From the NCBI GenBank assembly GCA_019747795.1, contig JAIEQK010000018.1, forward strand, positions 415 through 64,414: a stretch of 64,000 nucleotides of DNA. Direction: 5' to 3'. The notes beneath the pieces are model-generated. The model saw only the letters and a list, made by a program, of their open reading frames with translations, had not been told where the DNA came from and made no database searches. A program made the translations under genes and the position numbers. The stretch is from Gammaproteobacteria bacterium (lineage in GTDB: Bacteria > Pseudomonadota > Gammaproteobacteria > Ga0077536). Each line of letters starts with the position of its first letter. Within the stretch, counting starts at the first letter, position 1. Positions 1-64,000 of the stretch are shown here, in pieces.

Positions 1-40
1 AACGCGGCGACGGGCAACGCGTCGGGCGCGCGCTCCGCGC

Positions 41-2089
41 TCACTTCACGCGCATGCCGGGCTCGGCGCCGCTGTCGGCCGCGAGCAGGAAGATGTCGGC
101 GCCGCCTGGTCCGGCGGCCAGCACCATGCCCTCCGACACGCCGAAGCGCATCTTGCGCGGCGCGAGGTTGGCGACCATCACCACCAGGCGCCCGACCAGC
201 TGCTCGGGCGCGTAGGCGGCCTTGATGCCGGCGAACACGTTGCGCGTCTCGCTGCCGATGTCGAGCGTCAGCTGCACGAGCTTGTCGGCGCCCTCCACCG
301 GCCTGGCCTCGACGACTCGCGCGATGCGCAGGTCGACCTTGGCGAAATCGTCGATGGAGATCTGCGCCTCGATGGGCGCGCTCGCGGCGACCGGCGCGCT
401 GGGGGCCGCGGTGCTGGTGGTGGCGACGGCCGGCTGGCCGTCCTTGCTGGCGTCGATCATGCGCGTGATTCTCTCCCGCTCGACCCGCTGCATGAGCGGC
501 TCGAACTTGTTGATGACGGCGCCGAGCGGCGTCGCCGCCGCGTCGGCCCAGGTGAGCGCGCCGCCGCCGAGGAAGGCCTCGGCGCGGGCAGCGGTCGCCG
601 GCAGCACCGGCTTGAGATAGATGAGCAGCAGGCGGAACAGGAAGATGCCCATGCTGCACACCGCCTGCAGTTCGTCGTCGCGCGTCGCATCCTTGGCGAT
701 GACCCAGGGCGCGCGCCGGTCGATGTACTGGTTGGCGCGATCGGCCAGCGCCATGATCTCACGCATCGCGCGCCCGTACTCGCGCGCCTCGTAGGCGGCC
801 GCGATGCCATCCTGCGCGGCCTGCAGCTCGGCGACCAGCTCGGCGTCGTCGAGGCGCGCGGCGAGGCGGCCATCGAAACGCTTGGTGATGAAGCCCGCGC
901 AGCGGCTCGCGATGTTGACTATCTTGCCGACCAGGTCGGAATTGACCCGCGCCTCGAAGTCCTCGAGGTTCAGATCGATATCCTCGATGGCCGAGCCGAG
1001 CTTGGCCGCGAAGTAGTAGCGCAGGTACTCCGGGTTCAGATGATCGAGATAGGTCCGCGCGGTGATGAAGGTGCCGCGCGACTTCGACATCTTGAGCCCG
1101 TCGACTGTCAGGAAGCCGTGCACGAACACGTTGGTCGGCAGGCGGAAGCCCGCGCCGGACAGCATCGCCGGCCAGAACAGCGTGTGGAAATACATGATGT
1201 CCTTGCCGATGAAGTGGTACATCTCGGCAGGGCTGTCCGGGCGGGTGAAGTGCTCGAAGTCGAGCCCCGTGCGCTCGCACAGGTTCTTGAAGCTCGCGAA
1301 GTAGCCGATGGGGGCGTCCAGCCACACGTAGAAATACTTGCCCGGCTGGTCGGGGACCTCGAAGCCGAAATAGGGCGCGTCGCGCGAGATGTCCCAGTCC
1401 TGCAGTCCCGCCTCGAACCACTCGTTCAGCTTGTTGACGATGCCGCTCTGGAGGGCGTGCTCGGCGAGCCAGCGGCGCAGCACGCCTTCGAACTCGCCCA
1501 GGCGAAAGAAGAGATGCTCGGACTCGCGCAGCTCCGGCGTCACCCCGGACAGGGCCGAGACGGGGTCGATCAGATCGGTCGGCGCATAGGTGGCCCCGCA
1601 CACCTCGCAGCTGTCGCCATACTGGTCCGGCGCCTTGCAGCGCGGGCAGGTGCCGCGGATGAAGCGGTCGGGCAGGAACATCTGCTTGACCGGGTCGTAG
1701 GCCTGGCGAATGGCGCGCTTCGCGATGTAGCCCCCATCGCGCAGCCGCGCGTAGATCAGCTCCGCGATGGCGCGGTTCTCGGGCGAGTGCGTCGAGTAGT
1801 AGTTGTCGAACGCGATGTTGAAGTCGGCGAAATCCTGCTGGTGGGCCGCGCCGATGCGCGCGATGAGCGCCTCGGGCGTGATGCCCTCCTGCTCGGCGCG
1901 CAACATGATGGGTGTGCCATGGGCGTCGTCGGCGCACACGTAGTGGCACTCGTGGCCGCGCAGCTTCTGGAAGCGCACCCAGATGTCGGTCTGGATGTAT
2001 TCCACCAGGTGGCCGATGTGGATCGGACCATTGGCGTAGGGCAGCGCGCTGGTCACCAGGATCTGTCGACGGGCGGCGGTCATGACCAT
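41..2089 (-). CDS. metG: Methionine--tRNA ligase with C-terminal tRNA-binding domain
   Basis: 682-aa ORF. Class I HIGH motif ([12 protein letters not shown]), KMSKS motif (LKMSKSRG), Zn knuckle CPRC...CEVC, and a C-terminal [11 protein letters not shown]...GMRVK tRNA-binding domain. Confidence 0.97.
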
Positions 2090-2203
2090 GCAAACACCAG
2101 GGAAAAATCGAGGCCGGGATTATAGGGACCAGCGGCGGGCGCGGCCACGCGTTCGTCGCCGCGTCGTGTAGAATTCGGGCCTTCCCCGCAGACCAAGCCC
2201 ACC

Positions 2204-3286
2204 ATGAACGACATCGAGCAACGCATACGCGCCGCGCTGGGCGCCGACATCGACCCCTGGCTGGGGCAGGACCTCGTCACCGCCGGCGCGGTGACCGCCA
2301 TCGACACCAGCGTGAACCCGCCACGGGTGAAGCTGGAACTCGGCTTTCCGGTCGCGCGCTACGCCGCCGAACTGGAAGCGCGCCTGGCCGCCGCGCTCGG
2401 CGCCGCGGGTCTCGCGGCGAGCTTCGACATCAGCGCGAAAATAGTCGCGCGCGAGGTGCAGAAGGGCACCAAGCCGCTGCCTCAGATCAAGAACATCATC
2501 GCCATCGCCTCGGGCAAGGGCGGGGTCGGCAAGTCGACTACCGCGGCCAACCTGGCGCTGGCCCTGCAGCAGGAAGGCGCCAAGGTCGGCGTGCTGGACG
2601 CCGACATCTACGGCCCGAGTCAGCCTCGCATGCTGGCGAGCCAGGGCCGCCCCGAGAGCCGCGACGGCAAGTCCATGGAGCCGCGTGTCAGCTACGGGCT
2701 GCAGACCATCTCGATCGGCAACCTGATCGAAGAAGACACGCCCATGATCTGGCGTGGCCCGATGGTCACCGGCGCGCTCGAGCAGCTGCTGTCCGACACC
2801 AACTGGCAGGACCTCGACTACCTGGTCATCGACCTGCCGCCCGGCACCGGCGACATCCAGCTGACGCTGTGCCAGAAGATCCCTGTGTCGGGCGCTGTGA
2901 TCGTCACCACGCCCCAGGACATCGCGCTGCTCGACGCGCGCAAGGCGCTCAAGATGTTCGAGAAGGTCAACGTGCCGGTGCTCGGCATCGTCGAGAACAT
3001 GAGCGTGCACATCTGCAGCCAGTGCGGGCACGCCGAGCACATCTTCGGCGCCGGCGGCGGCGAGTCCATGTCCAAGCAGTACGGCGTCGACCTCATCGGC
3101 TCGCTGCCGCTCGACATCGCGATCCGCGAGGGCGTCGACAACGGGCGGCCGACCGTCGCGCTGCAGCCGGACTCCAAGGTCTCAGGGATGTACCGCGACA
3201 TCGCGCGGCGCGTGGCGGCCAAGCTCGCGCTCCGCGCGCGGGACTTCACCGCCCGCTTCCCGAAGATCGTCATCCAGAACACCTGA
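2204..3286 (+). CDS. apbC: Fe-S cluster carrier ATPase (Mrp/ApbC/NBP35 family)
   Basis: 360 aa. Deviant Walker [12 protein letters not shown] and a CSQCGH cluster-ligand motif. Divergent from metG, as in many proteobacteria. Confidence 0.93.
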
Positions 3287-3302
3287 GCGGGAGAGCGCGC
3301 GC

Positions 3303-3869
3303 GTGCCGGTCAAATCCGACGCCTGGATCAGGCGCATGGCGGCGAGCCACGGGCTCATCGAGCCCTTCGAGCCGGGCCAGGTGCGCGAGGTCGACGGCCA
3401 CAAGGTCATCTCCTTCGGCACCTCGAGCTACGGCTACGATCTGCGCTGCGCGCCCGAGTTCAAGATCTTCACCAACATCAACGCGACCATCGTCGATCCG
3501 AAGAACTTCGACTCCGCGAGCTTCGTCGACGTGCATAGCGACGTGTGCGTGATCCCGCCCAATTCCTTCGCGCTCGCGCGCACGGTGGAGTACTTCCGCA
3601 TCCCGCGCGACATCCTCACCATCTGCCTGGGCAAGTCTACCTACGCGCGCTGCGGCATCATCGTCAACGTCACGCCCCTGGAGCCTGAGTGGGAAGGTCA
3701 CGTGACGCTCGAGTTCTCCAATACCACGCCCCTGCCCGCGAAGATCTACGCCAACGAAGGCGTGGCACAGGTCATCTTCCTGCAGTCTGACGAACCCTGC
3801 GAAGTGTCCTACCGCGACCGCGGCGGCAAGTACCAGGGCCAGTTGGGCGTCACGCTGCCCAAGGCCTGA
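3303..3869 (+). CDS. dcd: dCTP deaminase
   Basis: 188 aa with a GTG start. N-terminus [19 protein letters not shown] and the rest are collinear with Dcd. Confidence 0.93.
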
Positions 3870-3878
3870 GGCCCTTCC

Positions 3879-4463
3879 TCAGGATCGCAGGTCGCGCTCG
3901 CGGCGCAGCGCCTCGGCCTGGCGTCTGAGCAGGTGCGCGAGGATCAGGTCGCGATCTTCTTCTCGCAGGGTGTCGAACTCGACGTGCACCGCAAACTCGT
4001 CGCCCCGCGGGCGACAGTCCACCACGCGCCCCACGGCGCGGACCGCGGCATTCTCCGGCAGCAGCACCAGGTCGATGGCGAGCCAGGTGAGCACGGTGAG
4101 GGGCGAGGTCGCTGTCAGCGCGACACCACCGCCGCCCAGGTTGACCACGGTCGGTTCGTGCTCGCGCCAGGTGCCGCCGCCCTCCGCGCCCTGCTCGAGG
4201 GCCAGCACGCTGGCGACCAGGCCGAGCTTGCGGTTCAGCACGTCGAGCGCGTCGGCCAGCGCGCGGCCCTCGCGGCGCACGGCCGGCAGCAGTTCGGCGA
4301 AGCGCCGCTCGAGCGGCTCGAGGGCAAGCGCGAGGTTCGCCGCGTGCAGGGCGTGGGACGCGACGCGCGCGCGAGCCGTGGCCAGTTCCTCTTCCGCCAC
4401 CACCCGGTACTTCAGGAGCGCGGTGTCTTCAAGGCGGAAATAGCGGCGTCTCTCGGTGGTCAA
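3879..4463 (-). CDS. PilZ-domain (c-di-GMP binding) protein
   Basis: RRxxxR-type motif (ERRRYFR) and a [DN]xSxxG-like motif (NLGGGG). I place the start at TTG 4463-4461, 8 nt after GAGGAG (4472-4477). The 226-aa track ORF adds an Arg/Pro-rich N-terminus that looks like read-through. Confidence 0.7.
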   Translation of the reverse strand: MTTERRRYFRLEDTALLKYRVVAEEELATARARVASHALHAANLALALEPLERRFAELLPAVRREGRALADALDVLNRKLGLVASVLALEQGAEGGGTWREHEPTVVNLGGGGVALTATSPLTVLTWLAIDLVLLPENAAVRAVGRVVDCRPRGDEFAVHVEFDTLREEDRDLILAHLLRRQAEALRRERDLRS

Positions 4464-4611
4464 GGCAAACTCTCCTCGGGCGCGGCCTGGCGGTAGACGG
4501 CGCCGACGGCCTGGGTAGCGGCCGCGCGCGGGTCGAAGCACAGTCCGCCGGTCGCCCATTGCTATACTCGCGGGCCCTTCCCGATCTGGCCAGCCTCAGG
4601 CGCGCGACGCG

Positions 4612-6015
4612 ATGGACTACCTGCCGATTTTCCTCTCGCTGCGCGCTCGCCCCTGCCTGCTGGTGGGCGGCGGCGGCGTCGCGGAACGCAAGCTCGCGCT
4701 CTTGCGCGCGGCCGGCGCGCGGGTCACGGTGGTGGCGCCGCACGTGGGCGAGGAGATCGCGCGCCTCGCCGCGCGGGGCGAGATCGAACTTACCCCGCGG
4801 GCCTTCGACGCCGAGGACGTGCGCGGCATGGCGCTGGTCATCGCCGCCACCGACCAGGACGAGGTCAATCGCGCGGTCGCCGCCGCGGCCGAGGCAGCCG
4901 GCGTGCCGGTGAACGTGGTCGACCAGCCCGGGCTCGGCAACGTCGTGATGCCTTCCATCGTCGATCGCTCGCCGGTCGTCATCGCCATCGGCACGGGCGG
5001 CAACGCGCCGGTCCTCGCGCGCATGCTGCGCGCCAAGCTCGAATCCCTCATTCCGCAGGCCTACGGCGAACTCGCTGGCCTGCTCGGCTCGCTGCGCGGA
5101 CGCGTGCGCGCGGCCCTGCCCGACGGCACGGCGCGGCGGCGCTTCTGGGAACGGACGTTGGAAGGACCGGCCGCGGAGCTCCTGTTCGCCGGACGCCGCG
5201 ACGAAGCGCTGGCCGCCATCGAGCGCAGCCTCGCGCGGAGCGACGCGGCTGGCCCCAACGAAGGCGAGGTCTATCTCATCGGCACCGGTCCGGGCGATCC
5301 GGACCTGCTCAGCTTTCGCGCGCTGCGTCTCATGCAGAGCGCCGACGTGGTGGTCTACGACCGACTGGTGGGCGAGACCATCGTCGACCTCGCGCGGCGC
5401 GACGCCGAGCGCATCTATGTCGGCAAGGCGCCCGACCGGCATGCGCTGTCGCAGGACGAAATCAACCAGCTCCTGGTGCGCCTGGCGCGCGCCGGCAAGC
5501 GTGCGGCGCGACTGAAGGGCGGCGACCCCTTCGTGTTCGGCCGCGGCGGCGAGGAGATCGAGACCCTGGCGGCGGCCGGCGTGCATTTCCAGGTGGTGCC
5601 GGGGATCACCGCCGCGCTCGGTTGCGCGGCCTACGCGGGCATTCCGCTCACGCACCGCGACCTGGCGCACGCCTGCACTTTCGTCACAGGTCACCGCCGC
5701 GCCGACGGCAGCGAGCCAGACTGGGCCGCCCTCGCCCGCCCGCAGCACACCCTGGTGGTGTACATGGGCGCGGCGGCGCTGGCGGAGATCTGCGCCAAGC
5801 TGCAGGCGGCAGGCGTGCCGCCCACCCTGCCGGCGGCCATCGTCGAACGCGGCACGACGCAGGCACAGCGCGTCATCACCGCGACGCTCGCGACGCTCAC
5901 CGAGCAAGGCAAAGCGGCCGTGGTGCGGCCACCCGCGCTGCTGATCTTCGGGGAGGTGGTGCGCCTGCGCGAGCAGCTCGCCTGGTTCGAACAGACCGCC
6001 CCGAGGCACGACTGA
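4612..6015 (+). CDS. cysG: Siroheme synthase (precorrin-2 dehydrogenase/ferrochelatase plus uroporphyrinogen-III C-methyltransferase)
   Basis: 467 aa. N-terminal NAD fold LLVGGGGVAERK and a C-terminal SUMT motif VYLIGTGPGDPDLLSFRA. Confidence 0.93.
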   Translation: MDYLPIFLSLRARPCLLVGGGGVAERKLALLRAAGARVTVVAPHVGEEIARLAARGEIELTPRAFDAEDVRGMALVIAATDQDEVNRAVAAAAEAAGVPVNVVDQPGLGNVVMPSIVDRSPVVIAIGTGGNAPVLARMLRAKLESLIPQAYGELAGLLGSLRGRVRAALPDGTARRRFWERTLEGPAAELLFAGRRDEALAAIERSLARSDAAGPNEGEVYLIGTGPGDPDLLSFRALRLMQSADVVVYDRLVGETIVDLARRDAERIYVGKAPDRHALSQDEINQLLVRLARAGKRAARLKGGDPFVFGRGGEEIETLAAAGVHFQVVPGITAALGCAAYAGIPLTHRDLAHACTFVTGHRRADGSEPDWAALARPQHTLVVYMGAAALAEICAKLQAAGVPPTLPAAIVERGTTQAQRVITATLATLTEQGKAAVVRPPALLIFGEVVRLREQLAWFEQTAPRHD

Positions 6016-6156
6016 GCGATTTCGTCCGCTCGAAGCAGGGGCTATGATTCGGCGAGGCCTCGGCGCCCAGACATAAAGATTCCGCCCCGCTTGCCGCCAA
6101 CCGGGGTTGCGCCGGGATGATGCCGGCGCGCAGTTCTGACAGCCAGGAGAAGTCTA

Positions 6157-6849
6157 GTGAGGGTCGCACTGCTGGAAGATGATCAGGACCAGGCAGCACT
6201 TTTCACCGAGTGGTTGAAGGCGGCCGGGCACACCTGCGAACACTTCGACGCGGGCAAGTCCTTCGTCCGCAACATCAAGCACGACAGCTATGACGCGCTC
6301 ATCCTGGACTGGATGGTGCCCGACATGGATGGTTTCGAAGTGCTGCGCTGGGTACGCGAGAATTTCGACTGGCCGATACCGGTGGTGTTCGTCACGGCCC
6401 GCGACGACGAGGACGACATCGTTCGCGCGCTGGAACAGGGCGCCGACGACTACGTGGTCAAGCCGGCCAAGCAGCGGGAGCTGGTGGCCCGCCTGACGGC
6501 CGTGGTGCGGCGCGCGGCGTCGGTCGACGAGAGCCAGACGACCATCGAGCAGGAACCCTTCCTGATCGATCTCGGCAACCACCAGATCCAGCGCGGCGGC
6601 GAACGTATCGACGTGACCCAGAAGGAGTACGAACTCATCGTGTTCCTGTTCCGCAACGTCGGACGAGTGATGTCACGCGCGCACATCCTGGAAAGCGTGT
6701 GGGGCCGCAACCCCGACATCAACACCCGCACGGTGGATACTCACGTGAGCCGCATCCGCTCGAAGCTCGCGCTGGCCCCGGAAATGGGCTGGAAGCTCTC
6801 CTCCATCTACCAGCACGGCTACCGGCTGGAGAAGACCGCCGGGATCTGA
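6157..6849 (+). CDS. OmpR/PhoB-family response regulator; no cognate kinase in the window
   Basis: 230 aa, GTG start after AGGAGAAG. Receiver residues are EDD, D in ILDWMVPDMDG, T in VFVTA and K in VVKPA. C-terminal winged helix (TRTVDTHVSRIRSKL...GYRL). Confidence 0.9.
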   Translation: MRVALLEDDQDQAALFTEWLKAAGHTCEHFDAGKSFVRNIKHDSYDALILDWMVPDMDGFEVLRWVRENFDWPIPVVFVTARDDEDDIVRALEQGADDYVVKPAKQRELVARLTAVVRRAASVDESQTTIEQEPFLIDLGNHQIQRGGERIDVTQKEYELIVFLFRNVGRVMSRAHILESVWGRNPDINTRTVDTHVSRIRSKLALAPEMGWKLSSIYQHGYRLEKTAGI

Positions 6850-6883
6850 GCCCGGTCACGCCCTGTCGGGCCTGGCACCGGGC

Positions 6884-6939
6884 AAAAAAAAGCTCGGTGT
6901 CGCCCTGGGGTTGGGGGGGGGGACGGGCGTCCACCGAGC
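6884..6939 (-). terminator. Intrinsic terminator for a minus-strand transcript
   Basis: On the minus strand, GCTCGGTG..CGCCC / GGGCG..CACCGAGC form 8+5 bp stems (6892-6939). They are followed directly by T8, which is the A8 run at 6884-6891 on the plus strand. The loop contains a C10/G10 homopolymer (6913-6922). Confidence 0.75.
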
Positions 6940-7381
6940 GCGTCAAACGGATTGGTTGGGGGTTCAATCCTACGACTTGTGGGCAAGTCTAGGAGCCGGA
7001 TCCGGCCCCTGCTGTGACTACAATCACAACCGCCGCGCGCCCGCGCCGTAAGCGCAAGCGCGGCACGAGCGGCGCTAAGGATCCTGGTCGAAATCATCTC
7101 TACATTCGGCCGCACCTGGCCGGCCGTGGCAGCGTTGCAATTCTTGGCAACAGCTTCGCTATTGCCCACGAATCGCGCCTTGCCACGACCACCCAGGCGC
7201 ACCCTCGGTGTTGACGAGATAATCTTGACCAGGGTCCTGACAGGCTGGTGAAAAACTACTGCGCTCGTCATTTTGCTTCCCGGCGGTGCTCGGAATCCTC
7301 ACGTCGGCCCCATACGCTGCGGTTCCTCCGCGCCGGCGTGAACGCAAACTGCCGTCGCTCGCGACGTTCTTCTAAAGCCTG

Positions 7382-8308
7382 CTAACTCGACGTCGGCAGG
7401 CCCGCCGTTTCATCACGTCCCCACAGCCACGCCGCGCCGCGCACCCCGCTGCTGTCGCCGTGGCTCGCGACCACCACGCGCGTGTCACAAGTCGGTCCGA
7501 ACACGTAGGGCGGCAGGCGCGCCTGCACTCGCGCGGCGATCTCCGGGAGGTTGGACAGTCCGCCGCCCAGCACCACCACCTCCGGATCGAAGACGTTGAT
7601 GATGGTCCCGAGCGCGCATGCCAGCTGGTCGGCGTGCCGATCCAGCACGGCGAGCGCCTGCGCCTCCCCGCTCGCGGCGGCGGCCGCGATCTCCTTCACG
7701 TTCGCACGCTGCGCGGGCCCGAGTTCGTTGTAGGTCTGGGTGAGACCCGGTCCCGACAGGTAGGTCTCGATGCAGTCGCTGCGCCCGCAGTAGCAGGGCC
7801 GCCCACCCTCGGCCGAGCGCGGCCAGGGCACCGGGTTGTGGCCCCATTCGCCGGCGATGGCGTTGACACCGCGTATCGGCGCGCCACCCAATACCAGTCC
7901 GCCGCCGCAGCCGGTGCCGACGATCACGCCGAACACGCTGTGCGCGCCGGCAGCGGCGCCGTCCGCGGCCTCCGAGACCACGAAGCAGTTGGCGTCGTTC
8001 TCGAGTCGTACCGGGCGCCCGAGCCGCGTGGCGAGGTCGGCCTCGAGCGGCTGCCCGATCAGGCACACCGTGTTCGCGTTCTTCACGAGCCCGGTGGCCG
8101 GCGAGGCCGCACCGGGAATGCCGACGCCGACCGTGCCCTGCGCGCCCAGCGTGCGTTCGACGTAGCGCACCAGTTCGGCGATGGCATCACAGATTGCGTG
8201 GTAATCGTGGCGCGGCGTATCGACGCGGCGCCGGAGCACCACGCGATCCTGCTCATCGAGCACCGCCACTTCGATCTTCGTTCCGCCCAGGTCGACACCA
8301 ATGCGCAT
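7382..8308 (-). CDS. ROK-family sugar kinase (glucokinase / N-acetylglucosamine kinase type)
   Basis: 308 aa. N-terminal DLGGTK phosphate-binding motif and the ROK Zn motif [15 protein letters not shown]. Confidence 0.88.
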
Positions 8309-8428
8309 CGTCAGGCCTCTCTCGGCGCTATGTCAGTCTCCGCATGCTACTGTAGAATTCCGCCGCCGCCGGGCCCGTGCCCGAGCGCGCAGACACTGCA
8401 AGAATCTTCGCCTGCCGAGACCCTCAGT

Positions 8429-9694
8429 ATGATTACAGAAGCCGGTTACCAGCGTCACAAGACCGTGCCCGTGCAGGTCGGCGACATCACGGTGGGCGGC
8501 GATGCGCCGGTGGTGGTGCAGTCGATGACCAACACCGACACCGCCGACGCGGTGGGCACCGCCAAGCAGGTGCAGGCGCTGGCCGCCGCCGGGTCCGAAG
8601 TCGTGCGCATCACGGTCAACACCGAGGAGGCAGCGCGCCAGGTGCCGCGCATCCGCGAACTGCTGGACCTGACCGGCTGCCGCGTGCCGCTGGTCGGCGA
8701 CTTCCACTACAACGGCCACACCCTGCTCACCAAGTATCCCGAATGCGCGCAGGCGCTGGCCAAGTACCGCATCAATCCGGGCAACGTCGGCTTCGGCCGC
8801 AAGAAGGACGACCAGTTCGCGACCATGATCGAGGTCGCCCTGAAGCGCGAGAAGCCGGTGCGCATCGGCGTCAACTGGGGCAGCCTGGACCCCGCGCTCA
8901 TCGCGCAGATGATGGACGCCAACGCCGCGCTGCCGCAGCCGCGCGACGCCCGCGAGGTGACGCGCGAAGCGCTGATCGTGTCGGCGCTGAACAGCGCGGC
9001 CAAGGCCGAAGAGATCGGCATGCCGCGCAACCGCATCGTCCTGTCCTGCAAGGTCAGCGACGTGCAGGATCTGATCGCCGTCTACACTGAACTCGCGCGT
9101 CGCTGCGACTACGCGCTGCACCTCGGCCTGACCGAGGCGGGCATGGGCTCCAAGGGCATGGTCGCCTCGGCGGCGGCCATGGGCGTGCTGCTCCAACGCG
9201 GCATCGGCGACACCATCCGCGTGTCGCTCACGCCGCAGCCGGGCGGCGATCGCACCCAGGAGGTGGTGGTCGCGCAGGAACTCCTGCAGACCATGGGCCT
9301 GCGTTCCTTCACGCCGCTGGTCACCGCCTGCCCCGGCTGCGGGCGCACCACCAGCACCGTGTTCCAGGAACTCGCCGAGGACATCCAGGCCTACGTGCGC
9401 ACCCAGATGCCGGCCTGGCGCAAGGTCTACCCGGGCGTGGAATCGATGTCGCTCGCGGTGATGGGCTGCGTCGTCAACGGGCCGGGGGAGAGCAAGCACG
9501 CCGACATCGGCATCAGCCTGCCTGGTACCGGCGAGGCACCATCGGCGCCGGTGTTCGTGGACGGTGAGAAGTTCACCACCCTGCGCGGCGACAACATCGC
9601 CAACGAGTTCAAGGCCATCCTCGACGACTACGTGCGCAAGCGCTACAGCCAGGATGCGCGCGCCGCGAGCGGAGAAGACGCCTCGGCCGCGTGA
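8429..9694 (+). CDS. ispG: 4-hydroxy-3-methylbut-2-en-1-yl diphosphate synthase
   Basis: Start taken at ATG 8429 ([18 protein letters not shown]...). Contains [11 protein letters not shown] plus Fe-S cysteines in [10 protein letters not shown] and [11 protein letters not shown]. The 744-aa track ORF is an upstream read-through antisense to the ROK gene. Confidence 0.93.
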
Positions 9695-9768
9695 AGTCGT
9701 GTCACCGTGAAGCGCGCGCGCCGCGGTGCGCGCGACGCGTGAACGAGCGGCGAAGGCCTACCTGAGTC

Positions 9769-10305
9769 ATGCGCGGCGCCGTACTCACGCTGTTCAGCGC
9801 CTTCGGCAGGATCTGCCTGTTCCGCATCGGCCCACAGGACCTGCCGCGCTCGACCGCTCTGCTGCTGGTCGCGACGCTCGCCAACGCGGGCTTCTCGCTG
9901 CTCATCTACCAGCTCGAGGCGCCGTTTCCCGCCGCGCTGTTCAAAGCGCTGCTGAAGGCCCTGCTGGAAGTCGCGGTGCTCTACACGCTGACCTACGCGC
10001 TGTTGTTCCTGATGTCCTACGGCCGGCGCTTCGTGCAGACCATGACGGCGCTGATGGGCAGCGGCGCGATTCTCGGGGCGGTGGCGCTGGCCACCATGCT
10101 GCTCGCGCCGGTGCTGCCGGCGGAGGTCGGGCTGGCGATGTTGCGCGTCAACTTCTTCCTGAACCTGCTGATCATCGCCCACGTGCTGCGCCACGCGGTC
10201 GGCACCTTCTTCCTGGTCGGACTGCTGTTCGCCTTCGGCTACGCGCTCCTGCTGAACAAGTTCTTTCGCTTCGCCGACGCCCTGCTCGGCCTTGGCACCA
10301 CCTGA
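9769..10305 (+). CDS. Hypothetical integral membrane protein
   Basis: 178 aa with several hydrophobic helices and good GC3 bias. I recognised no family motif. Confidence 0.6.
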   Translation: MRGAVLTLFSAFGRICLFRIGPQDLPRSTALLLVATLANAGFSLLIYQLEAPFPAALFKALLKALLEVAVLYTLTYALLFLMSYGRRFVQTMTALMGSGAILGAVALATMLLAPVLPAEVGLAMLRVNFFLNLLIIAHVLRHAVGTFFLVGLLFAFGYALLLNKFFRFADALLGLGTT

Positions 10306-10315
10306 GCGCGGGACC

Positions 10316-11683
10316 ATGCACGTACACATCCTCGGCATCGGCGGCACCTTCATGGCGGGGGTCGCGAGGCTCGCGGTCGAACTCGGCCACCGGGTCACCG
10401 GCTCGGACGCCAACCTCTATCCGCCGATGAGCGATCAGCTGCACGCGCTCGGCGTCGACGTGCATCTCGGCTACGGTATCGAACCCCTGCGTGCTCGGCC
10501 CGACATCGTGGTGGTCGGCAACGCGCTGTCGCGCGGCAATGCCTGCGTCGAGTACCTGCTGGATGAAAGCCTGCCCTACACCTCGGGTCCGGCCTGGTTG
10601 CACGATCACGTCCTGCCCGGGCGTCATGTGATCGCGGTGGCAGGCACGCACGGCAAGACCACCACCTCGAGTCTGGTCACGTGGATGCTCGAGCACGCCG
10701 GGCTCGCGCCGGGCTTCCTGGTCGGGGGCGTGGTGGAGAACTTCGGCGTATCGGCGCGGCTGGGTGCGCCGACGGCGCCCTTCGTGGTCGAAGCCGACGA
10801 GTACGACACGGCGTTCTTCGACAAGCGCTCGAAGTTCCTGCACTACGCGCCGCGCACGCTGCTCATCAACAATATCGAGTACGACCACGCCGACATCTTT
10901 CCCGACCTCGCGGCCATCCAACGCCAGTTCCACCACGTGGTGCGCCTGGTGCCGGCCAGCGGCGCGATCGTGCATCCGGCGCCGGCCCCCAACATCGATC
11001 AGGTGCTGGCCCAGGGCAGCTGGTCACGGGTGGTGCGCTTCGGGTCCGAGGCGCCGTGTGAGTGGCGCTATGCCTGGCAGCCGACGTCCGAGTCGCCCCT
11101 CGTCGTACGGGACCCGTCCGGCGCGGACCATGCGCGCGGCACGCCGCTGCTCGGGGCGCACAACGCGCACAACACGGTCGCCGCGCTCGCCGCCGTTGCC
11201 GAGGTCGGCGTGCCGGCCGCCACCGGGCTCGCGGCGCTCGCCGGCTTCGCGAGCGTCAAGCGACGCATGGAGCTGCGCGGCACGCGGCACGGGGTCGCGG
11301 TCTACGACGATTTCGCCCACCACCCTACCGCCATCGCGGCAACCATCGCCGCGCTGCGCTCGCGGGTGACGCCACCGGGGCGCATACTCGCGGTGAGCGA
11401 GATGCGTTCGAACACCATGCGCATGGGCGTGCACCGCGACGCCCTGGCCGGGGCTTTCGCCGCCGCCGACCTCACCTACGTGGTGGCGCCGTCGGATCTG
11501 CCCTGGGACCTTGGCGCCGCGCTGGCACCCCTGCCGTCCCACGCCGTGTTCGGCGACACCGCCTCGCTGATCGACGCCGTGGCGGGCGCCGCGCGCCCCG
11601 GTGACGCTGTCCTGGTGATGAGCAATGGCGGCTTCGAGCGCGTGCACGAGCGTCTGCTCGAGGCCTTGGGAGATACCGAATGA
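10316..11683 (+). CDS. mpl: UDP-N-acetylmuramate:L-alanyl-gamma-D-glutamyl-meso-diaminopimelate ligase
   Basis: Begins MHVHILGIGGTFMAGVA. Mur-ligase P-loop AGTHGKTTTSS. About 455 aa from ATG 10316. Confidence 0.88.
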   Translation: MHVHILGIGGTFMAGVARLAVELGHRVTGSDANLYPPMSDQLHALGVDVHLGYGIEPLRARPDIVVVGNALSRGNACVEYLLDESLPYTSGPAWLHDHVLPGRHVIAVAGTHGKTTTSSLVTWMLEHAGLAPGFLVGGVVENFGVSARLGAPTAPFVVEADEYDTAFFDKRSKFLHYAPRTLLINNIEYDHADIFPDLAAIQRQFHHVVRLVPASGAIVHPAPAPNIDQVLAQGSWSRVVRFGSEAPCEWRYAWQPTSESPLVVRDPSGADHARGTPLLGAHNAHNTVAALAAVAEVGVPAATGLAALAGFASVKRRMELRGTRHGVAVYDDFAHHPTAIAATIAALRSRVTPPGRILAVSEMRSNTMRMGVHRDALAGAFAAADLTYVVAPSDLPWDLGAALAPLPSHAVFGDTASLIDAVAGAARPGDAVLVMSNGGFERVHERLLEALGDTE

Positions 11684-12300
11684 GCAACGCCGACGCCACC
11701 AGCGAGCGTCTGCCGCTGTTTCCGCTGCAGACCGTGTTCTACCCGGGCACGCTCCTGCCGCTGCGCATCTTCGAGACGCGTTACCTCGACATGGTGAGCG
11801 CCTCGCTGCGTGCCGGGCAGCCCTTCGGCATCGTGCCCATCCGGCGCGGCCGCGAGGTGGGCGCGGCGGCCGAGTTCCATGCCATGGGCACGCTCGCCAG
11901 CATCACGTCGTTCGACCGCGGCGACGACGGCCTGCTGCACCTGGTGGTGGAAGGCGGTGAGCGCTTTCGCGTCACCGCTCACCAGGTCATGCCGGACCGG
12001 CTCACGGTCGCCGACCTGGTCCGTCTGCCCCCCGCGGCCGATGGCAGCATTCCCGAAGATCTCAGTTACCTGCGAGCGCTTCTGCAAGAAGTCTACGAGC
12101 GGAATGCCGGGGCCGTGCCCTACGCCGCGCCGCGTTGGGACAGCGCGCTCTGGCTCGCCTACCGGCTCGGCGAACTGCTGCCGCTGCCGCTGCCGAACCG
12201 GCTCGCGGTGCTGGAAGCGGCGGACGGCGCCGCGGCGCTCAGGCTCATCGACGCCGCCCTGCGCGCCCAGGGCGCGAACCCGCCGCCGAGCATGCACTGA
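11680..12300 (+). CDS. LON N-terminal (substrate-binding) domain protein
   Basis: 206 aa with PLFPLQTVFYPGTLLPLRIFETRYLDMV, typical of stand-alone Lon N-terminal domain proteins. ATGA overlap with mpl. Confidence 0.75.
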   Translation: MSNADATSERLPLFPLQTVFYPGTLLPLRIFETRYLDMVSASLRAGQPFGIVPIRRGREVGAAAEFHAMGTLASITSFDRGDDGLLHLVVEGGERFRVTAHQVMPDRLTVADLVRLPPAADGSIPEDLSYLRALLQEVYERNAGAVPYAAPRWDSALWLAYRLGELLPLPLPNRLAVLEAADGAAALRLIDAALRAQGANPPPSMH

Positions 12301-12398
12301 ACGGCACACCCCACAACTGGCTGCGCCGCAAGTTGCTGTGCCCCCCAATCTGTGCGATTTTTACCGCCACGCTGATCACCCTGCGCGTAGCGCAAAAA

Positions 12399-14690
12399 AT
12401 GACAAGAACGAGAATCTCGCGTGCGCCGGCCGAGGCCGCGCCCGTGGTTGCGCTCGTCCTCACGTTGGTCCTCTTGCTCGTCGCCGGCGCGCCGGTGCGC
12501 GCCGACGTGCTGGAGAAGCGCAGCAGCGACTACAAGTGGCGCCTGTGCCCGCCGGCCATCCTGGTGCCGACCGCGCCCGGCTATGGCGACCAAGCCACCA
12601 GCGCGGACAACACTGAAGTGCGCGCCGACAGCGTGCGCGTGCTGAAAGAGGGCCTGAGCCAGTTCTCCGGCGACGTCGAGGTCATTCGCGGCGCGCAGGC
12701 GCTGGGCGGCGACGTCGTGACCTACGATCGGGAACGCGATCTGTTCACCGCCGAAGGGCGCGCTCACCTGTGGGACAAGTCGCTGGTGTGGTCGGGCGCC
12801 GAGGCGCTCTACGACCTGAAGAGCCACGTCTCGAAGCTCAAGGACGGCGACTACTGGGTCCATAACGGCCATGGTCGCGGCCACGCGCGCAGCATGCGCA
12901 ACGACATGGACGAGAACGTCACGGTCCTGAAGGGCGTGGACTACTCGACCTGCCCGCTGTCCGACGAGACCTGGCGCGTGTCGGCGAGCCGCATCCGGCT
13001 GGATCACACCAACGAGCGCGGTTCGGCGACCAATGCCGTGCTGCGCGTGTACGACGTGCCCATCTTCTACTTTCCCTACGTCAACTTTCCGATCAGTGAC
13101 CGGCGCAAGTCGGGCTTTCTCTCCCCGACCTTCGGCAACACCAACCAGTCCGGCCTGGACATCCAGCTGCCCTACTACTGGGACATCGCGCCGAATCACG
13201 ACGCCACCCTGACGCCGCGCGTGCTGACCGATCGCGGCATGATGATGAATGGCCAGTACCGCTACCTGGACACCACCTACGATGGTCAGTTGGACGTCGA
13301 ATACCTGCCGTCCGACGACCTGCGCGACGGTGAGTCGCGCTCGCTGGTGTCGTTCAAGCACCGCCAGCGCATGTTCGACAACCGCGGCCGCCTGCGCATG
13401 GTGGTCAACAACGTGTCCGACGATCGGTACTTCGAAGACTTCGGCGGCAGCATCGCGGCCACCAGTCAGCGCTTCCTCGACCGGCGCGCGGACTTCCAGT
13501 ACCGCGCGCCCGGCAACTACTACCGCATCCGCGGCGTGGTGCAGGCCTACCAGACCATCGATAACACCCTCGCGCCGGGTGTCGGTCCCTATCGGCGCCT
13601 GCCGCAGCTCATGTTCGATGGACGCCTGCCCGGCACCATCTTCGGCTTCCAGCCCGACATCAAGGCCGATACCACCTATTTCGATCGCGATGCCAGCGTC
13701 ACCGGCACACGTATCGACGTGGAACCGGGCATCACCTACATCTTCAATCGGCCCTACATGAGCATTCGGCCGAAGATCTCGGTGATGCAGAGCGAGTATT
13801 ACCTCGACGACCCGGCCGGCATCGCCGAGGAGCGCATCTCGCGTACAGTGCCCATCTTCAGCGTCGACAACCAGTTGTTCCTCGAGCGGCGACTCAACTT
13901 CGCCGACGGCGCCGGCATCCAGACCTTCGAGCCGCGCGTCTACTACCTCCTGGTGCCCAAGGTGCAGCAGGACGACATCCCGCGTTTCGACTCGGGCCTG
14001 TACACCACGTCCTTCCTGAACCTGTTTCGCGACAATCGCTTCTCGGGCGAGGACCGCGTGGCCGACGCCAACCAGGTCGCGACGGCCATCACGTCGCGCA
14101 TGATCGACGTGCAGACCGGGCGCGAGCTCTACCGGGTCAGCGTCGGCCAGATCTACTACTTCCGCGATCGCGAGGTGCTCCTGCCGAACGAGCGGGCGCA
14201 GACCGCCGGCGCCTCTTCGTTCATCTCCGAGGTCTCGACCAACATCATCGACGACTGGACCGCGCGCGGCGTGCTGCAATGGAATCCCGACGATTCCCGC
14301 ACCGACCTCGCCTCGGCCACGCTGCGCTACCGCCCCGACCTCGACACGGTGCTGAATTTCAGCTACCGCTACCGTCGCACCGTCAGCGACATCGAGCAGA
14401 CCGACGTCTCGCTACGCTGGCCGGTGAGCAACAACGTAGCGGTGGTCGGGCGCTGGAACTACTCGCTGCAGGAGAGTCGCGCGCTGGAGGCGCTGGGCGG
14501 CGTGGAGTACGAGAGCTGTTGCTGGGGCGTGCGCCTGGTCGGTCGGCGCTTCCTGCGCAATGCGGAGGGCGATTTCGACAATGGCGTGTTCCTGCAGTTC
14601 CAGTTCCGCGGCCTCGGCGGCATCGGCAAGAAGTCCGGCTCGGTGCTGAACCGCGGCATCCCGGGCTACGAAGACCCGTTCCAGGAGTGA
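12399..14690 (+). CDS. lptD: LPS-assembly outer-membrane protein LptD
   Basis: 763 aa from ATG 12399, with a signal peptide (..LVLLLVAGAPVRA). Large beta-barrel protein in the canonical lptD-surA-pdxA-rsmA arrangement. The track ORF starts 88 codons further upstream in Ala/Arg-rich read-through. Confidence 0.9.
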   Translation: MTRTRISRAPAEAAPVVALVLTLVLLLVAGAPVRADVLEKRSSDYKWRLCPPAILVPTAPGYGDQATSADNTEVRADSVRVLKEGLSQFSGDVEVIRGAQALGGDVVTYDRERDLFTAEGRAHLWDKSLVWSGAEALYDLKSHVSKLKDGDYWVHNGHGRGHARSMRNDMDENVTVLKGVDYSTCPLSDETWRVSASRIRLDHTNERGSATNAVLRVYDVPIFYFPYVNFPISDRRKSGFLSPTFGNTNQSGLDIQLPYYWDIAPNHDATLTPRVLTDRGMMMNGQYRYLDTTYDGQLDVEYLPSDDLRDGESRSLVSFKHRQRMFDNRGRLRMVVNNVSDDRYFEDFGGSIAATSQRFLDRRADFQYRAPGNYYRIRGVVQAYQTIDNTLAPGVGPYRRLPQLMFDGRLPGTIFGFQPDIKADTTYFDRDASVTGTRIDVEPGITYIFNRPYMSIRPKISVMQSEYYLDDPAGIAEERISRTVPIFSVDNQLFLERRLNFADGAGIQTFEPRVYYLLVPKVQQDDIPRFDSGLYTTSFLNLFRDNRFSGEDRVADANQVATAITSRMIDVQTGRELYRVSVGQIYYFRDREVLLPNERAQTAGASSFISEVSTNIIDDWTARGVLQWNPDDSRTDLASATLRYRPDLDTVLNFSYRYRRTVSDIEQTDVSLRWPVSNNVAVVGRWNYSLQESRALEALGGVEYESCCWGVRLVGRRFLRNAEGDFDNGVFLQFQFRGLGGIGKKSGSVLNRGIPGYEDPFQE

Positions 14691-14816
14691 TGCGGCCCAA
14701 GCGCGCGACCTTGGGTTACAATCCCCGCGCCGCGCGGCCGGCCACGCTCGCCCCCGCCGGTTCGCGCTCCGTGCTGGTCGCCCGCCGGAGATCCCGTTCC
14801 GCCACGCCTGATTCCC

Positions 14817-16112
14817 ATGCCTGATACTCGCCTGCTCACGCCCCTTCGCATCGCTCTCACCCTGCTCACGCTGCTGGGCTTCGGGCAGGCGCGCGCCGAT
14901 GCGCTCGATCACATCATTGCTGTGGTCGATGAGGACGTCGTGATGCAGAGCGAGGTCGACGAGCAGGTGGAGCGGGTGCGCTCGGCACTGCGCCAGCAGG
15001 GCACCGAGATGCCCCCCACCGCCGTGCTGGAACGCCAGGTGCTCGAGCGCCTTGTGCTGGAGAAGATCCAGATCCAGGTCGCCCAGCAGGCCGGCATGAA
15101 GGTGACCGAGAAGGATCTCGACAAGGCCGTGGCCGACATCGCCAAGCGCAACAAGCTCGAAATGGACAAGTTCAAGGAGATCATCGAATCCGAGGGCATC
15201 GCCTTCTCGCGCTTCCGCGAGCAGATCGGCGATCAGATCCTGCTCGCCAAGCTACGCCACGAGGAGGTCGAGAACCGCATCAAGGTCACGGACCAGGAGA
15301 TCGACAACTTCCTGCGCAACCAGTCCAACGCCTCCGAGGCCGAGCAGGAGTTCCGACTGTCGCACATCCTGATCTCGATTCCGAGCGGCGCGAGCGAAGA
15401 GGAGATCAAGGCCGCGCGGGCCAAGGCGGAGGACGCGCAGCGGCGGGTCGACGCGGGTGAGGATTTCGGCGACATCGCGCTGCGCATGTCCGACGGTCAG
15501 CAGGCGCTGGAGCGTGGCGACCTGGGCTGGCGCAAGGGCGGTGAGATCCCCTCGCTGTTCGCCGATGCGGTCAGCACCATGAAGGTGGGCGAGAACAGCG
15601 GCATCATCACCAGCCCCAGCGGCTATCACATCATCAAGCTGGTCGACAAACGCAGCGGCGAGCAAATCATGGTGCAGCAGCGCCGAGCGCGGCACATCCT
15701 GATCAAGCCCAATGCGCTGATCACACCCCAGCAGGCGGTCGATCGCCTGAACCAGCTGCGCATCCGCATCGAAGGCGGCGCGGATTTCGCGCAGCTCGCG
15801 CGCACCAATTCCGACGACCGCGGCTCGGCGCTGAAGGGCGGCGACCTGGGTTGGGTGAGCAAGGGCCAGATGGTGGCCGAGTTCGAAGAAGTGATGATGG
15901 CGAGCCCCATCGGCGCGATCAGCGCGCCGTTCCGCAGCGAGTTCGGCTGGCACATCCTGCAGGTCACCGACGAGCGCGAGTACGACGGCACCGAAGAGAT
16001 CAAGCGCGACCGCGCGCGCCGCGCGATTCGCGACCAGAAGGTGCAGGAACGACAGCAAACCTGGTTGCGCAGCCTGCGCGACGAGGCGTATGTCGAATTC
16101 CGCGACAAGTGA
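14817..16112 (+). CDS. surA: Periplasmic chaperone / peptidyl-prolyl isomerase SurA
   Basis: 431 aa with a signal peptide and two parvulin domains (SHILISIP.., ARHILIKPN..GGDLGWV). Confidence 0.93.
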   Translation: MPDTRLLTPLRIALTLLTLLGFGQARADALDHIIAVVDEDVVMQSEVDEQVERVRSALRQQGTEMPPTAVLERQVLERLVLEKIQIQVAQQAGMKVTEKDLDKAVADIAKRNKLEMDKFKEIIESEGIAFSRFREQIGDQILLAKLRHEEVENRIKVTDQEIDNFLRNQSNASEAEQEFRLSHILISIPSGASEEEIKAARAKAEDAQRRVDAGEDFGDIALRMSDGQQALERGDLGWRKGGEIPSLFADAVSTMKVGENSGIITSPSGYHIIKLVDKRSGEQIMVQQRRARHILIKPNALITPQQAVDRLNQLRIRIEGGADFAQLARTNSDDRGSALKGGDLGWVSKGQMVAEFEEVMMASPIGAISAPFRSEFGWHILQVTDEREYDGTEEIKRDRARRAIRDQKVQERQQTWLRSLRDEAYVEFRDK

Positions 16113-17106
16113 GGCGCCACCGGCGCTGGCGCTGACACCCGGCGAGCCCGCCGGCATCGGCCTCGACCTGGCGCTCGCGCTGACGCAGGCGCCGCTGGCG
16201 GCGCGCCTGGTGTGCTACGCCGACCCCGCCCTGCTGGCAAGCCGCGCGCGACTGCTCGGGGTCGAGGTACGCCTGCGCGAACTGGCCGATGCGCGCGACG
16301 CCAGGCTGACCGAACCCGGCGTCCTGCAGGTGCTGCCCGTGCAGGCGGCGGCCCCGACGCAGGCCGGCGTCCTCGACCCACGCAACGCCCGCTACGTGCT
16401 CGCCTGCCTCGATGCCGCGGCCGACGCCTGTCGCGCCGGCGTGCTTCAAGGGCTGGTCACCGGCCCGGTGCAGAAATCCCTGATCAACGACGCCGGCATT
16501 CCGTTCTCCGGCCACACCGAGTATCTCGCCGAGCGGCTGGGCGCGCCCCTGCCGGTGATGGTGCTGGTGGCGGGCGAATTGCGCGTCGGCCTGGTCACCA
16601 CCCACGTGGCGCTGCGTGACGTGCCGGCGCTGATCACGACCGAACGTGTCGTCGCGACGCTCGACATCATCCTGGAGCAGCTGCGCGCGCAGTTCGGTCT
16701 TGCGCACCCGCGGGTTGCCGTGTGCGGCCTCAATCCCCATGCCGGCGAAGGCGGCCACCTCGGCCATGAAGAGCGGGACAGCATCGAACCGGCGATCGCC
16801 AGGCTGCGCGCGCGCGGCTGGCAGGTGGACGGCCCGCTGCCGGCCGACACCGTGTTCGCCGCCGAGCAACGCAGCGGCTACGACGCCATCGTCGCGATGT
16901 ACCACGACCAGGGACTGGCGGCGTTGAAGGCACTCGGCTTCGGCGAGTCGGTCAACGTCACCTTCGGCCTGCCGATCATCCGGACGTCCGTGGACCATGG
17001 CACGGCGCTGCCGCTGGCCGGCACCGGCCGCGCGCAGGTCGGCAGCCTGCGCGCCGCGACGCAACTCGCGCTGATGCTGGCCCGTGCTGCCCGTGCAGCC
17101 GACTGA
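16090..17106 (+). CDS. pdxA: 4-hydroxythreonine-4-phosphate dehydrogenase
   Basis: 338 aa with TPGEPAGIG, GHTEYLA and MYHDQGL motifs. Position after surA. Confidence 0.92.
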   Translation: MSNSATSEAPPALALTPGEPAGIGLDLALALTQAPLAARLVCYADPALLASRARLLGVEVRLRELADARDARLTEPGVLQVLPVQAAAPTQAGVLDPRNARYVLACLDAAADACRAGVLQGLVTGPVQKSLINDAGIPFSGHTEYLAERLGAPLPVMVLVAGELRVGLVTTHVALRDVPALITTERVVATLDIILEQLRAQFGLAHPRVAVCGLNPHAGEGGHLGHEERDSIEPAIARLRARGWQVDGPLPADTVFAAEQRSGYDAIVAMYHDQGLAALKALGFGESVNVTFGLPIIRTSVDHGTALPLAGTGRAQVGSLRAATQLALMLARAARAAD

Positions 17107-17905
17107 ACCTCACGTCCATCGCAAGCGCTTCGGCCAGCACTTCCTGGTCGACCAGCACGCCATCGCCGAGATCCTGCGGGCCGTGGACCCGCACCCGGGT
17201 GAACCGCTGCTCGAGATCGGCCCCGGCGAAGGCGTGCTGACGGCGCCGTTGGTGGCGAGCGGCGCCAATGTGCACGCCATCGAGATCGATCGCGACCTCG
17301 TGCAACGCCTGCGCGCGCGCTTCGCCCAGCAGACCAACTTCACGCTCCACCCGGGGGACGTGCTCAAGTTCGACTTCACGGCCCTGCCGCCGGCGCCGGC
17401 CGGCTGGAAGGTGGTCGGCAACCTCCCCTACAACATCTCCACGCCGCTGATCCTGGCACTGCTGCGCCACGTGGGGCTGTTTTCCCGCCTGGTGGTGATG
17501 GTGCAGCGCGAGGTGGCCGAACGCCTGGCGGCGCCGCCTGGCGGCGACAGCTATGGCCGGCTGAGCGTGATGGTGCAGCGCCGCTGCGAGGTGCGGCCCG
17601 TGCTGGACCTCGGCCCGTACAGCTTCGACCCACCGCCCAAGGTGGACTCGAGCGTGGTCGAACTGCGGCCGTTCGCGGAAGCGCGCGACGAGGCGTTCGA
17701 GGAACGCCTGGGCGACCTGGTGCGCATCGCGTTCTCGGCGCGTCGCAAGACGCTCGGCAATGCGCTCAAGGGTGCGGTGGCCCGAGCTGACATCGAGCGT
17801 GCCGGCATCGACCCGGGCCTGCGCGCCGAAGCGCTGTCGGTGGAGGATTTCGTCTGCCTCGCGCGTCTGCTGGACGCCGATCGCAGGCACGACGCCGAAG
17901 CCTGA
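17084..17905 (+). CDS. rsmA: 16S rRNA (adenine1518/1519-N6)-dimethyltransferase
   Basis: 273 aa with KRFGQHFL, SAM motif LEIGPGEGVLT and GNLPYNISTP. The exact start is uncertain because it overlaps the pdxA end. Confidence 0.9.
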   Translation: MLPVQPTEPHVHRKRFGQHFLVDQHAIAEILRAVDPHPGEPLLEIGPGEGVLTAPLVASGANVHAIEIDRDLVQRLRARFAQQTNFTLHPGDVLKFDFTALPPAPAGWKVVGNLPYNISTPLILALLRHVGLFSRLVVMVQREVAERLAAPPGGDSYGRLSVMVQRRCEVRPVLDLGPYSFDPPPKVDSSVVELRPFAEARDEAFEERLGDLVRIAFSARRKTLGNALKGAVARADIERAGIDPGLRAEALSVEDFVCLARLLDADRRHDAEA

Positions 17906-17928
17906 GCCGCCCGATCGCCCCCGCACTG

Positions 17929-17951
17929 TTACCCACAGATTCTGTGGATAA
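17929..17951. promoter_or_regulatory. Pair of oppositely oriented DnaA-box-like 9-mers
   Basis: TTACCCACA (17929-17937, 8/9 to TTATCCACA), a GATTC spacer, then TGTGGATAA (17943-17951), the perfect reverse complement of TTATCCACA. A third 8/9 box, TGTGCATAA, lies at 18139-18147. Confidence 0.5.
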
Positions 17952-18173
17952 CCCTGTGCAGGACAGGTGCGCTGCACCCCGTCTCGCGGGACACCGCAAG
18001 GATTCCCTTCGAATTGGCCAAGAATTCGCCAATTTCGCTTATCGGCATTTTAAAACAATAAGTTATATCGCACACCGCGGGTAGATTCGCGGCAAGTTCC
18101 GGTAAGTTGAAGCCGCCGTCGGCAGGTCGCCGCGCAGGTGTGCATAACGCGCGCTCGGCGCTGCCGGAAATTC

Positions 18174-19031
18174 TCAAAGACCGGCGGCAAGTCGCTGGCG
18201 CAATTCGGCGATCACGGCGGCAGTGCGCGGCTCGCGCGCGTGCCAGCGGCTGAACGCCTCGGCCGCCTGCTCGACCAGCATGCCGAGGCCGTCCAATACC
18301 CGCGCGGCGCCATTGGCGGCGGCCCAGGTCATGAAAGCGGTGGGGCTGGCGGCATACATCATGTCGTAGCACACGGTATGCGGCCCGAGGAGACTCACAT
18401 CGACCAGCGGTAGCTGACCGGCGAGGCTCGCGGCGGTGCCGTTCACGACGACGTCGCAGGGCGCGCCCGTGGCGCCCCAGGGCAGCACGTCGACCGGCGC
18501 GCCGGCAGCCTGCCAGGTCTCGGCCAGGGCCTGTGCCCGCTCGCCGGAGCGGTTGGAGATCAGCACGCAGGCCGGCTGCGCCTCCAGCAGTGCGGGCAGG
18601 ACGCCGCGCGAGGCCCCCCCGGCGCCGAGCAGCAGCACGCGACGGTCGCGCAACGGTACCTGGTGGTTGACGGTCAGATCGCGCACCAGGCCGACGCCGT
18701 CGGTGTTGTCGGCGTGTACACCGTCGGCCTCGAACCACAGAGTATTGGCGGCGCCCGCGCGCGAGGCGCGCGGCGCCGTCGCCACGGCCAGTGCGAAGGC
18801 CTCTTCCTTGAGCGGCACGGTGACGTTCATGCCCCGGCCACCCAGGGCCACGAACTCCTGGACCGCGCCAGCGAGGTCGCCCGGCCGCACCTCGACCTTC
18901 TCGTAAAGAAGCTCGATACCGAACTGGGCGCCGAAGGCGGCGTGGATGAAGGGGGAGCGGCTGTGAGTGATGGGGCTGCCGACCACGCAGAAGCGCGGCA
19001 GGTCGCTCTCGGTGGTGAACCAGTGTCGCAT
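18174..19031 (-). CDS. aroE: Shikimate dehydrogenase
   Basis: 285 aa with VVGSPITHSRSPFIH and the NADP motif GAGGASRG. Confidence 0.92.
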   Translation of the reverse strand: MRHWFTTESDLPRFCVVGSPITHSRSPFIHAAFGAQFGIELLYEKVEVRPGDLAGAVQEFVALGGRGMNVTVPLKEEAFALAVATAPRASRAGAANTLWFEADGVHADNTDGVGLVRDLTVNHQVPLRDRRVLLLGAGGASRGVLPALLEAQPACVLISNRSGERAQALAETWQAAGAPVDVLPWGATGAPCDVVVNGTAASLAGQLPLVDVSLLGPHTVCYDMMYAASPTAFMTWAAANGAARVLDGLGMLVEQAAEAFSRWHAREPRTAAVIAELRQRLAAGL

Positions 19032-19044
19032 GCAGCGGCCGGCC

Positions 19045-20106
19045 TCAGGCGCTGCCGGGCATCTGCTCCATCAGGCCACCCTGCAGGACGTAGGTCTCGA
19101 AGCCGCGCTCACCGAGCAGGAAGGCGGCGGCGGAGCTGCGCCTTCCGGTGTCGCAGTACACGATGTAGGGCACGTTGGGATCGAGCGCCTCGGTCTTCAG
19201 ACGCAGCATGAACAGTGGAATGTTGATGCTGCCGGCGATGCCGTTGTTGGAATGCTCGCTCTCAAGCCGCACGTCGAGCAGCCTGGCACCCTTGGCGACC
19301 CGCTCCTTGGCCTCGTCCAGGCTCAGCCAGTTGAGCATCGGCTCCTTCAACAGGGCGTTGAAGTTCTCCTTGGAGAGCCGCATCAGGATGCCTTCGGTCT
19401 CCATCACGATGGTGGCGTTGCGCTTGGCCTCCGACAGCAGCGCCTCCTCGCCGAAGGCATCGCCGTCCTTCAGCGTGGCGAGGGTCAGTTCCGCGCCGGT
19501 CTTCGACGCGCGGGTCACCTTGGCCCTGCCGTGCTTGATGATGTAGTAGAAATCGCCCTCGTCGCCCTGGCGGATCACGACTTCGCCGGCGCGCACCGGG
19601 AGCTCCTGCATGCGCATGAACATCGCCTGGATGTTTGCGGGCGGCACCTGCAGGAAGGCCTGCGACTGCAGGATGCGGGTCATCCAGTCGCAGTCGGCGT
19701 CCTCGTCACCCTCGCCGACGACTATTTCGTTGACTTCGATACCGGAGAGCTGATCCCAGGTGAGCAGGATGTCGAGCAGATCGCTGTCGAAGCGCGTCAG
19801 TTTGCAGGGCGTCTTGGTGCGCGCCGTCTGCTTGCGCGGCTGGGCGTTGGCCAGGGGGTGCTTGGCGGCATCGGAGCCACCCCGCACGACCACGCTGTGA
19901 CCGGCCTCGTCCGACAGCACGACCTCTCCTTCCAGGAGATAGATGGTCTTGCGATCGACATCGCCGCTCTTGAAGATGATCTTGCCGGGCGGCGCCTCCT
20001 CGACGAAGGCCTTGCCGGACAGTTCCTGGAAATTCTCGGCATTGAGCGCGTTGGGCGGCACCAATGTCTTGAGGATGTTCTTGTCTACGAGCTGACCGTC
20101 TGCCAT
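19045..20106 (-). CDS. Tandem cyclic-nucleotide-binding domains fused to a rhodanese domain
   Basis: 353 aa. The second cNMP domain has FGEEALL....RNATIV. The first is degenerate. The C-terminal rhodanese domain has the active-site loop YCDTGRRS. Confidence 0.8.
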   Translation of the reverse strand: MADGQLVDKNILKTLVPPNALNAENFQELSGKAFVEEAPPGKIIFKSGDVDRKTIYLLEGEVVLSDEAGHSVVVRGGSDAAKHPLANAQPRKQTARTKTPCKLTRFDSDLLDILLTWDQLSGIEVNEIVVGEGDEDADCDWMTRILQSQAFLQVPPANIQAMFMRMQELPVRAGEVVIRQGDEGDFYYIIKHGRAKVTRASKTGAELTLATLKDGDAFGEEALLSEAKRNATIVMETEGILMRLSKENFNALLKEPMLNWLSLDEAKERVAKGARLLDVRLESEHSNNGIAGSINIPLFMLRLKTEALDPNVPYIVYCDTGRRSSAAAFLLGERGFETYVLQGGLMEQMPGSA

Positions 20107-20356
20107 GGGGAGGATCGACTGTTCAGATGATTCCTTGGCCGTCGTGGAGGGATGCCGGGGCAGCGTTCCGCCGCCCGAGGCGCGAATCTTGGTGCTTGCT
20201 CCCTCGAGGGCCGCTGATGAGCGGCGCTCATCCGTTCGGCCCGCCAGACGTTAGCGGCCGCGTCGCTTGTTTATTCTATGCCGACAGCGCGACGCAAGTG
20301 AAAGCCTTTTTGCCCGCCCGTCACGCGCCGCGCGCGTGACGGGCGAGGCTCGCGCG

Positions 20357-21634
20357 CTACAGGATGTAGCCGCGCTCGTCGTGCTCGGCGGTGTCCAGGC
20401 CCTCGGTCTCGGCTTCCGGCATCACGCGAAGTCCGACCAGCGCCTGGGTGAGCTTCAGGAGCACAAAGGTCAGCACCGCGCAGTAAGCGCCGACCGCGAC
20501 GATGCCGATCACCTGCACGGTGATCTGATCGGTCAGCGTGACGCCTTCGGCCAGCCCCTTGCCGCCCAGCCCCGGCGCGACCACCACGCCCGCGAGGAAG
20601 GTCCCGAGAATGCCACCGACGCCGTGCACAGGGAACACGTCCAGTGAGTCGTCGATACGCAGCACACGCTTGACCGTCTGGGTGCTGACATAGCACACCA
20701 CGCCCGCCACCAAACCGATCAGCAGGCCGCCCAGAGGCCCGGCGACGCCGGCGGCCGGGGTGATGGTGCCGAGGCCCGCCACCATGCCGGTCACGATGCC
20801 GAGCACGCTCGGCTTGCCATGACGCAGCCACTCGATGCTCATCCAGGCGAGCGAACCGGCGGCGGCGGAGATGTGGGTCACCAGCATGGCCATGCCGGCG
20901 TCGCCGTTGGCCGCGACAGCGCTGCCCGCATTGAAGCCGAACCAGCCCACCCACAGCATGGAGGCGCCGGTGACCGTCATGGTGAGGTTATGCGGTGGCA
21001 TCGCGGTCTGGGGAAAGCCACGCCGATTGCCGAGCATGAGCGCTGCCACCAGCGACCCCACGCCCGCATTGATGTGCACCACGGTGCCACCCGCGAAGTC
21101 GAGCAGCCCCATCTTCATCAACCAGCCGTTGCCCCAGACCCAGTGGCAGACCGGGACGTAGACGAACAGCAGCCACAGGGTGCTGAACACCAGCACCGCG
21201 GAGAACTTCATGCGCTCGGCGTAACCGCCGACGATCAGCGCCGGCGTGATGATCGCGAAGGTCATCTGGAACATGACGAACACCGACTCCGGGATGGTGC
21301 CGGTGAGGCTGTCGCGCGCGATGCCGGACAGCATCCACTTGCCCGCGCCGATGTACGCGTTCCAGGCGCCACCGTCGCCGAAGGCGAGGCCGTAGCCCGC
21401 CGCCATCCACAGCAGCGAAACCAGGCAGGTCAGCGCGAAGCACTGCATGAGCACCGACAGCACGTTCTTGCTGCGCACCAGTCCGCCGTAGAACAGCGCC
21501 AGGCCTGGCAGCGTCATGAAGAGCACCAGCGCGGTGGAGGTCAGGAGCCAGGCGCCGTCACCCGCGTTCAACGCATCGGCGCGCGCCGCCCATGGCGCAC
21601 AGGCGAGCGCGAGCCCCAGAAGCTTGCGATTCAT
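20357..21634 (-). CDS. amtB: Ammonium transporter
   Basis: 425 aa with a signal peptide and DFAGGTVVHINAGVGSLVAAL, plus the twin-His-containing helices typical of Amt. Confidence 0.95.
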   Translation of the reverse strand: MNRKLLGLALACAPWAARADALNAGDGAWLLTSTALVLFMTLPGLALFYGGLVRSKNVLSVLMQCFALTCLVSLLWMAAGYGLAFGDGGAWNAYIGAGKWMLSGIARDSLTGTIPESVFVMFQMTFAIITPALIVGGYAERMKFSAVLVFSTLWLLFVYVPVCHWVWGNGWLMKMGLLDFAGGTVVHINAGVGSLVAALMLGNRRGFPQTAMPPHNLTMTVTGASMLWVGWFGFNAGSAVAANGDAGMAMLVTHISAAAGSLAWMSIEWLRHGKPSVLGIVTGMVAGLGTITPAAGVAGPLGGLLIGLVAGVVCYVSTQTVKRVLRIDDSLDVFPVHGVGGILGTFLAGVVVAPGLGGKGLAEGVTLTDQITVQVIGIVAVGAYCAVLTFVLLKLTQALVGLRVMPEAETEGLDTAEHDERGYIL

Positions 21635-21761
21635 CTGAATATCCCCTAAGTGCGATTCGTCATTATTTTGCTCGTCGCGGCAGCCAGCGGCGGCCGTGGC
21701 GGCGCCCTCGGCGGCCCGCGCGCAAGGCTACGCGCCGACCGTCCGGAACAGGCTCCAACTG

Positions 21762-21777
21762 TGCAATGGATGTGCCG
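21762..21777 (-). promoter_or_regulatory. sigma54 (-24/-12) promoter candidate for amtB
   Basis: The minus strand reads CGGCAC-ATCCA-TTGCA, matching TGGCAC-N5-TTGCA in all but the first base with correct GG/GC spacing. It lies about 125 nt upstream of the amtB ATG. Confidence 0.6.
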
Positions 21778-21898
21778 TTTCGGAGCAGGGCGGCAATGGC
21801 CATCCCTGCCCCGGCCTAAGCATAGGATTTATCTGGCGTTAGTTCTGCGGGGCGAAGCGCGGGAGCGCACCAGCGCGCGGCCGGCTCAGGATTGGATT

Positions 21899-21915
21899 TG
21901 CACCAAAGAAGTGCC
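21899..21915. promoter_or_regulatory. NtrC-type enhancer site candidate upstream of the amtB promoter
   Basis: TGCACCAAAGAAGTGCC matches 11 of 14 specified positions of TGCACCA-N3-TGGTGCA. It lies about 120-140 bp upstream of the sigma54 element. Confidence 0.4.
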
Positions 21916-22004
21916 TGCCCACACGCGCCTTGCGGTCGGCAGGCCACAGCGAGTGGCGGTGACCCGAGCGTGCGTGCCCGGGTCGGGCGCTTGGGACACT
22001 GCGG

Positions 22005-22418
<414 letters not shown>

Positions 22419-22638
22419 CTACTTGCGGCGAAAGGATAAACGCTGGGCCCATGGGCTGGATACGCCTGCCCGTGCTGGCGCCCCGCGGGCCGCGCCTCGA
22501 CGCGTCGCCAGCGCCCAAGTCCTCGCCTGCATGGCGGGCAGTGCGCGCGTCTTGCGGCCCATTCCTTTCGGCCTGACCCCTGACGGAACCAGGCCCGCTC
22601 GCCGAACGACGTCCGACGAGCCGCAGCGCCGACCTCGA

Positions 22639-22654
22639 TGCACCATGTGTGCCA
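22639..22654 (-). promoter_or_regulatory. sigma54 promoter candidate (or NtrC half-site) upstream of glnK
   Basis: The minus strand reads TGGCAC-ACATG-GTGCA with correct GG/GC spacing, about 295 nt upstream of glnK. The same bases contain TGCACCA, an NtrC half-site, so the call is ambiguous. A further NtrC-like site, CGCACCTCAGTAGTGCA, lies at 22771-22787. Confidence 0.4.
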
Positions 22655-22848
22655 AGCAGCGCTAGGCGCTTGAAATGAAACGCTTACGCGGCCCGGACAG
22701 CGCTTGTCAGACACGGGCGACGTGCAGCGGCCTCGCCACCCGCACCATATGAAAGCACGCGCCTCGCGAGCGCACCTCAGTAGTGCATGCAGCGATGCTT
22801 GGCGTGGCGGCACGCGGCTGGTTAACCTTGCGCCACAGGAGGACCAGC

Positions 22849-23097
22849 GTGGTGGATTTGAAGCTCATCGAAAACATGGTGGAGCGCATCGGCGCCCTGC
22901 TGCCGGCGGACGTCGGCGCGCTGCAGGACGAATTCCGCGCCAACGTCCGCGCGGTGCTTGAAGCGACACTGGCGCGCATGGACGTCGTGACACGCGAGGA
23001 ATTCGACGCCCAGGTGGCGCTGCTCCGGCGCACGCGCGAAAAGCTCGACCGCCTCGAGGCAACCTGCGCCGAGCTCGAGGCCTCGTCACGGGACTGA
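22849..23097 (+). CDS. ubiK: Ubiquinone biosynthesis accessory factor UbiK (YqiC/BMFP family coiled-coil protein)
   Basis: 82 aa from GTG 22849, 6 nt after AGGAGG. Contains ...RIGALLP...REEFDAQVALLRRTREKLDRLE. Lies between glnK and comM, as I recall for Pseudomonas. Confidence 0.75.
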   Translation: MVDLKLIENMVERIGALLPADVGALQDEFRANVRAVLEATLARMDVVTREEFDAQVALLRRTREKLDRLEATCAELEASSRD

Positions 23098-23194
23098 GCG
23101 CGACTCGACGCTCGGGCGTCGGCTTCGCTAGACTCGCTCGCGTCCGACGTCTCGGACACCTCGCAGGATGCGAGGTCGCACTGCAAGGGACCGC

Positions 23195-24712
23195 ATGGCC
23201 ATCGCACTCACCTACAGCCGCAGCCAGGACGGCATGGACGCTCTGGCGATCAGCGTCGAGACCCACCTGTCCAACGGACTGCCCTCGTTCACCATCGTCG
23301 GCCTGCCGGAGACCGCGGTGCGCGAGAGCCGAGAACGCGTGCGCTGCGCGCTGCTGAACTCCGGTTTCGAATTCCCGCAGCGACGCATCACGGTGAATCT
23401 CGCGCCCGGTGACATCCCCAAGGAAGGTACGCGTTTCGACCTCGCCATCGCCATCGGCATCCTGGCGTCGTCGCACCAGGTGCCGGTGAAGGCGCTCGCC
23501 GGCGCCGAGTTCATCGCCGAACTCGCCCTGGACGGCGGGCTGCGGCCGGTCGGCATGGCATTGCCGGCCGCGCTCGCAGCGCGCGAAGCGGGACGCGAAC
23601 TCATCCTCGCGCCGGCCGATGCGGAAGACGCGAGTCCCATCCAAGGCGCGGAACTGCGTCCCGCGGTCGACCTGAGGGCGGTGTGCGATCATCTTGCGGG
23701 GCGTATCCGCCTCCTGTCGCCGGCCGCACCAACGCCGCGAGCCACGCCACGTACCCTGCCTGACCTCGCCGAGGTCGTCGGCCAGCATCGCGCCCGCCGT
23801 GCCCTCGAGATAGCCGCGGCGGGCGGCCACAACCTGTTGTTCATCGGCCCGCCCGGCACCGGCAAGACCATGCTGGCCTCGCGCCTGCCCGGCTTGCTGC
23901 CCGAACTTACGGAAGCCCAGGCCCTCGAGGTCGCGGCGCTCCATTCCCTGGCGGGCCAGGCGCCGCGTCAGCGCGAAGGCTGGTACGTGCCGCCGTTCCG
24001 CGCTCCGCACCACTCCGCCTCCGCCGTGGCCCTGTGCGGCGGCGGACGCACGCCGCGTCCCGGCGAAATCTCGCTCGCCCATCACGGCGTGCTGTTTCTA
24101 GATGAGTTGCCGGAGTTCGAGCGACGCGCGCTCGAAGCGCTGCGCGAACCCCTGGAGAGTGGCGCAATCACCATCGCGCGAGCGACGCGCGCGCTCAGCT
24201 TTCACGCGCGCTTCCTGTTGGTCGCGGCGATGAATCCCTGTCCGTGCGGGTTTCATGGCGACGGCAGAAACCAATGCATCTGCAGCACTGAGCGCATCAC
24301 GGCTTATCGCGCCCGCATATCTGGCCCGTTATCGGAACGGATCGACCTCCACGTCGAAGTGCCGCGTCAAACCTTGGAACTGGTTGCAGTAGATCGACGT
24401 GAAGAGGAGAACAGCGCGGCGGTCAGTACCAGAGTCAGGCAACTGCGGGACCATCAGATCGCGCGCCAGCACAAGCTCAACAGCCAGCTGACGAGCGCGG
24501 AGCTTGCCCTAAGCTGCGCTCTTGCACCCGACGCGCGGCAGTTGCTGGCCCACGCACTTGACCGCCTTGGTCTCAGTGCGCGTGGCTATCACAAAGTGCT
24601 AAAACTGGCTTTAACGATCGCCGACATGGCCGGTGTGAAAACCATCGGTGAAGAGCACGTTGCCGAGGCAATAAGTTACAGGGTGCTGGATCGACGTCCA
24701 CTCAACCGCTGA
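23195..24712 (+). CDS. comM: Mg-chelatase-like AAA+ ATPase YifB/ComM
   Basis: 505 aa from ATG 23195. N-terminal Lon-protease-like domain (...VETHLSNGLPSFTIVGLPETAVRESRERV), Walker A GPPGTGKTMLA and Walker B LFLDELPEF. Confidence 0.93.
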   Translation: MAIALTYSRSQDGMDALAISVETHLSNGLPSFTIVGLPETAVRESRERVRCALLNSGFEFPQRRITVNLAPGDIPKEGTRFDLAIAIGILASSHQVPVKALAGAEFIAELALDGGLRPVGMALPAALAAREAGRELILAPADAEDASPIQGAELRPAVDLRAVCDHLAGRIRLLSPAAPTPRATPRTLPDLAEVVGQHRARRALEIAAAGGHNLLFIGPPGTGKTMLASRLPGLLPELTEAQALEVAALHSLAGQAPRQREGWYVPPFRAPHHSASAVALCGGGRTPRPGEISLAHHGVLFLDELPEFERRALEALREPLESGAITIARATRALSFHARFLLVAAMNPCPCGFHGDGRNQCICSTERITAYRARISGPLSERIDLHVEVPRQTLELVAVDRREEENSAAVSTRVRQLRDHQIARQHKLNSQLTSAELALSCALAPDARQLLAHALDRLGLSARGYHKVLKLALTIADMAGVKTIGEEHVAEAISYRVLDRRPLNR

Positions 24713-24770
24713 TTCGCATCCTCGTAGCGCCCCACGCCACATCAACCGCCTCATCGCCAACGATCGATCC

Positions 24771-25561
24771 ATGCCGAGCAATTGTGCCGTTTGTGCGCGA
24801 ATGGCAAGCGGACGCCCGACCTGCCGGCACGAACGTGCCGCCGCTGTGACCAACTCGCCGTTGCACGCGCCTGTGCCGTCCTGCTGTGCGTGCCATCCAG
24901 AGGGCATTCGTCGATGGCGTATGGTTTCCTGGCGCTCACTCACGGCATTCTTGGGTCCGTTATAGACCTCTTGCGCAAAACCGGGATTGCGGCGCCGACG
25001 CACCGGCGATGATCGCTTTCACGAGCGGCACCACCGGGCCGCCGAAGGGGCTGGTTCGCAGCCACGGTCCGATCGCGGCCACGCACGACATCCCTTCATC
25101 CGTGCTCGGTCGACGGTCCGGCGAAGCCTGTCTGGCAACCTTGCCGATCTTCCCCCTCATCAATCTCGGCTGTGGTGCAACCACGCTCATTGCGGATGTG
25201 GATCTGCGCCATCCTGCGAAGGTCGATCCGCAGCGGCTCCTCCAACAGCTTGCGCGCTGGTGGGTGGAGAGCGCGGTCGCGGCACCAAAGCTCGTGGATC
25301 GCCTTGTCGATGCGTCCGGCCCGAATGATCCGAGGCTGCGTTCGTTACGCACCATTCACGTCGGCGGCGTGCCGGTGTTTCCAGCCCTGCTCGCGTCATT
25401 GAGACCCGTCGCTCCTGCGGTGGGTGGTAGTCGTGACGCACCAACCAGCACTACGGCTGCGGGCGTCCGACGTTCGGCGTGGAGTGTCGTGGGCGTTCCC
25501 GCGGAGTTTGACTCAAGTCGAGGAGATTCCGCTGGACGCGCGTCACAACGCAAAAGGTTGA
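24771..25561 (+). pseudogene. Decayed AMP-dependent synthetase/ligase gene (frameshifted and internally deleted)
   Basis: The intact AMP-binding core motif MIAFTSGTTGPPKG sits only about 40 codons into its ORF. The frame is then lost after ..IHVGGVPVFPAL... A ligase C-terminal-like peptide, EEIPLDARHNAK, appears in another frame ending at 25561. Far too little sequence separates these motifs for an intact enzyme. Confidence 0.6.
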
Positions 25562-26014
25562 TTACGCGGCACGGCACCGCAGTCTCGCCGCCCGGCGTTG
25601 GCTGCTGCGCGAGGCCGCCGATTGAGTGCGAAATCAATCGTGTCCTGTGTCACCAATGCGATGCGCGGGGATAGCGCGCGCATCCGTCAATCTCATGCGG
25701 AACTGCGCGCATCGCGCGCGAGCGGTTCAGCGAATCATCACCCAGGTGCAAGTGGTGAACGGCACTGGGAACGACACGTCACTAACGGGTGGCGAGCCGC
25801 GACGGGTGAGATCGTTGCTTGCTTCAGGGCGGTCGCCCAGCCAGCCACCCGGGATCTGCGCCAGCGCGTAGCGCGTAGCGCGTTGCGGTGCAAAGGCAAC
25901 GACCATCGCGACTCGACGCGTACGGACGTGCGTTCACGAAAATGACCTCGATCAGCACCAGAGCGTGTCCCGCCGCTAGCCTGGGCCTACGTCTGAAGCG
26001 GAGAGGATGCGGCC

Positions 26015-26959
26015 GTGAATATCTGGGGATCCGGGAGAACAAGTTCCGCAGATCCGCGCCGCCGGGCAGCGCCGGTGGCTTGGATTGTTCTGGCCATGAT
26101 GGCGCTGGTCTTCGCTCCGTCGCACGCTTTCGGGCTGATCGTTTTCGCCAGTGACGCCTATTACTTTGGTGACGTGGCGCAGTGGAATCCTCCGCATGAG
26201 CCCTTCGCCGCCAGTTACGACGGCTACTACTCCGCAGACCTTAAAGGCGGGGTGATCTCATACCGGCAGGAGTGGTACTCCGACAACCTGGCCCACGCAC
26301 AGGCCAACAGGGGCGAACTCGGGCTCAGCGCGGACTTCGACGGGTTCGGCTTTACTCTCGTCACGCACGATTTCTTCGCTGATGGACGACTCTTCGCCGG
26401 TACAGGAGCTGGAAGTGCCTTGGTCGCCAATTTCACCGTCTACTCCGACATCTACGACATGCTCAACGGCGCGGTGATCAACGACTTCAGGCAGAACTAT
26501 CACATCGAGCTTGGGGCCAACGACTTTGCCGAGTTCGACATTGCCATCGCTGCCCGAAAGCTGGTGGCTCTCGTCCCGCCCGCACCTTCCGCAGGAAATC
26601 CCTGGCAGGTTTCCAAGTATCGCCTCGCTGCAGGAGTAAACTTCGACTATGCCTACAGTGGGCCGAACGCCTCGTTTTCGTTTGATTTCCTGCAGGCCTA
26701 TGACCCGGCTCGACTGGACCGGCAAGGGCGGATGCTGAGCGGTGTGAGTGTATTCCCTTACTATCTAGCGCCTGAGCCGTCGGGCCTGGGGCTCCTGGCT
26801 GCCGGGTTGCTCGCGTTCGGCGCCACGCGGCGCCGAACGCCCCCTCTCTTCCTCGGCCGTGGCCGTCATCGAGACCGGACGCAAGCCGGGCTCTGTGACT
26901 ACTCGCGCGGCGCGAAACCCAACTCGGTCGGGAACCCCTCCAGATCCGGCGGCGGGTAA
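26015..26959 (+). CDS. Secreted protein with a PEP-CTERM sorting signal
   Basis: 314-aa ORF with a GTG start and a signal peptide (..VLAMMALVFAPSHAFG). Near the C-terminus: PEPSGLGLLAAGLLAFGATRRR, which is PEP, a TM helix and an Arg cluster. The ORF then continues for 45 more codons. Confidence 0.75.
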   Translation: MNIWGSGRTSSADPRRRAAPVAWIVLAMMALVFAPSHAFGLIVFASDAYYFGDVAQWNPPHEPFAASYDGYYSADLKGGVISYRQEWYSDNLAHAQANRGELGLSADFDGFGFTLVTHDFFADGRLFAGTGAGSALVANFTVYSDIYDMLNGAVINDFRQNYHIELGANDFAEFDIAIAARKLVALVPPAPSAGNPWQVSKYRLAAGVNFDYAYSGPNASFSFDFLQAYDPARLDRQGRMLSGVSVFPYYLAPEPSGLGLLAAGLLAFGATRRRTPPLFLGRGRHRDRTQAGLCDYSRGAKPNSVGNPSRSGGG

Positions 26960-28044
26960 TAGCGGCCACTGCCGAGCGCGTCGACGCGCGCGAAGAAATC
27001 GTCGTCGGCGGCCAGGCCCGTCGGGCCGAGCTCGCGCAGGTTCATGGCCTGGCGATAGATGTTCCAGGAATCCGGACGCAGGTCGGCGGCGAGCTGCAGA
27101 TGCACATCGCCCTCGGTTACATTGCCCGCCGCGCGCAGGTGATAGCCCAGTCGGAAATGGGCGTTGGCCAGGGCGACCTTGTCGTCCGGCAGCGCGAGAT
27201 GGGCCCGTGCCTGCTCCGGGGTGAAGGCGTGACGACTGCGTGCGCCGTGCTGGGCCCAGTCGCGCACCGCCTCGACGTAGGTCCGTTTGGCCTGGGCCGC
27301 GAGCGCGAGGGCACTCTCCGGCAGGGTTCCGCTCGCGCGGTCGCGCGAACGCCAGGCGTCATGGGAGCCCGCCGTTTCGCTGGGACGCACGATGCGGCCT
27401 TGTTCGTCGATCCAGACCGCCTGCGGCACGTTGACCATGTTGTAAAGGTCGGCCACGTGATGTTCGCGATCGATCAGCACCGGGTAGGTGGGCCGCGCGA
27501 GCTCTATCCACTCGCGGGCGGTCTCCGCGCCGCGCGACTCTTCCGCCACCGCGATGACGATGAAATCTTCCTGGGCCAGTTCTGCGTACAGTGCCTGCCA
27601 CACGGACAGGTCAAGACGGCAGCCTCACCAACTCGACCAGGTCGTGAGGAAGACGCGTTTGCCGCGGTAGTCGGACAGCGAGTGCAGGTTGCCGTCGATG
27701 TCGGGCAGCGTGAAGTCGGGGGCTTCCAGCGTGCAGAGGGCCCGTCCGCGATCGCTGGCGGCCGCGCCCAGCATCCAGGTCGAGCCGCTCGTGTCGTGCA
27801 GCACCGGGCGGCCCAGCAGCCGCCAGAAGGCAGCGAGGTTGACCGCGCCGTCGGCCAGGTAGCGCTCGGTTGCCGCGCGCGGCAAGGGCACACACATTTC
27901 GCCCTGGCAGAGGCCTTCCGGCTTCAAGGTCCAGCCGCTGGCGCGCGGCAGATCCGCGGCCGGCAGCCACAGGTCCTCGCCCGCGGCGCGCGCGGTGTCG
28001 ACGCTGCTCACCCCGGCGTCGGTAAGTATGGTGGTCATGGTCAT
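26899..28044 (-). CDS. ResA/TlpA-like thioredoxin-fold protein with in-frame TGA (27625-27627); candidate selenoprotein, alternatively a nonsense pseudogene
   Basis: Track ORFs 27625..28044 and 26899..27603 are in the same frame and separated only by TGA. Read-through gives APDFTLPDIDGNLHSLSDYRGKRVFLTTWSSW-U-GCRLDLSVWQALYAELAQEDFIVIAVA...VPQAVWIDEQGRIV. The stop sits at the nucleophilic Cys position of TlpA/ResA proteins. A bulged hairpin lies at 27594-27610, 14 nt downstream. Confidence 0.6.
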
Positions 28045-28317
28045 CGTCCTGGTTCTGGCAAAGAGTGGGCAGTCTAGCAGCCGGGCGCGTGAGGCCGCGT
28101 CGGACAGGACGTCAGCGCCTGGAACGTCGGGGCAGCCGCGATGGAATACTCAGACTGCCCCTGTGACCAGAAGCCTATACCAGGCGTGGCCGCCGAACGC
28201 CGCAACTGCACTCGGGTCAAGCTCGTGACCCTGTCCCAGGTGGAGATTTGCCTGCGTTGCCTGGCTGACGCTCGACCGTTGGCGAATCGATCCCCTTAAG
28301 CCGTTCCTGCGACCCTG

Positions 28318-28554
28318 TCAGTCCGCGAAATAGGCAGCCATGTTTTTCAGGTTGTACAACTTCGGGTAGTCGGCTTCCGGAATCTGACATCCCGTACGCT
28401 GACTCAGGGCGATGACCAGATTGAGGAAGTCCATGGAGTCCAGATCCAGGGCCTGACGCAGGTCGGAACTGTCATCCACTGCGCCGACATCGACCTCCGG
28501 GGCAATCTCGGCCAGCGCGTCGGCGACCATCGCGCGTATCTGCTGCTCGTTCAT
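28318..28554 (-). CDS. Stand-alone acyl/peptidyl carrier protein
   Basis: 78 aa with the phosphopantetheine attachment motif DLDSMDFLNLV. ATGA overlap with the upstream E2 gene. Confidence 0.85.
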   Translation of the reverse strand: MNEQQIRAMVADALAEIAPEVDVGAVDDSSDLRQALDLDSMDFLNLVIALSQRTGCQIPEADYPKLYNLKNMAAYFAD

Positions 28555-29750
28555 AGGGACTCCGGCGCATTGAGAAGACGTTCGATTTCGCTCAGAAACT
28601 GGCTTCCGAGGTGACCGTCGGAGACGCGATGATCCGCGGCCAGACTGACGCCAATGACCGGCTGTACCTGCACCTGGCCGGCCACTGCCCAGGGACGTTC
28701 GACAATCCTACCGAAACCGATCATGGCGACCTGGGGGGGATGAATGATGGGTTGCACCGTGTCGGCGCCGCGTTCGCCGAGACTCGTCACGGTGACGGTT
28801 GCGTCCACCATCTCCGACCTGCGCAGACCGCCTCTGCGTGCGCGTGCCACCACATCCCGCAGCGCTGACATAAGGGCATCGATGTTCAGCTTGTCGACGT
28901 CGTGAATCGCTGGCGCGACCAGGCCGCCGCCACGCAGGGCCACGGCCCAGCCGACGTGGATACCTTCACCAGCGCGAAAGGCGCCATCCTCATAGTAGCC
29001 ATTGAGGCTCGGTGCCTTGGTCAGCGCGAGACCGACGGCGCGTAACAAGAGTGCTGCTGGCAAGAGGCGCGCTTCGACGCTGCGGTTCTCGTTTGCGCGC
29101 CCGAGCCAATCGAGGGCGGCTGCCATCGAGATCTGCTGCCCCAGGTAGTAATGGGGTATCTCGCGCTTGGCGCGGGCCATGGCGGTGCCGATGACGCGGC
29201 GCATGGCCGCCGCGTCGAAGCCGCCGGCGCGTCTACCCCGGGACACGCCGCCGAGGCCGGCAAGGTCGGCCAGCAGGACGGCGCCACCGGGGCCGCTGCC
29301 GTGCAGCGTGGCGAGATCGAGGCCGAGGTCGGCGGCACGCTTGCGAGCCGCGGGGCTGGCGCGCTGATGGCCGGAGTCGGTTGCGCCCCGAGGCGCGCCC
29401 GCGTCGAGTCGAGCAGTGCTGACTGACGGCGGCTCCGGCCTGAACGCAGGTGCAGGAGCCACCGGCAAGGCTTGCGCCTTTGGAGTGTCAGGCGACGCCT
29501 GGTGTTCGCTTTCGCCCTTGGTGCGCAGCCGCGCCAGCACCGCGCCGACCGCCAGCTCCGTATCGAGGGGCGCGACCAGGGCCTCCACCACCGCGTCCTC
29601 GAATACTTCGATCTCGATCGCGCCCTTGTCGGTCTCCACCACGACGATCACGTCGCCACGACGCACCGCGTCTCCCGGTTTCACCAGCCACTCGACGACC
29701 CGCGCCGACTCCATGTCCGGCCCGAGGGAGGGCATCAGGAAATCGCTCAC
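28551..29750 (-). CDS. 2-oxoacid dehydrogenase E2 (dihydrolipoamide acyltransferase)
   Basis: 399 aa from GTG 29750 (GTGA overlap with the E1 beta stop). Lipoyl domain [13 protein letters not shown], subunit-binding domain ([25 protein letters not shown]) and catalytic DHRVSDGH. The 689-aa track ORF is read-through over E1 beta in another frame. Confidence 0.88.
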
Positions 29751-30727
29751 GCGGGACGTACCACCTGGCGCACGGCGGCCACGATGCGCTCGGCGTTGGG
29801 CAGCGCCGCCTGTTCGAGATGGGCGGCATAGGGCATCGGCACCTCCGCCGCGCACACTCGCGCGATCGGCGCATCGAGCTCGTAGAACACCGACTCCACC
29901 AGCCGGGCGCAGACCTCCGCGGCGAGGGAACCGCTCTTCCAGCCCTCGTCGACGATTACGCAGCGATGGGTGCGCGCGACCGACGCCGCCACCGTGCCCA
30001 TGTCCAGGGGACGCAGCACGCGCAGGTCGATCACTTCCGCCGAGATGCCGTCGCTCGCCAGGGTCTCGGCCGCCGCCAGTGCGCGGGGCAGGCTGCCGCC
30101 ATAGGTAATCACCGTGACGTCGTTGCCCGGCCGTCGGATCCTGGCGTGCGTGATGTCGACCCCCTCGAGGTGCTCGTCGACATCCCCCTCGACGTTGTAG
30201 AGCATGACGTGTTCGAACAGCAGCACCGGATTGGGATCGGCCAGCGCGGGCGCGAGCATGTGCCGCGCATCCTCGACAGTGGCGGGCGCGAGGATGCGCA
30301 GGCCCGGGATGTGCGCGTACCAGCCCTCGAGGGAATGGGAATGCTGGGCGGCGAGTTGCCGGCCGGCACCGGTCGCCATCCGGATCACCAGCGGCACCGC
30401 GAACTGTCCGCCGGACATGTGCGGAATGGTGGCCGCATTGTTCATGATCTGATCGAGCGCGAGCAGGCTGAAGTTGACGGTCATGATCTCGACTATCGGG
30501 CGCATGCCCGCCATGGCCGCGCCGATCCCGGCGCCGACGAATGCCGACTCCGACAGCGGGGTGTCGCGAATGCGTTCCGCGCCGAACTCCGCGCACAGGC
30601 CCTTGCTCACGGCGTAACACCCCCCGTAGGCGGCGATGTCCTCGCCCATCATGAACACGCGTGGGTCGGCCTGCAGCGCGGCGCGTATGGCCTGCTTGCA
30701 GGCTTCACGGTAGGTCATGGTCGTCAT
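29747..30727 (-). CDS. 2-oxoacid (pyruvate/acetoin-type) dehydrogenase E1 beta subunit
   Basis: 326 aa. MTYREA...[33 protein letters not shown] is typical of E1 beta. Confidence 0.9.
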
Positions 30728-31709
30728 GCCGGCACCTCGTCCATGACGACGAAGCGTTCCAGGTCCTCGAGCGCTTCGAGGTGGCCGGCTTCGGCGAACT
30801 CGATGGCCGCCGTCACCTCCGCTTCGGCATCGGCCTCGAGTCTTGCGACTTCATCGTCGAACGCCAGGTGGCTGTTCTCCAGCCAGGACTGAAAGCGCAG
30901 GATGGGACTGCGCTGCTTCCAGGCCTCGACCTCCGCTTTGTCACGATAAAGCTGGGCATCGAACATGGAGTGGGCGCGGGTACGATAGGTGCGGCATTCC
31001 AGGAACTGTGGTCCGCCACCGGCGCGCAGGGCGGCTACCGCGCGGCGCGCAGCCAGTTCCACCGCGATGACGTCGTTGCCGTCCACCGCTTCGCTCGCGA
31101 CGCCGTAGCTGGCCGCCTTGGCGTGAATGTCGGTGACGCTTTCGGCGTGTGCCAGCGCGGTCCCCATCGAGTAAAGATTGTTCTCGCACACGAACAGCAC
31201 GGGCAGTCGCCAGAGGGCGGCGAGATTCAGGCTCTCGTGGAATTCACCCTCGTCGACCGCGCCTTCGCCGAAGAAGCAGGCCGACACCGCGTCACGACCC
31301 TGCATCGTGTCGCCGAGCGCCGTGCCGACAGCCAGCGGCAGACCGCCGCCGACGATGGCGTTGCCGCCGATGAAGCGCAGCGCTCGGTCGAAGAAGTGCA
31401 TGGAACCGCCCCGACCACGGCAACACCCTTCGACCTTGCCGTAGAGTTCGGCCATCAGGCGGTTCATGGGGACGCCGCGGGCAATGGCCTGGCCGTGTTC
31501 GCGGTAGGTGGCAATCACCGCATCCTGCGGGGCAAGCGTTGCCATCACACCGACTGCGATCGCTTCCTCGCCGTCGTAGAGATGCAGGAAGCCACGAATC
31601 TTCTCCCGCTGGTAGAGTTCGGCGCAGCGTCGCTCGAACACGCGAATACGCACCATCTGCGCAAGCAAGCGCAACAGGTGCTGGTGGTCCAGGTGGAGTT
31701 TGTCGCCGC

Positions 31710-31713
<4 letters not shown>
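30724..31713 (-). CDS. 2-oxoacid (pyruvate/acetoin-type) dehydrogenase E1 alpha subunit, TPP-dependent
   Basis: 329 aa from ATG 31713. Contains [11 protein letters not shown] and the TPP motif [35 protein letters not shown] overlaps at both ends. Confidence 0.9.
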
Positions 31714-33509
<1,796 letters not shown>

Positions 33510-33699
33510 GCTCGCCTGACCTCGACACGGCGCGTGGCAAAGGTAATGAAGCGCATTACAGCGGTCGGGCACTCACCTCATCTTGATCCCGGTCAGCCGT
33601 CATCCCAGGGCGCGCGGCCGGCGGCCGCTCCGAGGCGGCGGGAACGCCCCGCACACACGGGTAATGGTCGGTTGGGATCGTCTGGCGGTCCTGGACACA

Positions 33700-34887
33700 T
33701 CACATGCCGCGGTGACGCCTGCGCCAGGCATCGAGGCGATCGAAAGCGCGGTCGATGTCTTGTTCACTGACGCAGAAGGCCATGCGCACGTGGTGCTCGC
33801 CAGCCGGCCCGAAGCCCGCGCCCGGCGTGACAGCGACACCCGCCTCGGCGAGCAGCCGCAGCGCGAATTCGCGGCTGTCGTGGTGGCTGGCCACGATACG
33901 GGGAAAGACATAGTAGGCGCCCTGCGGGCGGCAATAGGCGAACAGTTCGTGCATCGCGTCTAGACGCGCGCATATCTGGTCGCGACGCGCCGCGATCACG
34001 CGCGCGCATTCCTGGCGATGGGCCTGGCCCAGGCGCAGTGCTGCGAGCCCCGCCACCTGGCTCACACGCGGCGCGCAGATGAGTTCCGCGTCATGCACCT
34101 TGACGGCCTCGCGCTTCAATTCTTCGGGCAGGACCATGTAGCCCAGCCGCCAGCCCGTCATGGCATAGGCCTTGGAGAAGGTGAACATGTACACGACACG
34201 GTCACCCCATTCGGGTTCGCTGCTCAGATTGAACAACGGCGTGGACCGATCGTGGACGAAGTCCGAATAGGGGTCGTCCAGGAGGATGAGAAAGTCGTGT
34301 CGTCGCGCCAGCGCGGCGAGCGCCAGCAGATCGTCGCGAGCGAAGATCCGGCCTGTCGGGTTGGACGGGTTGACCAGAATGACAGCGCGCGTGCGCCTGT
34401 TCACCAGGGCAGGGAGTGCGTCCATGTCGAGTTGCCAATGGCGCGCTTCGTCCAGGCGCCAGTAGCGCGGCACGCCGCCGGCGAGTTCGATCTGCTGTAC
34501 GTGGGAGCAGAAGCCGGGGTCTGTGACGATCACCTCGTCGCCGGCTTCCAGCAGCACTTTCAGCATCGTGCTCATGGCCTGCATGTTGCCCGCGGTCACC
34601 AGGACCTGACGGTCCGGGTCCACCAGCACGCCGGTTGCCTCGTGGTGGCGCGCCGCGATCGCCGCGCGCAGTTCGACGATGCCGTCGGGCAACGAGTAGC
34701 GGCCGATATCCGGGTCCTGATCAAGTGCCTCGCTGACCGCCGCGCGTATCGGTGCGGGCGTCGCGAACGAGGGTACGCCCCAGGCGAGCGACACCGCGTC
34801 CGGCGTATGCGCGGCGCGCACCGCCATGTCCTTGATGACCGATGGTTCCATGCCCGCAACCGTGGCCGCGACCCGGCATCGATTCAT
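33700..34887 (-). CDS. Class I/II PLP-dependent aminotransferase
   Basis: 395 aa from ATG 34887, after GGAAGGAAG. Contains NPSNPTG and the PLP-lysine motif TFSKAYAMTGWRLGY. Confidence 0.85.
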   Translation of the reverse strand: MNRCRVAATVAGMEPSVIKDMAVRAAHTPDAVSLAWGVPSFATPAPIRAAVSEALDQDPDIGRYSLPDGIVELRAAIAARHHEATGVLVDPDRQVLVTAGNMQAMSTMLKVLLEAGDEVIVTDPGFCSHVQQIELAGGVPRYWRLDEARHWQLDMDALPALVNRRTRAVILVNPSNPTGRIFARDDLLALAALARRHDFLILLDDPYSDFVHDRSTPLFNLSSEPEWGDRVVYMFTFSKAYAMTGWRLGYMVLPEELKREAVKVHDAELICAPRVSQVAGLAALRLGQAHRQECARVIAARRDQICARLDAMHELFAYCRPQGAYYVFPRIVASHHDSREFALRLLAEAGVAVTPGAGFGPAGEHHVRMAFCVSEQDIDRAFDRLDAWRRRHRGM

Positions 34888-35153
34888 CTCGCTGCTTCCT
34901 TCCTGGCTTATGCCGCCACACACTCTAGGCCACTGCGGCGAGGAGAAGCTGTCGCCGGTCAAGCAGCGGGGGGACCCAGGTCCACGGTGGCCGAAGCCCG
35001 GAGGGAGTGCGTGGCGGGGCGGGTTCGGCCGAGGGAGGCGGCACCCCGGCGCGGCCTGGAGGTATCGACGGCGGGTCTGACCTTGATCAGCACCGCGCGG
35101 GGCGCGCTTGCCTACCGTGACCGACGTCATTTCCCCATACGGAGGTCTTCTCG

Positions 35154-36773
35154 ATGGCATTCCGAAAGATGACTTTTGGTTCCGCCGCGCGAGAGAAGGT
35201 CATGCGCGGTGCCACCGCGCTCGCCGACGCGGTGCGTGTCACGCTTGGGCCTCGGTCTAAATCGGTGCTGATCGAACGCAGCTTCGGCAAACCCATCGTG
35301 TGCAACGACGGCGTCACGATCGCCAAGGAAATCAATCTCGAGGATCGCGAGGAGAATCTCGGCGCGCAGATGGTGCGGGAAGCCGCTGAACGCACCGGCG
35401 ACGCGGTCGGCGACGGGACGAGCACCGCGACCGTGCTGGCCCACGCGATCTACGCCGACGGCGTGCGCAATGTCACGGCCGGGGCCAGCGCCATCGACTT
35501 GAAACGCGGGCTCGACGCCGCGCTCAAGGTCGCGGTCGAATCGCTGCGAGGATTGTCGCGGCCGGTCGCAACGCGCATCGAGCGTGCCCAGGTCGCGACC
35601 ATTTCGGCGCACAACGAGCCAGCGATAGGCGAGATCGTTGCCGAAGCGGTGGAGAAAGTGGGGCAGGAGGGCGTGATCACGGTGGAGGAGGCGAAGACCA
35701 CCGACACGCAGCTCGAGACGGTCGAAGGCATGCAGTTCGACCGGGGTTTCATCTCTCCGTACTTCGTCACCGACACGGAGAAGATGGAGGCGGTGCTGGA
35801 AGACCCGCTGATATTGATTTCCGATCGCAAGATCACTCACCTGAAAGACTTTCTGCCCCTGCTCGAGGAGATCGCCAAGGGCGCGCGCGCGTTGGTGGTC
35901 ATCGCCGAAGACATCGATGGCGAGGCGCTCGCGACGCTGGTGGTGAACCGCATCCGCGGTGTCTTCAGCTGCGTGGCGGTCAAGGCGCCCGGCTTCGGCG
36001 ACCGACGCAAGGCGATGCTGGGCGATATCGGCATCCTGACCGGGGCCACGGTGATCACCGAAGAACTCGGGCTGTCACTGGAGAAGTGCTCGCTCGCCGA
36101 TCTCGGTGGCGCGGAGCGGGTGGTGGTCAGCAAGGACCACACCACCATCATCGGCGGCAAGGGCGACAAGGCGACCATCGAAGGCCGGTGCAACGAACTG
36201 CGCCGGCAGATCAAGGACAGCAGTTCGGACTACGACCGGGAGAAGCTCGAGGAACGTCTCGCCAAGCTGGCGGGCGGCGTGGCCGTGATCCGGGTCGGTG
36301 CGCCCTCGGAAGCGGAGATGAAGGCGCGCAAGGATGCGTTCGACGACGCCATCGCTGCGACCCGGGCAGCGAGCGAGGAAGGCATCGTGCCCGGCGGCGG
36401 CCTCGCCCTGCTGCGCGCCATTCCGGCCGTCGAGAACGCCGCGGCCCAGGAGGAAGGCGATTTCCGCACGGGCATGCTCATTCTGCGCAATGCGCTCGAA
36501 TCGCCGGCGCGCACCATCGCGCAGAACTCCGGCGTCGACGGCGGCGTAGTGGTCAATGCCATGCGCCAGAGCCAGGGCGCCGAAGGGTATGACGCCTCCT
36601 GCGGCAAGTACCTCGACCTGATGGCGGCGGGTATCATCGATCCGACCAAGGTGGTGCGGGTCGCGTTGGAGAATGCCGTGTCGGTCGCGAGCGTGCTGTT
36701 GTTGACCGAGGCCACCATGGTCGAGGTCAAGGACCCCGCCGAGCATACGCGTCTCCCTGCAGACGGCATGTAG
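35154..36773 (+). CDS. groEL: Chaperonin GroEL/Cpn60 paralogue; no adjacent groES and no C-terminal GGM tail
   Basis: 539 aa with [38 protein letters not shown] and [10 protein letters not shown]. Ends ...RLPADGM. Confidence 0.9.
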
Positions 36774-36876
36774 ATCGCCGCCGGACCCGTGGGGCGCGAC
36801 GCCCAGATAGGGCAGCGGGCGACCGCAGCAGTCACGCGCCCCGCCCGGCGCCGCGCCGGGCGTGGCGCGGGGCCCA

Positions 36877-38625
36877 TCAGCCGCGCCGTGCGGTCCCCCC
36901 GCGGATCACGCGGCCCGGCCGGACCCCGGTCAGTTCACCGTCAGCCTGCACGCACTGACCGCGCACATAGGTGCCGACGTAGCCGCTGGCGCGACACAGC
37001 ATGCGCTGCTGGCCGGCCGGCAGGTCGTAGGCCATGTAGGGCGTGCCGGAGCCGAGACGCGTCATGTCGATGAGATTGAGATCGGCGCGACGCCCGGGTT
37101 CGAGCACGCCGCGATCGTTGAGGCCATACAGGCGCGCGTTGTCGCCGGTCAGCTTGCGCACCAGGAACTCGAGCGGCAGACGCTGCGGATCGTCGACATC
37201 GCGGTCGCGATACCAGTGGGTCAGCACGTAGGTGTGCACACCGCCGTCGCAGATGAAGCGGCAATGCGCGCCGGCGTCGCTCAGGCCCAGCACCGATAGC
37301 GGATGGCGCAGCATCTCGTGCACTGCATTGGCCGTACCGTCGGAATAGCCGACGAGAGTATGGACCAGGATCGCATTGCCCTCGTTCTCGAGCAGGCGAT
37401 CGTAGGCGACTTCCCATGGGCTCCTGCCCTCACGCCTGGCGATCGCGGCCACGCTCGAACCCGCGTCGGGCATGTAGCTGAGCGGCTCGCTCGCGACGAA
37501 CGTGGTGTCCCACAACAGTGGGCTCTTGTAGAGCAGCGAGAAACCGGTGTCGTGGGGATCCTGCTCCGCGAGGAGACGCGCGCGCAGGCCGGGTTCGGCC
37601 ATGCGGCGCACGCGCTCGGCGGGCGGCAGGTCGGCGATCTCGGCGTAGCTCGGCATAAAGCGCCACGGATGTTCGCCCGCCATCGAGAACAGGATGGGAA
37701 TCGGACGTCCGGCGACCTGCGGCGTGATCACCAGCCCGGCGCGCGCCGCGTCCTCGGAGACCGCGAGCTGACGGCGCCACTGACCGGGATCGGTGTTGTT
37801 CTGCGCGAGCAGGTACATCAAGGGGCAGCGCGAACGCTCGGCGACCTCGCGCAGGATGCGCATGTCGCGATTGAGTCCCTCTACATCCTCGCCGGCGGCA
37901 CCGGTGAGCACCATCTCCATCAACCCGTGTCCGCTGTCCCTGACCGCGCCGGCCAGCGCGCAGAGTTCTGCGCTGTCGGCGAACGTCCCGGGCACGGGCA
38001 CGCCGTCGACGTCGATGTGCACCGCGGTGCGCGAGGTGGTGAAGCCGAGGGCGCCGGCGGCCATGCCCTCGCGAATGAGCAGGGCCATGCGCCGCAGGTC
38101 ATCTGCGCTCGCGGCCTCGTTGCTCGCGCCCCGTTCACCCATCACGTAGCACCGCAGCGCGCCATGCGTGAGCTGCGTGCCGATGTCGATGGTGCGCGGC
38201 ATGCGGTCCAGCGCATCGATGTATTGCGGGAAGGTCTCCCACTGCCACTGCATGCCGGCGCGCAGCGACACGCCGGGGATGTCTTCGACGCCTTCCATGA
38301 GCCCGATCAGCCAGTCGTGCCGGTCGGGCGCCGCGGGCGCGAAGCCGACGCCACAGTTGCCGAGCACGGCGGAAGTCACGCCATGCCAGGTCGACTGCAG
38401 CAGTTCCGGATCCCAGGTCACCTGCGCGTCGTAGTGCGTGTGGATATCGACCCAGCCCGGGGTGACGGTGAGGCCGGCGGCATCGATGGTCTGGGCGGCG
38501 CTGCCGAGCCCGCGCCCGATGGCGGCGATGTGACCATCGCTGATCGCGATGTCGGCGGTATACGCGGCGTGGCCCTTGCCATCGACCAGCGTGCCGCCGC
38601 GGATGAGGGTATCGAATGTCGGCAT
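36877..38625 (-). CDS. N-acyl-D-amino-acid deacylase family amidohydrolase
   Basis: 582 aa. MPTFDTLIRGGTLVDG...ADIAISDGHIAAIG...PGWVDIHTHYD, the metal-binding HxH of D-aminoacylase-type amidohydrolases. Confidence 0.8.
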   Translation of the reverse strand: MPTFDTLIRGGTLVDGKGHAAYTADIAISDGHIAAIGRGLGSAAQTIDAAGLTVTPGWVDIHTHYDAQVTWDPELLQSTWHGVTSAVLGNCGVGFAPAAPDRHDWLIGLMEGVEDIPGVSLRAGMQWQWETFPQYIDALDRMPRTIDIGTQLTHGALRCYVMGERGASNEAASADDLRRMALLIREGMAAGALGFTTSRTAVHIDVDGVPVPGTFADSAELCALAGAVRDSGHGLMEMVLTGAAGEDVEGLNRDMRILREVAERSRCPLMYLLAQNNTDPGQWRRQLAVSEDAARAGLVITPQVAGRPIPILFSMAGEHPWRFMPSYAEIADLPPAERVRRMAEPGLRARLLAEQDPHDTGFSLLYKSPLLWDTTFVASEPLSYMPDAGSSVAAIARREGRSPWEVAYDRLLENEGNAILVHTLVGYSDGTANAVHEMLRHPLSVLGLSDAGAHCRFICDGGVHTYVLTHWYRDRDVDDPQRLPLEFLVRKLTGDNARLYGLNDRGVLEPGRRADLNLIDMTRLGSGTPYMAYDLPAGQQRMLCRASGYVGTYVRGQCVQADGELTGVRPGRVIRGGTARRG

Positions 38626-38781
38626 GAAGGAACTCTCCCCGGTTGACCTGACGATGCGCGGCGCGACACCGAGACCTCCCCGAATCGGTCATTCGCGCCG
38701 GTTCCCGCAGCGCGAGAGCGCGAGAGGAACCGCATCGAGCCTAGGCAGGGCCGTCGGCAGATGCAAGGCGCATGTGCACGC

Positions 38782-39678
38782 CTACTCTTCCGGGTGTTCG
38801 AGTTGCTCGATGCTGCGCGGCCAGTCGTCCTTCAACAGGCGCGACAACGCCCGGTCGGCCAGCAGTCGCCCGCCGGTCTGGCAGCGTGGGCAATAGTTGG
38901 TCTCGTTGTCGACATAGCGGATGCGCTGGACCTGCGTGCCACAGTCGGGACAGGGCTGGCCGTAGCGGCCGTGCACGGCCATCTCCGGACGAAACGCCGT
39001 GACCTTGCCTGGAAACGCGCCGGCCGCTTCGTCGCGCAACCGCGCCAACCATTCGTCCAACACGGCGCGGGTGGCGTCGAACAGCCGCTCGAACGCCTGT
39101 TCGTCGAGGCGCGCGGTCAGGGCCACCGGCGACAGGCGCGCCCGATGCAGGATTTCATCGGAGTAGGCATTGCCGATGCCGCTCAGCAGGCGCGCGTCGG
39201 TCAGCGCGCGCTTGAGCGTGTGATTGCGTCGCGAGAGGGCCGCCCGGAACTGCGCCAGGGTGGCATCGCCAACTTCCAGGCCACCCGGATCGTGTGCGGC
39301 GAGTGCATCACGCCCACGCACGACATGCAGCGAGGCGCGCTTGCGCGTGCCCGCCTCGGTCAGGAGCAGCGTGCCGCTCGTGAAGCCGAGCACGAGCGCG
39401 GTCTGCCGCGTGATCTTCGCGGGCCACGCCTCCCGCCACTGCAGGCGCCCGGCGATCATGAGATGCGTGACGAACCAGAGGTCGTTGGAGAAACCGATGG
39501 CGATACGCTTGCCCAAGCGCTCGATCGCCGTTACTTCGGCGCCCACGGCCTCGCTCATACTCGGCTCGACGCTGCGCAGCAGGAACGGTGAGGCGACCCT
39601 GGCGCGCTCGAGACGCACGCCGCGGAGGCGCGACGTCAGTGCCTCGATGTAGAGCGTGATGTCCGGCAGTTCGGGCAT
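38782..39678 (-). CDS. Fpg/Nei-family DNA glycosylase/AP lyase
   Basis: Start set at MPELPD (catalytic Pro2/Glu3), 8 codons inside the track ORF. H2TH region (LLSGIGNAYSDEILHRARL) and a C-terminal zinc finger CPDCG...CPRCQ. Confidence 0.85.
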   Translation of the reverse strand: MPELPDITLYIEALTSRLRGVRLERARVASPFLLRSVEPSMSEAVGAEVTAIERLGKRIAIGFSNDLWFVTHLMIAGRLQWREAWPAKITRQTALVLGFTSGTLLLTEAGTRKRASLHVVRGRDALAAHDPGGLEVGDATLAQFRAALSRRNHTLKRALTDARLLSGIGNAYSDEILHRARLSPVALTARLDEQAFERLFDATRAVLDEWLARLRDEAAGAFPGKVTAFRPEMAVHGRYGQPCPDCGTQVQRIRYVDNETNYCPRCQTGGRLLADRALSRLLKDDWPRSIEQLEHPEE

Positions 39679-39723
39679 GGGATCAAGCCCGGCGTGCAAC
39701 ACGCGACGGCGAAGACCCGCCTC

Positions 39724-40584
39724 TCACTCGGCCACGCCGAGCTTGATCGCCGCCTGCTGTGCGCGCCGCGCCTCCCCCGCGGCGAGGAGCGCCGCGCGGT
39801 TGTGTTCACCGACCTGCATATAGGCCTCCTTCCACGCACTCGAGGCGCTCCACACCTGCGGCGTGACGACGGTCGTGCGCGGTCCCCGCGCCTGTTCGAC
39901 GAGGTCGAACGCGCGGTCGGCGATGTCCCGCTGGCTGGCCTCGTCCCATGGACGGCCACAGGGATTGCCCAGGGGAAAGTCGGTGAACAGGAAACGCGGC
40001 ACGCCGCAGTGCTCGACGATGTCGCGCGCCGACCCCACCACCACGGTGGCGATCGCTGCGGCTTCGAGTGCGCGGGCGACCAGACTCACGGTCTGGTGAC
40101 AGACGGGTCAGAGCGGCACCAGCAGCGCCACATCCACCGCCTCGTCGCGGCACCCCGCGACGATCGCGGGCGCGTCGCGCAGGGCGGTATGGCGCTGCGA
40201 GTACTCGGTCGGGACGCAGTAGAAGTGGGGCGCGAGCCCACCGATGCGCCCGCTGGCAACCAAGCGACCAAGCTGCCGCACCGGAAGGTAGCTCTCGCGA
40301 TCGTCGGTGTGCGTGGCCTGCGTGTCCCACGCGAGGCCCTGCGTGTCGAGCCCCGCCGGGGGATGCGCGAGATCGCAGCGCGCCAGGCGCCGTCCGTGGC
40401 CCTGATGGCTCGCGTCGGGCATGGCCGTGGTGACCACGGTGACCCGACACTCGGCGAGTGGTTTGTCCAGCGCGTGGAAGGGCACGTCTTCATGATGCGC
40501 CCAGTGATACGGGCGCGCATAACCCTGCGCCGCGTAGAACTCGCGCGAGCGCGCCATGTAGAGAACCGGGTCCGTCGTGTCCAT
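39724..40584 (-). CDS. GrdB/PrdB-family (glycine/sarcosine/betaine/D-proline reductase protein B-like) protein with in-frame TGA (40108-40110); candidate selenoprotein
   Basis: ORF 39724..40089 and the 3' part of ORF 40108..41577 share a frame across one TGA. Read-through gives ...DEAVDVALLVPL-U-PVC-HQTVSLVARALEAAAIATVVV...FPLGNPCGRP, a UxxC motif at the position where I recall GrdB/PrdB carrying Sec. A 7-bp hairpin ACCAGAC-CGUGA-GUCUGGU (40079-40097) starts 10 nt after the UGA. Confidence 0.62.
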
Positions 40585-40737
40585 GGTCGTCCGCCCTGGG
40601 GATACTGCTGAGGTCGGTCGTGCCGTCGGCGCGCCGCAAAGCGACTCGCCCGCTGGCCGAATATCGGCGCAACGCTCTGCGCTTGCAAGCTGTCCAGGCG
40701 ACGCCTCGAGCGCCGCCGGGTCAAGCGCGGCTTCCGG

Positions 40738-40791
40738 GCCAGACGCGCAACCCATGATCACGACCCGATTCTCGACAGCGAGGAGACCAGC
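40738..40791 (+). repeat. 54-nt leader-like repeat, copy 1 (no plus-strand gene follows)
   Basis: 43/54 identical, counted by eye, to 42435-42488, including ACGACCCGATT and CGAGGAGACC. Lies 15 nt beyond the stop of the acyl-CoA dehydrogenase gene. Confidence 0.7.
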
Positions 40792-40805
40792 ACGCGGCCG
40801 TCTGC

Positions 40806-42062
40806 TCAGGCCGGCTTCCGCCCCTCCGCCGCCGCCATCGGGTCGTAACCGTCCTGCATGAACATGCGGTGCAGCTGACGACGGCGGACGCCCATGTTGC
40901 CGCCGTCGTAGAGCGGGAAGCACAGCGCGTCCTGCATGAGGCCGGCCAGCGGATGAAGATCGGTATAGCTGTCGACGCCCACCAGGCGCATCGCGTCGTA
41001 CACGACCTGCACGCATAGTTCGGACGTGTAGACCTTGGTCATGATGGCGAGCTCCTCGCCCACCCGGTCCGTGTCGTCGAGGTAGTGGCAGGCCTTCCAG
41101 CTCAGGTAGCGCGCCGCCTCGATGCGCATCTTCAGATCGGCCAGCATGTAGCCGGCGTTCTGGTGCTCGATGATCGGCACCGTGCCCGAGCGCTTGTCCT
41201 TGCGCGCGAACTCGAACGCGCAGTCGAACGCGGCGCGCATCACGCCGGTGCACGCCGCGCCGATCAAGGCGGCGGTCCAGGAGAACGTGCGCGAGCACAT
41301 GCCGATGCCGTCGCCGGGCTTGCCGATCAGGTTGTCGTAGGGCACGCGCACGTTCTCGAAGTGCATGACTGGCGAAGACGTCGCGCGGTGACCGGCGGTG
41401 TCGAGGAAGCCCGCGACCTTGACGCCGGGCGCGCGCCCGGGCACGACGATGACCGCGAGCGATTCCTGCGGCGGCCGATCCCCACCCACTCTGCAGACCA
41501 GGCTGACGAGGTCCGCGCCCTTGCCATCCCAGCCGCAAGCGTTGGTGGTGTAGTGCTTCCTGCCGTTGATGACCCATTCGTCGCCTTCACGCACTGCGAT
41601 GGTCTGCACGCCCGCGTTGGGATCGGGGGTATCGAAGCCGGAGCCGCCGGTCACCTCGGTGAAGCCGAAAGCCGCCAACGGTGTGCCCTGGTTGCGGACG
41701 AACTGCGGCAGGAAGCGACGCTTCTGCTCCTCCGTGCCGTAGTTGATGATGGGTTCCAGCCCGAGGCCGGTGCCGAGTAGCGCGGAGGGCACGTTCACAT
41801 CGACCGCGGCCAGCTCCTCCGTGGCGAGCGCAAGGTCGACGGTGGACATCGCGGTGCCGCCGTAGGCCTTGGGAACCAGGGCGGTGATGAAGCCGGCCTT
41901 GACCATCTCTTCGTAGATGGGCCGGGTCGCGTAGAAGCGCTCTTCCGGGCGCGCCAACGGCCCGATGATGCCGCGTACGCGGGCGAGATGCGTGGCCGCG
42001 AACTCGCGCGCGGACTGTTGGAGCGCCTTCTGCTCCGGGCTCAGGGTGAAATCGATGGCCAT
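40806..42062 (-). CDS. Acyl-CoA dehydrogenase
   Basis: 418 aa from ATG 42062, after GAGGA. MAIDFTLSPEQKALQQSAREFA..., collinear with ACAD N-terminal, middle and C-terminal domains. Confidence 0.88.
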   Translation of the reverse strand: MAIDFTLSPEQKALQQSAREFAATHLARVRGIIGPLARPEERFYATRPIYEEMVKAGFITALVPKAYGGTAMSTVDLALATEELAAVDVNVPSALLGTGLGLEPIINYGTEEQKRRFLPQFVRNQGTPLAAFGFTEVTGGSGFDTPDPNAGVQTIAVREGDEWVINGRKHYTTNACGWDGKGADLVSLVCRVGGDRPPQESLAVIVVPGRAPGVKVAGFLDTAGHRATSSPVMHFENVRVPYDNLIGKPGDGIGMCSRTFSWTAALIGAACTGVMRAAFDCAFEFARKDKRSGTVPIIEHQNAGYMLADLKMRIEAARYLSWKACHYLDDTDRVGEELAIMTKVYTSELCVQVVYDAMRLVGVDSYTDLHPLAGLMQDALCFPLYDGGNMGVRRRQLHRMFMQDGYDPMAAAEGRKPA

Positions 42063-42434
42063 GGCGTCCTCACGTGTTGATCGAGATTCTTGGGCGGCAG
42101 TGCTTGCCCGACGCAGGCCGGGCGCTGTGCGACAGGGGCCAGCCGTGTGCGTCTGGCTGCAGCGCGCAGGCGTCCATATTGAAAGCGATTTGGCGCCCTG
42201 CTGCATTGCCGGCGCGCACCGAGGGAGTGCCCACCACGAAGACCAGGACCATGCATCACCTGCCGGCACGCGAACAGTTCAGCGACTGGTGCGAGTTGAT
42301 CTGCGAGGCGTTCGCGACGCCGAGTCCCGATACGGCGAGCCGGAACGGCTTCGGCAGCGCACCGCGATTTGTCCCACCGTGCATGCGCGTGGGCCGCGCG
42401 ACGCCGCCGGGTGCGGCGCGGCGCGGTTTCCTGC

Positions 42435-42488
42435 GCCGCCCGCGCAAGCCATAATCCCGACCCGATTTGCAACACCGAGGAGACCGGC
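42435..42488 (+). repeat. 54-nt leader-like repeat, copy 2 (carries the RBS of the downstream dehydrogenase)
   Basis: See 40738-40791. Its 3' 16 nt, TGCAACACCGAGGAGA (42468-42483), recur exactly at 55170-55185 in front of an amidohydrolase gene. Confidence 0.7.
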
Positions 42489-42490
42489 GA

Positions 42491-43498
42491 ATGAATGCGT
42501 GGGAGATTCAATCAGGCGGCGGCATCGACGCGCTCGTGCCCGTGACCCGCGACAAGCCCGCGCCCGGTCCGTACGACATCGTCGTGCGCGTCCGCGCGGT
42601 GTCGCTCAACTACCGCGACCTGCTGCACGTGCTGGGCGTGGTGGACCAGGATCGCTGGCCACTGGTGCCTTGTTCGGACGGCGCCGGTGAGGTGGTCCAG
42701 GTGGGCCCCGCGGTGACCCGCTTCAAGGTCGGCGACCAGGTCGCGGGCACCTTCTTCCAGCGCTGGCAGGCCGGCCGCATCAACGCGGACGTCATGGGCT
42801 CGGCGCTGGGCGGCACCATGCCCGGCATGCTGGCCGAGCACGTCTGCCTGCACGAGGACGGCGCGGTGCACGTGCCGCCGGGGTGGACGGCGGCCCAGGC
42901 CGCGACCCTGCCCTGCGCGGCACTCACGGCGTGGCACGCGCTGGTCGCCAAGGGCCAACTCATGGCGGGCGAGACGGTGCTCGTGCTCGGCACCGGCGGC
43001 GTGTCGCTGTTCGCGCTGCAGATCGCCAAGATGCACGGCGCACGCGTCATCCTGACCTCGAGCAGCGACGCCAAGATCGAGCGCGCCCGCGCGCTCGGCG
43101 CAGACTGGACCATCAACTATCGCGACACCCCGAACTGGGACCAGGCGGTGCTCGAACTGACCGGCGGCCGCGGCGTCGACCACGTGGTCGAGGTCGGCGG
43201 CTCCGGGACGCTCGCGAAGTCGATCAACGCCACCGCCTACGGCGGCCACGTGTGGCTCATCGGCGTGCTGACCGGCTTCGACAACGCGGTCGATCCGATG
43301 CCCGTGCTGTTCAAGAGCGTGAACGTGCAGGGCATCTACGTCGGCAGCCGCGAGATGTTCGAGAACATGAACGCGGCGTTCAGCGCCAATGGTCTGCAAC
43401 CCGTCATCGATCGCAGCTTCCCGCTCGCCGAGGCGCGCGCGGCGTTCCACTGCATGCAGCAGGCGGGACACTTCGGCAAGCTGGTCATCGAGCTATGA
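42491..43498 (+). CDS. Zinc-type/MDR-family NAD(P)-dependent alcohol dehydrogenase / quinone oxidoreductase
   Basis: 335 aa from ATG 42491, after GAGGAG. Rossmann motif VLGTGGVSLFALQIA, and an MDR fold throughout. Confidence 0.82.
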   Translation: MNAWEIQSGGGIDALVPVTRDKPAPGPYDIVVRVRAVSLNYRDLLHVLGVVDQDRWPLVPCSDGAGEVVQVGPAVTRFKVGDQVAGTFFQRWQAGRINADVMGSALGGTMPGMLAEHVCLHEDGAVHVPPGWTAAQAATLPCAALTAWHALVAKGQLMAGETVLVLGTGGVSLFALQIAKMHGARVILTSSSDAKIERARALGADWTINYRDTPNWDQAVLELTGGRGVDHVVEVGGSGTLAKSINATAYGGHVWLIGVLTGFDNAVDPMPVLFKSVNVQGIYVGSREMFENMNAAFSANGLQPVIDRSFPLAEARAAFHCMQQAGHFGKLVIEL

Positions 43499-43654
43499 CC
43501 ATGCGCCCAAGGTAAATACCTTGGAAGGTCGATCGGCCGCCGCGCATGGCGCGGGTATGCTGCGGCGGCGATAGATTAGGGCGCAGCCCGGGAGCACGCC
43601 GCGCCTGGGTCGTGAGTCACCGCCAACCGCTCCACGGGTGACAGGCAAACGCAC

Positions 43655-45439
43655 ATGACCAGGTCGAGTCTCGACATCGAAGCGCTCCGCGCGAAGTACG
43701 CCCTGGAGCGGGCACGGCGGCTGCGCCCGGCCGGCACCGATCAATACAGGTATGCCGAGGGCGCGCTCGCGCCGCTGGAGGATGATCCCTACGCCCCGGC
43801 GCCGGCCCCGCGCCCACCGCTGGACGAGATTCTCGACGTGCTCGTGATCGGCGCGGGCTTGGGCGGCCTGCAGCTGGGCGCGGCGCTGCGCCGCGAGCGC
43901 ATCGACGACTTCCGTATCGTCGACGTGGCCGGCGACTTCGGCGGCACCTGGTACTGGAACCGTTACCCCGGGCTGCGCTGCGACGTCGAGTCCTACATCT
44001 ACCTGCCGTTCCTGGAGGACACCGGCTACGTACCGACGGAACGTTACGTGCGCGGACGCGAGATCCTCGCCTACTGCCAGCTGCTCGGCCGGCATTTCAG
44101 CCTGTACGAGCGCGCGCTGTTCCAGACCGGCGTGACCGGCATGCAGTGGGACGACGCCGCGGCGCGGTGGACCGTCACCACCGATCGCGGCGACACCTTC
44201 CGCGCGCGCTTCGTGACCACGCAGAGCGGCATCTTCAACCGCCCCCAGCTGCCCGGCATCGAGGGCCTCGAGACCTTCCGTGGCAAGATGTTCCACAGCG
44301 CGCGCTGGGACTACGAGTACACCGGCGGCGATACCCATGGCGATCTCCGTGGACTCGCCGACAAGCGCGTCGGCCTGCTCGGCACGGGCACCACCGCGCT
44401 GCAGGTCGTGCCCGAAGTCGCGAAGAGCGCCCGGCAGCTCATCGTATTCCAGCGTACGCCGACCGCGGTCGGCGTACGCGACAACGGTCCCACCGACAGC
44501 GCCTGGTTCGAGGCTTTGCCCCCGGGCTGGCAGCGGCAGCGCGAAGTGAGCTTCAACCAGCTCGCCAACGGCGAACGCGCGGAGTGCGCGGTGGATGACG
44601 GCTGGGCGCGCTACTTCAACCGCCTGATCGACGCGGTCGAGGCGCTGCCCGCGGACCAGCGCACGCCCACGGCCATCGGCGAGGCGCAGGAAGCGGCGGA
44701 CTTCGCCTACAACGAACTCGTGCGCGCGCGGGTCGATGCCGAGGTCCACGATCCGCGTACCGCCGCGCTGCTCAAGGCCTATTACCGCACGCTCTGCAAG
44801 CGCCCCGGCTTCAGCGACGACTACCTGCCGGTGTTCAACCGACCGAACGTCTCGCTGGTGGACGTCAGCGAGGGAATCGAGCGCCTCACGGCGCAGGCCG
44901 TGGTGGTGGACGGCAGGCATTACGAAGTCGACTGCCTGATCTTCTGCACGGGCTTCGCCCTCGGCACGACCTGGACCCACCAGGCGGGCTACGACGTGAT
45001 CGGACGCGACGGGCTGAAGCTGTCCGACAAGTGGGACCGCGGCCTGGTCACCTACCACGGGTTGTTCAGTCACGGCTTTCCCAACCTGTTCTTCATGGGC
45101 CTCACCCAGACCGGCACGACCATCAACGTGCCGCACATGCTGCGCGAACAGATCGAGCACCTGACCTACATCGTGCGGCGCTGCCTGGACGAGAAGCGCT
45201 CGCGCGTGGAAGCGACGGCGGCGGCGGAAGAGGACTGGCAGCGGCAGATCGCCGCCGTCAACGAACTGCGCCGGCCCTTCCAGGAGGCCTGCACGCCCGG
45301 CTATTTCAACGCCGAAGGGCGCGCCGAGGATCGGCGCAGCGCGATCGGCTCGGGGATCTACTTCCCCTCCACCGACTTCTTCCGCATGTGGGCGGCGTGG
45401 CGAGCGCAGGGCGATTTCGCCGGACTCACCGTCACCTGA
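43655..45439 (+). CDS. Baeyer-Villiger (type I flavin-containing) monooxygenase
   Basis: 594 aa with FAD motif VIGAGLGG, GGTWYWNRYPGLRCD, BVMO fingerprint FRGKMFHSARW and a second Rossmann motif LGTGTTALQ. Confidence 0.88.
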   Translation: MTRSSLDIEALRAKYALERARRLRPAGTDQYRYAEGALAPLEDDPYAPAPAPRPPLDEILDVLVIGAGLGGLQLGAALRRERIDDFRIVDVAGDFGGTWYWNRYPGLRCDVESYIYLPFLEDTGYVPTERYVRGREILAYCQLLGRHFSLYERALFQTGVTGMQWDDAAARWTVTTDRGDTFRARFVTTQSGIFNRPQLPGIEGLETFRGKMFHSARWDYEYTGGDTHGDLRGLADKRVGLLGTGTTALQVVPEVAKSARQLIVFQRTPTAVGVRDNGPTDSAWFEALPPGWQRQREVSFNQLANGERAECAVDDGWARYFNRLIDAVEALPADQRTPTAIGEAQEAADFAYNELVRARVDAEVHDPRTAALLKAYYRTLCKRPGFSDDYLPVFNRPNVSLVDVSEGIERLTAQAVVVDGRHYEVDCLIFCTGFALGTTWTHQAGYDVIGRDGLKLSDKWDRGLVTYHGLFSHGFPNLFFMGLTQTGTTINVPHMLREQIEHLTYIVRRCLDEKRSRVEATAAAEEDWQRQIAAVNELRRPFQEACTPGYFNAEGRAEDRRSAIGSGIYFPSTDFFRMWAAWRAQGDFAGLTVT

Positions 45440-45510
45440 AACGCGCGGGCTTACACTGCCGGTCAGCGGCGCGCGAGCAGCACAGTCCCGCAGCGAGGGG
45501 AGCCACGAAC

Positions 45511-46674
45511 ATGACTACCGACCAGGGCGCGCGGTCGCCGCGCACGACGCATCCAACCAGGCGTTCACTGCATCACACGGTACGAACCGGCGTGCTGCTC
45601 GCGCTCCTGCTCGGGGTCGGCGCGGCGACGCTCGCCGCGACCGAACTCGATACGCTGCTCAAGCAACTGCTCACGCTCGACATCCAGGCGGCGCCAGGCT
45701 TCAGCGCGCGTGTAGTGGTACCGCCCGGCGAGCTCTACGACCCGCTGGTGATGCACGCCCAGGGCGAGGCCGTGTGGCTGAACGACGATGGCAAGGAACG
45801 CGGCGACAAGGGCAGTCGCATGCTCGCCATCGATGCGACCGGCAAGGTCACCGTGCTGGTCGACGCCGACCGGATGAAACCGGTGAGCGCTGGCTTCGAC
45901 ATCGCGCCCGCCGACTTCGGCGCCTACGGCGGCCAGATCTTCGCGCTGTCGCAGCCCAAGGTCGGCTCGCAGAACCAGGTCGAGAACTACATCATCCAGC
46001 GCATCGACGTGCAGCACGGACAGGCGGTCAGCGTGTTCTGCACGCTGCCGGCCCTCGATGCCGAGAAGGTCAGCGGTACGGGCGTAGACGCCGGTTTCGG
46101 CCCCCCGGGCAGCCCCTTCACCGGCAAACTCTACGCCGTCACCAGCCACAACGGCACGATCTACGCCGTGAGCGCCGACGGCCGTTGCGCACCCTTCACC
46201 ACTTTCGACGTGGAACGCCACGGTTCACCGCTCTACCTGGCCTTCGCTCCGGACGGCCGGTCCATGCTGGTCAGCGTGGTGCGCGGTGGACTGTATGCCG
46301 CGCGCGGCGCCGCCGTGCTGCGCGTGCACGCCGACGGCAGCATCGATCCGAAGGCAGTGGTCGAAGGCGGCACCATGCTCGGCGGTCTCGACATCGCACC
46401 GCCGGGCTTCGGTGAGCACGCGGGAGAACTGTTCGTGGTCGACGTCGGATCCTTCGAGATCCCCGTACCCCAGGGACAACGCCTCGCCGCCGACGGCAAG
46501 GTCTACCGCGTCGCGGCGAACGGCGAACTGGTGCTGGTGGCGAGCGGCCTGATCAATCCCTGGGGCCTGCGCTTCGTCGGCAAGCGGCTGTGGGTGAGCG
46601 ACATCAACGGTGATTTCATCTACGGCAAGCGCGAGCTGCCCGACGGCTTCATCGTCGAGATCACGCCGCGCTGA
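45511..46674 (+). CDS. Secreted hypothetical protein, probably beta-propeller-like
   Basis: 387 aa from ATG 45511 with an N-terminal signal/anchor (GVLLALLLGVGAATLAA) and repetitive beta-strand-rich sequence. Function not recognised. Confidence 0.6.
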   Translation: MTTDQGARSPRTTHPTRRSLHHTVRTGVLLALLLGVGAATLAATELDTLLKQLLTLDIQAAPGFSARVVVPPGELYDPLVMHAQGEAVWLNDDGKERGDKGSRMLAIDATGKVTVLVDADRMKPVSAGFDIAPADFGAYGGQIFALSQPKVGSQNQVENYIIQRIDVQHGQAVSVFCTLPALDAEKVSGTGVDAGFGPPGSPFTGKLYAVTSHNGTIYAVSADGRCAPFTTFDVERHGSPLYLAFAPDGRSMLVSVVRGGLYAARGAAVLRVHADGSIDPKAVVEGGTMLGGLDIAPPGFGEHAGELFVVDVGSFEIPVPQGQRLAADGKVYRVAANGELVLVASGLINPWGLRFVGKRLWVSDINGDFIYGKRELPDGFIVEITPR

Positions 46675-46686
46675 GCGCGACGTCGT

Positions 46687-47133
46687 TCATGCCCGCGGCG
46701 GCCGCACCGTGAGCACGGGCACGGTGCTCTGACGCACGACCTTCTCGGCGACACTGCCGATCAACAAGTGGGCGACGCCTGTCCGACCGTGGGTGCCCAT
46801 GACGATCAACTCGCAGCCCTTCTCGCCGGCGGCCGCGAGGATCTCCTGCATGGTGTTGCCGTCGCGCACTTCGCGCCGGACCTGCTCCAGCCCGCCGAGA
46901 TAGCGCTGGGCGAACGCCTCCAGTTGTTTGCCGGCCTCCCCGCGGATATGCGCGATGCGTTGGTTGCGCAGGGTTTCGTCACCGTAGATCTCGTTGAAGT
47001 GCGTGGTGTCGACCACGGTCACGAGTTCTATGACCGCGCCCAGCTGCCGGGCGAGTCCCGCCGCCCATGCAGCCGCGGCGCCCGCGCACTCGGACAAGTC
47101 TGTGGGTACCAGAATTCGACTGACGGGATTCAT
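46687..47133 (-). CDS. Universal stress protein (UspA family)
   Basis: 148 aa from ATG 47133. ILVPTDLSE...ELIVMGTHGRTG..HLLIGSVAEKVVR. Confidence 0.88.
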   Translation of the reverse strand: MNPVSRILVPTDLSECAGAAAAWAAGLARQLGAVIELVTVVDTTHFNEIYGDETLRNQRIAHIRGEAGKQLEAFAQRYLGGLEQVRREVRDGNTMQEILAAAGEKGCELIVMGTHGRTGVAHLLIGSVAEKVVRQSTVPVLTVRPPRA

Positions 47134-47378
47134 CGCATGCTTCCTCACTCGGGCACGGTGTATGTGCCCCTCGGCGTTCGTGCTCACGCCGCACACGGCG
47201 GCGCGACGGCACTGTACAACAGCGATCCTGGACGCGCCGCAGGCGGCGCTTGCACCGCGCCGCGCATGGCGGTCAGATGCGCATCACATGCGCACTCGAG
47301 CGACATCGAGAACGTGCCTTCAAGGTGGGATAGCGCGGTGCTAGGCTAACCCACCATCTGGCCCGTGAGGGGAAGGGC

Positions 47379-48338
47379 ATGAACCAGGCGGGCGGCGCCC
47401 ACGGGCGACACCACACCATCCACGGGCGGCACCAGCACCTGGACTGGGACAATGCCCGTCCACCTGCGCTGACCGTGGCGCCCGGCGACATCGTCGAGTT
47501 CAAGGATATCGACGCCCTGTGCGGCCAGCTCACCCGGGACTCGACGGCGGCGGCGCTCGCGACCCTGGACTTCGCGCGCGTCAACCCGATAGCCGGGCCG
47601 GTGTACGTCGACGGCGCTGAGCCGGGCGATGCATTGAAGGTCACGCTGCTCGATTTCGCCGGCGTCGGCTGGGCATGGACCGGCATCGTGCCGGGCTTTG
47701 GCCTGCTCGCCGAGGACTTCCCGGAAGCGGCGCTGCACATCTGGTCCTACGACACGAGCTTCACACGGCCGGCGGCGCTCTCGCGTTTCGCCCGCGTGCC
47801 GCTCAAACCGTTCTGTGGCACGGTCGGCGTGGCCCAGGCCGCGCCAGGCGGCTTCTCGACACTTCCGCCCTACGCCACCGGCGGCAACATGGACAGCCGT
47901 GATCTCACCCTCGGCGTGTCGCTGTATCTCCCCGTGCAGGTCAAGGGCGCGCTGTTCTCCATCGGCGATCCGCACTGCGCGCAGGGCGACGGCGAGGTCT
48001 GCGGGTCGGCCATCGAGTCCATCGCCAGCGTGACCGCGCGCCTCGAACTGGTGAAAGGCGAGAGCCTGCGGTTCCCGCGCTACGAGACCCCGGGGCCGGT
48101 GACGCGGCATCTGGACGCCAAGGGATACGACGTGACTACGGGCATCGGGCCGGACCTCATGGAAGCGGCCAGGAACGCTGTGCGCGGCATGATCGAACTG
48201 CTGGCACGCACGCGCGGCATGGATCCGGCGCACGCCTACATGCTGTGCAGCGTATGCGCCGACCTGCGCATCAGCGAGATCGTCGACCAGCCGAACTGGG
48301 TGGTGGCCTGTTACCTGCCGCGCGTGGTGTTCGAGTGA
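47379..48338 (+). CDS. Acetamidase/formamidase-family amidohydrolase
   Basis: 319 aa. GPVYVDGAEPGDALKVTLLD ... GGNMDSRDLT ... LFSIGDPHCAQGDGEV, typical of the FmdA/AmdA family. Confidence 0.8.
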   Translation: MNQAGGAHGRHHTIHGRHQHLDWDNARPPALTVAPGDIVEFKDIDALCGQLTRDSTAAALATLDFARVNPIAGPVYVDGAEPGDALKVTLLDFAGVGWAWTGIVPGFGLLAEDFPEAALHIWSYDTSFTRPAALSRFARVPLKPFCGTVGVAQAAPGGFSTLPPYATGGNMDSRDLTLGVSLYLPVQVKGALFSIGDPHCAQGDGEVCGSAIESIASVTARLELVKGESLRFPRYETPGPVTRHLDAKGYDVTTGIGPDLMEAARNAVRGMIELLARTRGMDPAHAYMLCSVCADLRISEIVDQPNWVVACYLPRVVFE

Positions 48339-48361
48339 GCCGCGCGGCGGAGGACGCCACG

Positions 48362-48958
48362 ATGACAGCGCGAGCACCTGGACTGCAGGCCTTCATCGAT
48401 GCCTTCCACGCGGCCATCCTGGCGCGGGCCGCGCCGGGCTCGCCCACCGCCGCCGCCGCGGCGCGCATCTTCGCCGCGCTCGAGGTCCCTGGTGAAGCGC
48501 GGCCCGTAGAGCCGCGGCGGCTCGGCTGCTGCGCGCACCTCGCGCGGGCGCTCGACCACGCGCAGGCGGCCGATGCCGTGGTTGCCAGGCTCGCCCGCGC
48601 GTTCGGCGCGTTGGAGCCGCACCTCGCGTGGAGCGTGCGCGGCAATGCCCACGACGTGGGCGAGCCCTTCCTGTCAGGTCACGCGAACGCGTACTTCATC
48701 GGGCCCGGCCAACTGGAATCGCGGCCGGAGGTGATGCTCGGCGTGAGCCTGATGGCGCCGCACATCAACTACCCCTACCACGATCACCCGCCGGAAGAGA
48801 TCTACGTCGCGCTGTCACCCGGCGACTGGCAGCAGAACGCCGACCCCTGGGTCACGCCCGGGATGGGCGGGCTCGTCTACAACCCGCCTGGCATACGCCA
48901 CGCGATGCGCTCAGGCCCGGCGCCCTTGCTCGCGGCGTGGTGCCTGTGGGTCGGCTGA
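48362..48958 (+). CDS. Cupin-fold protein (resembles DMSP-lyase-type cupins; function uncertain)
   Basis: 198 aa from ATG 48362. Cupin motif 1 is YPYHDHPPEEIYVALSPG. Motif 2 is GGLVYNPPGIRHAMRSG. Confidence 0.6.
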   Translation: MTARAPGLQAFIDAFHAAILARAAPGSPTAAAAARIFAALEVPGEARPVEPRRLGCCAHLARALDHAQAADAVVARLARAFGALEPHLAWSVRGNAHDVGEPFLSGHANAYFIGPGQLESRPEVMLGVSLMAPHINYPYHDHPPEEIYVALSPGDWQQNADPWVTPGMGGLVYNPPGIRHAMRSGPAPLLAAWCLWVG

Positions 48959-48992
48959 GCGCGCGCGCCGCGTCCTGAAAGGGAGACGATCC

Positions 48993-50102
48993 GTGTCCAG
49001 TTTTGACGTCATCGTCGTCGGTCTCGGCGCCATGGGCAGCGCGGCGGCCCTGCATCTCGCGCGGCGCGGCGCGAAGGTGCTCGGGCTCGAGCAGTTCACC
49101 CTCGCGCACGATCGCGGCAGCTCGCACGGCGAATCGCGGCTGATCCGCAAGGCCTACTTCGAGAGCCCGGCCTACGTACCGCTGCTCGAACGCGCCTATG
49201 CGCTGTGGGACGAGCTCGCCGATTTCAGCGGGCGCGCCCTGCTCCATCGCACCGGCCTGCTCCTGGTCGGCCGTGAGGACGCGCGCGGCGCCACCGAGCG
49301 CGCCCGCGCGGTCGCCGAGAAACACGCGATCGCGGTCGAGACGCTCGATGTGGACGAGGCGCGCGCGCGCTTTCCGCAGCTCGTCATCGGCGCGACCGAT
49401 GTCCTGCTGTGGGAACCGGGTGCGTGCTATCTCGAAGTCGAACGCTGCGTCGAAGCCCACGCCCGCGCCGCCGAACACGCCGGGGCACGGCTGTGCTTCG
49501 GCGAACGCGTGATCGCACTCGAGCAACAGGGGGCGGCGGCGCGAGTGGTCACCACCCACGGCAGCTACGTGGCCGAAAAACTGGTCATCACCGCCGGGCC
49601 GTGGGCGACGAAGCTGCTCGGCGCCCTCGGCCTGCCTTTGCGCGTGCACCGCGTGGTCCAGTCCTGGTACGCCGCGCCCGCGTCCTTCGAAGCGAGCGTC
49701 GGCATGCCGTGCTTCGCCTACGACACGGAGCAGGGGTTCTACTACGGCTTCCCGCGGCGCGGCGGCGAGATCAAGCTCGCCGAACACGCCGCCGACGACG
49801 AGGTCGATGCCGACACCGTCGACCGCGACGTGCGCGACGCGGACAGCGCGCGCACCGCGGCCTTCGCCGCGCGCAGCCTGCGTGGCGTGGGTGCGTCGCC
49901 GACCCGCGCCAAGGTCTGTCTCTACACCATGACGCCTGACGAACATTTCATCGTCGACCGCCACGAGCGGTTGATCTACGCGGCGGGCTTCTCCGGGCAC
50001 GGCTTCAAGTTCGCCCCGGTGATCGGCGAATCGCTCGCCGAGCTCGCGCTCACCGGCAACACGACGCTCGACCTGGGATTCCTACGTCGGCGCGATCGCT
50101 GA
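48993..50102 (+). CDS. Monomeric sarcosine oxidase / N-methyltryptophan oxidase-like FAD oxidoreductase
   Basis: 369 aa with a GTG start. FAD fold DVIVVGLGAMGSAAA, SHGESRLIRKAY, a candidate covalent-flavin Cys in VCLYTMTPDEHF, and GHGFKFAPVIGE. Confidence 0.8.
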   Translation: MSSFDVIVVGLGAMGSAAALHLARRGAKVLGLEQFTLAHDRGSSHGESRLIRKAYFESPAYVPLLERAYALWDELADFSGRALLHRTGLLLVGREDARGATERARAVAEKHAIAVETLDVDEARARFPQLVIGATDVLLWEPGACYLEVERCVEAHARAAEHAGARLCFGERVIALEQQGAAARVVTTHGSYVAEKLVITAGPWATKLLGALGLPLRVHRVVQSWYAAPASFEASVGMPCFAYDTEQGFYYGFPRRGGEIKLAEHAADDEVDADTVDRDVRDADSARTAAFAARSLRGVGASPTRAKVCLYTMTPDEHFIVDRHERLIYAAGFSGHGFKFAPVIGESLAELALTGNTTLDLGFLRRRDR

Positions 50103-50999
50103 ACCCTGCCCGCCAAGGGCGGCCACCTTGCTCGCAGAGCCGGGACCGCAGGTCACGAAGCCGCGGCTCAACACCGGCGCGCCGTGCACGTCCCGCACGG
50201 CGAAGGAGAGTGCGTCCGGACCGCACTCCACCGCGTGCAGCGTGAGCGTGGACGGCAGACGCACCATGCCGCTCATGCGGCACCCGAGGCGGGTCACGCG
50301 CGCCGGCGTGCCTTGCAGGCGCGTCGCCACCACGGTCGAGAGGGCGAGCGCGAGCGTCGCCGTGCCGTGCAGGATGATGTCGGGCAGGCCGGCGGCGAGC
50401 GCGTGCGCGAGATCGCTGTGTATCGGGTTCCAGATGCGCGCGCACTCGGTGTAGACGTGGGCGAGGCCGGCCGGCACCTCGATGGCGTGGCCGGGGCCGT
50501 CGGGCGCCTGGTCCGCGGCGACGGGCCAGGCCGGCGCCGCTTCCAGCGCGCGCGGCGCGCCGTCGATGGCGACGCCACGGTAGAGCGTGCCCTGGTAGGT
50601 GCGGGTGACGAGTTCGCCCGCCGCGTCGCGCGTGTCGATGCGCTTCACCAGGTAGGCGCCCGGACGGCGCGCCTCCAGGGCGATGGCGGTCGCCGTCACC
50701 TGCAGGCGTTCGCCGGCGCGCAGTGGACGCAGCAGGTGGAGATCGTGTTCGGCATGCACCGCGGCGGCCTTCTCGGCCGCGGTCATGGCGCCGGCCTCGG
50801 TGCTCTCGCGCAGCGCGACGATGGCGTCCCACTCGAGGCACACGGGAAACAGCGGGTGATGGGCGAGCGGCTGCCTGGTGTCGAAGTAACAGGGCGCGCG
50901 TTCACCCAGCGCCGCCGCATAGGCCATCAGCCACCGCGCATCGGCGGTGTAGTGGAACGGGCCGCTGACGGCGCCGACGAGGCTCGCGGGCAAGGGCAT
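50082..50999 (-). CDS. Double hot-dog MaoC-like (R)-hydratase/dehydratase family protein
   Basis: 305 aa with two hot-dog-like halves. The second half has ...IHSD..A...G.P..ILHG.. Function is inferred from the fold only. Confidence 0.6.
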   Translation of the reverse strand: MPLPASLVGAVSGPFHYTADARWLMAYAAALGERAPCYFDTRQPLAHHPLFPVCLEWDAIVALRESTEAGAMTAAEKAAAVHAEHDLHLLRPLRAGERLQVTATAIALEARRPGAYLVKRIDTRDAAGELVTRTYQGTLYRGVAIDGAPRALEAAPAWPVAADQAPDGPGHAIEVPAGLAHVYTECARIWNPIHSDLAHALAAGLPDIILHGTATLALALSTVVATRLQGTPARVTRLGCRMSGMVRLPSTLTLHAVECGPDALSFAVRDVHGAPVLSRGFVTCGPGSASKVAALGGQGSAIAPT

Positions 51000-51113
51000 G
51001 GCACGAGTCTACACAGCGCCGCGCGCCCGGTCATCGCGCGCCGCGGCGGGGGCTGCGGCCTCGCGCGCGGCACGGCACAATGGCGCCGCCCTTCGCCACC
51101 CAGGAACGGAACC

Positions 51114-52391
51114 ATGGAAGTCATCCCGACGGCGCTCGTCGCGCCGCTGTTCAACCCCGCCACCTTCGCCGTGCGCGGCGCGGTCGACAGTCTGCTCACC
51201 GAGATCCGCCGCGACTATCCCCTGGCGCAGGCCGAGGTGCCCGGTTTCGATCCGCACTGGATAGTGAGTCGCCACGCGGACATCCAGGAGGTCTCCCGCC
51301 AGAACGAGCTGTTCCACAGCGCCGACCGCTCCGCGACCCTGATTCCGCAGATGGGCGAGGTGCTGGTGCAGCAGTTCACCGGCGGCGACTACAACCTGTT
51401 CCGCTCACTGGTGCAGCTGGACGGCGCCGAGCACAAGGCGCATCGCCGCGTGCTGTTCCAGGCGCTCGCGTCGCACTCGGTCGCGCAGCTCACCGAGAGC
51501 ATGCGCGCCACGGCCCGCGCCCAGCTCGCGACGCTCCGCGAGCGCGGCGGCGAGCTCGACTGGTCGAAGGAGATAGCGACGCCCTATCCCCTGCAGGTGG
51601 TGCTCGATGCGATCGGCGTGCCGCGCGTCGATCATCCGCGCATGCTGCGGCTCACCCAGTGGCTGTTCAGCTGGGCCGATCCGGACCTGCGTCGCCCCGG
51701 CAGCGACCCGAGCGATCCCGAGCAGCAGGCGCGCACCTGGAAAATCGTCCTTGAGGAGTTCGACGAGTATTTCTCCACGCTCATCGAGGAACGGCGGCGC
51801 ACGCCGCAGGACGATCTCGCCACCTTGATCGCCAACGCCGAGATCGACGGGGAGCCCATGGCCCACAGCCGCGCGATCTCCTACTTCGCGATCCTATCCA
51901 CCGCCGGCCACGACTCCACGGCCCACACCACCGCGACCGCGATGTGGGTGCTGGCGGAGAACCCGGACCTGTTCGCCGCGCTGAAGGCCGATGCGGCGCT
52001 GATCCCCAACTTCGTCGAAGAGGCCATCCGCTGGACGACCCCGGTCAAGCACTTCGTGCGCCACGCCACGGCGGACTGCACGCTGGCCGGCAAGGTCATC
52101 GCCAAGGGCGATCGCCTGTACCTCTCCTACCCGTCCGGCAACCGTGACGAGGCGGAGTTCGACGAGCCCTTCCGCTTCCGGCTCGATCGCGCGCGCAATC
52201 GCCACGTCGGCTTCGGCTACGGCGGTCACGTGTGCCTGGGCCAGCATCTCGCACGTCTCGAGATGCGTACCCTATGGGAGGAACTGCTGCCGGTCCTCGA
52301 AGCCGTGGAGATGACCGGCGAGGGGGAACTCATCGCCTCCGAGTTCGTGTCGGGGCCGAAGAAAGTGCCGGTGCGCTGCCGGCTCGCCTGA
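51114..52391 (+). CDS. Cytochrome P450
   Basis: 425 aa from ATG 51114. I-helix AGHDSTAHT, ExxR, and heme loop FGYGGHVCLGQHLA. Confidence 0.9.
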   Translation: MEVIPTALVAPLFNPATFAVRGAVDSLLTEIRRDYPLAQAEVPGFDPHWIVSRHADIQEVSRQNELFHSADRSATLIPQMGEVLVQQFTGGDYNLFRSLVQLDGAEHKAHRRVLFQALASHSVAQLTESMRATARAQLATLRERGGELDWSKEIATPYPLQVVLDAIGVPRVDHPRMLRLTQWLFSWADPDLRRPGSDPSDPEQQARTWKIVLEEFDEYFSTLIEERRRTPQDDLATLIANAEIDGEPMAHSRAISYFAILSTAGHDSTAHTTATAMWVLAENPDLFAALKADAALIPNFVEEAIRWTTPVKHFVRHATADCTLAGKVIAKGDRLYLSYPSGNRDEAEFDEPFRFRLDRARNRHVGFGYGGHVCLGQHLARLEMRTLWEELLPVLEAVEMTGEGELIASEFVSGPKKVPVRCRLA

Positions 52392-52521
52392 GACTGGCGC
52401 GCGCCGGCTTGCCTGCGCGCCTCCGCCCTCCCACAATCCCGAGCGACGACGCTGCCGATCCGCGGCGTCATGGCCGCCGCGGCGGCTCACCATGGAGCCA
52501 CGACTGGGGAGGTCGCCAACC

Positions 52522-53823
52522 ATGTCCACGCCAGTACACGCGCAGGATGCCGCGCTCGCATCCGCAGACTTGCTCACCGACTTCGATCACCTCGAACCGC
52601 ACATCGGCGCGGACGGCACGCCCCTCGCCTACTACGAGGCCCTGCGCGACGCGGCCGCCGAGAGCGGCCACTACGTCCACTGGTGCGAACGCTACGACGG
52701 CTTCTGGGCGGTGTTCGGCTACGAGGAATACACCGAGATCACACGCCACCCCGAGCGCTTCTCCAACACCGAGCCGACCTTTCCACGCTACGCGCTCGGC
52801 GAACCACTGATGATCGCCGGGCAGGACGATCCCGAGCATCGCTTCGCGCGCGCGCTGGTCAATTCCTCCTTCGGACCGCACGGCGTGCAGGTCTACGAGC
52901 CGATGCTGCGTGAGAACGTGAACCTGCTCATCGACGGCATCATTGCCGACGGCGCGGTGGACATCGCGCAGCTCATCGCGCGGCCCATTCCGGCCATCCT
53001 GACCGCGCTCCTGATGGGTCTGCCGGCGGAGCTTGGCCCGAAGTTCATGGCCTGGTGCCGGGCGATCTCCGAAGGGCACATCCTCGATCCGGAAGGTTCG
53101 AAGCCGCTGATCGAGGAGATGTACGCCTACTTCGACGACACCATCGCGCGGCGCAAGCAGGACGGCGGCGCGGACATCCTGTCGACGGTGATCAACGCCG
53201 AAGTCGACGGCCGCCGCTTCACCCATCGGGAACTGCGCGGCTTCTGCACGCTGCTCATGCTGGGCGGCATCGACAACACCAAGAACCTGGTCGGCACGCT
53301 GCTGTGGCGACTCGCCTGGGACATCGACCTGCGCACCCGGCTGTTGCGCGATCGCGCGCTGATCCCGCGCGCCATCCAGGAGTGCCTGCGCTACTACTCG
53401 CCGGCCTTCACCGCGCGCCTGCTGTTGGAGGACACGAGCGTCGGCGGCGTGACGATGAAGGCAGGACAGATGCTCCTGCTGTGCAACCCCATCGCGAATC
53501 GCGATCGCCGCGCGTTCGATCATCCGGACAGCTTCATCCTCGATCGGCCACCCAATCGCCACGTCGGCCTCGGGCTCGGCGTGCATCGCTGCCTCGGCGC
53601 CCATCTCGTGGCGCTGGAAGCGCGTGTGATCGTCGAGGAACTGCTCGATCGCCTGCCGCATTTCCGTCTCGACCCGGCTCGCCCGAGCCGGTGGTGGCCG
53701 GGCTTCGTGTCGGGCATGGGCAATGTGCCGGTGCTGTTCGAACCGCAGGCGCCCAGACGCGACGTGCGCGGCAACGCGGGCGTCGAGACGTGGCTCGCCA
53801 GCGCGCGGGCGTTGCCCGCATGA
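52522..53823 (+). CDS. Cytochrome P450 (second, divergent copy)
   Basis: 433 aa from ATG 52522, after GGAGG. I-helix LMLGGIDNT, and heme loop LGLGVHRCLGAHLV. Confidence 0.9.
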   Translation: MSTPVHAQDAALASADLLTDFDHLEPHIGADGTPLAYYEALRDAAAESGHYVHWCERYDGFWAVFGYEEYTEITRHPERFSNTEPTFPRYALGEPLMIAGQDDPEHRFARALVNSSFGPHGVQVYEPMLRENVNLLIDGIIADGAVDIAQLIARPIPAILTALLMGLPAELGPKFMAWCRAISEGHILDPEGSKPLIEEMYAYFDDTIARRKQDGGADILSTVINAEVDGRRFTHRELRGFCTLLMLGGIDNTKNLVGTLLWRLAWDIDLRTRLLRDRALIPRAIQECLRYYSPAFTARLLLEDTSVGGVTMKAGQMLLLCNPIANRDRRAFDHPDSFILDRPPNRHVGLGLGVHRCLGAHLVALEARVIVEELLDRLPHFRLDPARPSRWWPGFVSGMGNVPVLFEPQAPRRDVRGNAGVETWLASARALPA

Positions 53824-54140
53824 CGCAGGTGACCGTCACGACCCGGGACGGCGCGGTGCACACGCTCGAGTGCCGGGACGGCCTGAGTCTCATGGAGAAC
53901 ATCCGCGCGCACGGCCTCGACGAACTGGCGGCGCTGTGCGGCGGCAACATGTCCTGCGGTACCTGCCACGTGCTGGTCGCGCCCGACAGCCTCGCGCGCC
54001 TGCCGCCCGTGGGTGTCGACGAAGGCTACCTGCTCGAACTCTCGCCCCATCGCGAATCCTGCAGCCGCCTGTCCTGCCAGGTGACGGTGACCCAAGCGCT
54101 CGCCGGACTCGCGGTCCGCATCGCGCCGGAAGACGCCTGA
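53820..54140 (+). CDS. [2Fe-2S] ferredoxin, adrenodoxin/putidaredoxin type
   Basis: 106 aa with an ATGA overlap with the P450 stop. Cluster ligands in CGGNMSCGTCHV ... SCQV. Confidence 0.88.
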   Translation: MTQVTVTTRDGAVHTLECRDGLSLMENIRAHGLDELAALCGGNMSCGTCHVLVAPDSLARLPPVGVDEGYLLELSPHRESCSRLSCQVTVTQALAGLAVRIAPEDA

Positions 54141-54214
54141 CGGACAGGGCGCGCCGCGCTTGCGCGCGGGGCGCGATTGTGGCCCCTTAGCGGTCCCGAC
54201 CGCGGACAGTCGCG

Positions 54215-55039
54215 ATGCCATTCGAGCGGGTCGAACCCGACATGCAGTTTCCCGAGGGCTTAATGCTGCGCGAGCCCTATGCGCTCGCGCTGCGCTCGCC
54301 GCTGTTCGCGGCGCTCGAGGCTCATTCCGCGCGCTTCAACCAGGCCAACCAGGCGCTGCTCGCGCGCTACGAACGCAAATGGGTGCTCGATCCGCTGCAC
54401 CAGTGGAGCCGCCAGTACGAGTATCCCTACGTGGCGACCCGCGTGGCGGGTGCGCGCCGGCTGCTCGATGCCGGCAGCGGCTTTTCGTTCTTTCCCTACT
54501 ACCTTGCCGAGCACGACCCGGACCTCGAGATCGCCTGCGTCGACAGCGACGCGGCGCTCGGCGAACTGCACGCGGCCTCCAGCCTGCGCACGCCGCGCAT
54601 CGGCTTCACCGCCTGCGACATGCGTGCCACCGGCCTCGCAAGCGCGAGCTTCGACGCGATTTCCTGCATCTCAGTGCTGGAACACACCGACGCCTACGGC
54701 GAGATCATCGACGAGTTCCACCGCCTGCTGACGCCGGGCGGCGCGCTGGTGCTGACCTTCGACGTGTCACTGGACGGCAGGAGCGAGATCTCCCAGGACC
54801 GCCTGCCCGCCTTCCTCGCCAGGCTCGAAACGAAGTTCCGCTACCTCGCGCCGCCGGATCTCACCGCGCTCGCGAGCGACGCGCTGGTTCGCACCACGGA
54901 CTTCACACGCGCGTCGGGACTGCTGCCCTGGCGCCATCCACGGCTGTCCGCGGCGCTCGCGGCGCTGAAGAAGGGGCGGCTGCCGCGCGGCGCGATGAAG
55001 CGCCTCGGCTGCTGCTGCCTGACGCTCTACAAGCGCTGA
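54215..55039 (+). CDS. Class I SAM-dependent methyltransferase
   Basis: 274 aa. Motif I is LLDAGSGFS. Post-I and motif II are FDAISCISVLEH and LTPGGALVLTFD. Confidence 0.78.
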   Translation: MPFERVEPDMQFPEGLMLREPYALALRSPLFAALEAHSARFNQANQALLARYERKWVLDPLHQWSRQYEYPYVATRVAGARRLLDAGSGFSFFPYYLAEHDPDLEIACVDSDAALGELHAASSLRTPRIGFTACDMRATGLASASFDAISCISVLEHTDAYGEIIDEFHRLLTPGGALVLTFDVSLDGRSEISQDRLPAFLARLETKFRYLAPPDLTALASDALVRTTDFTRASGLLPWRHPRLSAALAALKKGRLPRGAMKRLGCCCLTLYKR

Positions 55040-55189
55040 GCGGCGCGGTTCCGCAGGGCCAGCCCGCCAGCCAGGCGTCCGCCACGGCGCACCGCCCTCC
55101 CCGAAAGCTGGTAAGGCGCATGCTGGCCGCTGTGGCAGACTGCGGTCCCCAGGCGCCGACCTGGCCGCATGCAACACCGAGGAGAGGTC

Positions 55190-56197
55190 ATGGCAATCGT
55201 CGAAGTTCGCGAGCAGTGGCTCGCGCAGTCCACCGAGTCCGCCAACGACAAGGCGCGCTCGATCATCGATCCGCATCATCACTTTTTTCAGGACGCCACC
55301 GAGTTTCCGCACTACAACCTCGAACAGCTGTGGGCCGACATCGGTGAGCACGGCGTGCGCGGCACGGTCTACCTGCAGTGCTGGGAAGGCTACCGGCGCG
55401 ATGGACCGGAGGACATGAAGTGCGTGGGTGAGACCGAGTGGGTGGAAAGCATCGCCGCGCGCGCGCGGCAGCAGCCCGGACGACCGCAGATCCGAGCCAT
55501 GATGGGCGAGGCAGAGCTGCGCAATCCGCGCGCCCGCGCGGTGCTCGAAGCGCACTGCGCGGCGAGCCCGCTGTTCCGCGGCATTCGCCAGATTGCCGCC
55601 TGGGACGAGAGCAGCGACGTGCTGTTCGTGATGCACGGCGTGACCCATCCCAATCTCTATGCCGAACCCGAGTTCCGCGCCGGCTTCAAGGTGTTGAGCG
55701 AGATGGGCCTGCGCTTCGACGCCTGGCACTACCATCCGCAGACGCCGCACCTCACCGCCCTGGCGCGGGATTTCCCGGACACTCTCATCGTGCTCGATCA
55801 TCTCGGCACGCCCTGCGGCATCGGCCAGTACGAAGGGCACGAGGACGCGGTCTACGCGCGCTGGGCGAAGGATCTCACCGAACTCGCGAGCTGTCCGAAC
55901 GTGTACATCAAGCTCGGCGGCATGACCATGCCGTGGAACGGCTTCCATTTCGATCGGCTTCCGGCGCCGCCGACCTCCGACCAGCTGGTGGAGAAATGGG
56001 CGCGCTACTTCCACCACGCCATCGACGTGTTCGGGCCGGCGCGCGCGATGTTCGAGAGCAACTTCCCGGTGGACAAGTGCGGCACCACCTACGCGGTGCT
56101 GTGGAACGCGTTCAAGAAGCTCGCGGCGCGCTACACCGAGGCCGAGCAGGACCTCATGTTCCGCGGCGCTGCGGCGAAGTTCTACGGCATCGAGTAG
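55190..56197 (+). CDS. Amidohydrolase-2 (ACMSD-type, PF04909-like) metal-dependent hydrolase
   Basis: 335 aa from ATG 55190. Metal motif IDPHHHFF, then ...LDHLG.P.. and a TIM-barrel pattern. Confidence 0.8.
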   Translation: MAIVEVREQWLAQSTESANDKARSIIDPHHHFFQDATEFPHYNLEQLWADIGEHGVRGTVYLQCWEGYRRDGPEDMKCVGETEWVESIAARARQQPGRPQIRAMMGEAELRNPRARAVLEAHCAASPLFRGIRQIAAWDESSDVLFVMHGVTHPNLYAEPEFRAGFKVLSEMGLRFDAWHYHPQTPHLTALARDFPDTLIVLDHLGTPCGIGQYEGHEDAVYARWAKDLTELASCPNVYIKLGGMTMPWNGFHFDRLPAPPTSDQLVEKWARYFHHAIDVFGPARAMFESNFPVDKCGTTYAVLWNAFKKLAARYTEAEQDLMFRGAAAKFYGIE

Positions 56198-56227
56198 ACG
56201 CGACCGCCAAGGCCTGCCACGCGCGCC

Positions 56228-56743
56228 TCAGCGGCGCGCGCGGTAGCGCTTCATGCCCTCGACGGCCTTGCCGGGCGAGTAGTGATGGGTGATGGTGATG
56301 GTGCGCCGGGCGAAGAACCAACGCCCGCGGCGCTTGACCAGTTCGTCCTCGTAGCGCCCGGCGAGGATGGTCACGCGGCCGCCGCCTTCGACGAAGTCCG
56401 AATCGAAATAGGTGCTGGCGGTGGCCGTGGCGCCGTCCACCCGTATGCACGGCTCGAAGATCTTGTGGCGCGCGTGGCTGGCCTTCGGCCAGCCGCGAAA
56501 GAACCCGCGATACCAGGCGGCGATGGCCGCACGACCCCGCGCCGGCGGTCCCTCGGCGAAGGACACCGCGAGTTCGCCCGCGGGCAGGAACAATTCGCTC
56601 AACGCTTCGAGCTGGCCCTGGTCGATGAAGGCGCAGTAATGGGACAGCACCTGGCGCACGCCTTCGTGATCGGCGGCGTTCGCCTTCGTCACCACGCCGC
56701 GCGTGGCGGCCGGTCCGCTCGTGGTCTTCGCTGCCCTCGCCAT
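56228..56743 (-). CDS. SnoaL-like / NTF2-fold protein
   Basis: 171 aa. VRQVLSHYCAFIDQGQLEALSELF... with a C-terminal ..GRWFFARRTITI, typical of SnoaL_4-type proteins. Confidence 0.7.
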   Translation of the reverse strand: MARAAKTTSGPAATRGVVTKANAADHEGVRQVLSHYCAFIDQGQLEALSELFLPAGELAVSFAEGPPARGRAAIAAWYRGFFRGWPKASHARHKIFEPCIRVDGATATASTYFDSDFVEGGGRVTILAGRYEDELVKRRGRWFFARRTITITHHYSPGKAVEGMKRYRARR

Positions 56744-56811
56744 GGCGCCTCCCCTTGCGCTGCTCGTGTGCGCTGGAGGTTAGCACGCCATGCGGCGCGC
56801 GAGGCGACGGT

Positions 56812-57609
56812 CTACCGACGGATCACGCGCAGCGCCGAACGATAGGCGCGCCAGCGACCCGGGTAGGGAACGCGCGCCTCGCGTCGGGCGAGCCACTTGC
56901 GCAGCGCGCGCAGCTTCACCAGGTCGCGCAGCGGGTAAAACCACCAGCGCTTCTTCAACTGCGACTGCAGCGCGGACCAGTTCGCCGCGGCGACCGAGCC
57001 CACCGCGCTTTCCTCGTTGACGAAGCCGATCATCGGCACCACCACGGCGAAACGCAGGCGGGTCTGCAAGCGGCTGTAGTGATCTATCGGCGTGCGGATG
57101 GGAAAGGCCTCGGCCAGGCGCTTCTCGGCGCCGGCGCGCGTGATGAGGTAGGCGTGCAGGCAATAGGGCCCGCCGGACAGCACGTAGGCCGTGAGGCCGG
57201 CGCCCAGATCGAAGGCGCTCTGGGCATCAAGGTAGATGAAGCCCGCGTCGCCCTCGTCGTCGCAGCCCAGGTAGCAGATGTCGAAGTCCAGGGTGCGGCA
57301 GCCCGCCTGCAGCAACGCGCGCGTCGGCGGCAGCAGCACGGCGTCGTCTTCCAGTACCAGGGCCACCGGCAGGTCGCGTTCGAGCATCAGCTGGTAGACG
57401 CCCATCTGCGACATGTAGGTGCCGACCGAGCCCGGCGTGCGGTTGCCCGAGGGATTCAGTTCCCAATGCTTGACCTCGCAGAGGTCGGCGCCGCGCACCG
57501 CTTCGAAGATCTCGTACTCGATGCCCAAGCCGGAGAGATGCCGATCGATACGCGCGCGACGTGCGACCGCAGTCTTCATGCTGATCACGAAAACGGGGAT
57601 TTGCTGCAC
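56812..57609 (-). CDS. Glycosyltransferase family 25 (LPS/LOS biosynthesis type)
   Basis: Family-typical N-terminus IPVFVISMKTAVARRARIDRHLSGLGIEYEIFEAV. I prefer GTG 57609 as the start (265 aa). The track start at 57744 adds about 45 Arg/Gly-rich residues. No good RBS at either. Confidence 0.65.
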   Translation of the reverse strand: MQQIPVFVISMKTAVARRARIDRHLSGLGIEYEIFEAVRGADLCEVKHWELNPSGNRTPGSVGTYMSQMGVYQLMLERDLPVALVLEDDAVLLPPTRALLQAGCRTLDFDICYLGCDDEGDAGFIYLDAQSAFDLGAGLTAYVLSGGPYCLHAYLITRAGAEKRLAEAFPIRTPIDHYSRLQTRLRFAVVVPMIGFVNEESAVGSVAAANWSALQSQLKKRWWFYPLRDLVKLRALRKWLARREARVPYPGRWRAYRSALRVIRR

Positions 57610-57842
57610 GCCGGCCGGGTTGGTTGGACTCTGGAAAATATCGGACGCGCGCGCCCTCCCTTGAGCGGCAGCGTGCGCGATGCCCAGTCCACGACTCTCG
57701 ACGACCCGTCCCCGGGCTGTCAAGCCGCGCGACCCGGCGACCACCCCTCCCCCATCGGGCTAGCCCGTTGGACCGGCATCGCTTCGGCGCGGCCGGCGGT
57801 CTACGCTTGCCGGCGGCGCACGTCGCGCCTGGGGAGAACCGC

Positions 57843-59003
57843 ATGTCAGCAACGCCATCCACGCCTGTGGTCACCGTCGACGCCGACGGCCACGTTCTCG
57901 AACCGCGCGATACCTGGCTCGAATACATCGCGCCCGCCTATCGCGCGCGGGCCATTCGCATCGATCACGACAGCCAGGGACTGGAGGTGCTGCTCATCGA
58001 CGGCAAGCCGCTGGAAGCGGTGCGCGGCCGCCTGGCCGGGCTGGGCGGCGTGGAGATGGACCCGACCGAACTGCTGACCACCGGCCGCTACCGCTATGAA
58101 GAAGGCTGCCCGCCCGGCAGCTGGGACCCGGCGGAGCGGCTGCGCATCCTCGACCAGGAGGGCATCGACATCGCCCTGCTCTACCCGACCATCGGCATCT
58201 GCTGGGAAGGACACGTGCAGGACCCGAAGCTTGCCCACGCCTACACCGAGGCCTACAACCGCTGGCTGTGCGACTTCTGCGGCCACGATCCCAAGCGCCT
58301 GGTGCCGATCATGCACCTCAACCTGTTGGACGTTGATCTCGCCGTGAAGGAGATGCACCGCGCCCATGCCGCAGGGTGTCGCGGCATCTATATCTCGCCC
58401 GATATGTACGCCCGCGGCCGGCGGCGCTTCGACGACCCGGCGCTCGACCCGTTCTGGTCGGCGGCCCAGGAACTCGGCCTGCCGGTAGCCTTCCACGTGG
58501 TGGTGCGCGACCAGCCCACCACCAGCTATGCCGATCCGCTGGACGACACCAACGGCGCGCGCTTCGGCCTGTTCAACTTCGCGTTTCTCGCCATCGACGT
58601 GATGGCGGCCTTCACCGAACTGCTGACCACCGGCGTGCTGGAGCGCTATCCGCGCCTCAAGGTGACGGTGCTGGAATCGGGCGCGAACTGGATCTCGGCC
58701 TGGCTCGACCGGCTCGATCACAAGTTCGAAGTCATGCACGCGCGCACCATCCTGAAGATGAAGCCGAGCGAGTACTTCAAGCGCCAGTGCCTGGTGTCGG
58801 CCGATCCGGACGAGACCATCACCGCGGAAGTGGTGAAGCACGTCGGCGCGCAGTACTTCGTGTGGGCCTCCGACTATCCGCACATCGACGCCTCCATGGG
58901 CGTGGTGCGCGAGATGCGCGAGCGGCTGAAGCCGCTGCCGGCGGCCGACCAGCGCCTGGTGCTGGGCGACAACGCACTGCGCTTCTACGGCCTCGCGCAC
59001 TGA
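57843..59003 (+). CDS. Amidohydrolase-2 family metal-dependent hydrolase (second copy)
   Basis: 386 aa from ATG 57843, after GGGGAGAA. VDADGHVLEP ... FHV ... WASDYPHID. Confidence 0.8.
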   Translation: MSATPSTPVVTVDADGHVLEPRDTWLEYIAPAYRARAIRIDHDSQGLEVLLIDGKPLEAVRGRLAGLGGVEMDPTELLTTGRYRYEEGCPPGSWDPAERLRILDQEGIDIALLYPTIGICWEGHVQDPKLAHAYTEAYNRWLCDFCGHDPKRLVPIMHLNLLDVDLAVKEMHRAHAAGCRGIYISPDMYARGRRRFDDPALDPFWSAAQELGLPVAFHVVVRDQPTTSYADPLDDTNGARFGLFNFAFLAIDVMAAFTELLTTGVLERYPRLKVTVLESGANWISAWLDRLDHKFEVMHARTILKMKPSEYFKRQCLVSADPDETITAEVVKHVGAQYFVWASDYPHIDASMGVVREMRERLKPLPAADQRLVLGDNALRFYGLAH

Positions 59004-59111
59004 CCCGCGGCGCGGCGCGCGCTGCCCGGGCGGGCAGCGCACCATTTGCCTCGCGCGCGGCGGGAATGGAACAATCCCGGTCCCATTCCGCTGCGCGCAG
59101 AGGTGCTCTCC

Positions 59112-60113
59112 ATGAAGGTCGACGGCATGATCGGCTGGAATCTCGACACGGTCGGCGACGAGGCCGCCAAGCTCGAGAACCTGGGCTATACCGGCGCGAT
59201 GTCGGTCGAGACCGCCCACGATCCCTTCTTCCCGCTGGTGGTCGCCGCGCAGCGCACCACGCGGGTCGACCTCATGACCTCCATCGCCGTGGCTTTCGCC
59301 CGCACGCCCATGGTGCTGGCCAACATCGGCCACGACCTGAACGCGCTCGCGCGTGGCCGCTTCGTGCTCGGTCTGGGTTCGCAGATCAAGCCGCACATCA
59401 CCAAGCGCTTCAGCATGCCCTGGTCGGAACCCGCCGCGCGCATGCGCGAGTTCGTGCTGGCGATGCGCGCCATCTGGGCCACCTGGCACGAGGGCAAGCC
59501 GCTGACCTTCGTCGGCAAGTATTACGCCCACACCCTGATGACGCCGATGTTCACCCCGACCAACAACGAGTACGGCGCGCCGCGCGTGTTCCTCGCGGCG
59601 GTCGGTCCGCGCATGACAGAGGTCGCCGGTGAAGTGTGCGACGGCGTCATCATCCACGCCTTCACCACCGAGAACTACCTGCGCGAGACCACCCTGCCGG
59701 CCCTCGAGCGCGGGCTGGCCAAGGCCGGTCGCGCGCGGGCGGACTTCGAGGTGAGCTACCCGGTGTTCGTGGTCACCGGCCGTGACGAGCACGAGTTCGC
59801 GGCCTCGAAGAAGAACATCTGCAAGCAGATCGCCTTCTACGGCTCGACCCCGGCCTACCGACCGGTGCTGGAGAGCATCGGCGCGGGCGAACTGCAGGAT
59901 GAACTCAATCGCATGTCCAAGCAGGGTCGCTGGGACGACATGGGCCTGCTTATCGACGACAAGCTGCTGGCCGCCTTCGCCGTGATCGGCGAGGTGGACA
60001 GCCTGCCCGCGCAGATCAAGGCGCGCTGCGCCGGCCTGGTCGACCGCGTGTCGGCCGCCTACGCGCATCTGGGCGAAGAAGACCAGCGCAAACTGGTGAC
60101 GGGCTTGCTGTGA
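59112..60113 (+). CDS. Luciferase-like (LLM class) flavin/F420-dependent oxidoreductase
   Basis: 333 aa from ATG 59112. TIM-barrel LLM pattern (...RFVLGLGSQ...; ...YGSTPAYRPVLE...). Confidence 0.78.
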   Translation: MKVDGMIGWNLDTVGDEAAKLENLGYTGAMSVETAHDPFFPLVVAAQRTTRVDLMTSIAVAFARTPMVLANIGHDLNALARGRFVLGLGSQIKPHITKRFSMPWSEPAARMREFVLAMRAIWATWHEGKPLTFVGKYYAHTLMTPMFTPTNNEYGAPRVFLAAVGPRMTEVAGEVCDGVIIHAFTTENYLRETTLPALERGLAKAGRARADFEVSYPVFVVTGRDEHEFAASKKNICKQIAFYGSTPAYRPVLESIGAGELQDELNRMSKQGRWDDMGLLIDDKLLAAFAVIGEVDSLPAQIKARCAGLVDRVSAAYAHLGEEDQRKLVTGLL

Positions 60114-60120
60114 ACATCGA

Positions 60121-60204
60121 CTGTAGGTCGGACTTCAGTCCGACATTCCGTTCCAGAGCATCAATCGAAATCGGGGAACGAATGTCGGGCTGAAGCCCGA
60201 CCTA
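60121..60204. repeat. REPIN-like inverted REP doublet
   Basis: Arm CTGTAGGTCGGACTTCAGTCCGACATTCC (60121-60149), a 30-nt spacer, then an inverted, slightly diverged arm GAATGTCGGGCTGAAGCCCGACCTA (60180-60204). Each arm starts with GTAG and is itself a hairpin (GTCGGAC-TTCA-GTCCGAC). Confidence 0.8.
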
Positions 60205-60624
60205 AATGTCTCTCACAAATGCCGGAAGCGTCAGCGACGGCGCGACCCGCTCGAACACCACCCGCACCGGCAACCCGAGCTTCAGCGTCGCGACTTCACC
60301 GCGCCAGGGCGCCTGCACGCGTACGCCTTCGGGCATGTCGACCGTCACCAGCGCGTAGGGCACGAGGCCCTTGAAGGCGAGATGAAAGGGATGATGGGCG
60401 ACGGTCCAGCTGTGCACCGTGCCGCGCCCACGGCTCTCGACCCACTCGACCCTGAGACTGAAGCACTCGGCGCACAGCGGACGCGGGTAATGGCGCACCG
60501 TGCCGCAGTCGGCGCAGGCCTGGAATACCAGGCGATGCTCGTTCAGCGCGTCCCAGTAGGGCTTGGACTCCGGCGTGATGGCCGGCAGCGGGCGCCCCGG
60601 CAGTTCGTGCGCAAAGCCGCTCAT
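60202..60624 (-). CDS. DUF35 OB-fold/zinc-ribbon protein (partner of SCP-x-type thiolases)
   Basis: 140 aa from ATG 60624, with an ATGA overlap with the thiolase stop. Zn ribbon CADCGTVRHYPRPLCAEC followed by an OB fold. Confidence 0.82.
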   Translation of the reverse strand: MSGFAHELPGRPLPAITPESKPYWDALNEHRLVFQACADCGTVRHYPRPLCAECFSLRVEWVESRGRGTVHSWTVAHHPFHLAFKGLVPYALVTVDMPEGVRVQAPWRGEVATLKLGLPVRVVFERVAPSLTLPAFVRDI

Positions 60625-61772
60625 GCGCGCGCCAGGATGGCGACGCTGCCATCCCCCATGTCGCCGTAGCCAGTCACCAGTCCGACCTCCGCGTTCGCGA
60701 CCTGCGCGCGGCCGGCCTCGCCGCGCAGTTGTCGCACCAGTTCGACGATGTGGTTCATGCCGGCGATGTGGCCCTGCGACAGCAAGCCGCCGTGGGTGTT
60801 GACCGGCAGGCGACCGTCCAGGCGGATCGCGCCCGAGGCGACGAAGGGTCCGCCCTCGCCGCGCTTGCAGAAGCCGAGCGCTTCGAGCTGGCGAATGACG
60901 ACGTAGGTGAAGCAGTCGTAGATCTCGGCCACGTCGATGTCGTCCGGCGTGACACCGGCCATCTCGAACGCGCGCGGCGCGCACTTGTCGAGACCGATGC
61001 CGACCATGTCCTGACGCTGGCTGATGGCGCTCGGCGAATCCGGGTGGCCTTCGGCGATGCCGAGCACCATCACGGCCGGCTTGCGCAGATCCCGCGCGCA
61101 GTCGGCGCGCGACACGACCACCGCCGCGCCGCCGTCGCTCTCGAGGCTGCAGTCGAACAGGCGAAACGGGTCGGCAATCATGCGCGAGGCCTGGTGATCT
61201 TCCACCGTCATGGGTTTCGTCATCATCGCGCGCCCGTTCAGGATGGCGTTGTGCCGCGTCGACACCGCAACCTCGGCGAAGTGCAGCGAGGTGGTGCCGT
61301 AGAGTTCCATGTGGCGGCGCGCCATGGGCGCGTAGAGCTGGGCCGGCGCAAAGGCGCCGACCGGCAGTTCGAACTCCGCGCAGGCGGCGAACTGCGGCAT
61401 CTGCTCCACCGCTTCCTGGATGCGTCCGCCCGACGAGCCGTTGCGCGCGATGGGCACCAGCACGTGACGACAGATGCCGGCCGAGACCGCGGCCAGCGCG
61501 CACTGCACGGCCGCAATCGGGCTCGCGCCGCCGAGCGGCGTGTGCGCGGAGAAGCGCAGGTCCTCGATGCCGAAGTTGGTGATGAAGTCCTCGGCCACCA
61601 CGCCGATGCCACCGTAGGGGATGAGGCCGTCGATGTCGCGGGGACTCAGGCCCGCGTCGGCGATGGCGGCCAGCGAGGCCTCGAGATGGAGCGCGAGCAC
61701 GCTCTGCCCGGAGACCTTGGAGTAGCGCGTCTCGCCGACCCCGCTTATCACGCCGCTCTTGTGGAGACTCAT
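60621..61772 (-). CDS. Thiolase-like (SCP-x / nonspecific lipid-transfer type) protein
   Basis: 383 aa from ATG 61772. ...FDCSLESDGGAAVVV...NTHGGLLSQGH..G, and the usual pairing with a DUF35 gene. Confidence 0.82.
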   Translation of the reverse strand: MSLHKSGVISGVGETRYSKVSGQSVLALHLEASLAAIADAGLSPRDIDGLIPYGGIGVVAEDFITNFGIEDLRFSAHTPLGGASPIAAVQCALAAVSAGICRHVLVPIARNGSSGGRIQEAVEQMPQFAACAEFELPVGAFAPAQLYAPMARRHMELYGTTSLHFAEVAVSTRHNAILNGRAMMTKPMTVEDHQASRMIADPFRLFDCSLESDGGAAVVVSRADCARDLRKPAVMVLGIAEGHPDSPSAISQRQDMVGIGLDKCAPRAFEMAGVTPDDIDVAEIYDCFTYVVIRQLEALGFCKRGEGGPFVASGAIRLDGRLPVNTHGGLLSQGHIAGMNHIVELVRQLRGEAGRAQVANAEVGLVTGYGDMGDGSVAILARA

Positions 61773-61912
61773 GGCCCTGCCTCGCGTGAAGGGAATGCCG
61801 GGAAGGTAGCGACGCGGCGCGATGCTGACAAGCATCAGCGGCGCGCCATTGACCGGCACATGGCTTGCGACCAGCATGGTGGCCGACAGTTTTCGTCGCC
61901 TGAAGGAGTGCC

Positions 61913-62173
61913 ATGGACAACGACCCCCTGGTGGTCGCGCTGCTGACCGACATTCGCGATCAGCAGCAGCGCCTGCTCGCCGAGTACACGCGCGTCGCCA
62001 ACGAGTCCCTGGCCCTGCAGCGCCAGGCCTTCGAGGCCCAGCAGAAGGCAATTGCGCAGCAGCATGTCTCGGTCGAGGCCCAGCTACGCTCTGCGCGCCT
62101 CTATCGTCGCGTGCTGCTGGTGACCGCCGCGACAGCGCTCGGCATCGTCCTTCTGCTGGCGCGGCTCGGCTGA
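61913..62173 (+). CDS. Small hypothetical protein: coiled-coil region plus a C-terminal TM helix
   Basis: 86 aa. ATG lies 6 nt after GAAGGAG, with strong GC3 bias. C-terminus VLLVTAATALGIVLLLA. Confidence 0.55.
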   Translation: MDNDPLVVALLTDIRDQQQRLLAEYTRVANESLALQRQAFEAQQKAIAQQHVSVEAQLRSARLYRRVLLVTAATALGIVLLLARLG

Positions 62174-62279
62174 GACCACGCCGAGAGGTCCTGCAACCAC
62201 GGCCGGCATTGACGCCCTGCGCGCGGCTGGCGGACGATGGCGGCGCCGACCGTCGTTCAACATCAGGAAGAGTCCCGCG

Positions 62280-63470
62280 ATGAGCGCAGCCCTGCTCGAA
62301 CAACATCTCGCCAGCGTGGCGCGCCTCGCGCCGCTGATCGCCACGCATGCCGCCGACGCCGAACGCGAGCGGCGCCTGCCGCAGCCCATCGTGCGCGCCA
62401 TGACCGAGGCCGGGCTGTTCCGGCTCTACGTGCCGCATTCGCTCGGCGGCTCGCAGCTCTCACCGCTCGAATTCGCCGAGATCCTGGAAGCCCTGTCGCG
62501 CATCGACGGTTCGACCGGCTGGTGCGCCTTCATCGGCAACGTCAACACGCTGTTCACCACGCCCATGCAGCCGGCGGCGATCGAGCGCATCTTCCTCGAT
62601 CAGCCCGGCACGGTGACCGGCTCGGCCTTCTTTCCCTTCGGTCGCGCGGTGCGGACCGAGGGGGGCTTCAGGCTCTCCGGACGCTGGCAGTTCGCGAGCG
62701 GCTGCCAGCATTGCCGCTGGTACTTCGTGCTGTGCCAGGAGTACGAGGGCGGCGAGCCGCAGTTCAGCGCGAGCGGCGTGCCGCTGACCCGCGCCTGCTT
62801 CCTGCCGCTCGAGGCCTACACCATCGAAGAGACCTGGGACGTGTCGGGCCTGTCGGGCTCGGGCAGCCACGACGTGATCCTGGACGACGTGTTCGTGCCG
62901 CGGGACATGACCTGGGTGTTCGGCCGCTCCATGCGTCCCGATCCCAAGCACTTCGGCGCGCCGGTCTATCGCCACCCGCCCTACGCGACCGGCGTGATGC
63001 AGGCCGGCTTCATCGGCATCGGCATCGCGCAAGGTGCCATCGACCATGCGATGGAAATCGCGCAGAGCAAGCTCGGCGTCGGCACCAGCACGCCGCTGCG
63101 CGAGCGGCCGACCTTTCACATCGGTCTCGCCGACGCCGTGGCCCTGGTGCGCGGTTCGCGCGCCTGGCTGAAGGAGGCGCTGGCGGAGTTCGAGCAGGCG
63201 GTGATGGCGGGTCAGGAAGTCTCCTACGAGTCGCGCGCCAACATGATGCTGGCCGCGACCAAGGCGATGCACAACAGCGCACGCGCCACCGACATCGTCT
63301 ACAGCCTGTGCGGCGCCAACGCCAACTACCGCAAGAACCCGCTGCAGCGCGCGCTGCGCGACGTGCACGCCGCGACCCAGCACTTCGCGGTGGCCATCAA
63401 CCAGGTGGAGTCCGCCGGTCGCATGATGGTGGGACTGGAACCGCTGGCGCCGCCGGTGATCCTGGGGTGA
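62280..63470 (+). CDS. Acyl-CoA dehydrogenase-fold protein (flavin-dependent monooxygenase type, HsaA/DszC/SfnB-like)
   Basis: 396 aa. ...RRLPQPIVRAMTEAGLFRLYVPHSLGG...SG.WQFASG... The subfamily call is from memory of the fold and was not verified. Confidence 0.65.
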   Translation: MSAALLEQHLASVARLAPLIATHAADAERERRLPQPIVRAMTEAGLFRLYVPHSLGGSQLSPLEFAEILEALSRIDGSTGWCAFIGNVNTLFTTPMQPAAIERIFLDQPGTVTGSAFFPFGRAVRTEGGFRLSGRWQFASGCQHCRWYFVLCQEYEGGEPQFSASGVPLTRACFLPLEAYTIEETWDVSGLSGSGSHDVILDDVFVPRDMTWVFGRSMRPDPKHFGAPVYRHPPYATGVMQAGFIGIGIAQGAIDHAMEIAQSKLGVGTSTPLRERPTFHIGLADAVALVRGSRAWLKEALAEFEQAVMAGQEVSYESRANMMLAATKAMHNSARATDIVYSLCGANANYRKNPLQRALRDVHAATQHFAVAINQVESAGRMMVGLEPLAPPVILG

Positions 63471-63487
63471 ACCGACCGGCGTAGACC

Positions 63488-63575
63488 CTGTAGGTCGGAC
63501 TTCAGTCCGACATTCCTCTTTCGTCACCGCGTTCGGGACTCTGGAAGGAATGTCGGACTGAAGTCCGACCTACAG
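63488..63575. repeat. REPIN-like inverted REP doublet (perfect 29-nt arms)
   Basis: CTGTAGGTCGGACTTCAGTCCGACATTCC (63488-63516), a 30-nt spacer, then the exact reverse complement (63547-63575). Same family as 60121-60204, but in the opposite orientation judged from the spacer end CTCTGGAA. Confidence 0.85.
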
Positions 63576-63600
63576 TTTCCAGCATCGCCCGTAAGTCCCC

Positions 63601-64000
63601 ATGCCCGAAGGCCCCGAAATCCGGCTCGAAGCCGACCGCATCGCCAAGGTGCTCGCCGGCCAGCGGATAGAACAGGCGCAGTGCACGCTGCCGGCGCTCA
63701 CGCGCCGCGTGGCGCGCCTGGCCGGCCGACGCGTCGACGCCGTCGAGACACGCGGCAAGGCGATGCTCATCCACCTCGACCATGGCCACACGCTGTATTC
63801 CCACAACCAGCTCTACGGCCGCTGGTTCGTGCAGAAGCGTGGCGAGCTGCCGAACACCGGCCGCAGCCTGCGCCTCGCGCTGCACACCGCCGCCGGCAGC
63901 GCGCTGCTCTACAGCGCGTCGACCATCGAGCTCCTGAAGACCGCGGAACTCGGCACGCATCCCTTCCTGAGTCGCCTGGGCCCGGACGCGCTGTCGGCCG
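63601..64000 (+). CDS. nei: Endonuclease VIII (Nei), 5' partial at the window edge
   Basis: The open frame from ATG 63601 reads MPEGPEIRLEADRIAKVL...HNQLYGRW... It runs off the window, so it is absent from the ORF track. Confidence 0.8.
   Translation, partial: MPEGPEIRLEADRIAKVLAGQRIEQAQCTLPALTRRVARLAGRRVDAVETRGKAMLIHLDHGHTLYSHNQLYGRWFVQKRGELPNTGRSLRLALHTAAGSALLYSASTIELLKTAELGTHPFLSRLGPDALSA

Follow-up and report, generated by a model that had tools for sequence, protein, structure and literature searches.

The minus strand of the stretch of gammaproteobacterial DNA analysed here (64,000 nucleotides, hereafter the window) carries at 26899..28044 what is very likely a single gene, in which the UGA at 27625-27627 encodes selenocysteine (Sec) as residue 140 and whose product is a three-domain, probably cytoplasmic redox protein. 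The gene runs through 381 codons from an ATG at 28042-28044 to a TAG stop at 26899-26901, with UGA-Sec as codon 140. Its own sequence, the NCBIfam profile NF041054, homologues with cysteine (Cys) in place of Sec and ratios of non-synonymous to synonymous substitution (dN/dS) identify it as a complete selenoprotein gene of the ResA-like WAxxUGC (UGC-containing TlpA/Prx-like) family. Since this selenoprotein family has already been described and curated, the result upholds the earlier call and corrects the annotation, and does not amount to a discovery.

On the minus strand, the open reading frames (ORFs) 27625..28044 (139 aa, beginning with ATG) and 26899..27603 share one frame, and the sole stop between them is the TGA at 27625-27627. 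This arrangement had been pointed out in the first-pass annotation, and it is borne out by the sequence and its translation. Reading through the TGA yields a product of 381 aa (..GKRVFLTTWSSW-*-GCRLDLSVWQ.., terminating at the TAG), with the active-site stretch ..TTWSSW-U-GCR.., and neither half of the gene shows an additional stop or a frameshift. TGA is otherwise the common stop codon of the window genes, so the genetic code is not reassigned. The GenBank entry for the gene comprises only the 234-aa C-terminal piece (P0001), and its close relatives in the protein databases are likewise C-terminal fragments of 230-234 aa, split at the same place.

Membership of the family was assessed with curated profiles. 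NF041054, named 'ResA-like WAxxUGC motif-containing protein' (WAxxUGC_long), matches the protein at 304.7 bits (E 9.5e-91) against a curated equivalog cut-off of 300, a score that lies 4.7 bits above the cut-off and was obtained with Cys written for Sec. The match crosses the TGA, aligning residues 27-366 with profile positions 8-352 of 354; the family name suggested in the first-pass annotation was the right one. The motif in the window is W-S-S-W-U-G-C, where the family name has W-A-x-x-U-G-C, and Ser at the second position is confined to a gammaproteobacterial clade of 11 loci (L001-L010 and L075), all other loci having Ala. Exchange of Ser and Ala at this position is a conservative change, and the family name is a mnemonic, not a rule. 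The family is listed among selenoprotein families (PMC2398784, PMC13188914); we equate the published 'UGC' families with NF041054 on the basis of motif, Pfam/CDD assignment and name. A literature search for the name 'WAxxUGC' found no paper.

The column occupied by the TGA was compared across homologues, as the first-pass annotation had proposed, and is conserved as either Sec or Cys. Among the 80 best-matching loci in GTDB species genomes, 79 have TGA at the residue-140 column and one has TGC, and the loci with TGA span Gamma-, Alpha- and Betaproteobacteria, Rokubacteria/Methylomirabilota, Binatia and others. The full-length database homologues that were aligned have Cys at this position in 15 of 15 cases (W-A-S-W-C-G-C-R); Sec and Cys forms, the latter encoded by TGC or TGT, therefore coexist at the same column of the family. 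The first Cys of the W-C-x-x-C motif in ResA/TlpA-type structures aligns with the TGA, in agreement with the original suggestion that the stop replaces the nucleophilic Cys. W136, G141 and C142 of the motif W136-S-S-W-U140-G-C142 are invariant or nearly so among homologues. The TGC codon at 27619..27621 specifies Cys142, which presumably acts as the resolving Cys in the U-G-C centre; this residue is invariant in two alignments (A1 and A3) and encoded by TGY in all 80 related loci. Taken together, the TGA/Cys column and the structure alignment strongly support reading the in-frame TGA as a genuine selenocysteine codon. The frequency of the Sec form among the best-matching GTDB loci (79/80) is also consistent with a specific selenium-favoured reaction.

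Both halves of the gene are under purifying selection. Upstream of the TGA, dN/dS is 0.16-0.34 in comparisons with eight relatives (L007 was left out, as its dS is saturated), and downstream it is 0.13-0.24 with nine. Relaxed selection or further lesions, which had been named initially as possible signs of decay, are not seen in either half (dN/dS 0.13-0.34 overall, with no further stop or frameshift). One relative, L008, has an extra in-frame TGA farther downstream.

A hairpin resembling a bacterial selenocysteine insertion sequence (SECIS) lies inside the coding sequence at 27594..27610 on the minus strand. It starts 14 nt past the UGA (a spacer of 14-15 nt) and consists of a 6-bp stem, with arms at 27605-27610 and 27594-27599, and a 5-nt apical loop, CGUGU, at 27600-27604; its predicted energy is -8.5 kcal/mol, and the same nucleotides code for part of D-L-S-V-W-Q-A. 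Taken by itself, the hairpin shows no greater stability than shuffled sequences (z = 0.10 and z = -1.2), and folding 61-66-nt windows around both UGAs considered in this study gave results no better than shuffles. With single-sequence folding at the level of shuffles, the significance of the hairpin derives only from comparison across loci. Here, RNAalifold applied to the 80 loci independently predicts exactly this helix (alignment columns 24-29/35-40). In the plain-stem register 96.9% of cells are paired, with alternation between CG, UA and UG and compensatory changes from CG to UA at two pairs, while the G of the apical loop is invariant and its U nearly so. The hairpin placed 14 nt downstream by the first-pass annotation thus exists and is conserved with covariation; its bulged U did not hold up. 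A register with the bulge pairs 95.6% of cells, against 96.9% for the plain stem with a U-G wobble, and the position proposed to bulge is occupied by C in 45 of the 80 relatives; a U at the bulge is therefore not conserved. No Rfam family matches, either in a gathering-threshold scan of the whole window or in a permissive scan of 27400-27800.

The hairpin is specific to the TGA forms of the gene. All 80 TGA genes retain the core stem intact, as against 24 of 107 Cys genes (Fisher p = 2e-31); of the 15 Cys genes whose peptide is likewise L[SP]VWQ, nine retain it. G is the third base of the Leu codon in every one of the 80 Sec forms, compared with 9/15 Cys forms of the same peptide (p = 6e-6). 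These comparisons show that the hairpin, with a loop of the form N-G-U-N-U, is kept by constraint on synonymous sites, and even on amino acids, only in the UGA forms. In dictating the peptide D-L-[S/P]-V-W-Q, the SECIS-like hairpin illustrates clearly how an RNA signal can constrain the sequence of a protein. Bacterial SECIS elements have been described as having a small apical loop that contains G (PMC1088965).

A second selenoprotein gene, PrdB-like or 'glycine reductase'-like and with the motif LVPL-U-PVC, is indicated at 39724..40584 on the minus strand. Its UGA lies at 40108-40110 and is followed by a hairpin at 40079-40097 (loop CGUGA, -10.2 kcal/mol, z = -2.3). Its match to the TIGR04483 PrdB profile (E 9.6e-17) is weak, reaching 61 bits where the cut-off is 300. 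The site reads PL-C-PVCHQT in ten full-length homologues, and the closest relative, with 89% identity, is a fragment that stops at this very column. The TGA in UxxC position reported initially for this gene is accordingly upheld by translation, Cys homologues and hairpin alike; a PDB sequence search with the PrdB-like protein returned chance matches only. Other same-frame ORF pairs in the window (14690/14691, 50102/50103, 59003/59004 and 3869/3870) were considered as further selenoproteins and rejected as ordinary adjacent genes; the abutting pairs checked include LptD/SurA and an oxidase next to a P450.

Three other readings of the interrupted frame at 26899..28044 can be weighed against this evidence. 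Read-through of the UGA without selenium, whether by near-cognate Trp or Cys insertion or by Cys-tRNASec under selenium scarcity, would place Cys or Trp at residue 140. Such a product is conceivable in so far as family members with Cys at this position evidently function, and no gene of the Sec machinery was seen within the 64-kb window: selA, selB and selD were not found among the ~40 window ORFs scanned against NCBIfam, and ARAGORN, used to look for tRNA-Sec, found no tRNA in the window. We nevertheless consider it improbable, since a conserved structure with a small G-containing apical loop, as in bacterial SECIS elements, lies just 3' of the UGA, is lost where the codon is TGY and recurs in the same arrangement in the second gene, and since the family is listed among selenoproteins.

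Division into two translationally coupled genes, one for a 139-aa N-terminal protein terminated by the TGA and one for a 234-aa 'TlpA family' protein starting from the GTG at 27603, is exactly the solution that gene callers adopt in many assemblies. It is very improbable, because the boundary would fall inside the W-x-x-W-[C/U]-G-C motif of the active site and divide the thioredoxin fold within its first beta-alpha unit, the GTG 'start' falls within the conserved hairpin, the Cys-type homologues are single chains of 360-380 aa, and the alignment to NF041054 extends over the TGA, from profile position 8 to 352. The notion of a pseudogene, in which a TGC/TGT to TGA nonsense mutation in a Cys-type ResA-like gene left two ORFs as decaying remains, might draw on the truncated GenBank annotation and the extra TGA of L008, but is effectively refuted by the recurrence of TGA at exactly this column in 79/80 loci of distant lineages, by halves that are otherwise intact and constrained on either side of the TGA, and by a hairpin, constrained at synonymous sites, that is found in the TGA forms only.

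The selenoprotein encoded by 26899..28044 is organized in three domains, for which the modelled structure of a Cys homologue with 56% identity stands in for the window protein. The N-terminal domain (27745..28044) spans ~100 aa and, according to alignments and the model (pLDDT 93.6), has an alpha/beta fold with a GLCxxxxCxP hairpin. Its cysteines C46 (27907-27909) and C51 (27892-27894) are invariant in 68 sequences and may form a second redox or metal site. A Pfam search with the N-terminal part found no family, and a fold search of solved structures gave no significant match, usher N-domains and beta-grasp ferredoxins appearing at E values of at least 0.6.

The central domain (residues 107-221; 27382..27726) is a thioredoxin-fold, ResA/TlpA/DsbE-like redoxin domain that contains the U-G-C centre, as indicated by Pfam (AhpC-TSA at 68 bits and Redoxin at 46.5 bits), PDB sequence matches to ResA and TlpA, and Foldseek. 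Its conserved N-V-P-Q loop corresponds in the alignment to G-V-P-E in 3kcm, a homologue of solved structure, and N205-V206-P207 is invariant in the homologue alignment, P207 being the presumed cis-Pro, with a conformation assumed from the fold. Foldseek with the Cys-homologue model retrieves ResA at E 7.5e-12 with a target TM-score of 0.76-0.79, and the thioredoxin fold is thus confirmed by sequence and, through the homologue, by modelled structure.

The C-terminal domain (26902..27372, ~155 aa) is all-helical and weakly TPR-like: in the homologue model helices run throughout, with pLDDT above 90 apart from one loop. The TPR families PF13428 and PF07719 are recorded in Pfam for some homologues, while the sole Pfam match of the window domain itself is TPR_2 at E 0.48, which is not significant. 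The domain could serve as a docking module for a partner or substrate. A search of the 381-aa protein for a hydrophobic segment found none (maximum Kyte-Doolittle 19-residue mean 1.03), nor does it have a basic N-terminal region, a signal peptide or a membrane anchor; a cytoplasmic location is probable on these sequence features.

A mechanism can be proposed from the standard bacterial pathway. The hairpin at 27594-27610, with its loop C-G-U-G-U, would act as a SECIS element that recruits SelB-GTP-Sec-tRNASec, such that the UGA is read as Sec; SelB recognition and incorporation of selenium at this codon are suggested by analogy. Sec140, at the position of the ResA/TlpA nucleophilic Cys, would then attack a disulfide or other oxidised substrate, and Cys142 would resolve it to give a U-G-C selenenylsulfide that would be strained, with one residue fewer than in a CxxC centre. 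The Cys46/Cys51 pair of the N-terminal domain may relay electrons or bind substrate or metal, and the TPR-like helical domain may dock a partner. It is possible, and we suggest it only tentatively, that the family goes beyond a generic 'TlpA-like' reductase and, working in the cytoplasm, combines its three domains, two redox centres (U-G-C and CxxxxC) and TPR-like docking in a specific, as yet unrecognised, selenium-favoured reaction. A conserved gene neighbourhood was sought in three annotated contexts and by all-against-all BLAST of flanking ORFs at 81 loci; no neighbour family occurs in more than 12 loci, hence gene context gives no clue to function or substrate.

UGC-containing TlpA/Prx-like proteins have figured among the listed selenoprotein families since 2008 and are covered by a curated NCBIfam model, so that biologically there is nothing new in kind here. 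What changes is the record: for this gene and dozens of its relatives, GenBank and metagenome gene callers report a truncated 'TlpA family' fragment of 230-234 aa, where the real product is very likely a 381-aa selenoprotein. The corrected annotation alters the inferred selenoproteome and selenium dependence of an uncultured gammaproteobacterial lineage. Modestly useful by-products, for a widespread family, are the clean comparative demonstration that its hairpin is under constraint in the UGA forms only, and the finding that Sec forms prevail in the closest genomes.

Comparison with known systems reveals both shared and distinctive features. In Escherichia coli fdhF, the SECIS is a SelB-binding hairpin just 3' of the UGA, with a spacer of 11 nt. 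The hairpin described here is similarly an intragenic stem-loop shortly after the UGA with a small apical loop and a conserved G-U, but differs from the fdhF type in its spacer of 14-15 nt, its 5-nt N-G-U-N-U loop, and its lack of a conserved bulged U and of an Rfam match. The second gene resembles the PrdB-like, stand-alone UxxC selenoproteins annotated as 'glycine reductase' (pfam07355 group, PMC2398784) in its UxxC motif, in having homologues with Cys at the UGA column and in the hairpin that follows the UGA. It is only a weak match to true PrdB, and no other prd or grd genes adjoin it, its neighbours being an Fpg glycosylase and an acyl-CoA dehydrogenase.

Peroxiredoxins (AhpC/TSA, PrxQ/BCP) were considered as relatives of the 381-aa protein and rejected. 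The P-x-x-x-T/S-x-x-C motif is absent, the corresponding stretch being L133-T-T-W-S-S-W-U140 with no Pro at -7, and the protein reaches 19.6 and 18.7 bits with the BCP/PrxQ models, whose cut-offs are 140 and 260. The Pfam AhpC-TSA match reflects only the common redoxin fold.

ResA of Bacillus subtilis, TlpA of Bradyrhizobium and DsbE/CcmG are extracytoplasmic thioredoxin-fold thiol-disulfide oxidoreductases. The window protein has in common with them the thioredoxin fold, the Trp ahead of the nucleophile and the V-P loop, yet falls well under the family cut-offs (ResA 70.1 versus 170, TlpA 39.6 versus 230, DsbE 17 versus 123). Its U-G-C motif has CxC spacing, one residue shorter than the W-C-x-x-C of ResA/TlpA (a one-residue alignment gap), and it differs further from ResA, TlpA and DsbE in having no signal peptide or membrane anchor, in adding the N-terminal (CxxxxC) and helical C-terminal domains, and in the lack of any link to cytochrome-maturation genes. 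Although the clade of the window gene departs from the name of NF041054 in having Ser as the second motif residue, the protein shares with that family the U-G-C redox motif four residues after Trp, the pfam00578/TlpA-like core and the long architecture.

The minus-strand ORFs 27625..28044 (ATG start, 139 aa) and 26899..27603 lie in one frame and, as the first-pass annotation had described, the TGA at 27625-27627 is the sole stop between them. Translated in one frame from 28044 to 26899, the gene spans 381 codons and is interrupted once, by the stop at codon 140 (preceded by GKRVFLTTWSSW and followed by GCRLDLSVWQALY in the read-through product) and TAG at its end. Both halves look coding, since they show the strong third-position G+C bias typical of real genes here (GC3 of 0.86 and 0.82; window G+C 68%). 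TGA is the commonest true stop among the other genes of the window, so the codon keeps its standard meaning here and has not been reassigned. The downstream half shows neither the relaxed selection nor the extra lesions by which a pseudogene had been expected to betray itself: the gene contains no further stop and no frameshift, and dN/dS is 0.13-0.24 after the TGA (241 codons; nine relatives) and 0.16-0.34 before it (125 codons; eight relatives, with dS saturated for the related locus L007). Another related locus, L008 from a gammaproteobacterial MAG (L008:4812 onward), carries an extra in-frame TGA 43 codons past the Sec codon where the others encode Arg (CGA); either this copy is a genuine pseudogene or its assembly is faulty.

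Homologues carry Cys or TGA at the active-site column. The motif W-A-S-W-C-G-C-R, with Cys at this position, is found in 15/15 full-length homologues (360-390 aa, ~50% identical), while closer relatives in the protein database (67-100% identity) are all C-terminal fragments of 220-236 aa, which implies that gene callers split them at the identical point. The 100%-identical entry, P0001, is a 234-aa GenBank 'TlpA family protein disulfide reductase' from a Gammaproteobacteria MAG, whose GTG start (window 27603) falls within the SECIS hairpin. Public protein sets contain dozens of relatives cut short in the same way, at 230-234 aa. When GTDB was scanned with one genome for each species, 80 best-matching loci emerged, from Gamma-, Alpha- and Betaproteobacteria, Rokubacteria/Methylomirabilota, Binatia, Acidobacteria-like and other MAGs, together with a few isolates (Reyranella, Vineibacter, Quisquiliibacterium); the codon at the column is TGA in 79 and TGC in one. 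Neither a pair of separate genes nor a pseudogene can account for the Cys homologues, the fragments split alike, the near-universal TGA and the low dN/dS on both sides of it. Two of the loci bear unexpected labels, L025 being assigned to 'Nitrosotalea sp.' (an archaeon) and L075 to a 'Klebsiella pneumoniae' MAG. Both carry this bacterial gene, L025 resembling the Rokubacteria forms and L075 being 68% identical to the gammaproteobacterial clade of the window, and their contigs are probably mis-binned or mislabelled.

When the stop is replaced by Cys, the protein passes the NCBIfam equivalog model NF041054 (WAxxUGC_long, 'ResA-like WAxxUGC motif-containing protein'), scoring 304.7 bits where the curated cut-off is 300, with residues 27-366 covering profile positions 8-352 of 354; the family name given in the first-pass annotation was thus the right one. 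Models for ResA, StoA, TlpA, DsbE and BCP/PrxQ score far under their respective cut-offs, and Pfam returns only the generic AhpC-TSA/Redoxin fold (residues 107-220). The same residues match solved ResA/TlpA-type thioredoxin-family structures, and the TGA aligns with the first Cys of their W-C-x-x-C, in keeping with its proposed place as the active-site Cys after Trp. A one-residue gap is needed in this alignment, so the centre is U-G-C, with CxC spacing.

A gap-free alignment of 72 nt around the TGA in 80 TGA-containing genes folds (RNAalifold) into a single helix, columns 24-29 with 35-40, closed by a 5-nt loop (minus strand; stem 27605-27610/27594-27599, loop 27600-27604). Helix cells are paired in 96.9% of cases, against 32-66% in a sliding control, and the outer two pairs alternate CG/UA/UG, with 12 and 3 double changes. 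Of the 80 genes, 72 have CGUGU as the loop, and across the set the G is invariant and the U above 90%. Of the SECIS-type hairpin predicted earlier, the helix and the loop G-U are therefore conserved, but the bulged U is not: the bulged register with a GUGU loop pairs 95.6% against 96.9% for the plain stem, and the supposed bulge base is C in 45/80 genes, where it simply pairs. Taken alone, the hairpin of the target folds at -8.5 kcal/mol (z = -1.2); in a 61-nt context it cannot be told apart from shuffled sequence, and Rfam has no model matching it. As a control, metagenomes were scanned for the motif with TGY in place of TGA, which turned up 107 distinct genes encoding Cys. All five core pairs are intact in 80/80 TGA genes but in only 24/107 Cys genes (Fisher p = 2e-31), and in 9 of the 15 Cys genes encoding the identical peptide L-[S/P]-V-W-Q; the Leu codon ends in G in every TGA gene, compared with 9 of these 15 (p = 6e-6). 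The peptide over the hairpin is near-frozen in Sec forms (D-L-[S/P]-V-W-Q) and varies in Cys forms (e.g. DLSGWRK, DVPKWEP, DLGLWQE). Together, these contrasts indicate that genes with UGA, and only those, have their synonymous sites and their amino acids alike held by the RNA structure, which is what a functional SECIS would be predicted to do.

Sec decoding in this organism receives indirect support from a second minus-strand gene (39724-40584), to which the first-pass annotation had drawn attention for a TGA in UxxC position. The TGA (40108-40110; ..LLVPL-U-PVCHQ..) stands where ten full-length homologues read PL-C-PVCHQT, and the nearest relative, 89% identical, is a fragment breaking off at this column. 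This second selenoprotein gene of the window is PrdB-like and 'glycine reductase'-annotated (TIGR04483, E 9.6e-17, well under the cut-off). A 7-bp hairpin (40079-40097; -10.2 kcal/mol, z = -2.3) follows ~11 nt past the UGA, and its loop CGUGA closely resembles the CGUGU of the target, as would follow from a single SelB serving the two genes. The second gene stands alone between genes for an Fpg glycosylase and an acyl-CoA dehydrogenase, with no prd or grd nearby. Other abutting same-frame ORF pairs in the window are merely adjacent genes. No tRNA lies within the 64-kb window, and selA, selB and selD are absent from the ~40 window ORFs scanned.

ORF 26015-26959 (+) overlaps the convergent 3' end of the target by 61 nt, has a lower GC3 (0.72), encodes a PEP-CTERM-like sorting signal (PEPSGLGLLAAGLLAFGATRRR) followed by ~45 further residues up to a stop that may not be the true one or may lie past a frameshift, and has no NCBIfam match at E <= 1e-25. 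Upstream, on the same strand, a cluster at 28318-35199 includes genes for an acyl carrier protein (28318-28554; 270 nt from the selenoprotein gene), a pyruvate dehydrogenase E1 beta-like protein (29750-30850), an acetate-CoA ligase-like protein (31713-33572) and a PLP aminotransferase (33703-35199). This neighbourhood is not kept in relatives, no conserved gene neighbour was found among the related loci, and the stretch 26500-28700 yielded neither a sigma-70-like promoter nor an intrinsic terminator. Genes of oxidative metabolism are numerous in the right-hand third of the window (42455-63470), including those for a Baeyer-Villiger-type monooxygenase (PtlE-like; 43616-45436), two cytochrome P450s (50103-52388 and 52315-53820), an F420-dependent LLM oxidoreductase (59004-60110) and an HsaA-like oxygenase (62124-63467), a content that suggests a degradation locus for hydrocarbon, terpenoid or steroid.

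For a Cys homologue with 56% identity to the target, AlphaFold gives a compact and confident model (pLDDT 94.7, pTM 0.92) in three parts. In the N-terminal alpha/beta domain of ~100 residues (residues 1-100 of the target, 27745-28044), C46 and C51 are invariant cysteines of a GLCxxxxCxP hairpin. A separate model of this domain, built from the sequence in the window, reaches pLDDT 93.6; a search of the PDB gave it no significant structural match (best E 0.6), and it belongs to no Pfam family. The thioredoxin-fold core superposes on ResA, DsbE and TlpA (E ~1e-11, target TM-score 0.76-0.79), and the C-terminal domain is helical with weak TPR signals. Unlike ResA, TlpA and DsbE, the target protein has no signal peptide or hydrophobic segment, so a cytoplasmic location would be predicted. 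The mechanism best supported by this genetic and structural anatomy is one in which SelB and the SECIS would direct Sec insertion at codon 140, with a putative chemistry in which Sec140 acts as nucleophile and is resolved by Cys142 to a selenenylsulfide; the N-terminal Cys pair may form an auxiliary redox site and the TPR-like domain a docking module.

We consider it very likely that the target decodes its UGA as Sec and belongs to the UGC/WAxxUGC family; GenBank mis-annotates it as a truncated protein. The GOS selenoproteome lists 'Prx-like (UGC-containing)' (pfam00578, motif UGC, 46 sequences, commoner in non-marine samples) and also 'Proline reductase PrdB' (UxxC) (PMC2398784), and the UGC family is likewise treated as a selenoprotein family in PMC13188914. 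Passing the curated NCBI equivalog model, the target is a member of this already described family; the WAxxUGC motif has Ala in second place, and the clade of the target differs only by Ser there.

Follow-up and report, generated by a model that had tools for sequence, protein, structure and literature searches.

The selenoprotein B components of Stickland-type reductases comprise PrdB, represented by the model TIGR04483 and by the enzymes of Clostridium sticklandii and Clostridioides difficile, and GrdB, GrdF and GrdH (PF07355, TIGR01917/01918). GrdB carries the motif UxxCxxC (PMC13188914). A family listed as "Proline reductase PrdB, UxxC" appears in the supplements of two selenoproteome papers, on the Sargasso Sea (Zhang, Fomenko & Gladyshev 2005, PMC1088965) and on the GOS samples (Zhang & Gladyshev 2008, PMC2398784). 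It was found there independently as a selenoprotein by SECIS-based searches, and was treated as PrdB, not separated from the clostridial enzyme. The marine GOS samples contain 235 Sec forms and 110 Cys forms of the family (PMC2398784). Members printed in these supplements read ..LLVPLuPVCHQTVGLVARHLESNGIPTV..FPLGNP.. (PMC1088965; PMC2398784), and one supplement sequence is identical, over the stretch compared, to a homologue recovered here (L083). The selenoprotein family has thus been catalogued since 2005, and the gene described below is an unannotated member of it; the finding is correct, not novel. The gene shares with the environmental family the Sec position in UxxC, the surrounding motif, a TGA paired with Cys in relatives and a downstream SECIS-type hairpin. 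Nothing essential differs; the present copy comes from the metagenome-assembled genome of a soil/freshwater-type, high-GC gammaproteobacterium and bears no selenoprotein annotation.

The gene product is very probably a stand-alone selenoprotein of 286 residues within the GrdB/PrdB superfamily, from a "PrdB-like" UxxC family abundant among bacteria of the environment. The gene lies in the window, which is the whole 64,000-nucleotide stretch of contig JAIEQK010000018.1 that was analysed (Table 1). The minus-strand frame runs from the ATG at 40584–40582 to a terminal TGA at 39726–39724 and has 287 codons, 286 for residues and one stop. As described in an earlier note made from the sequence alone, the frame passes through one internal TGA only (40110–40108), and this reading was reproduced. 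The peptide across the junction is ..VDVALLVPL*PVCHQTVSLVARALEAAAIATVVV.. and ends in ..FPLGNPCGRP.., which places the putative Sec in the context LLVPL-U-PVCHQT. The start and length of the coding sequence agree with homologues of about 290 residues, and the orthologues in loci L247, L248 and L249 are colinear with it. By exact-sequence look-up, GenBank holds only the part downstream of the TGA, and the 158-residue N-terminal fragment has no database record; the truncated call would be an annotation artefact caused by the Sec codon. TGA is the terminator of 29 of the 36 Pfam-supported genes in the window, which indicates the standard genetic code.

Table 1 Features of the PrdB-like gene in the window.
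Feature	Position	Strand	Description
Complete predicted selenoprotein coding sequence	39724..40584	(-)	286 residues including Sec159, and terminal TGA; stand-alone PrdB-like protein
UGA, putative Sec codon, residue 159	40108..40110	(-)	Opens the redox motif U-P-V-C; shares its alignment column with the invariant Cys in PLCPVCHQT
Cys162 codon UGU	40099..40101	(-)	Presumed resolving Cys of UxxC; invariant in alignments
Predicted SECIS hairpin	40079..40097	(-)	7-bp stem, 40097-40091 with 40085-40079; loop CGUGA, 40090-40086; within the H-Q-T-V-S-L-V codons
Stretch without synonymous substitution between close orthologues	40035..40131	(-)	Codons 152-183; spans the UGA and the hairpin
GenBank-annotated part only	39727..40089	(-)	121-aa "hypothetical protein" MBX9604983.1, K2Y51_02090; internal GTG start

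Homologues were sought with a DNA pattern that included the TGA, and the matches listed come from at least 120 species. They represent many phyla, all are true homologues, and all have the same in-frame TGA. The TGA occupies the Sec column in 122 of 122 Sec-form sequences (120 species loci among the matches listed, locus L001 and the window), and is retained in four close orthologues from independent assemblies. An open reading frame of 100–135 residues downstream of the TGA is conserved wherever the homologue locus reaches far enough. Alignment for Sec/Cys usage, as the earlier note had proposed, places a Cys exactly at the TGA column of full-length homologues; this Cys, the first of the two in PLCPVCHQT, is invariant. 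Cys forms occur, for example, in the culturable genus Bradyrhizobium. Between the window and locus L249 there are 60 synonymous differences overall and none in codons 152–183; past the TGA, the two differ by 23 synonymous and 6 nonsynonymous substitutions. The comparison indicates that the part downstream of the TGA is translated and is under purifying selection.

These observations bear on the possibility that the TGA is a real stop, arising in a pseudogene, from a sequencing error or between two small genes of 158 and 121 residues, the latter starting at the internal GTG, with the hairpin as a by-product of the HQTVSLV codons. Such a reading would agree with the GenBank call of the 121-residue frame alone, with TGA being the usual stop in the genome, with a folding energy that is not significant and with the retention of most stem pairs by Cys forms through the peptide alone. 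However, the TGA column recurs across species and in the close orthologues from independent samples, the frame is always kept across it, full-length homologues have Cys there, and synonymous differences far outnumber nonsynonymous ones past it. The codon usage of Sec and Cys forms described below also speaks against a real stop, which is extremely unlikely.

The SECIS elements of Escherichia coli, of the type found in fdhF and fdnG, are hairpins inside the coding sequence that are separated from the UGA by 11 nucleotides; their upper stem is short and their apical loop contains G-U. The element of the present gene is likewise a hairpin within the coding sequence with a G-U-containing loop; it differs in its loop, the pentanucleotide CGUGA, and in lacking an obvious bulged U. 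The hairpin, ACCAGAC-CGUGA-GUCUGGU, has a perfect 7-bp stem that starts 10 nucleotides past the UGA, as first described in the earlier note, and the helix conserved across species begins 11 nucleotides after the UGA. Of the window's 1407 TGA triplets, 18 (1.3%) have a perfect stem of at least 7 bp starting 8–13 nucleotides further on. The local folding energy at the hairpin is not exceptional in a single-sequence fold (z = −0.17), and a scan of the window against Rfam at the gathering threshold gave zero matches. Judged from the window sequence alone, the hairpin is mildly unusual; the comparative data are decisive. Across 117 Sec-form sequences (among the matches listed), 95.9% of the pair cells are paired, as against 15–33% when the partner strand is slid by one to three columns. 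The hairpin helix is the sole helix predicted by RNAalifold. Two of its pairs covary, CG with UA and GC with AU, in 15 sequences each, and the covariation score was reached by none of 500 shuffles; a covariance check across orthologues had been suggested in the earlier note. The loop contains GU in 118 of 119 Sec-form sequences (among the matches listed).

Sec and Cys forms were drawn from different collections, and the counts that follow are among the matches listed. The codon at the Ser position of the hairpin region is NGU in all 119 Sec forms among the matches listed (AGU in 100, GGU in 11 and UGU in 8), so that every Sec form with Ser at this position, 100 of 100, uses the rare codon AGU. 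By contrast, 68 of the 78 Cys forms among the matches listed have AGC. The five inner pairs are intact in 117 of 119 Sec forms and in 4 of 78 Cys forms (among the matches listed). Where the peptide HQTVSLV is identical, the full set of six inner pairs is present in 73 of 73 TGA forms and in 3 of 41 Cys forms, with Ser encoded by AGU and AGC, respectively (among the matches listed). The loop codons ACC and GUG are present in 111 and 108 of the 119 Sec forms among the matches listed. Cys forms among the matches listed retain six of the seven stem pairs at 85–100%. As the conserved peptide dictates most of the stem, Sec and Cys forms are told apart mainly by one pair (A-U or A-C), by the codons of the loop and by the pairs that covary. 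The comparison ties the hairpin specifically to the TGA forms. The Sec/Cys alignment, the TGA in at least 120 species, the covarying TGA-specific hairpin and the purifying selection downstream point to a genuine Sec codon, in agreement with the earlier note.

Hairpins downstream of stop codons can stimulate readthrough in other systems. The UGA might thus be read by a near-cognate tRNA, for example for Trp or Cys, with the hairpin as a generic stimulator, and the window scan detected no tRNA, and therefore no selC, and no other Sec machinery gene (selA, selB or selD). Nevertheless, the site corresponds to the redox-active Cys in a CxxC motif, the classical position of Sec/Cys exchange, and the spacer of 11 nucleotides, the stem of 6–7 bp and the near-universal G-U in the loop fit the requirements of a bacterial SECIS. 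The independent identification of the family by SECIS-based searches and a second gene of the same arrangement in the contig likewise argue for Sec, and readthrough without Sec has very little probability. The second gene, at 26.9–28.0 kb, encodes a predicted peroxiredoxin-like (AhpC/TSA) selenoprotein with a TGA at a Cys position, in the motif W-U-G-C, and a hairpin with a CGUGU loop; a related strain retains its TGA. This gene provides indirect support for the use of Sec elsewhere in the organism. A further candidate, the TGA at 14688–14690 that separates LptD and SurA in one frame, was rejected, as these are two ordinary adjacent genes.

The earlier note assigned the protein to the GrdB/PrdB family, and this assignment stands at the superfamily level but not for true PrdB or GrdB. 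The NCBIfam PrdB model TIGR04483 matches with E = 9.6e-17 and 61.2 bits, as against an equivalog cutoff of 300. The match is partial, aligning query residues 94–232 with model positions 82–221, a core of about 140 residues around Sec, and since it is confined to these residues, the N-terminal third is unrelated to PrdB. The window protein and PrdB have in common this core, the UxxC motif and small size (the PrdB model has 238 residues). The GrdB, GrdH and GrdF models score 16–27 bits against cutoffs of 602–800, the subfamily model TIGR01918 gives 19.2 bits (cutoff 65.45), and TIGR01917 gives 17.8 bits (cutoff 602). The profile search with Pfam GRDB (PF07355) suggested in the earlier note gave no match to the window protein even at E ≤ 1; however, weak GRDB matches in 54 of 62 homologues uphold the superfamily-level kinship. 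GrdB, GrdF and GrdH are distantly homologous through their C-terminal third (model positions ~276–420 of ~431), with Sec at the equivalent motif. The window protein is about 150 residues shorter than GrdB, consistent with the shortness that had been claimed for it, and its motif U-P-V-C-H-Q-T lacks the GrdB-type third Cys.

The flanking genes are those previously identified, an acyl-CoA dehydrogenase (40806–42269) and an Fpg/Nei DNA glycosylase (38782–39702), and the P450-rich context was recovered, with P450s, an FMO-like enzyme and a luciferase-like monooxygenase elsewhere in the window. No prd or grd partner (prdA, prdC, grdA/C/E) occurs within 10 kb in the window or in 200 homologue loci, which extends the earlier observation that such partners are absent nearby. 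Neighbourhoods in the 200 loci were compared by all-versus-all clustering of open reading frames, in which the top clusters were alternative-frame artefacts. The real neighbour families (CaiB-like CoA-transferase, alpha/beta hydrolase, SDR and acyl-CoA dehydrogenase) reach at most 15 of the 200 loci, and a conserved operon is therefore rejected; the comparison supports orphan status for the gene.

The protein could still be a bona fide selenoprotein B of a Stickland-type reductase, PrdB or GrdB/F/H, whose partners, PrdA or GrdE/GrdA/GrdC, would be encoded at other loci of the genome. Its best model match is PrdB, it has UxxC, its homologues are named "D-proline reductase PrdB" or "glycine reductase" in databases, and publications class the family as PrdB. 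Against this are the scores far below the PrdB, Grd and subfamily cutoffs, the restriction of the match to residues 94–232, the missing third Cys and the absence of a prd or grd partner, whether the pyruvoyl subunit PrdA, PrdC or a Grd component, from the window and all 200 loci. In addition, the hosts of the family belong largely to aerobic heterotroph lineages and, unlike those of PrdB, are not Stickland fermenters, and the window itself encodes P450s and other oxygenases. Membership in such a reductase is very unlikely, and a stand-alone PrdB-like protein is preferred.

A PDB sequence-profile search with this PrdB-like protein gave no match at E ≤ 1. A Cys form with 57% identity was modelled with AF2 (pLDDT 87.7), and its CxxC lies at a strand-to-helix junction. 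A Foldseek search against the PDB returned only generic likeness to Rossmann-like and periplasmic-binding proteins (best E = 0.03, TM ≤ 0.35), and neither search revealed a related solved structure. A search of the literature found no relevant functional studies of "PrdB-like" or "GrdB-like" proteins. Comparative evidence indicates that UGA159 would escape termination, with the molecular players taken from the E. coli paradigm. The mRNA hairpin of 6–7 bp, with its G-U-containing pentaloop 10–11 nucleotides downstream of UGA159, would recruit SelB-GTP-Sec-tRNA(Sec) to the ribosome, resulting in the insertion of Sec and the translation of 127 further codons. Within a Rossmann-like alpha/beta domain, Sec159 and Cys162 would occupy the N-terminus of a helix preceded by a beta-strand. 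By analogy with PrdB/GrdB chemistry, Sec159 and Cys162 may make up a selenol/thiol redox couple, with Sec159 as the nucleophile and Cys162 as the presumed resolving residue; the selenenyl-sulfide thereby formed would be re-reduced by a cellular dithiol system. The same analogy suggests that the chemistry is probably reductive bond cleavage, which would proceed without a pyruvoyl-bearing PrdA/GrdE partner.

Fusions of AMP-binding and PrdB-like domains, about 800 residues long, recur in at least 10 clusters. The fusion partners are adenylate-forming, acyl-CoA synthetase-like enzymes, and the fusions belong to a sister clade rather than to the window protein. At one locus, a GRDB-like gene adjoins an AMP-binding/CoA-transferase operon. 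The substrate is possibly a carboxylic acid in the form of its acyl-adenylate or its CoA thioester. The fusions, the occasional clustering with CaiB-type CoA-transferase or acyl-CoA dehydrogenase and the lack of a pyruvoyl partner gave rise to a speculative proposal, which we consider rather unlikely, that the PrdB-like family is a self-contained selenol/thiol reductase of aerobic heterotrophs, acting on acids activated as acyl-adenylates or CoA thioesters, and is no subunit of a proline or glycine reductase.

The analysis corrects the annotation of a predicted 286-residue selenoprotein recorded merely as a 121-residue hypothetical fragment, and points to the decoding of Sec by an oxygenase-rich gammaproteobacterium. 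The whole SECIS is superimposed on the near-invariant HQTVSLV, an unusual degree of conservation across phyla. Together with the AGC of the Cys-form relatives, a "relic" of the AGU codon, this makes the family a clear-cut case in nature of protein and RNA constraints that overlap. The combination of the TGA with HQTV(S/G/C)L and an NGU codon offers a marker with which members can be found and annotated. What surveys of environmental selenoproteomes call "PrdB" forms an orphan clade of its own, outside PrdB and GrdB by every membership criterion, and the PrdB-like family is among the commonest bacterial selenoproteins. If it were a self-contained reductase, a selenoprotein that ranks among the most abundant in the environment would carry out a reaction not yet described.

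The PrdB-like gene spans 286 sense positions in one minus-strand frame, interrupted solely by an internal TGA (UGA159). The junction at this TGA is ..AVDVALLVPL-*-PVCHQTVSLVARALE.., and the same frame runs on through ..FPLGNPCGRP.., so that the single 286-codon frame claimed in the earlier note is recovered when the sequence is read again. TGA is the usual stop codon of the window, ending 29 of the 36 Pfam-supported genes, including the gene under study; therefore, the genetic code has not been reassigned. GenBank annotates only the C-terminal part of the gene, and a database look-up found the 158-residue N-terminal part to be absent from the record. In related assemblies the gene is split into open reading frames of 158/203 and 121 residues.

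Positions of the features discussed, in window coordinates
Feature	Position	Strand	Remark
PrdB-like gene	40584-39724	minus	ATG at 40584, stop TGA 39726-39724
UGA159	40110-40108	minus	in-frame TGA
GenBank ORF MBX9604983.1 (K2Y51_02090)	39727-40089	minus	121-residue C-terminal hypothetical protein
Hairpin stem	40097-40091 with 40085-40079	minus	5-nt loop
Prx-like candidate	28044-26899	minus	AhpC/TSA family, 68 bits
TGA of Prx-like candidate	27627-27625	minus	active-site position
LptD	11961-14690	plus	
SurA	14691-16112	plus	open frame; ATG 14817
TGA between lptD and surA	14688-14690	plus	
Two cytochrome P450 genes, FMO/BVMO-like flavoprotein, luciferase-like monooxygenase	50103-53823, 43616-45439, 59004-60113		
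Intergenic palindrome	~60127-60144, 60184-60201, 63494-63511		

The earlier note took UGA159 for a genuine selenocysteine codon. Cysteine at the TGA column of homologues, recurrence of the TGA among species, purifying selection downstream, and a hairpin specific to the TGA forms make it very probable that this hairpin brings about the decoding of UGA159 as selenocysteine. The read-through product, used as a protein query, retrieved 1771 homologues. The full-length ones (~290 residues), including a Bradyrhizobium ‘glycine reductase’ and a JGI ‘D-proline reductase PrdB’, have cysteine at the exact position of the TGA, within an invariant P-L-C-P-V-C-H-Q-T motif. A DNA pattern of the motif with TGA, YTNTGACCNGTNTGYCAYCARAC, matched at least 120 loci in a search of one genome per species. 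All the matches listed are true homologues with the frame kept; they belong to Gammaproteobacteria, Alphaproteobacteria, Betaproteobacteria, Deltaproteobacteria/Myxococcota, Acidimicrobiia, Dehalococcoidia/Anaerolineae, Binatia, Tectomicrobia, and Spirochaetales. Every listed locus long enough to show it has a conserved continuation of 100–135 residues after the TGA, rather than an end or unrelated sequence. In a set of 15 billion proteins clustered at 50% identity, many representatives from the family stop exactly at profile position 157 or begin at 160–165, a pattern left by gene callers that split the Sec forms. The TGA is also kept in L001, L247, L248, and L249, four close orthologues that come from independent assemblies. 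After the TGA, the window and L249 differ by 23 synonymous and 6 nonsynonymous changes, so purifying selection acts on the protein encoded downstream. Codons 152–183, around the TGA and hairpin, contain none of the 60 synonymous changes of the whole gene; the chance of this is ~0.001 for a pre-set window, although the boundaries were picked after seeing the data.

The RNA 3' of the TGA reads UGA-CCCGUCUGUC-ACCAGAC-CGUGA-GUCUGGU and forms the perfect 7-bp stem described previously, 10 nt after the stop. A comparable stem follows 1.3% of all TGA triplets in the 68%-GC window, and the folding energy of the region is unremarkable (z = −0.17); taken from the window sequence alone, the hairpin is weak evidence for selenocysteine. 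The stem is coded by H-Q-T-V-S-L-V, a peptide that is also conserved in the Cys forms, and could be a mere shadow of it. Therefore, a matched control was built by searching metagenomes with the same DNA pattern carrying TGY in place of TGA, and 78 of the 120 matches listed are true homologues. The search pattern constrains part of the 5' arm, to the same extent in both sets, which were drawn from different collections. Among the matches listed, the A18–U26 pair is present in 119 of 119 Sec forms versus 4 of 78 Cys forms, and the five inner pairs are intact in 117 of 119 versus 4 of 78. When the peptide is identical (HQTVSLV), six pairs are intact in 73 of 73 Sec forms and 3 of 41 Cys forms. 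The loop codons ACC and GUG occur in 111 and 108 of the 119 Sec forms, compared with 54 and 22 of the 78 Cys forms. The serine-position codon of the listed Sec forms is always NGU (AGU 100, GGU 11, and UGU 8 of 119), serine being replaced only by residues with such a codon, glycine and cysteine; in the listed Cys forms it is AGC in 68 of 78.

Covariation among the matches listed likewise argues that the hairpin is a SECIS element, more than the shadow of a conserved peptide. Gln CAA pairs with Leu UUG (A-U in 15 sequences, G-C in 97, G-U in 5, mismatch in 2), and His CAU is accompanied by an A-initial codon at +10 (U-A in 15 sequences). In alignment A4 (117 of the listed sequences), standard pairs fill 95.9% of pair cells, a share that drops to 15–33% once the 3' partner is shifted by 1–3 columns. 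Two stem pairs show double-sided changes, and none of 500 shuffles reached the observed covariation score. Unguided RNAalifold returns exactly this helix and no other, starting 11 nt after the UGA, and the loop contains GU in 118 of the 119 listed sequences. G at the base of the stem seems to be avoided: in the 119 Sec forms listed, the Val/Ile codon at +10 never has G as its third base, at position +32 from the TGA (window 40078; GUC/GUU/GUA), and GUG is the commonest +10 codon in the Cys forms listed (46 of 78). The hairpin background scan also surfaced GTCGGACTTCAGTCCGAC (variant GTCGGGCTTCAGCCCGAC), a palindrome that recurs between genes and is REP-like or terminator-like in look.

By exact protein look-ups, the window belongs to a 65.5-kb contig of a GenBank MAG labelled ‘Gammaproteobacteria bacterium’ (locus tag K2Y51_, proteins MBX96049xx). 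The tRNA scan and gene annotation detected no tRNA or sel genes in the 64-kb window, which contains the gammaproteobacterial lptD-surA-pdxA-ksgA block. A second candidate gene on the contig lends indirect support to Sec decoding by the organism. This Prx-like gene has a TGA in the motif W-S-S-W-U-G-C, followed 14 nt downstream by the hairpin CCUGUC-CGUGU-GGCAGG, with the same CGUG loop as in the PrdB-like gene. Its TGA is retained in the orthologue of a related strain (contig L243), and it fits the published ‘Prx-like (UGC-containing)’ selenoprotein family. The lptD and surA genes share a frame with one TGA between them and a cysteine codon directly after it; this is not a Sec site, as Pfam identifies two ordinary adjacent genes.

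The NCBIfam PrdB model matches residues 94–232 (E = 9.6e-17), scoring 61 bits where the equivalog cutoff is 300, and the GrdB, GrdH, GrdF, and subfamily models score 16–27 bits against cutoffs of 65–800. Pfam GRDB does not match the protein even at E ≤ 1 and has weak matches in 54 of 62 homologues. By these scores the protein belongs to a clade of its own within the GrdB/PrdB superfamily, neither PrdB nor GrdB; of the GrdB/PrdB-family assignment proposed earlier, the superfamily kinship holds and the membership does not. Whereas GrdB has the motif UxxCxxC (PMC13188914), the PrdB-like protein has UxxC and lacks the third cysteine. The N-terminal ~90 of its ~290 residues are family-specific. For a Cys form with 57% identity, AlphaFold gives a confident model (pLDDT 87.7, pTM 0.88) of alternating strands and helices, with CxxC opening helix 157–172 straight after strand 149–153. 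Redox-active dithiols usually sit at the start of a helix after a strand. That the U-x-x-C pair has a redox role is a well-founded inference. Searches by sequence and fold gave no significant resemblance in the PDB.

Diversity is higher among Sec forms, with a mean identity of 50%, than among the sampled Cys forms, with 71%, and parsimony on a neighbour-joining tree places Sec at the root with at least five changes to Cys, with sampling differing between the two sets. This rooting fits AGC as a ‘relic’ codon in Cys forms, which rarely use UCN for serine after HQTV; AGC is one transition from the AGU needed in Sec forms. Both hint that Cys forms might descend from Sec ancestors.

No partner genes are evident. 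The neighbours in the window are the acyl-CoA dehydrogenase and DNA glycosylase (Fpg/Nei) named in the earlier note, an amidohydrolase, GroEL, and Zn-ADH. No family occurs in more than 15 of 200 homologous loci, the commonest being a CaiB-type CoA-transferase, in keeping with the reported lack of grd partners. The P450 and other monooxygenase genes confirm the oxygen-dependent lifestyle ascribed to this Sec-using organism.

Three cluster representatives consist of an adenylate-forming enzyme (AMP-binding plus AMP-binding_C) with a PrdB-like domain (VPNCPVCHQ) fused to its C-terminus; two of the three share just 40% identity but stay colinear over the junction. A search with one fusion found at least ten clusters of ~800 residues from NCBI, JGI, ENA, and Logan, and the architecture is therefore real. 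The fusions (P0163, P0160, P0162, and P0308–P0317; CPVCHQ) form a sister clade of the PrdB-like family. In P0175, a Ser/Thr-kinase is fused to the C-terminal half. At locus L245, a stand-alone orthologue of the adenylating enzyme lies within a TRAP-transporter/CoA-transferase/enoyl-CoA-hydratase operon, 2.6 kb from a 297-residue GRDB-like gene beside another CaiB-type transferase; another such locus lacks the GRDB-like gene. These arrangements suggest, no more, that the substrate is handled as an acyl-adenylate or CoA thioester.

The gene is a further, unannotated member of a published family. The selenoproteome supplements of the Sargasso Sea (2005, PMC1088965) and GOS (2008, PMC2398784) list ‘Proline reductase PrdB’ sequences with ..LLVPLuPVCHQTVGLVARHLESNGIPTVIAGSARD..FPLGNP... 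With 42 genes, the family ranks third in abundance among the selenoprotein families of the Sargasso Sea (PMC1088965), and it has 235 Sec and 110 Cys members with the motif UxxC in GOS (PMC2398784). ‘Proline reductase’ selenoproteins have been counted in Anaeromyxobacter and Geobacter too. The Sec codon, motif, and SECIS of the family are therefore established knowledge; the observation of the earlier note is confirmed and its interpretation supported. None of the membership criteria tested here justifies the label ‘PrdB’, and no functional study of the family was found in the literature. The family has been on record for two decades; what novelty is left concerns the orphan-enzyme question and the clean dual-coding SECIS.
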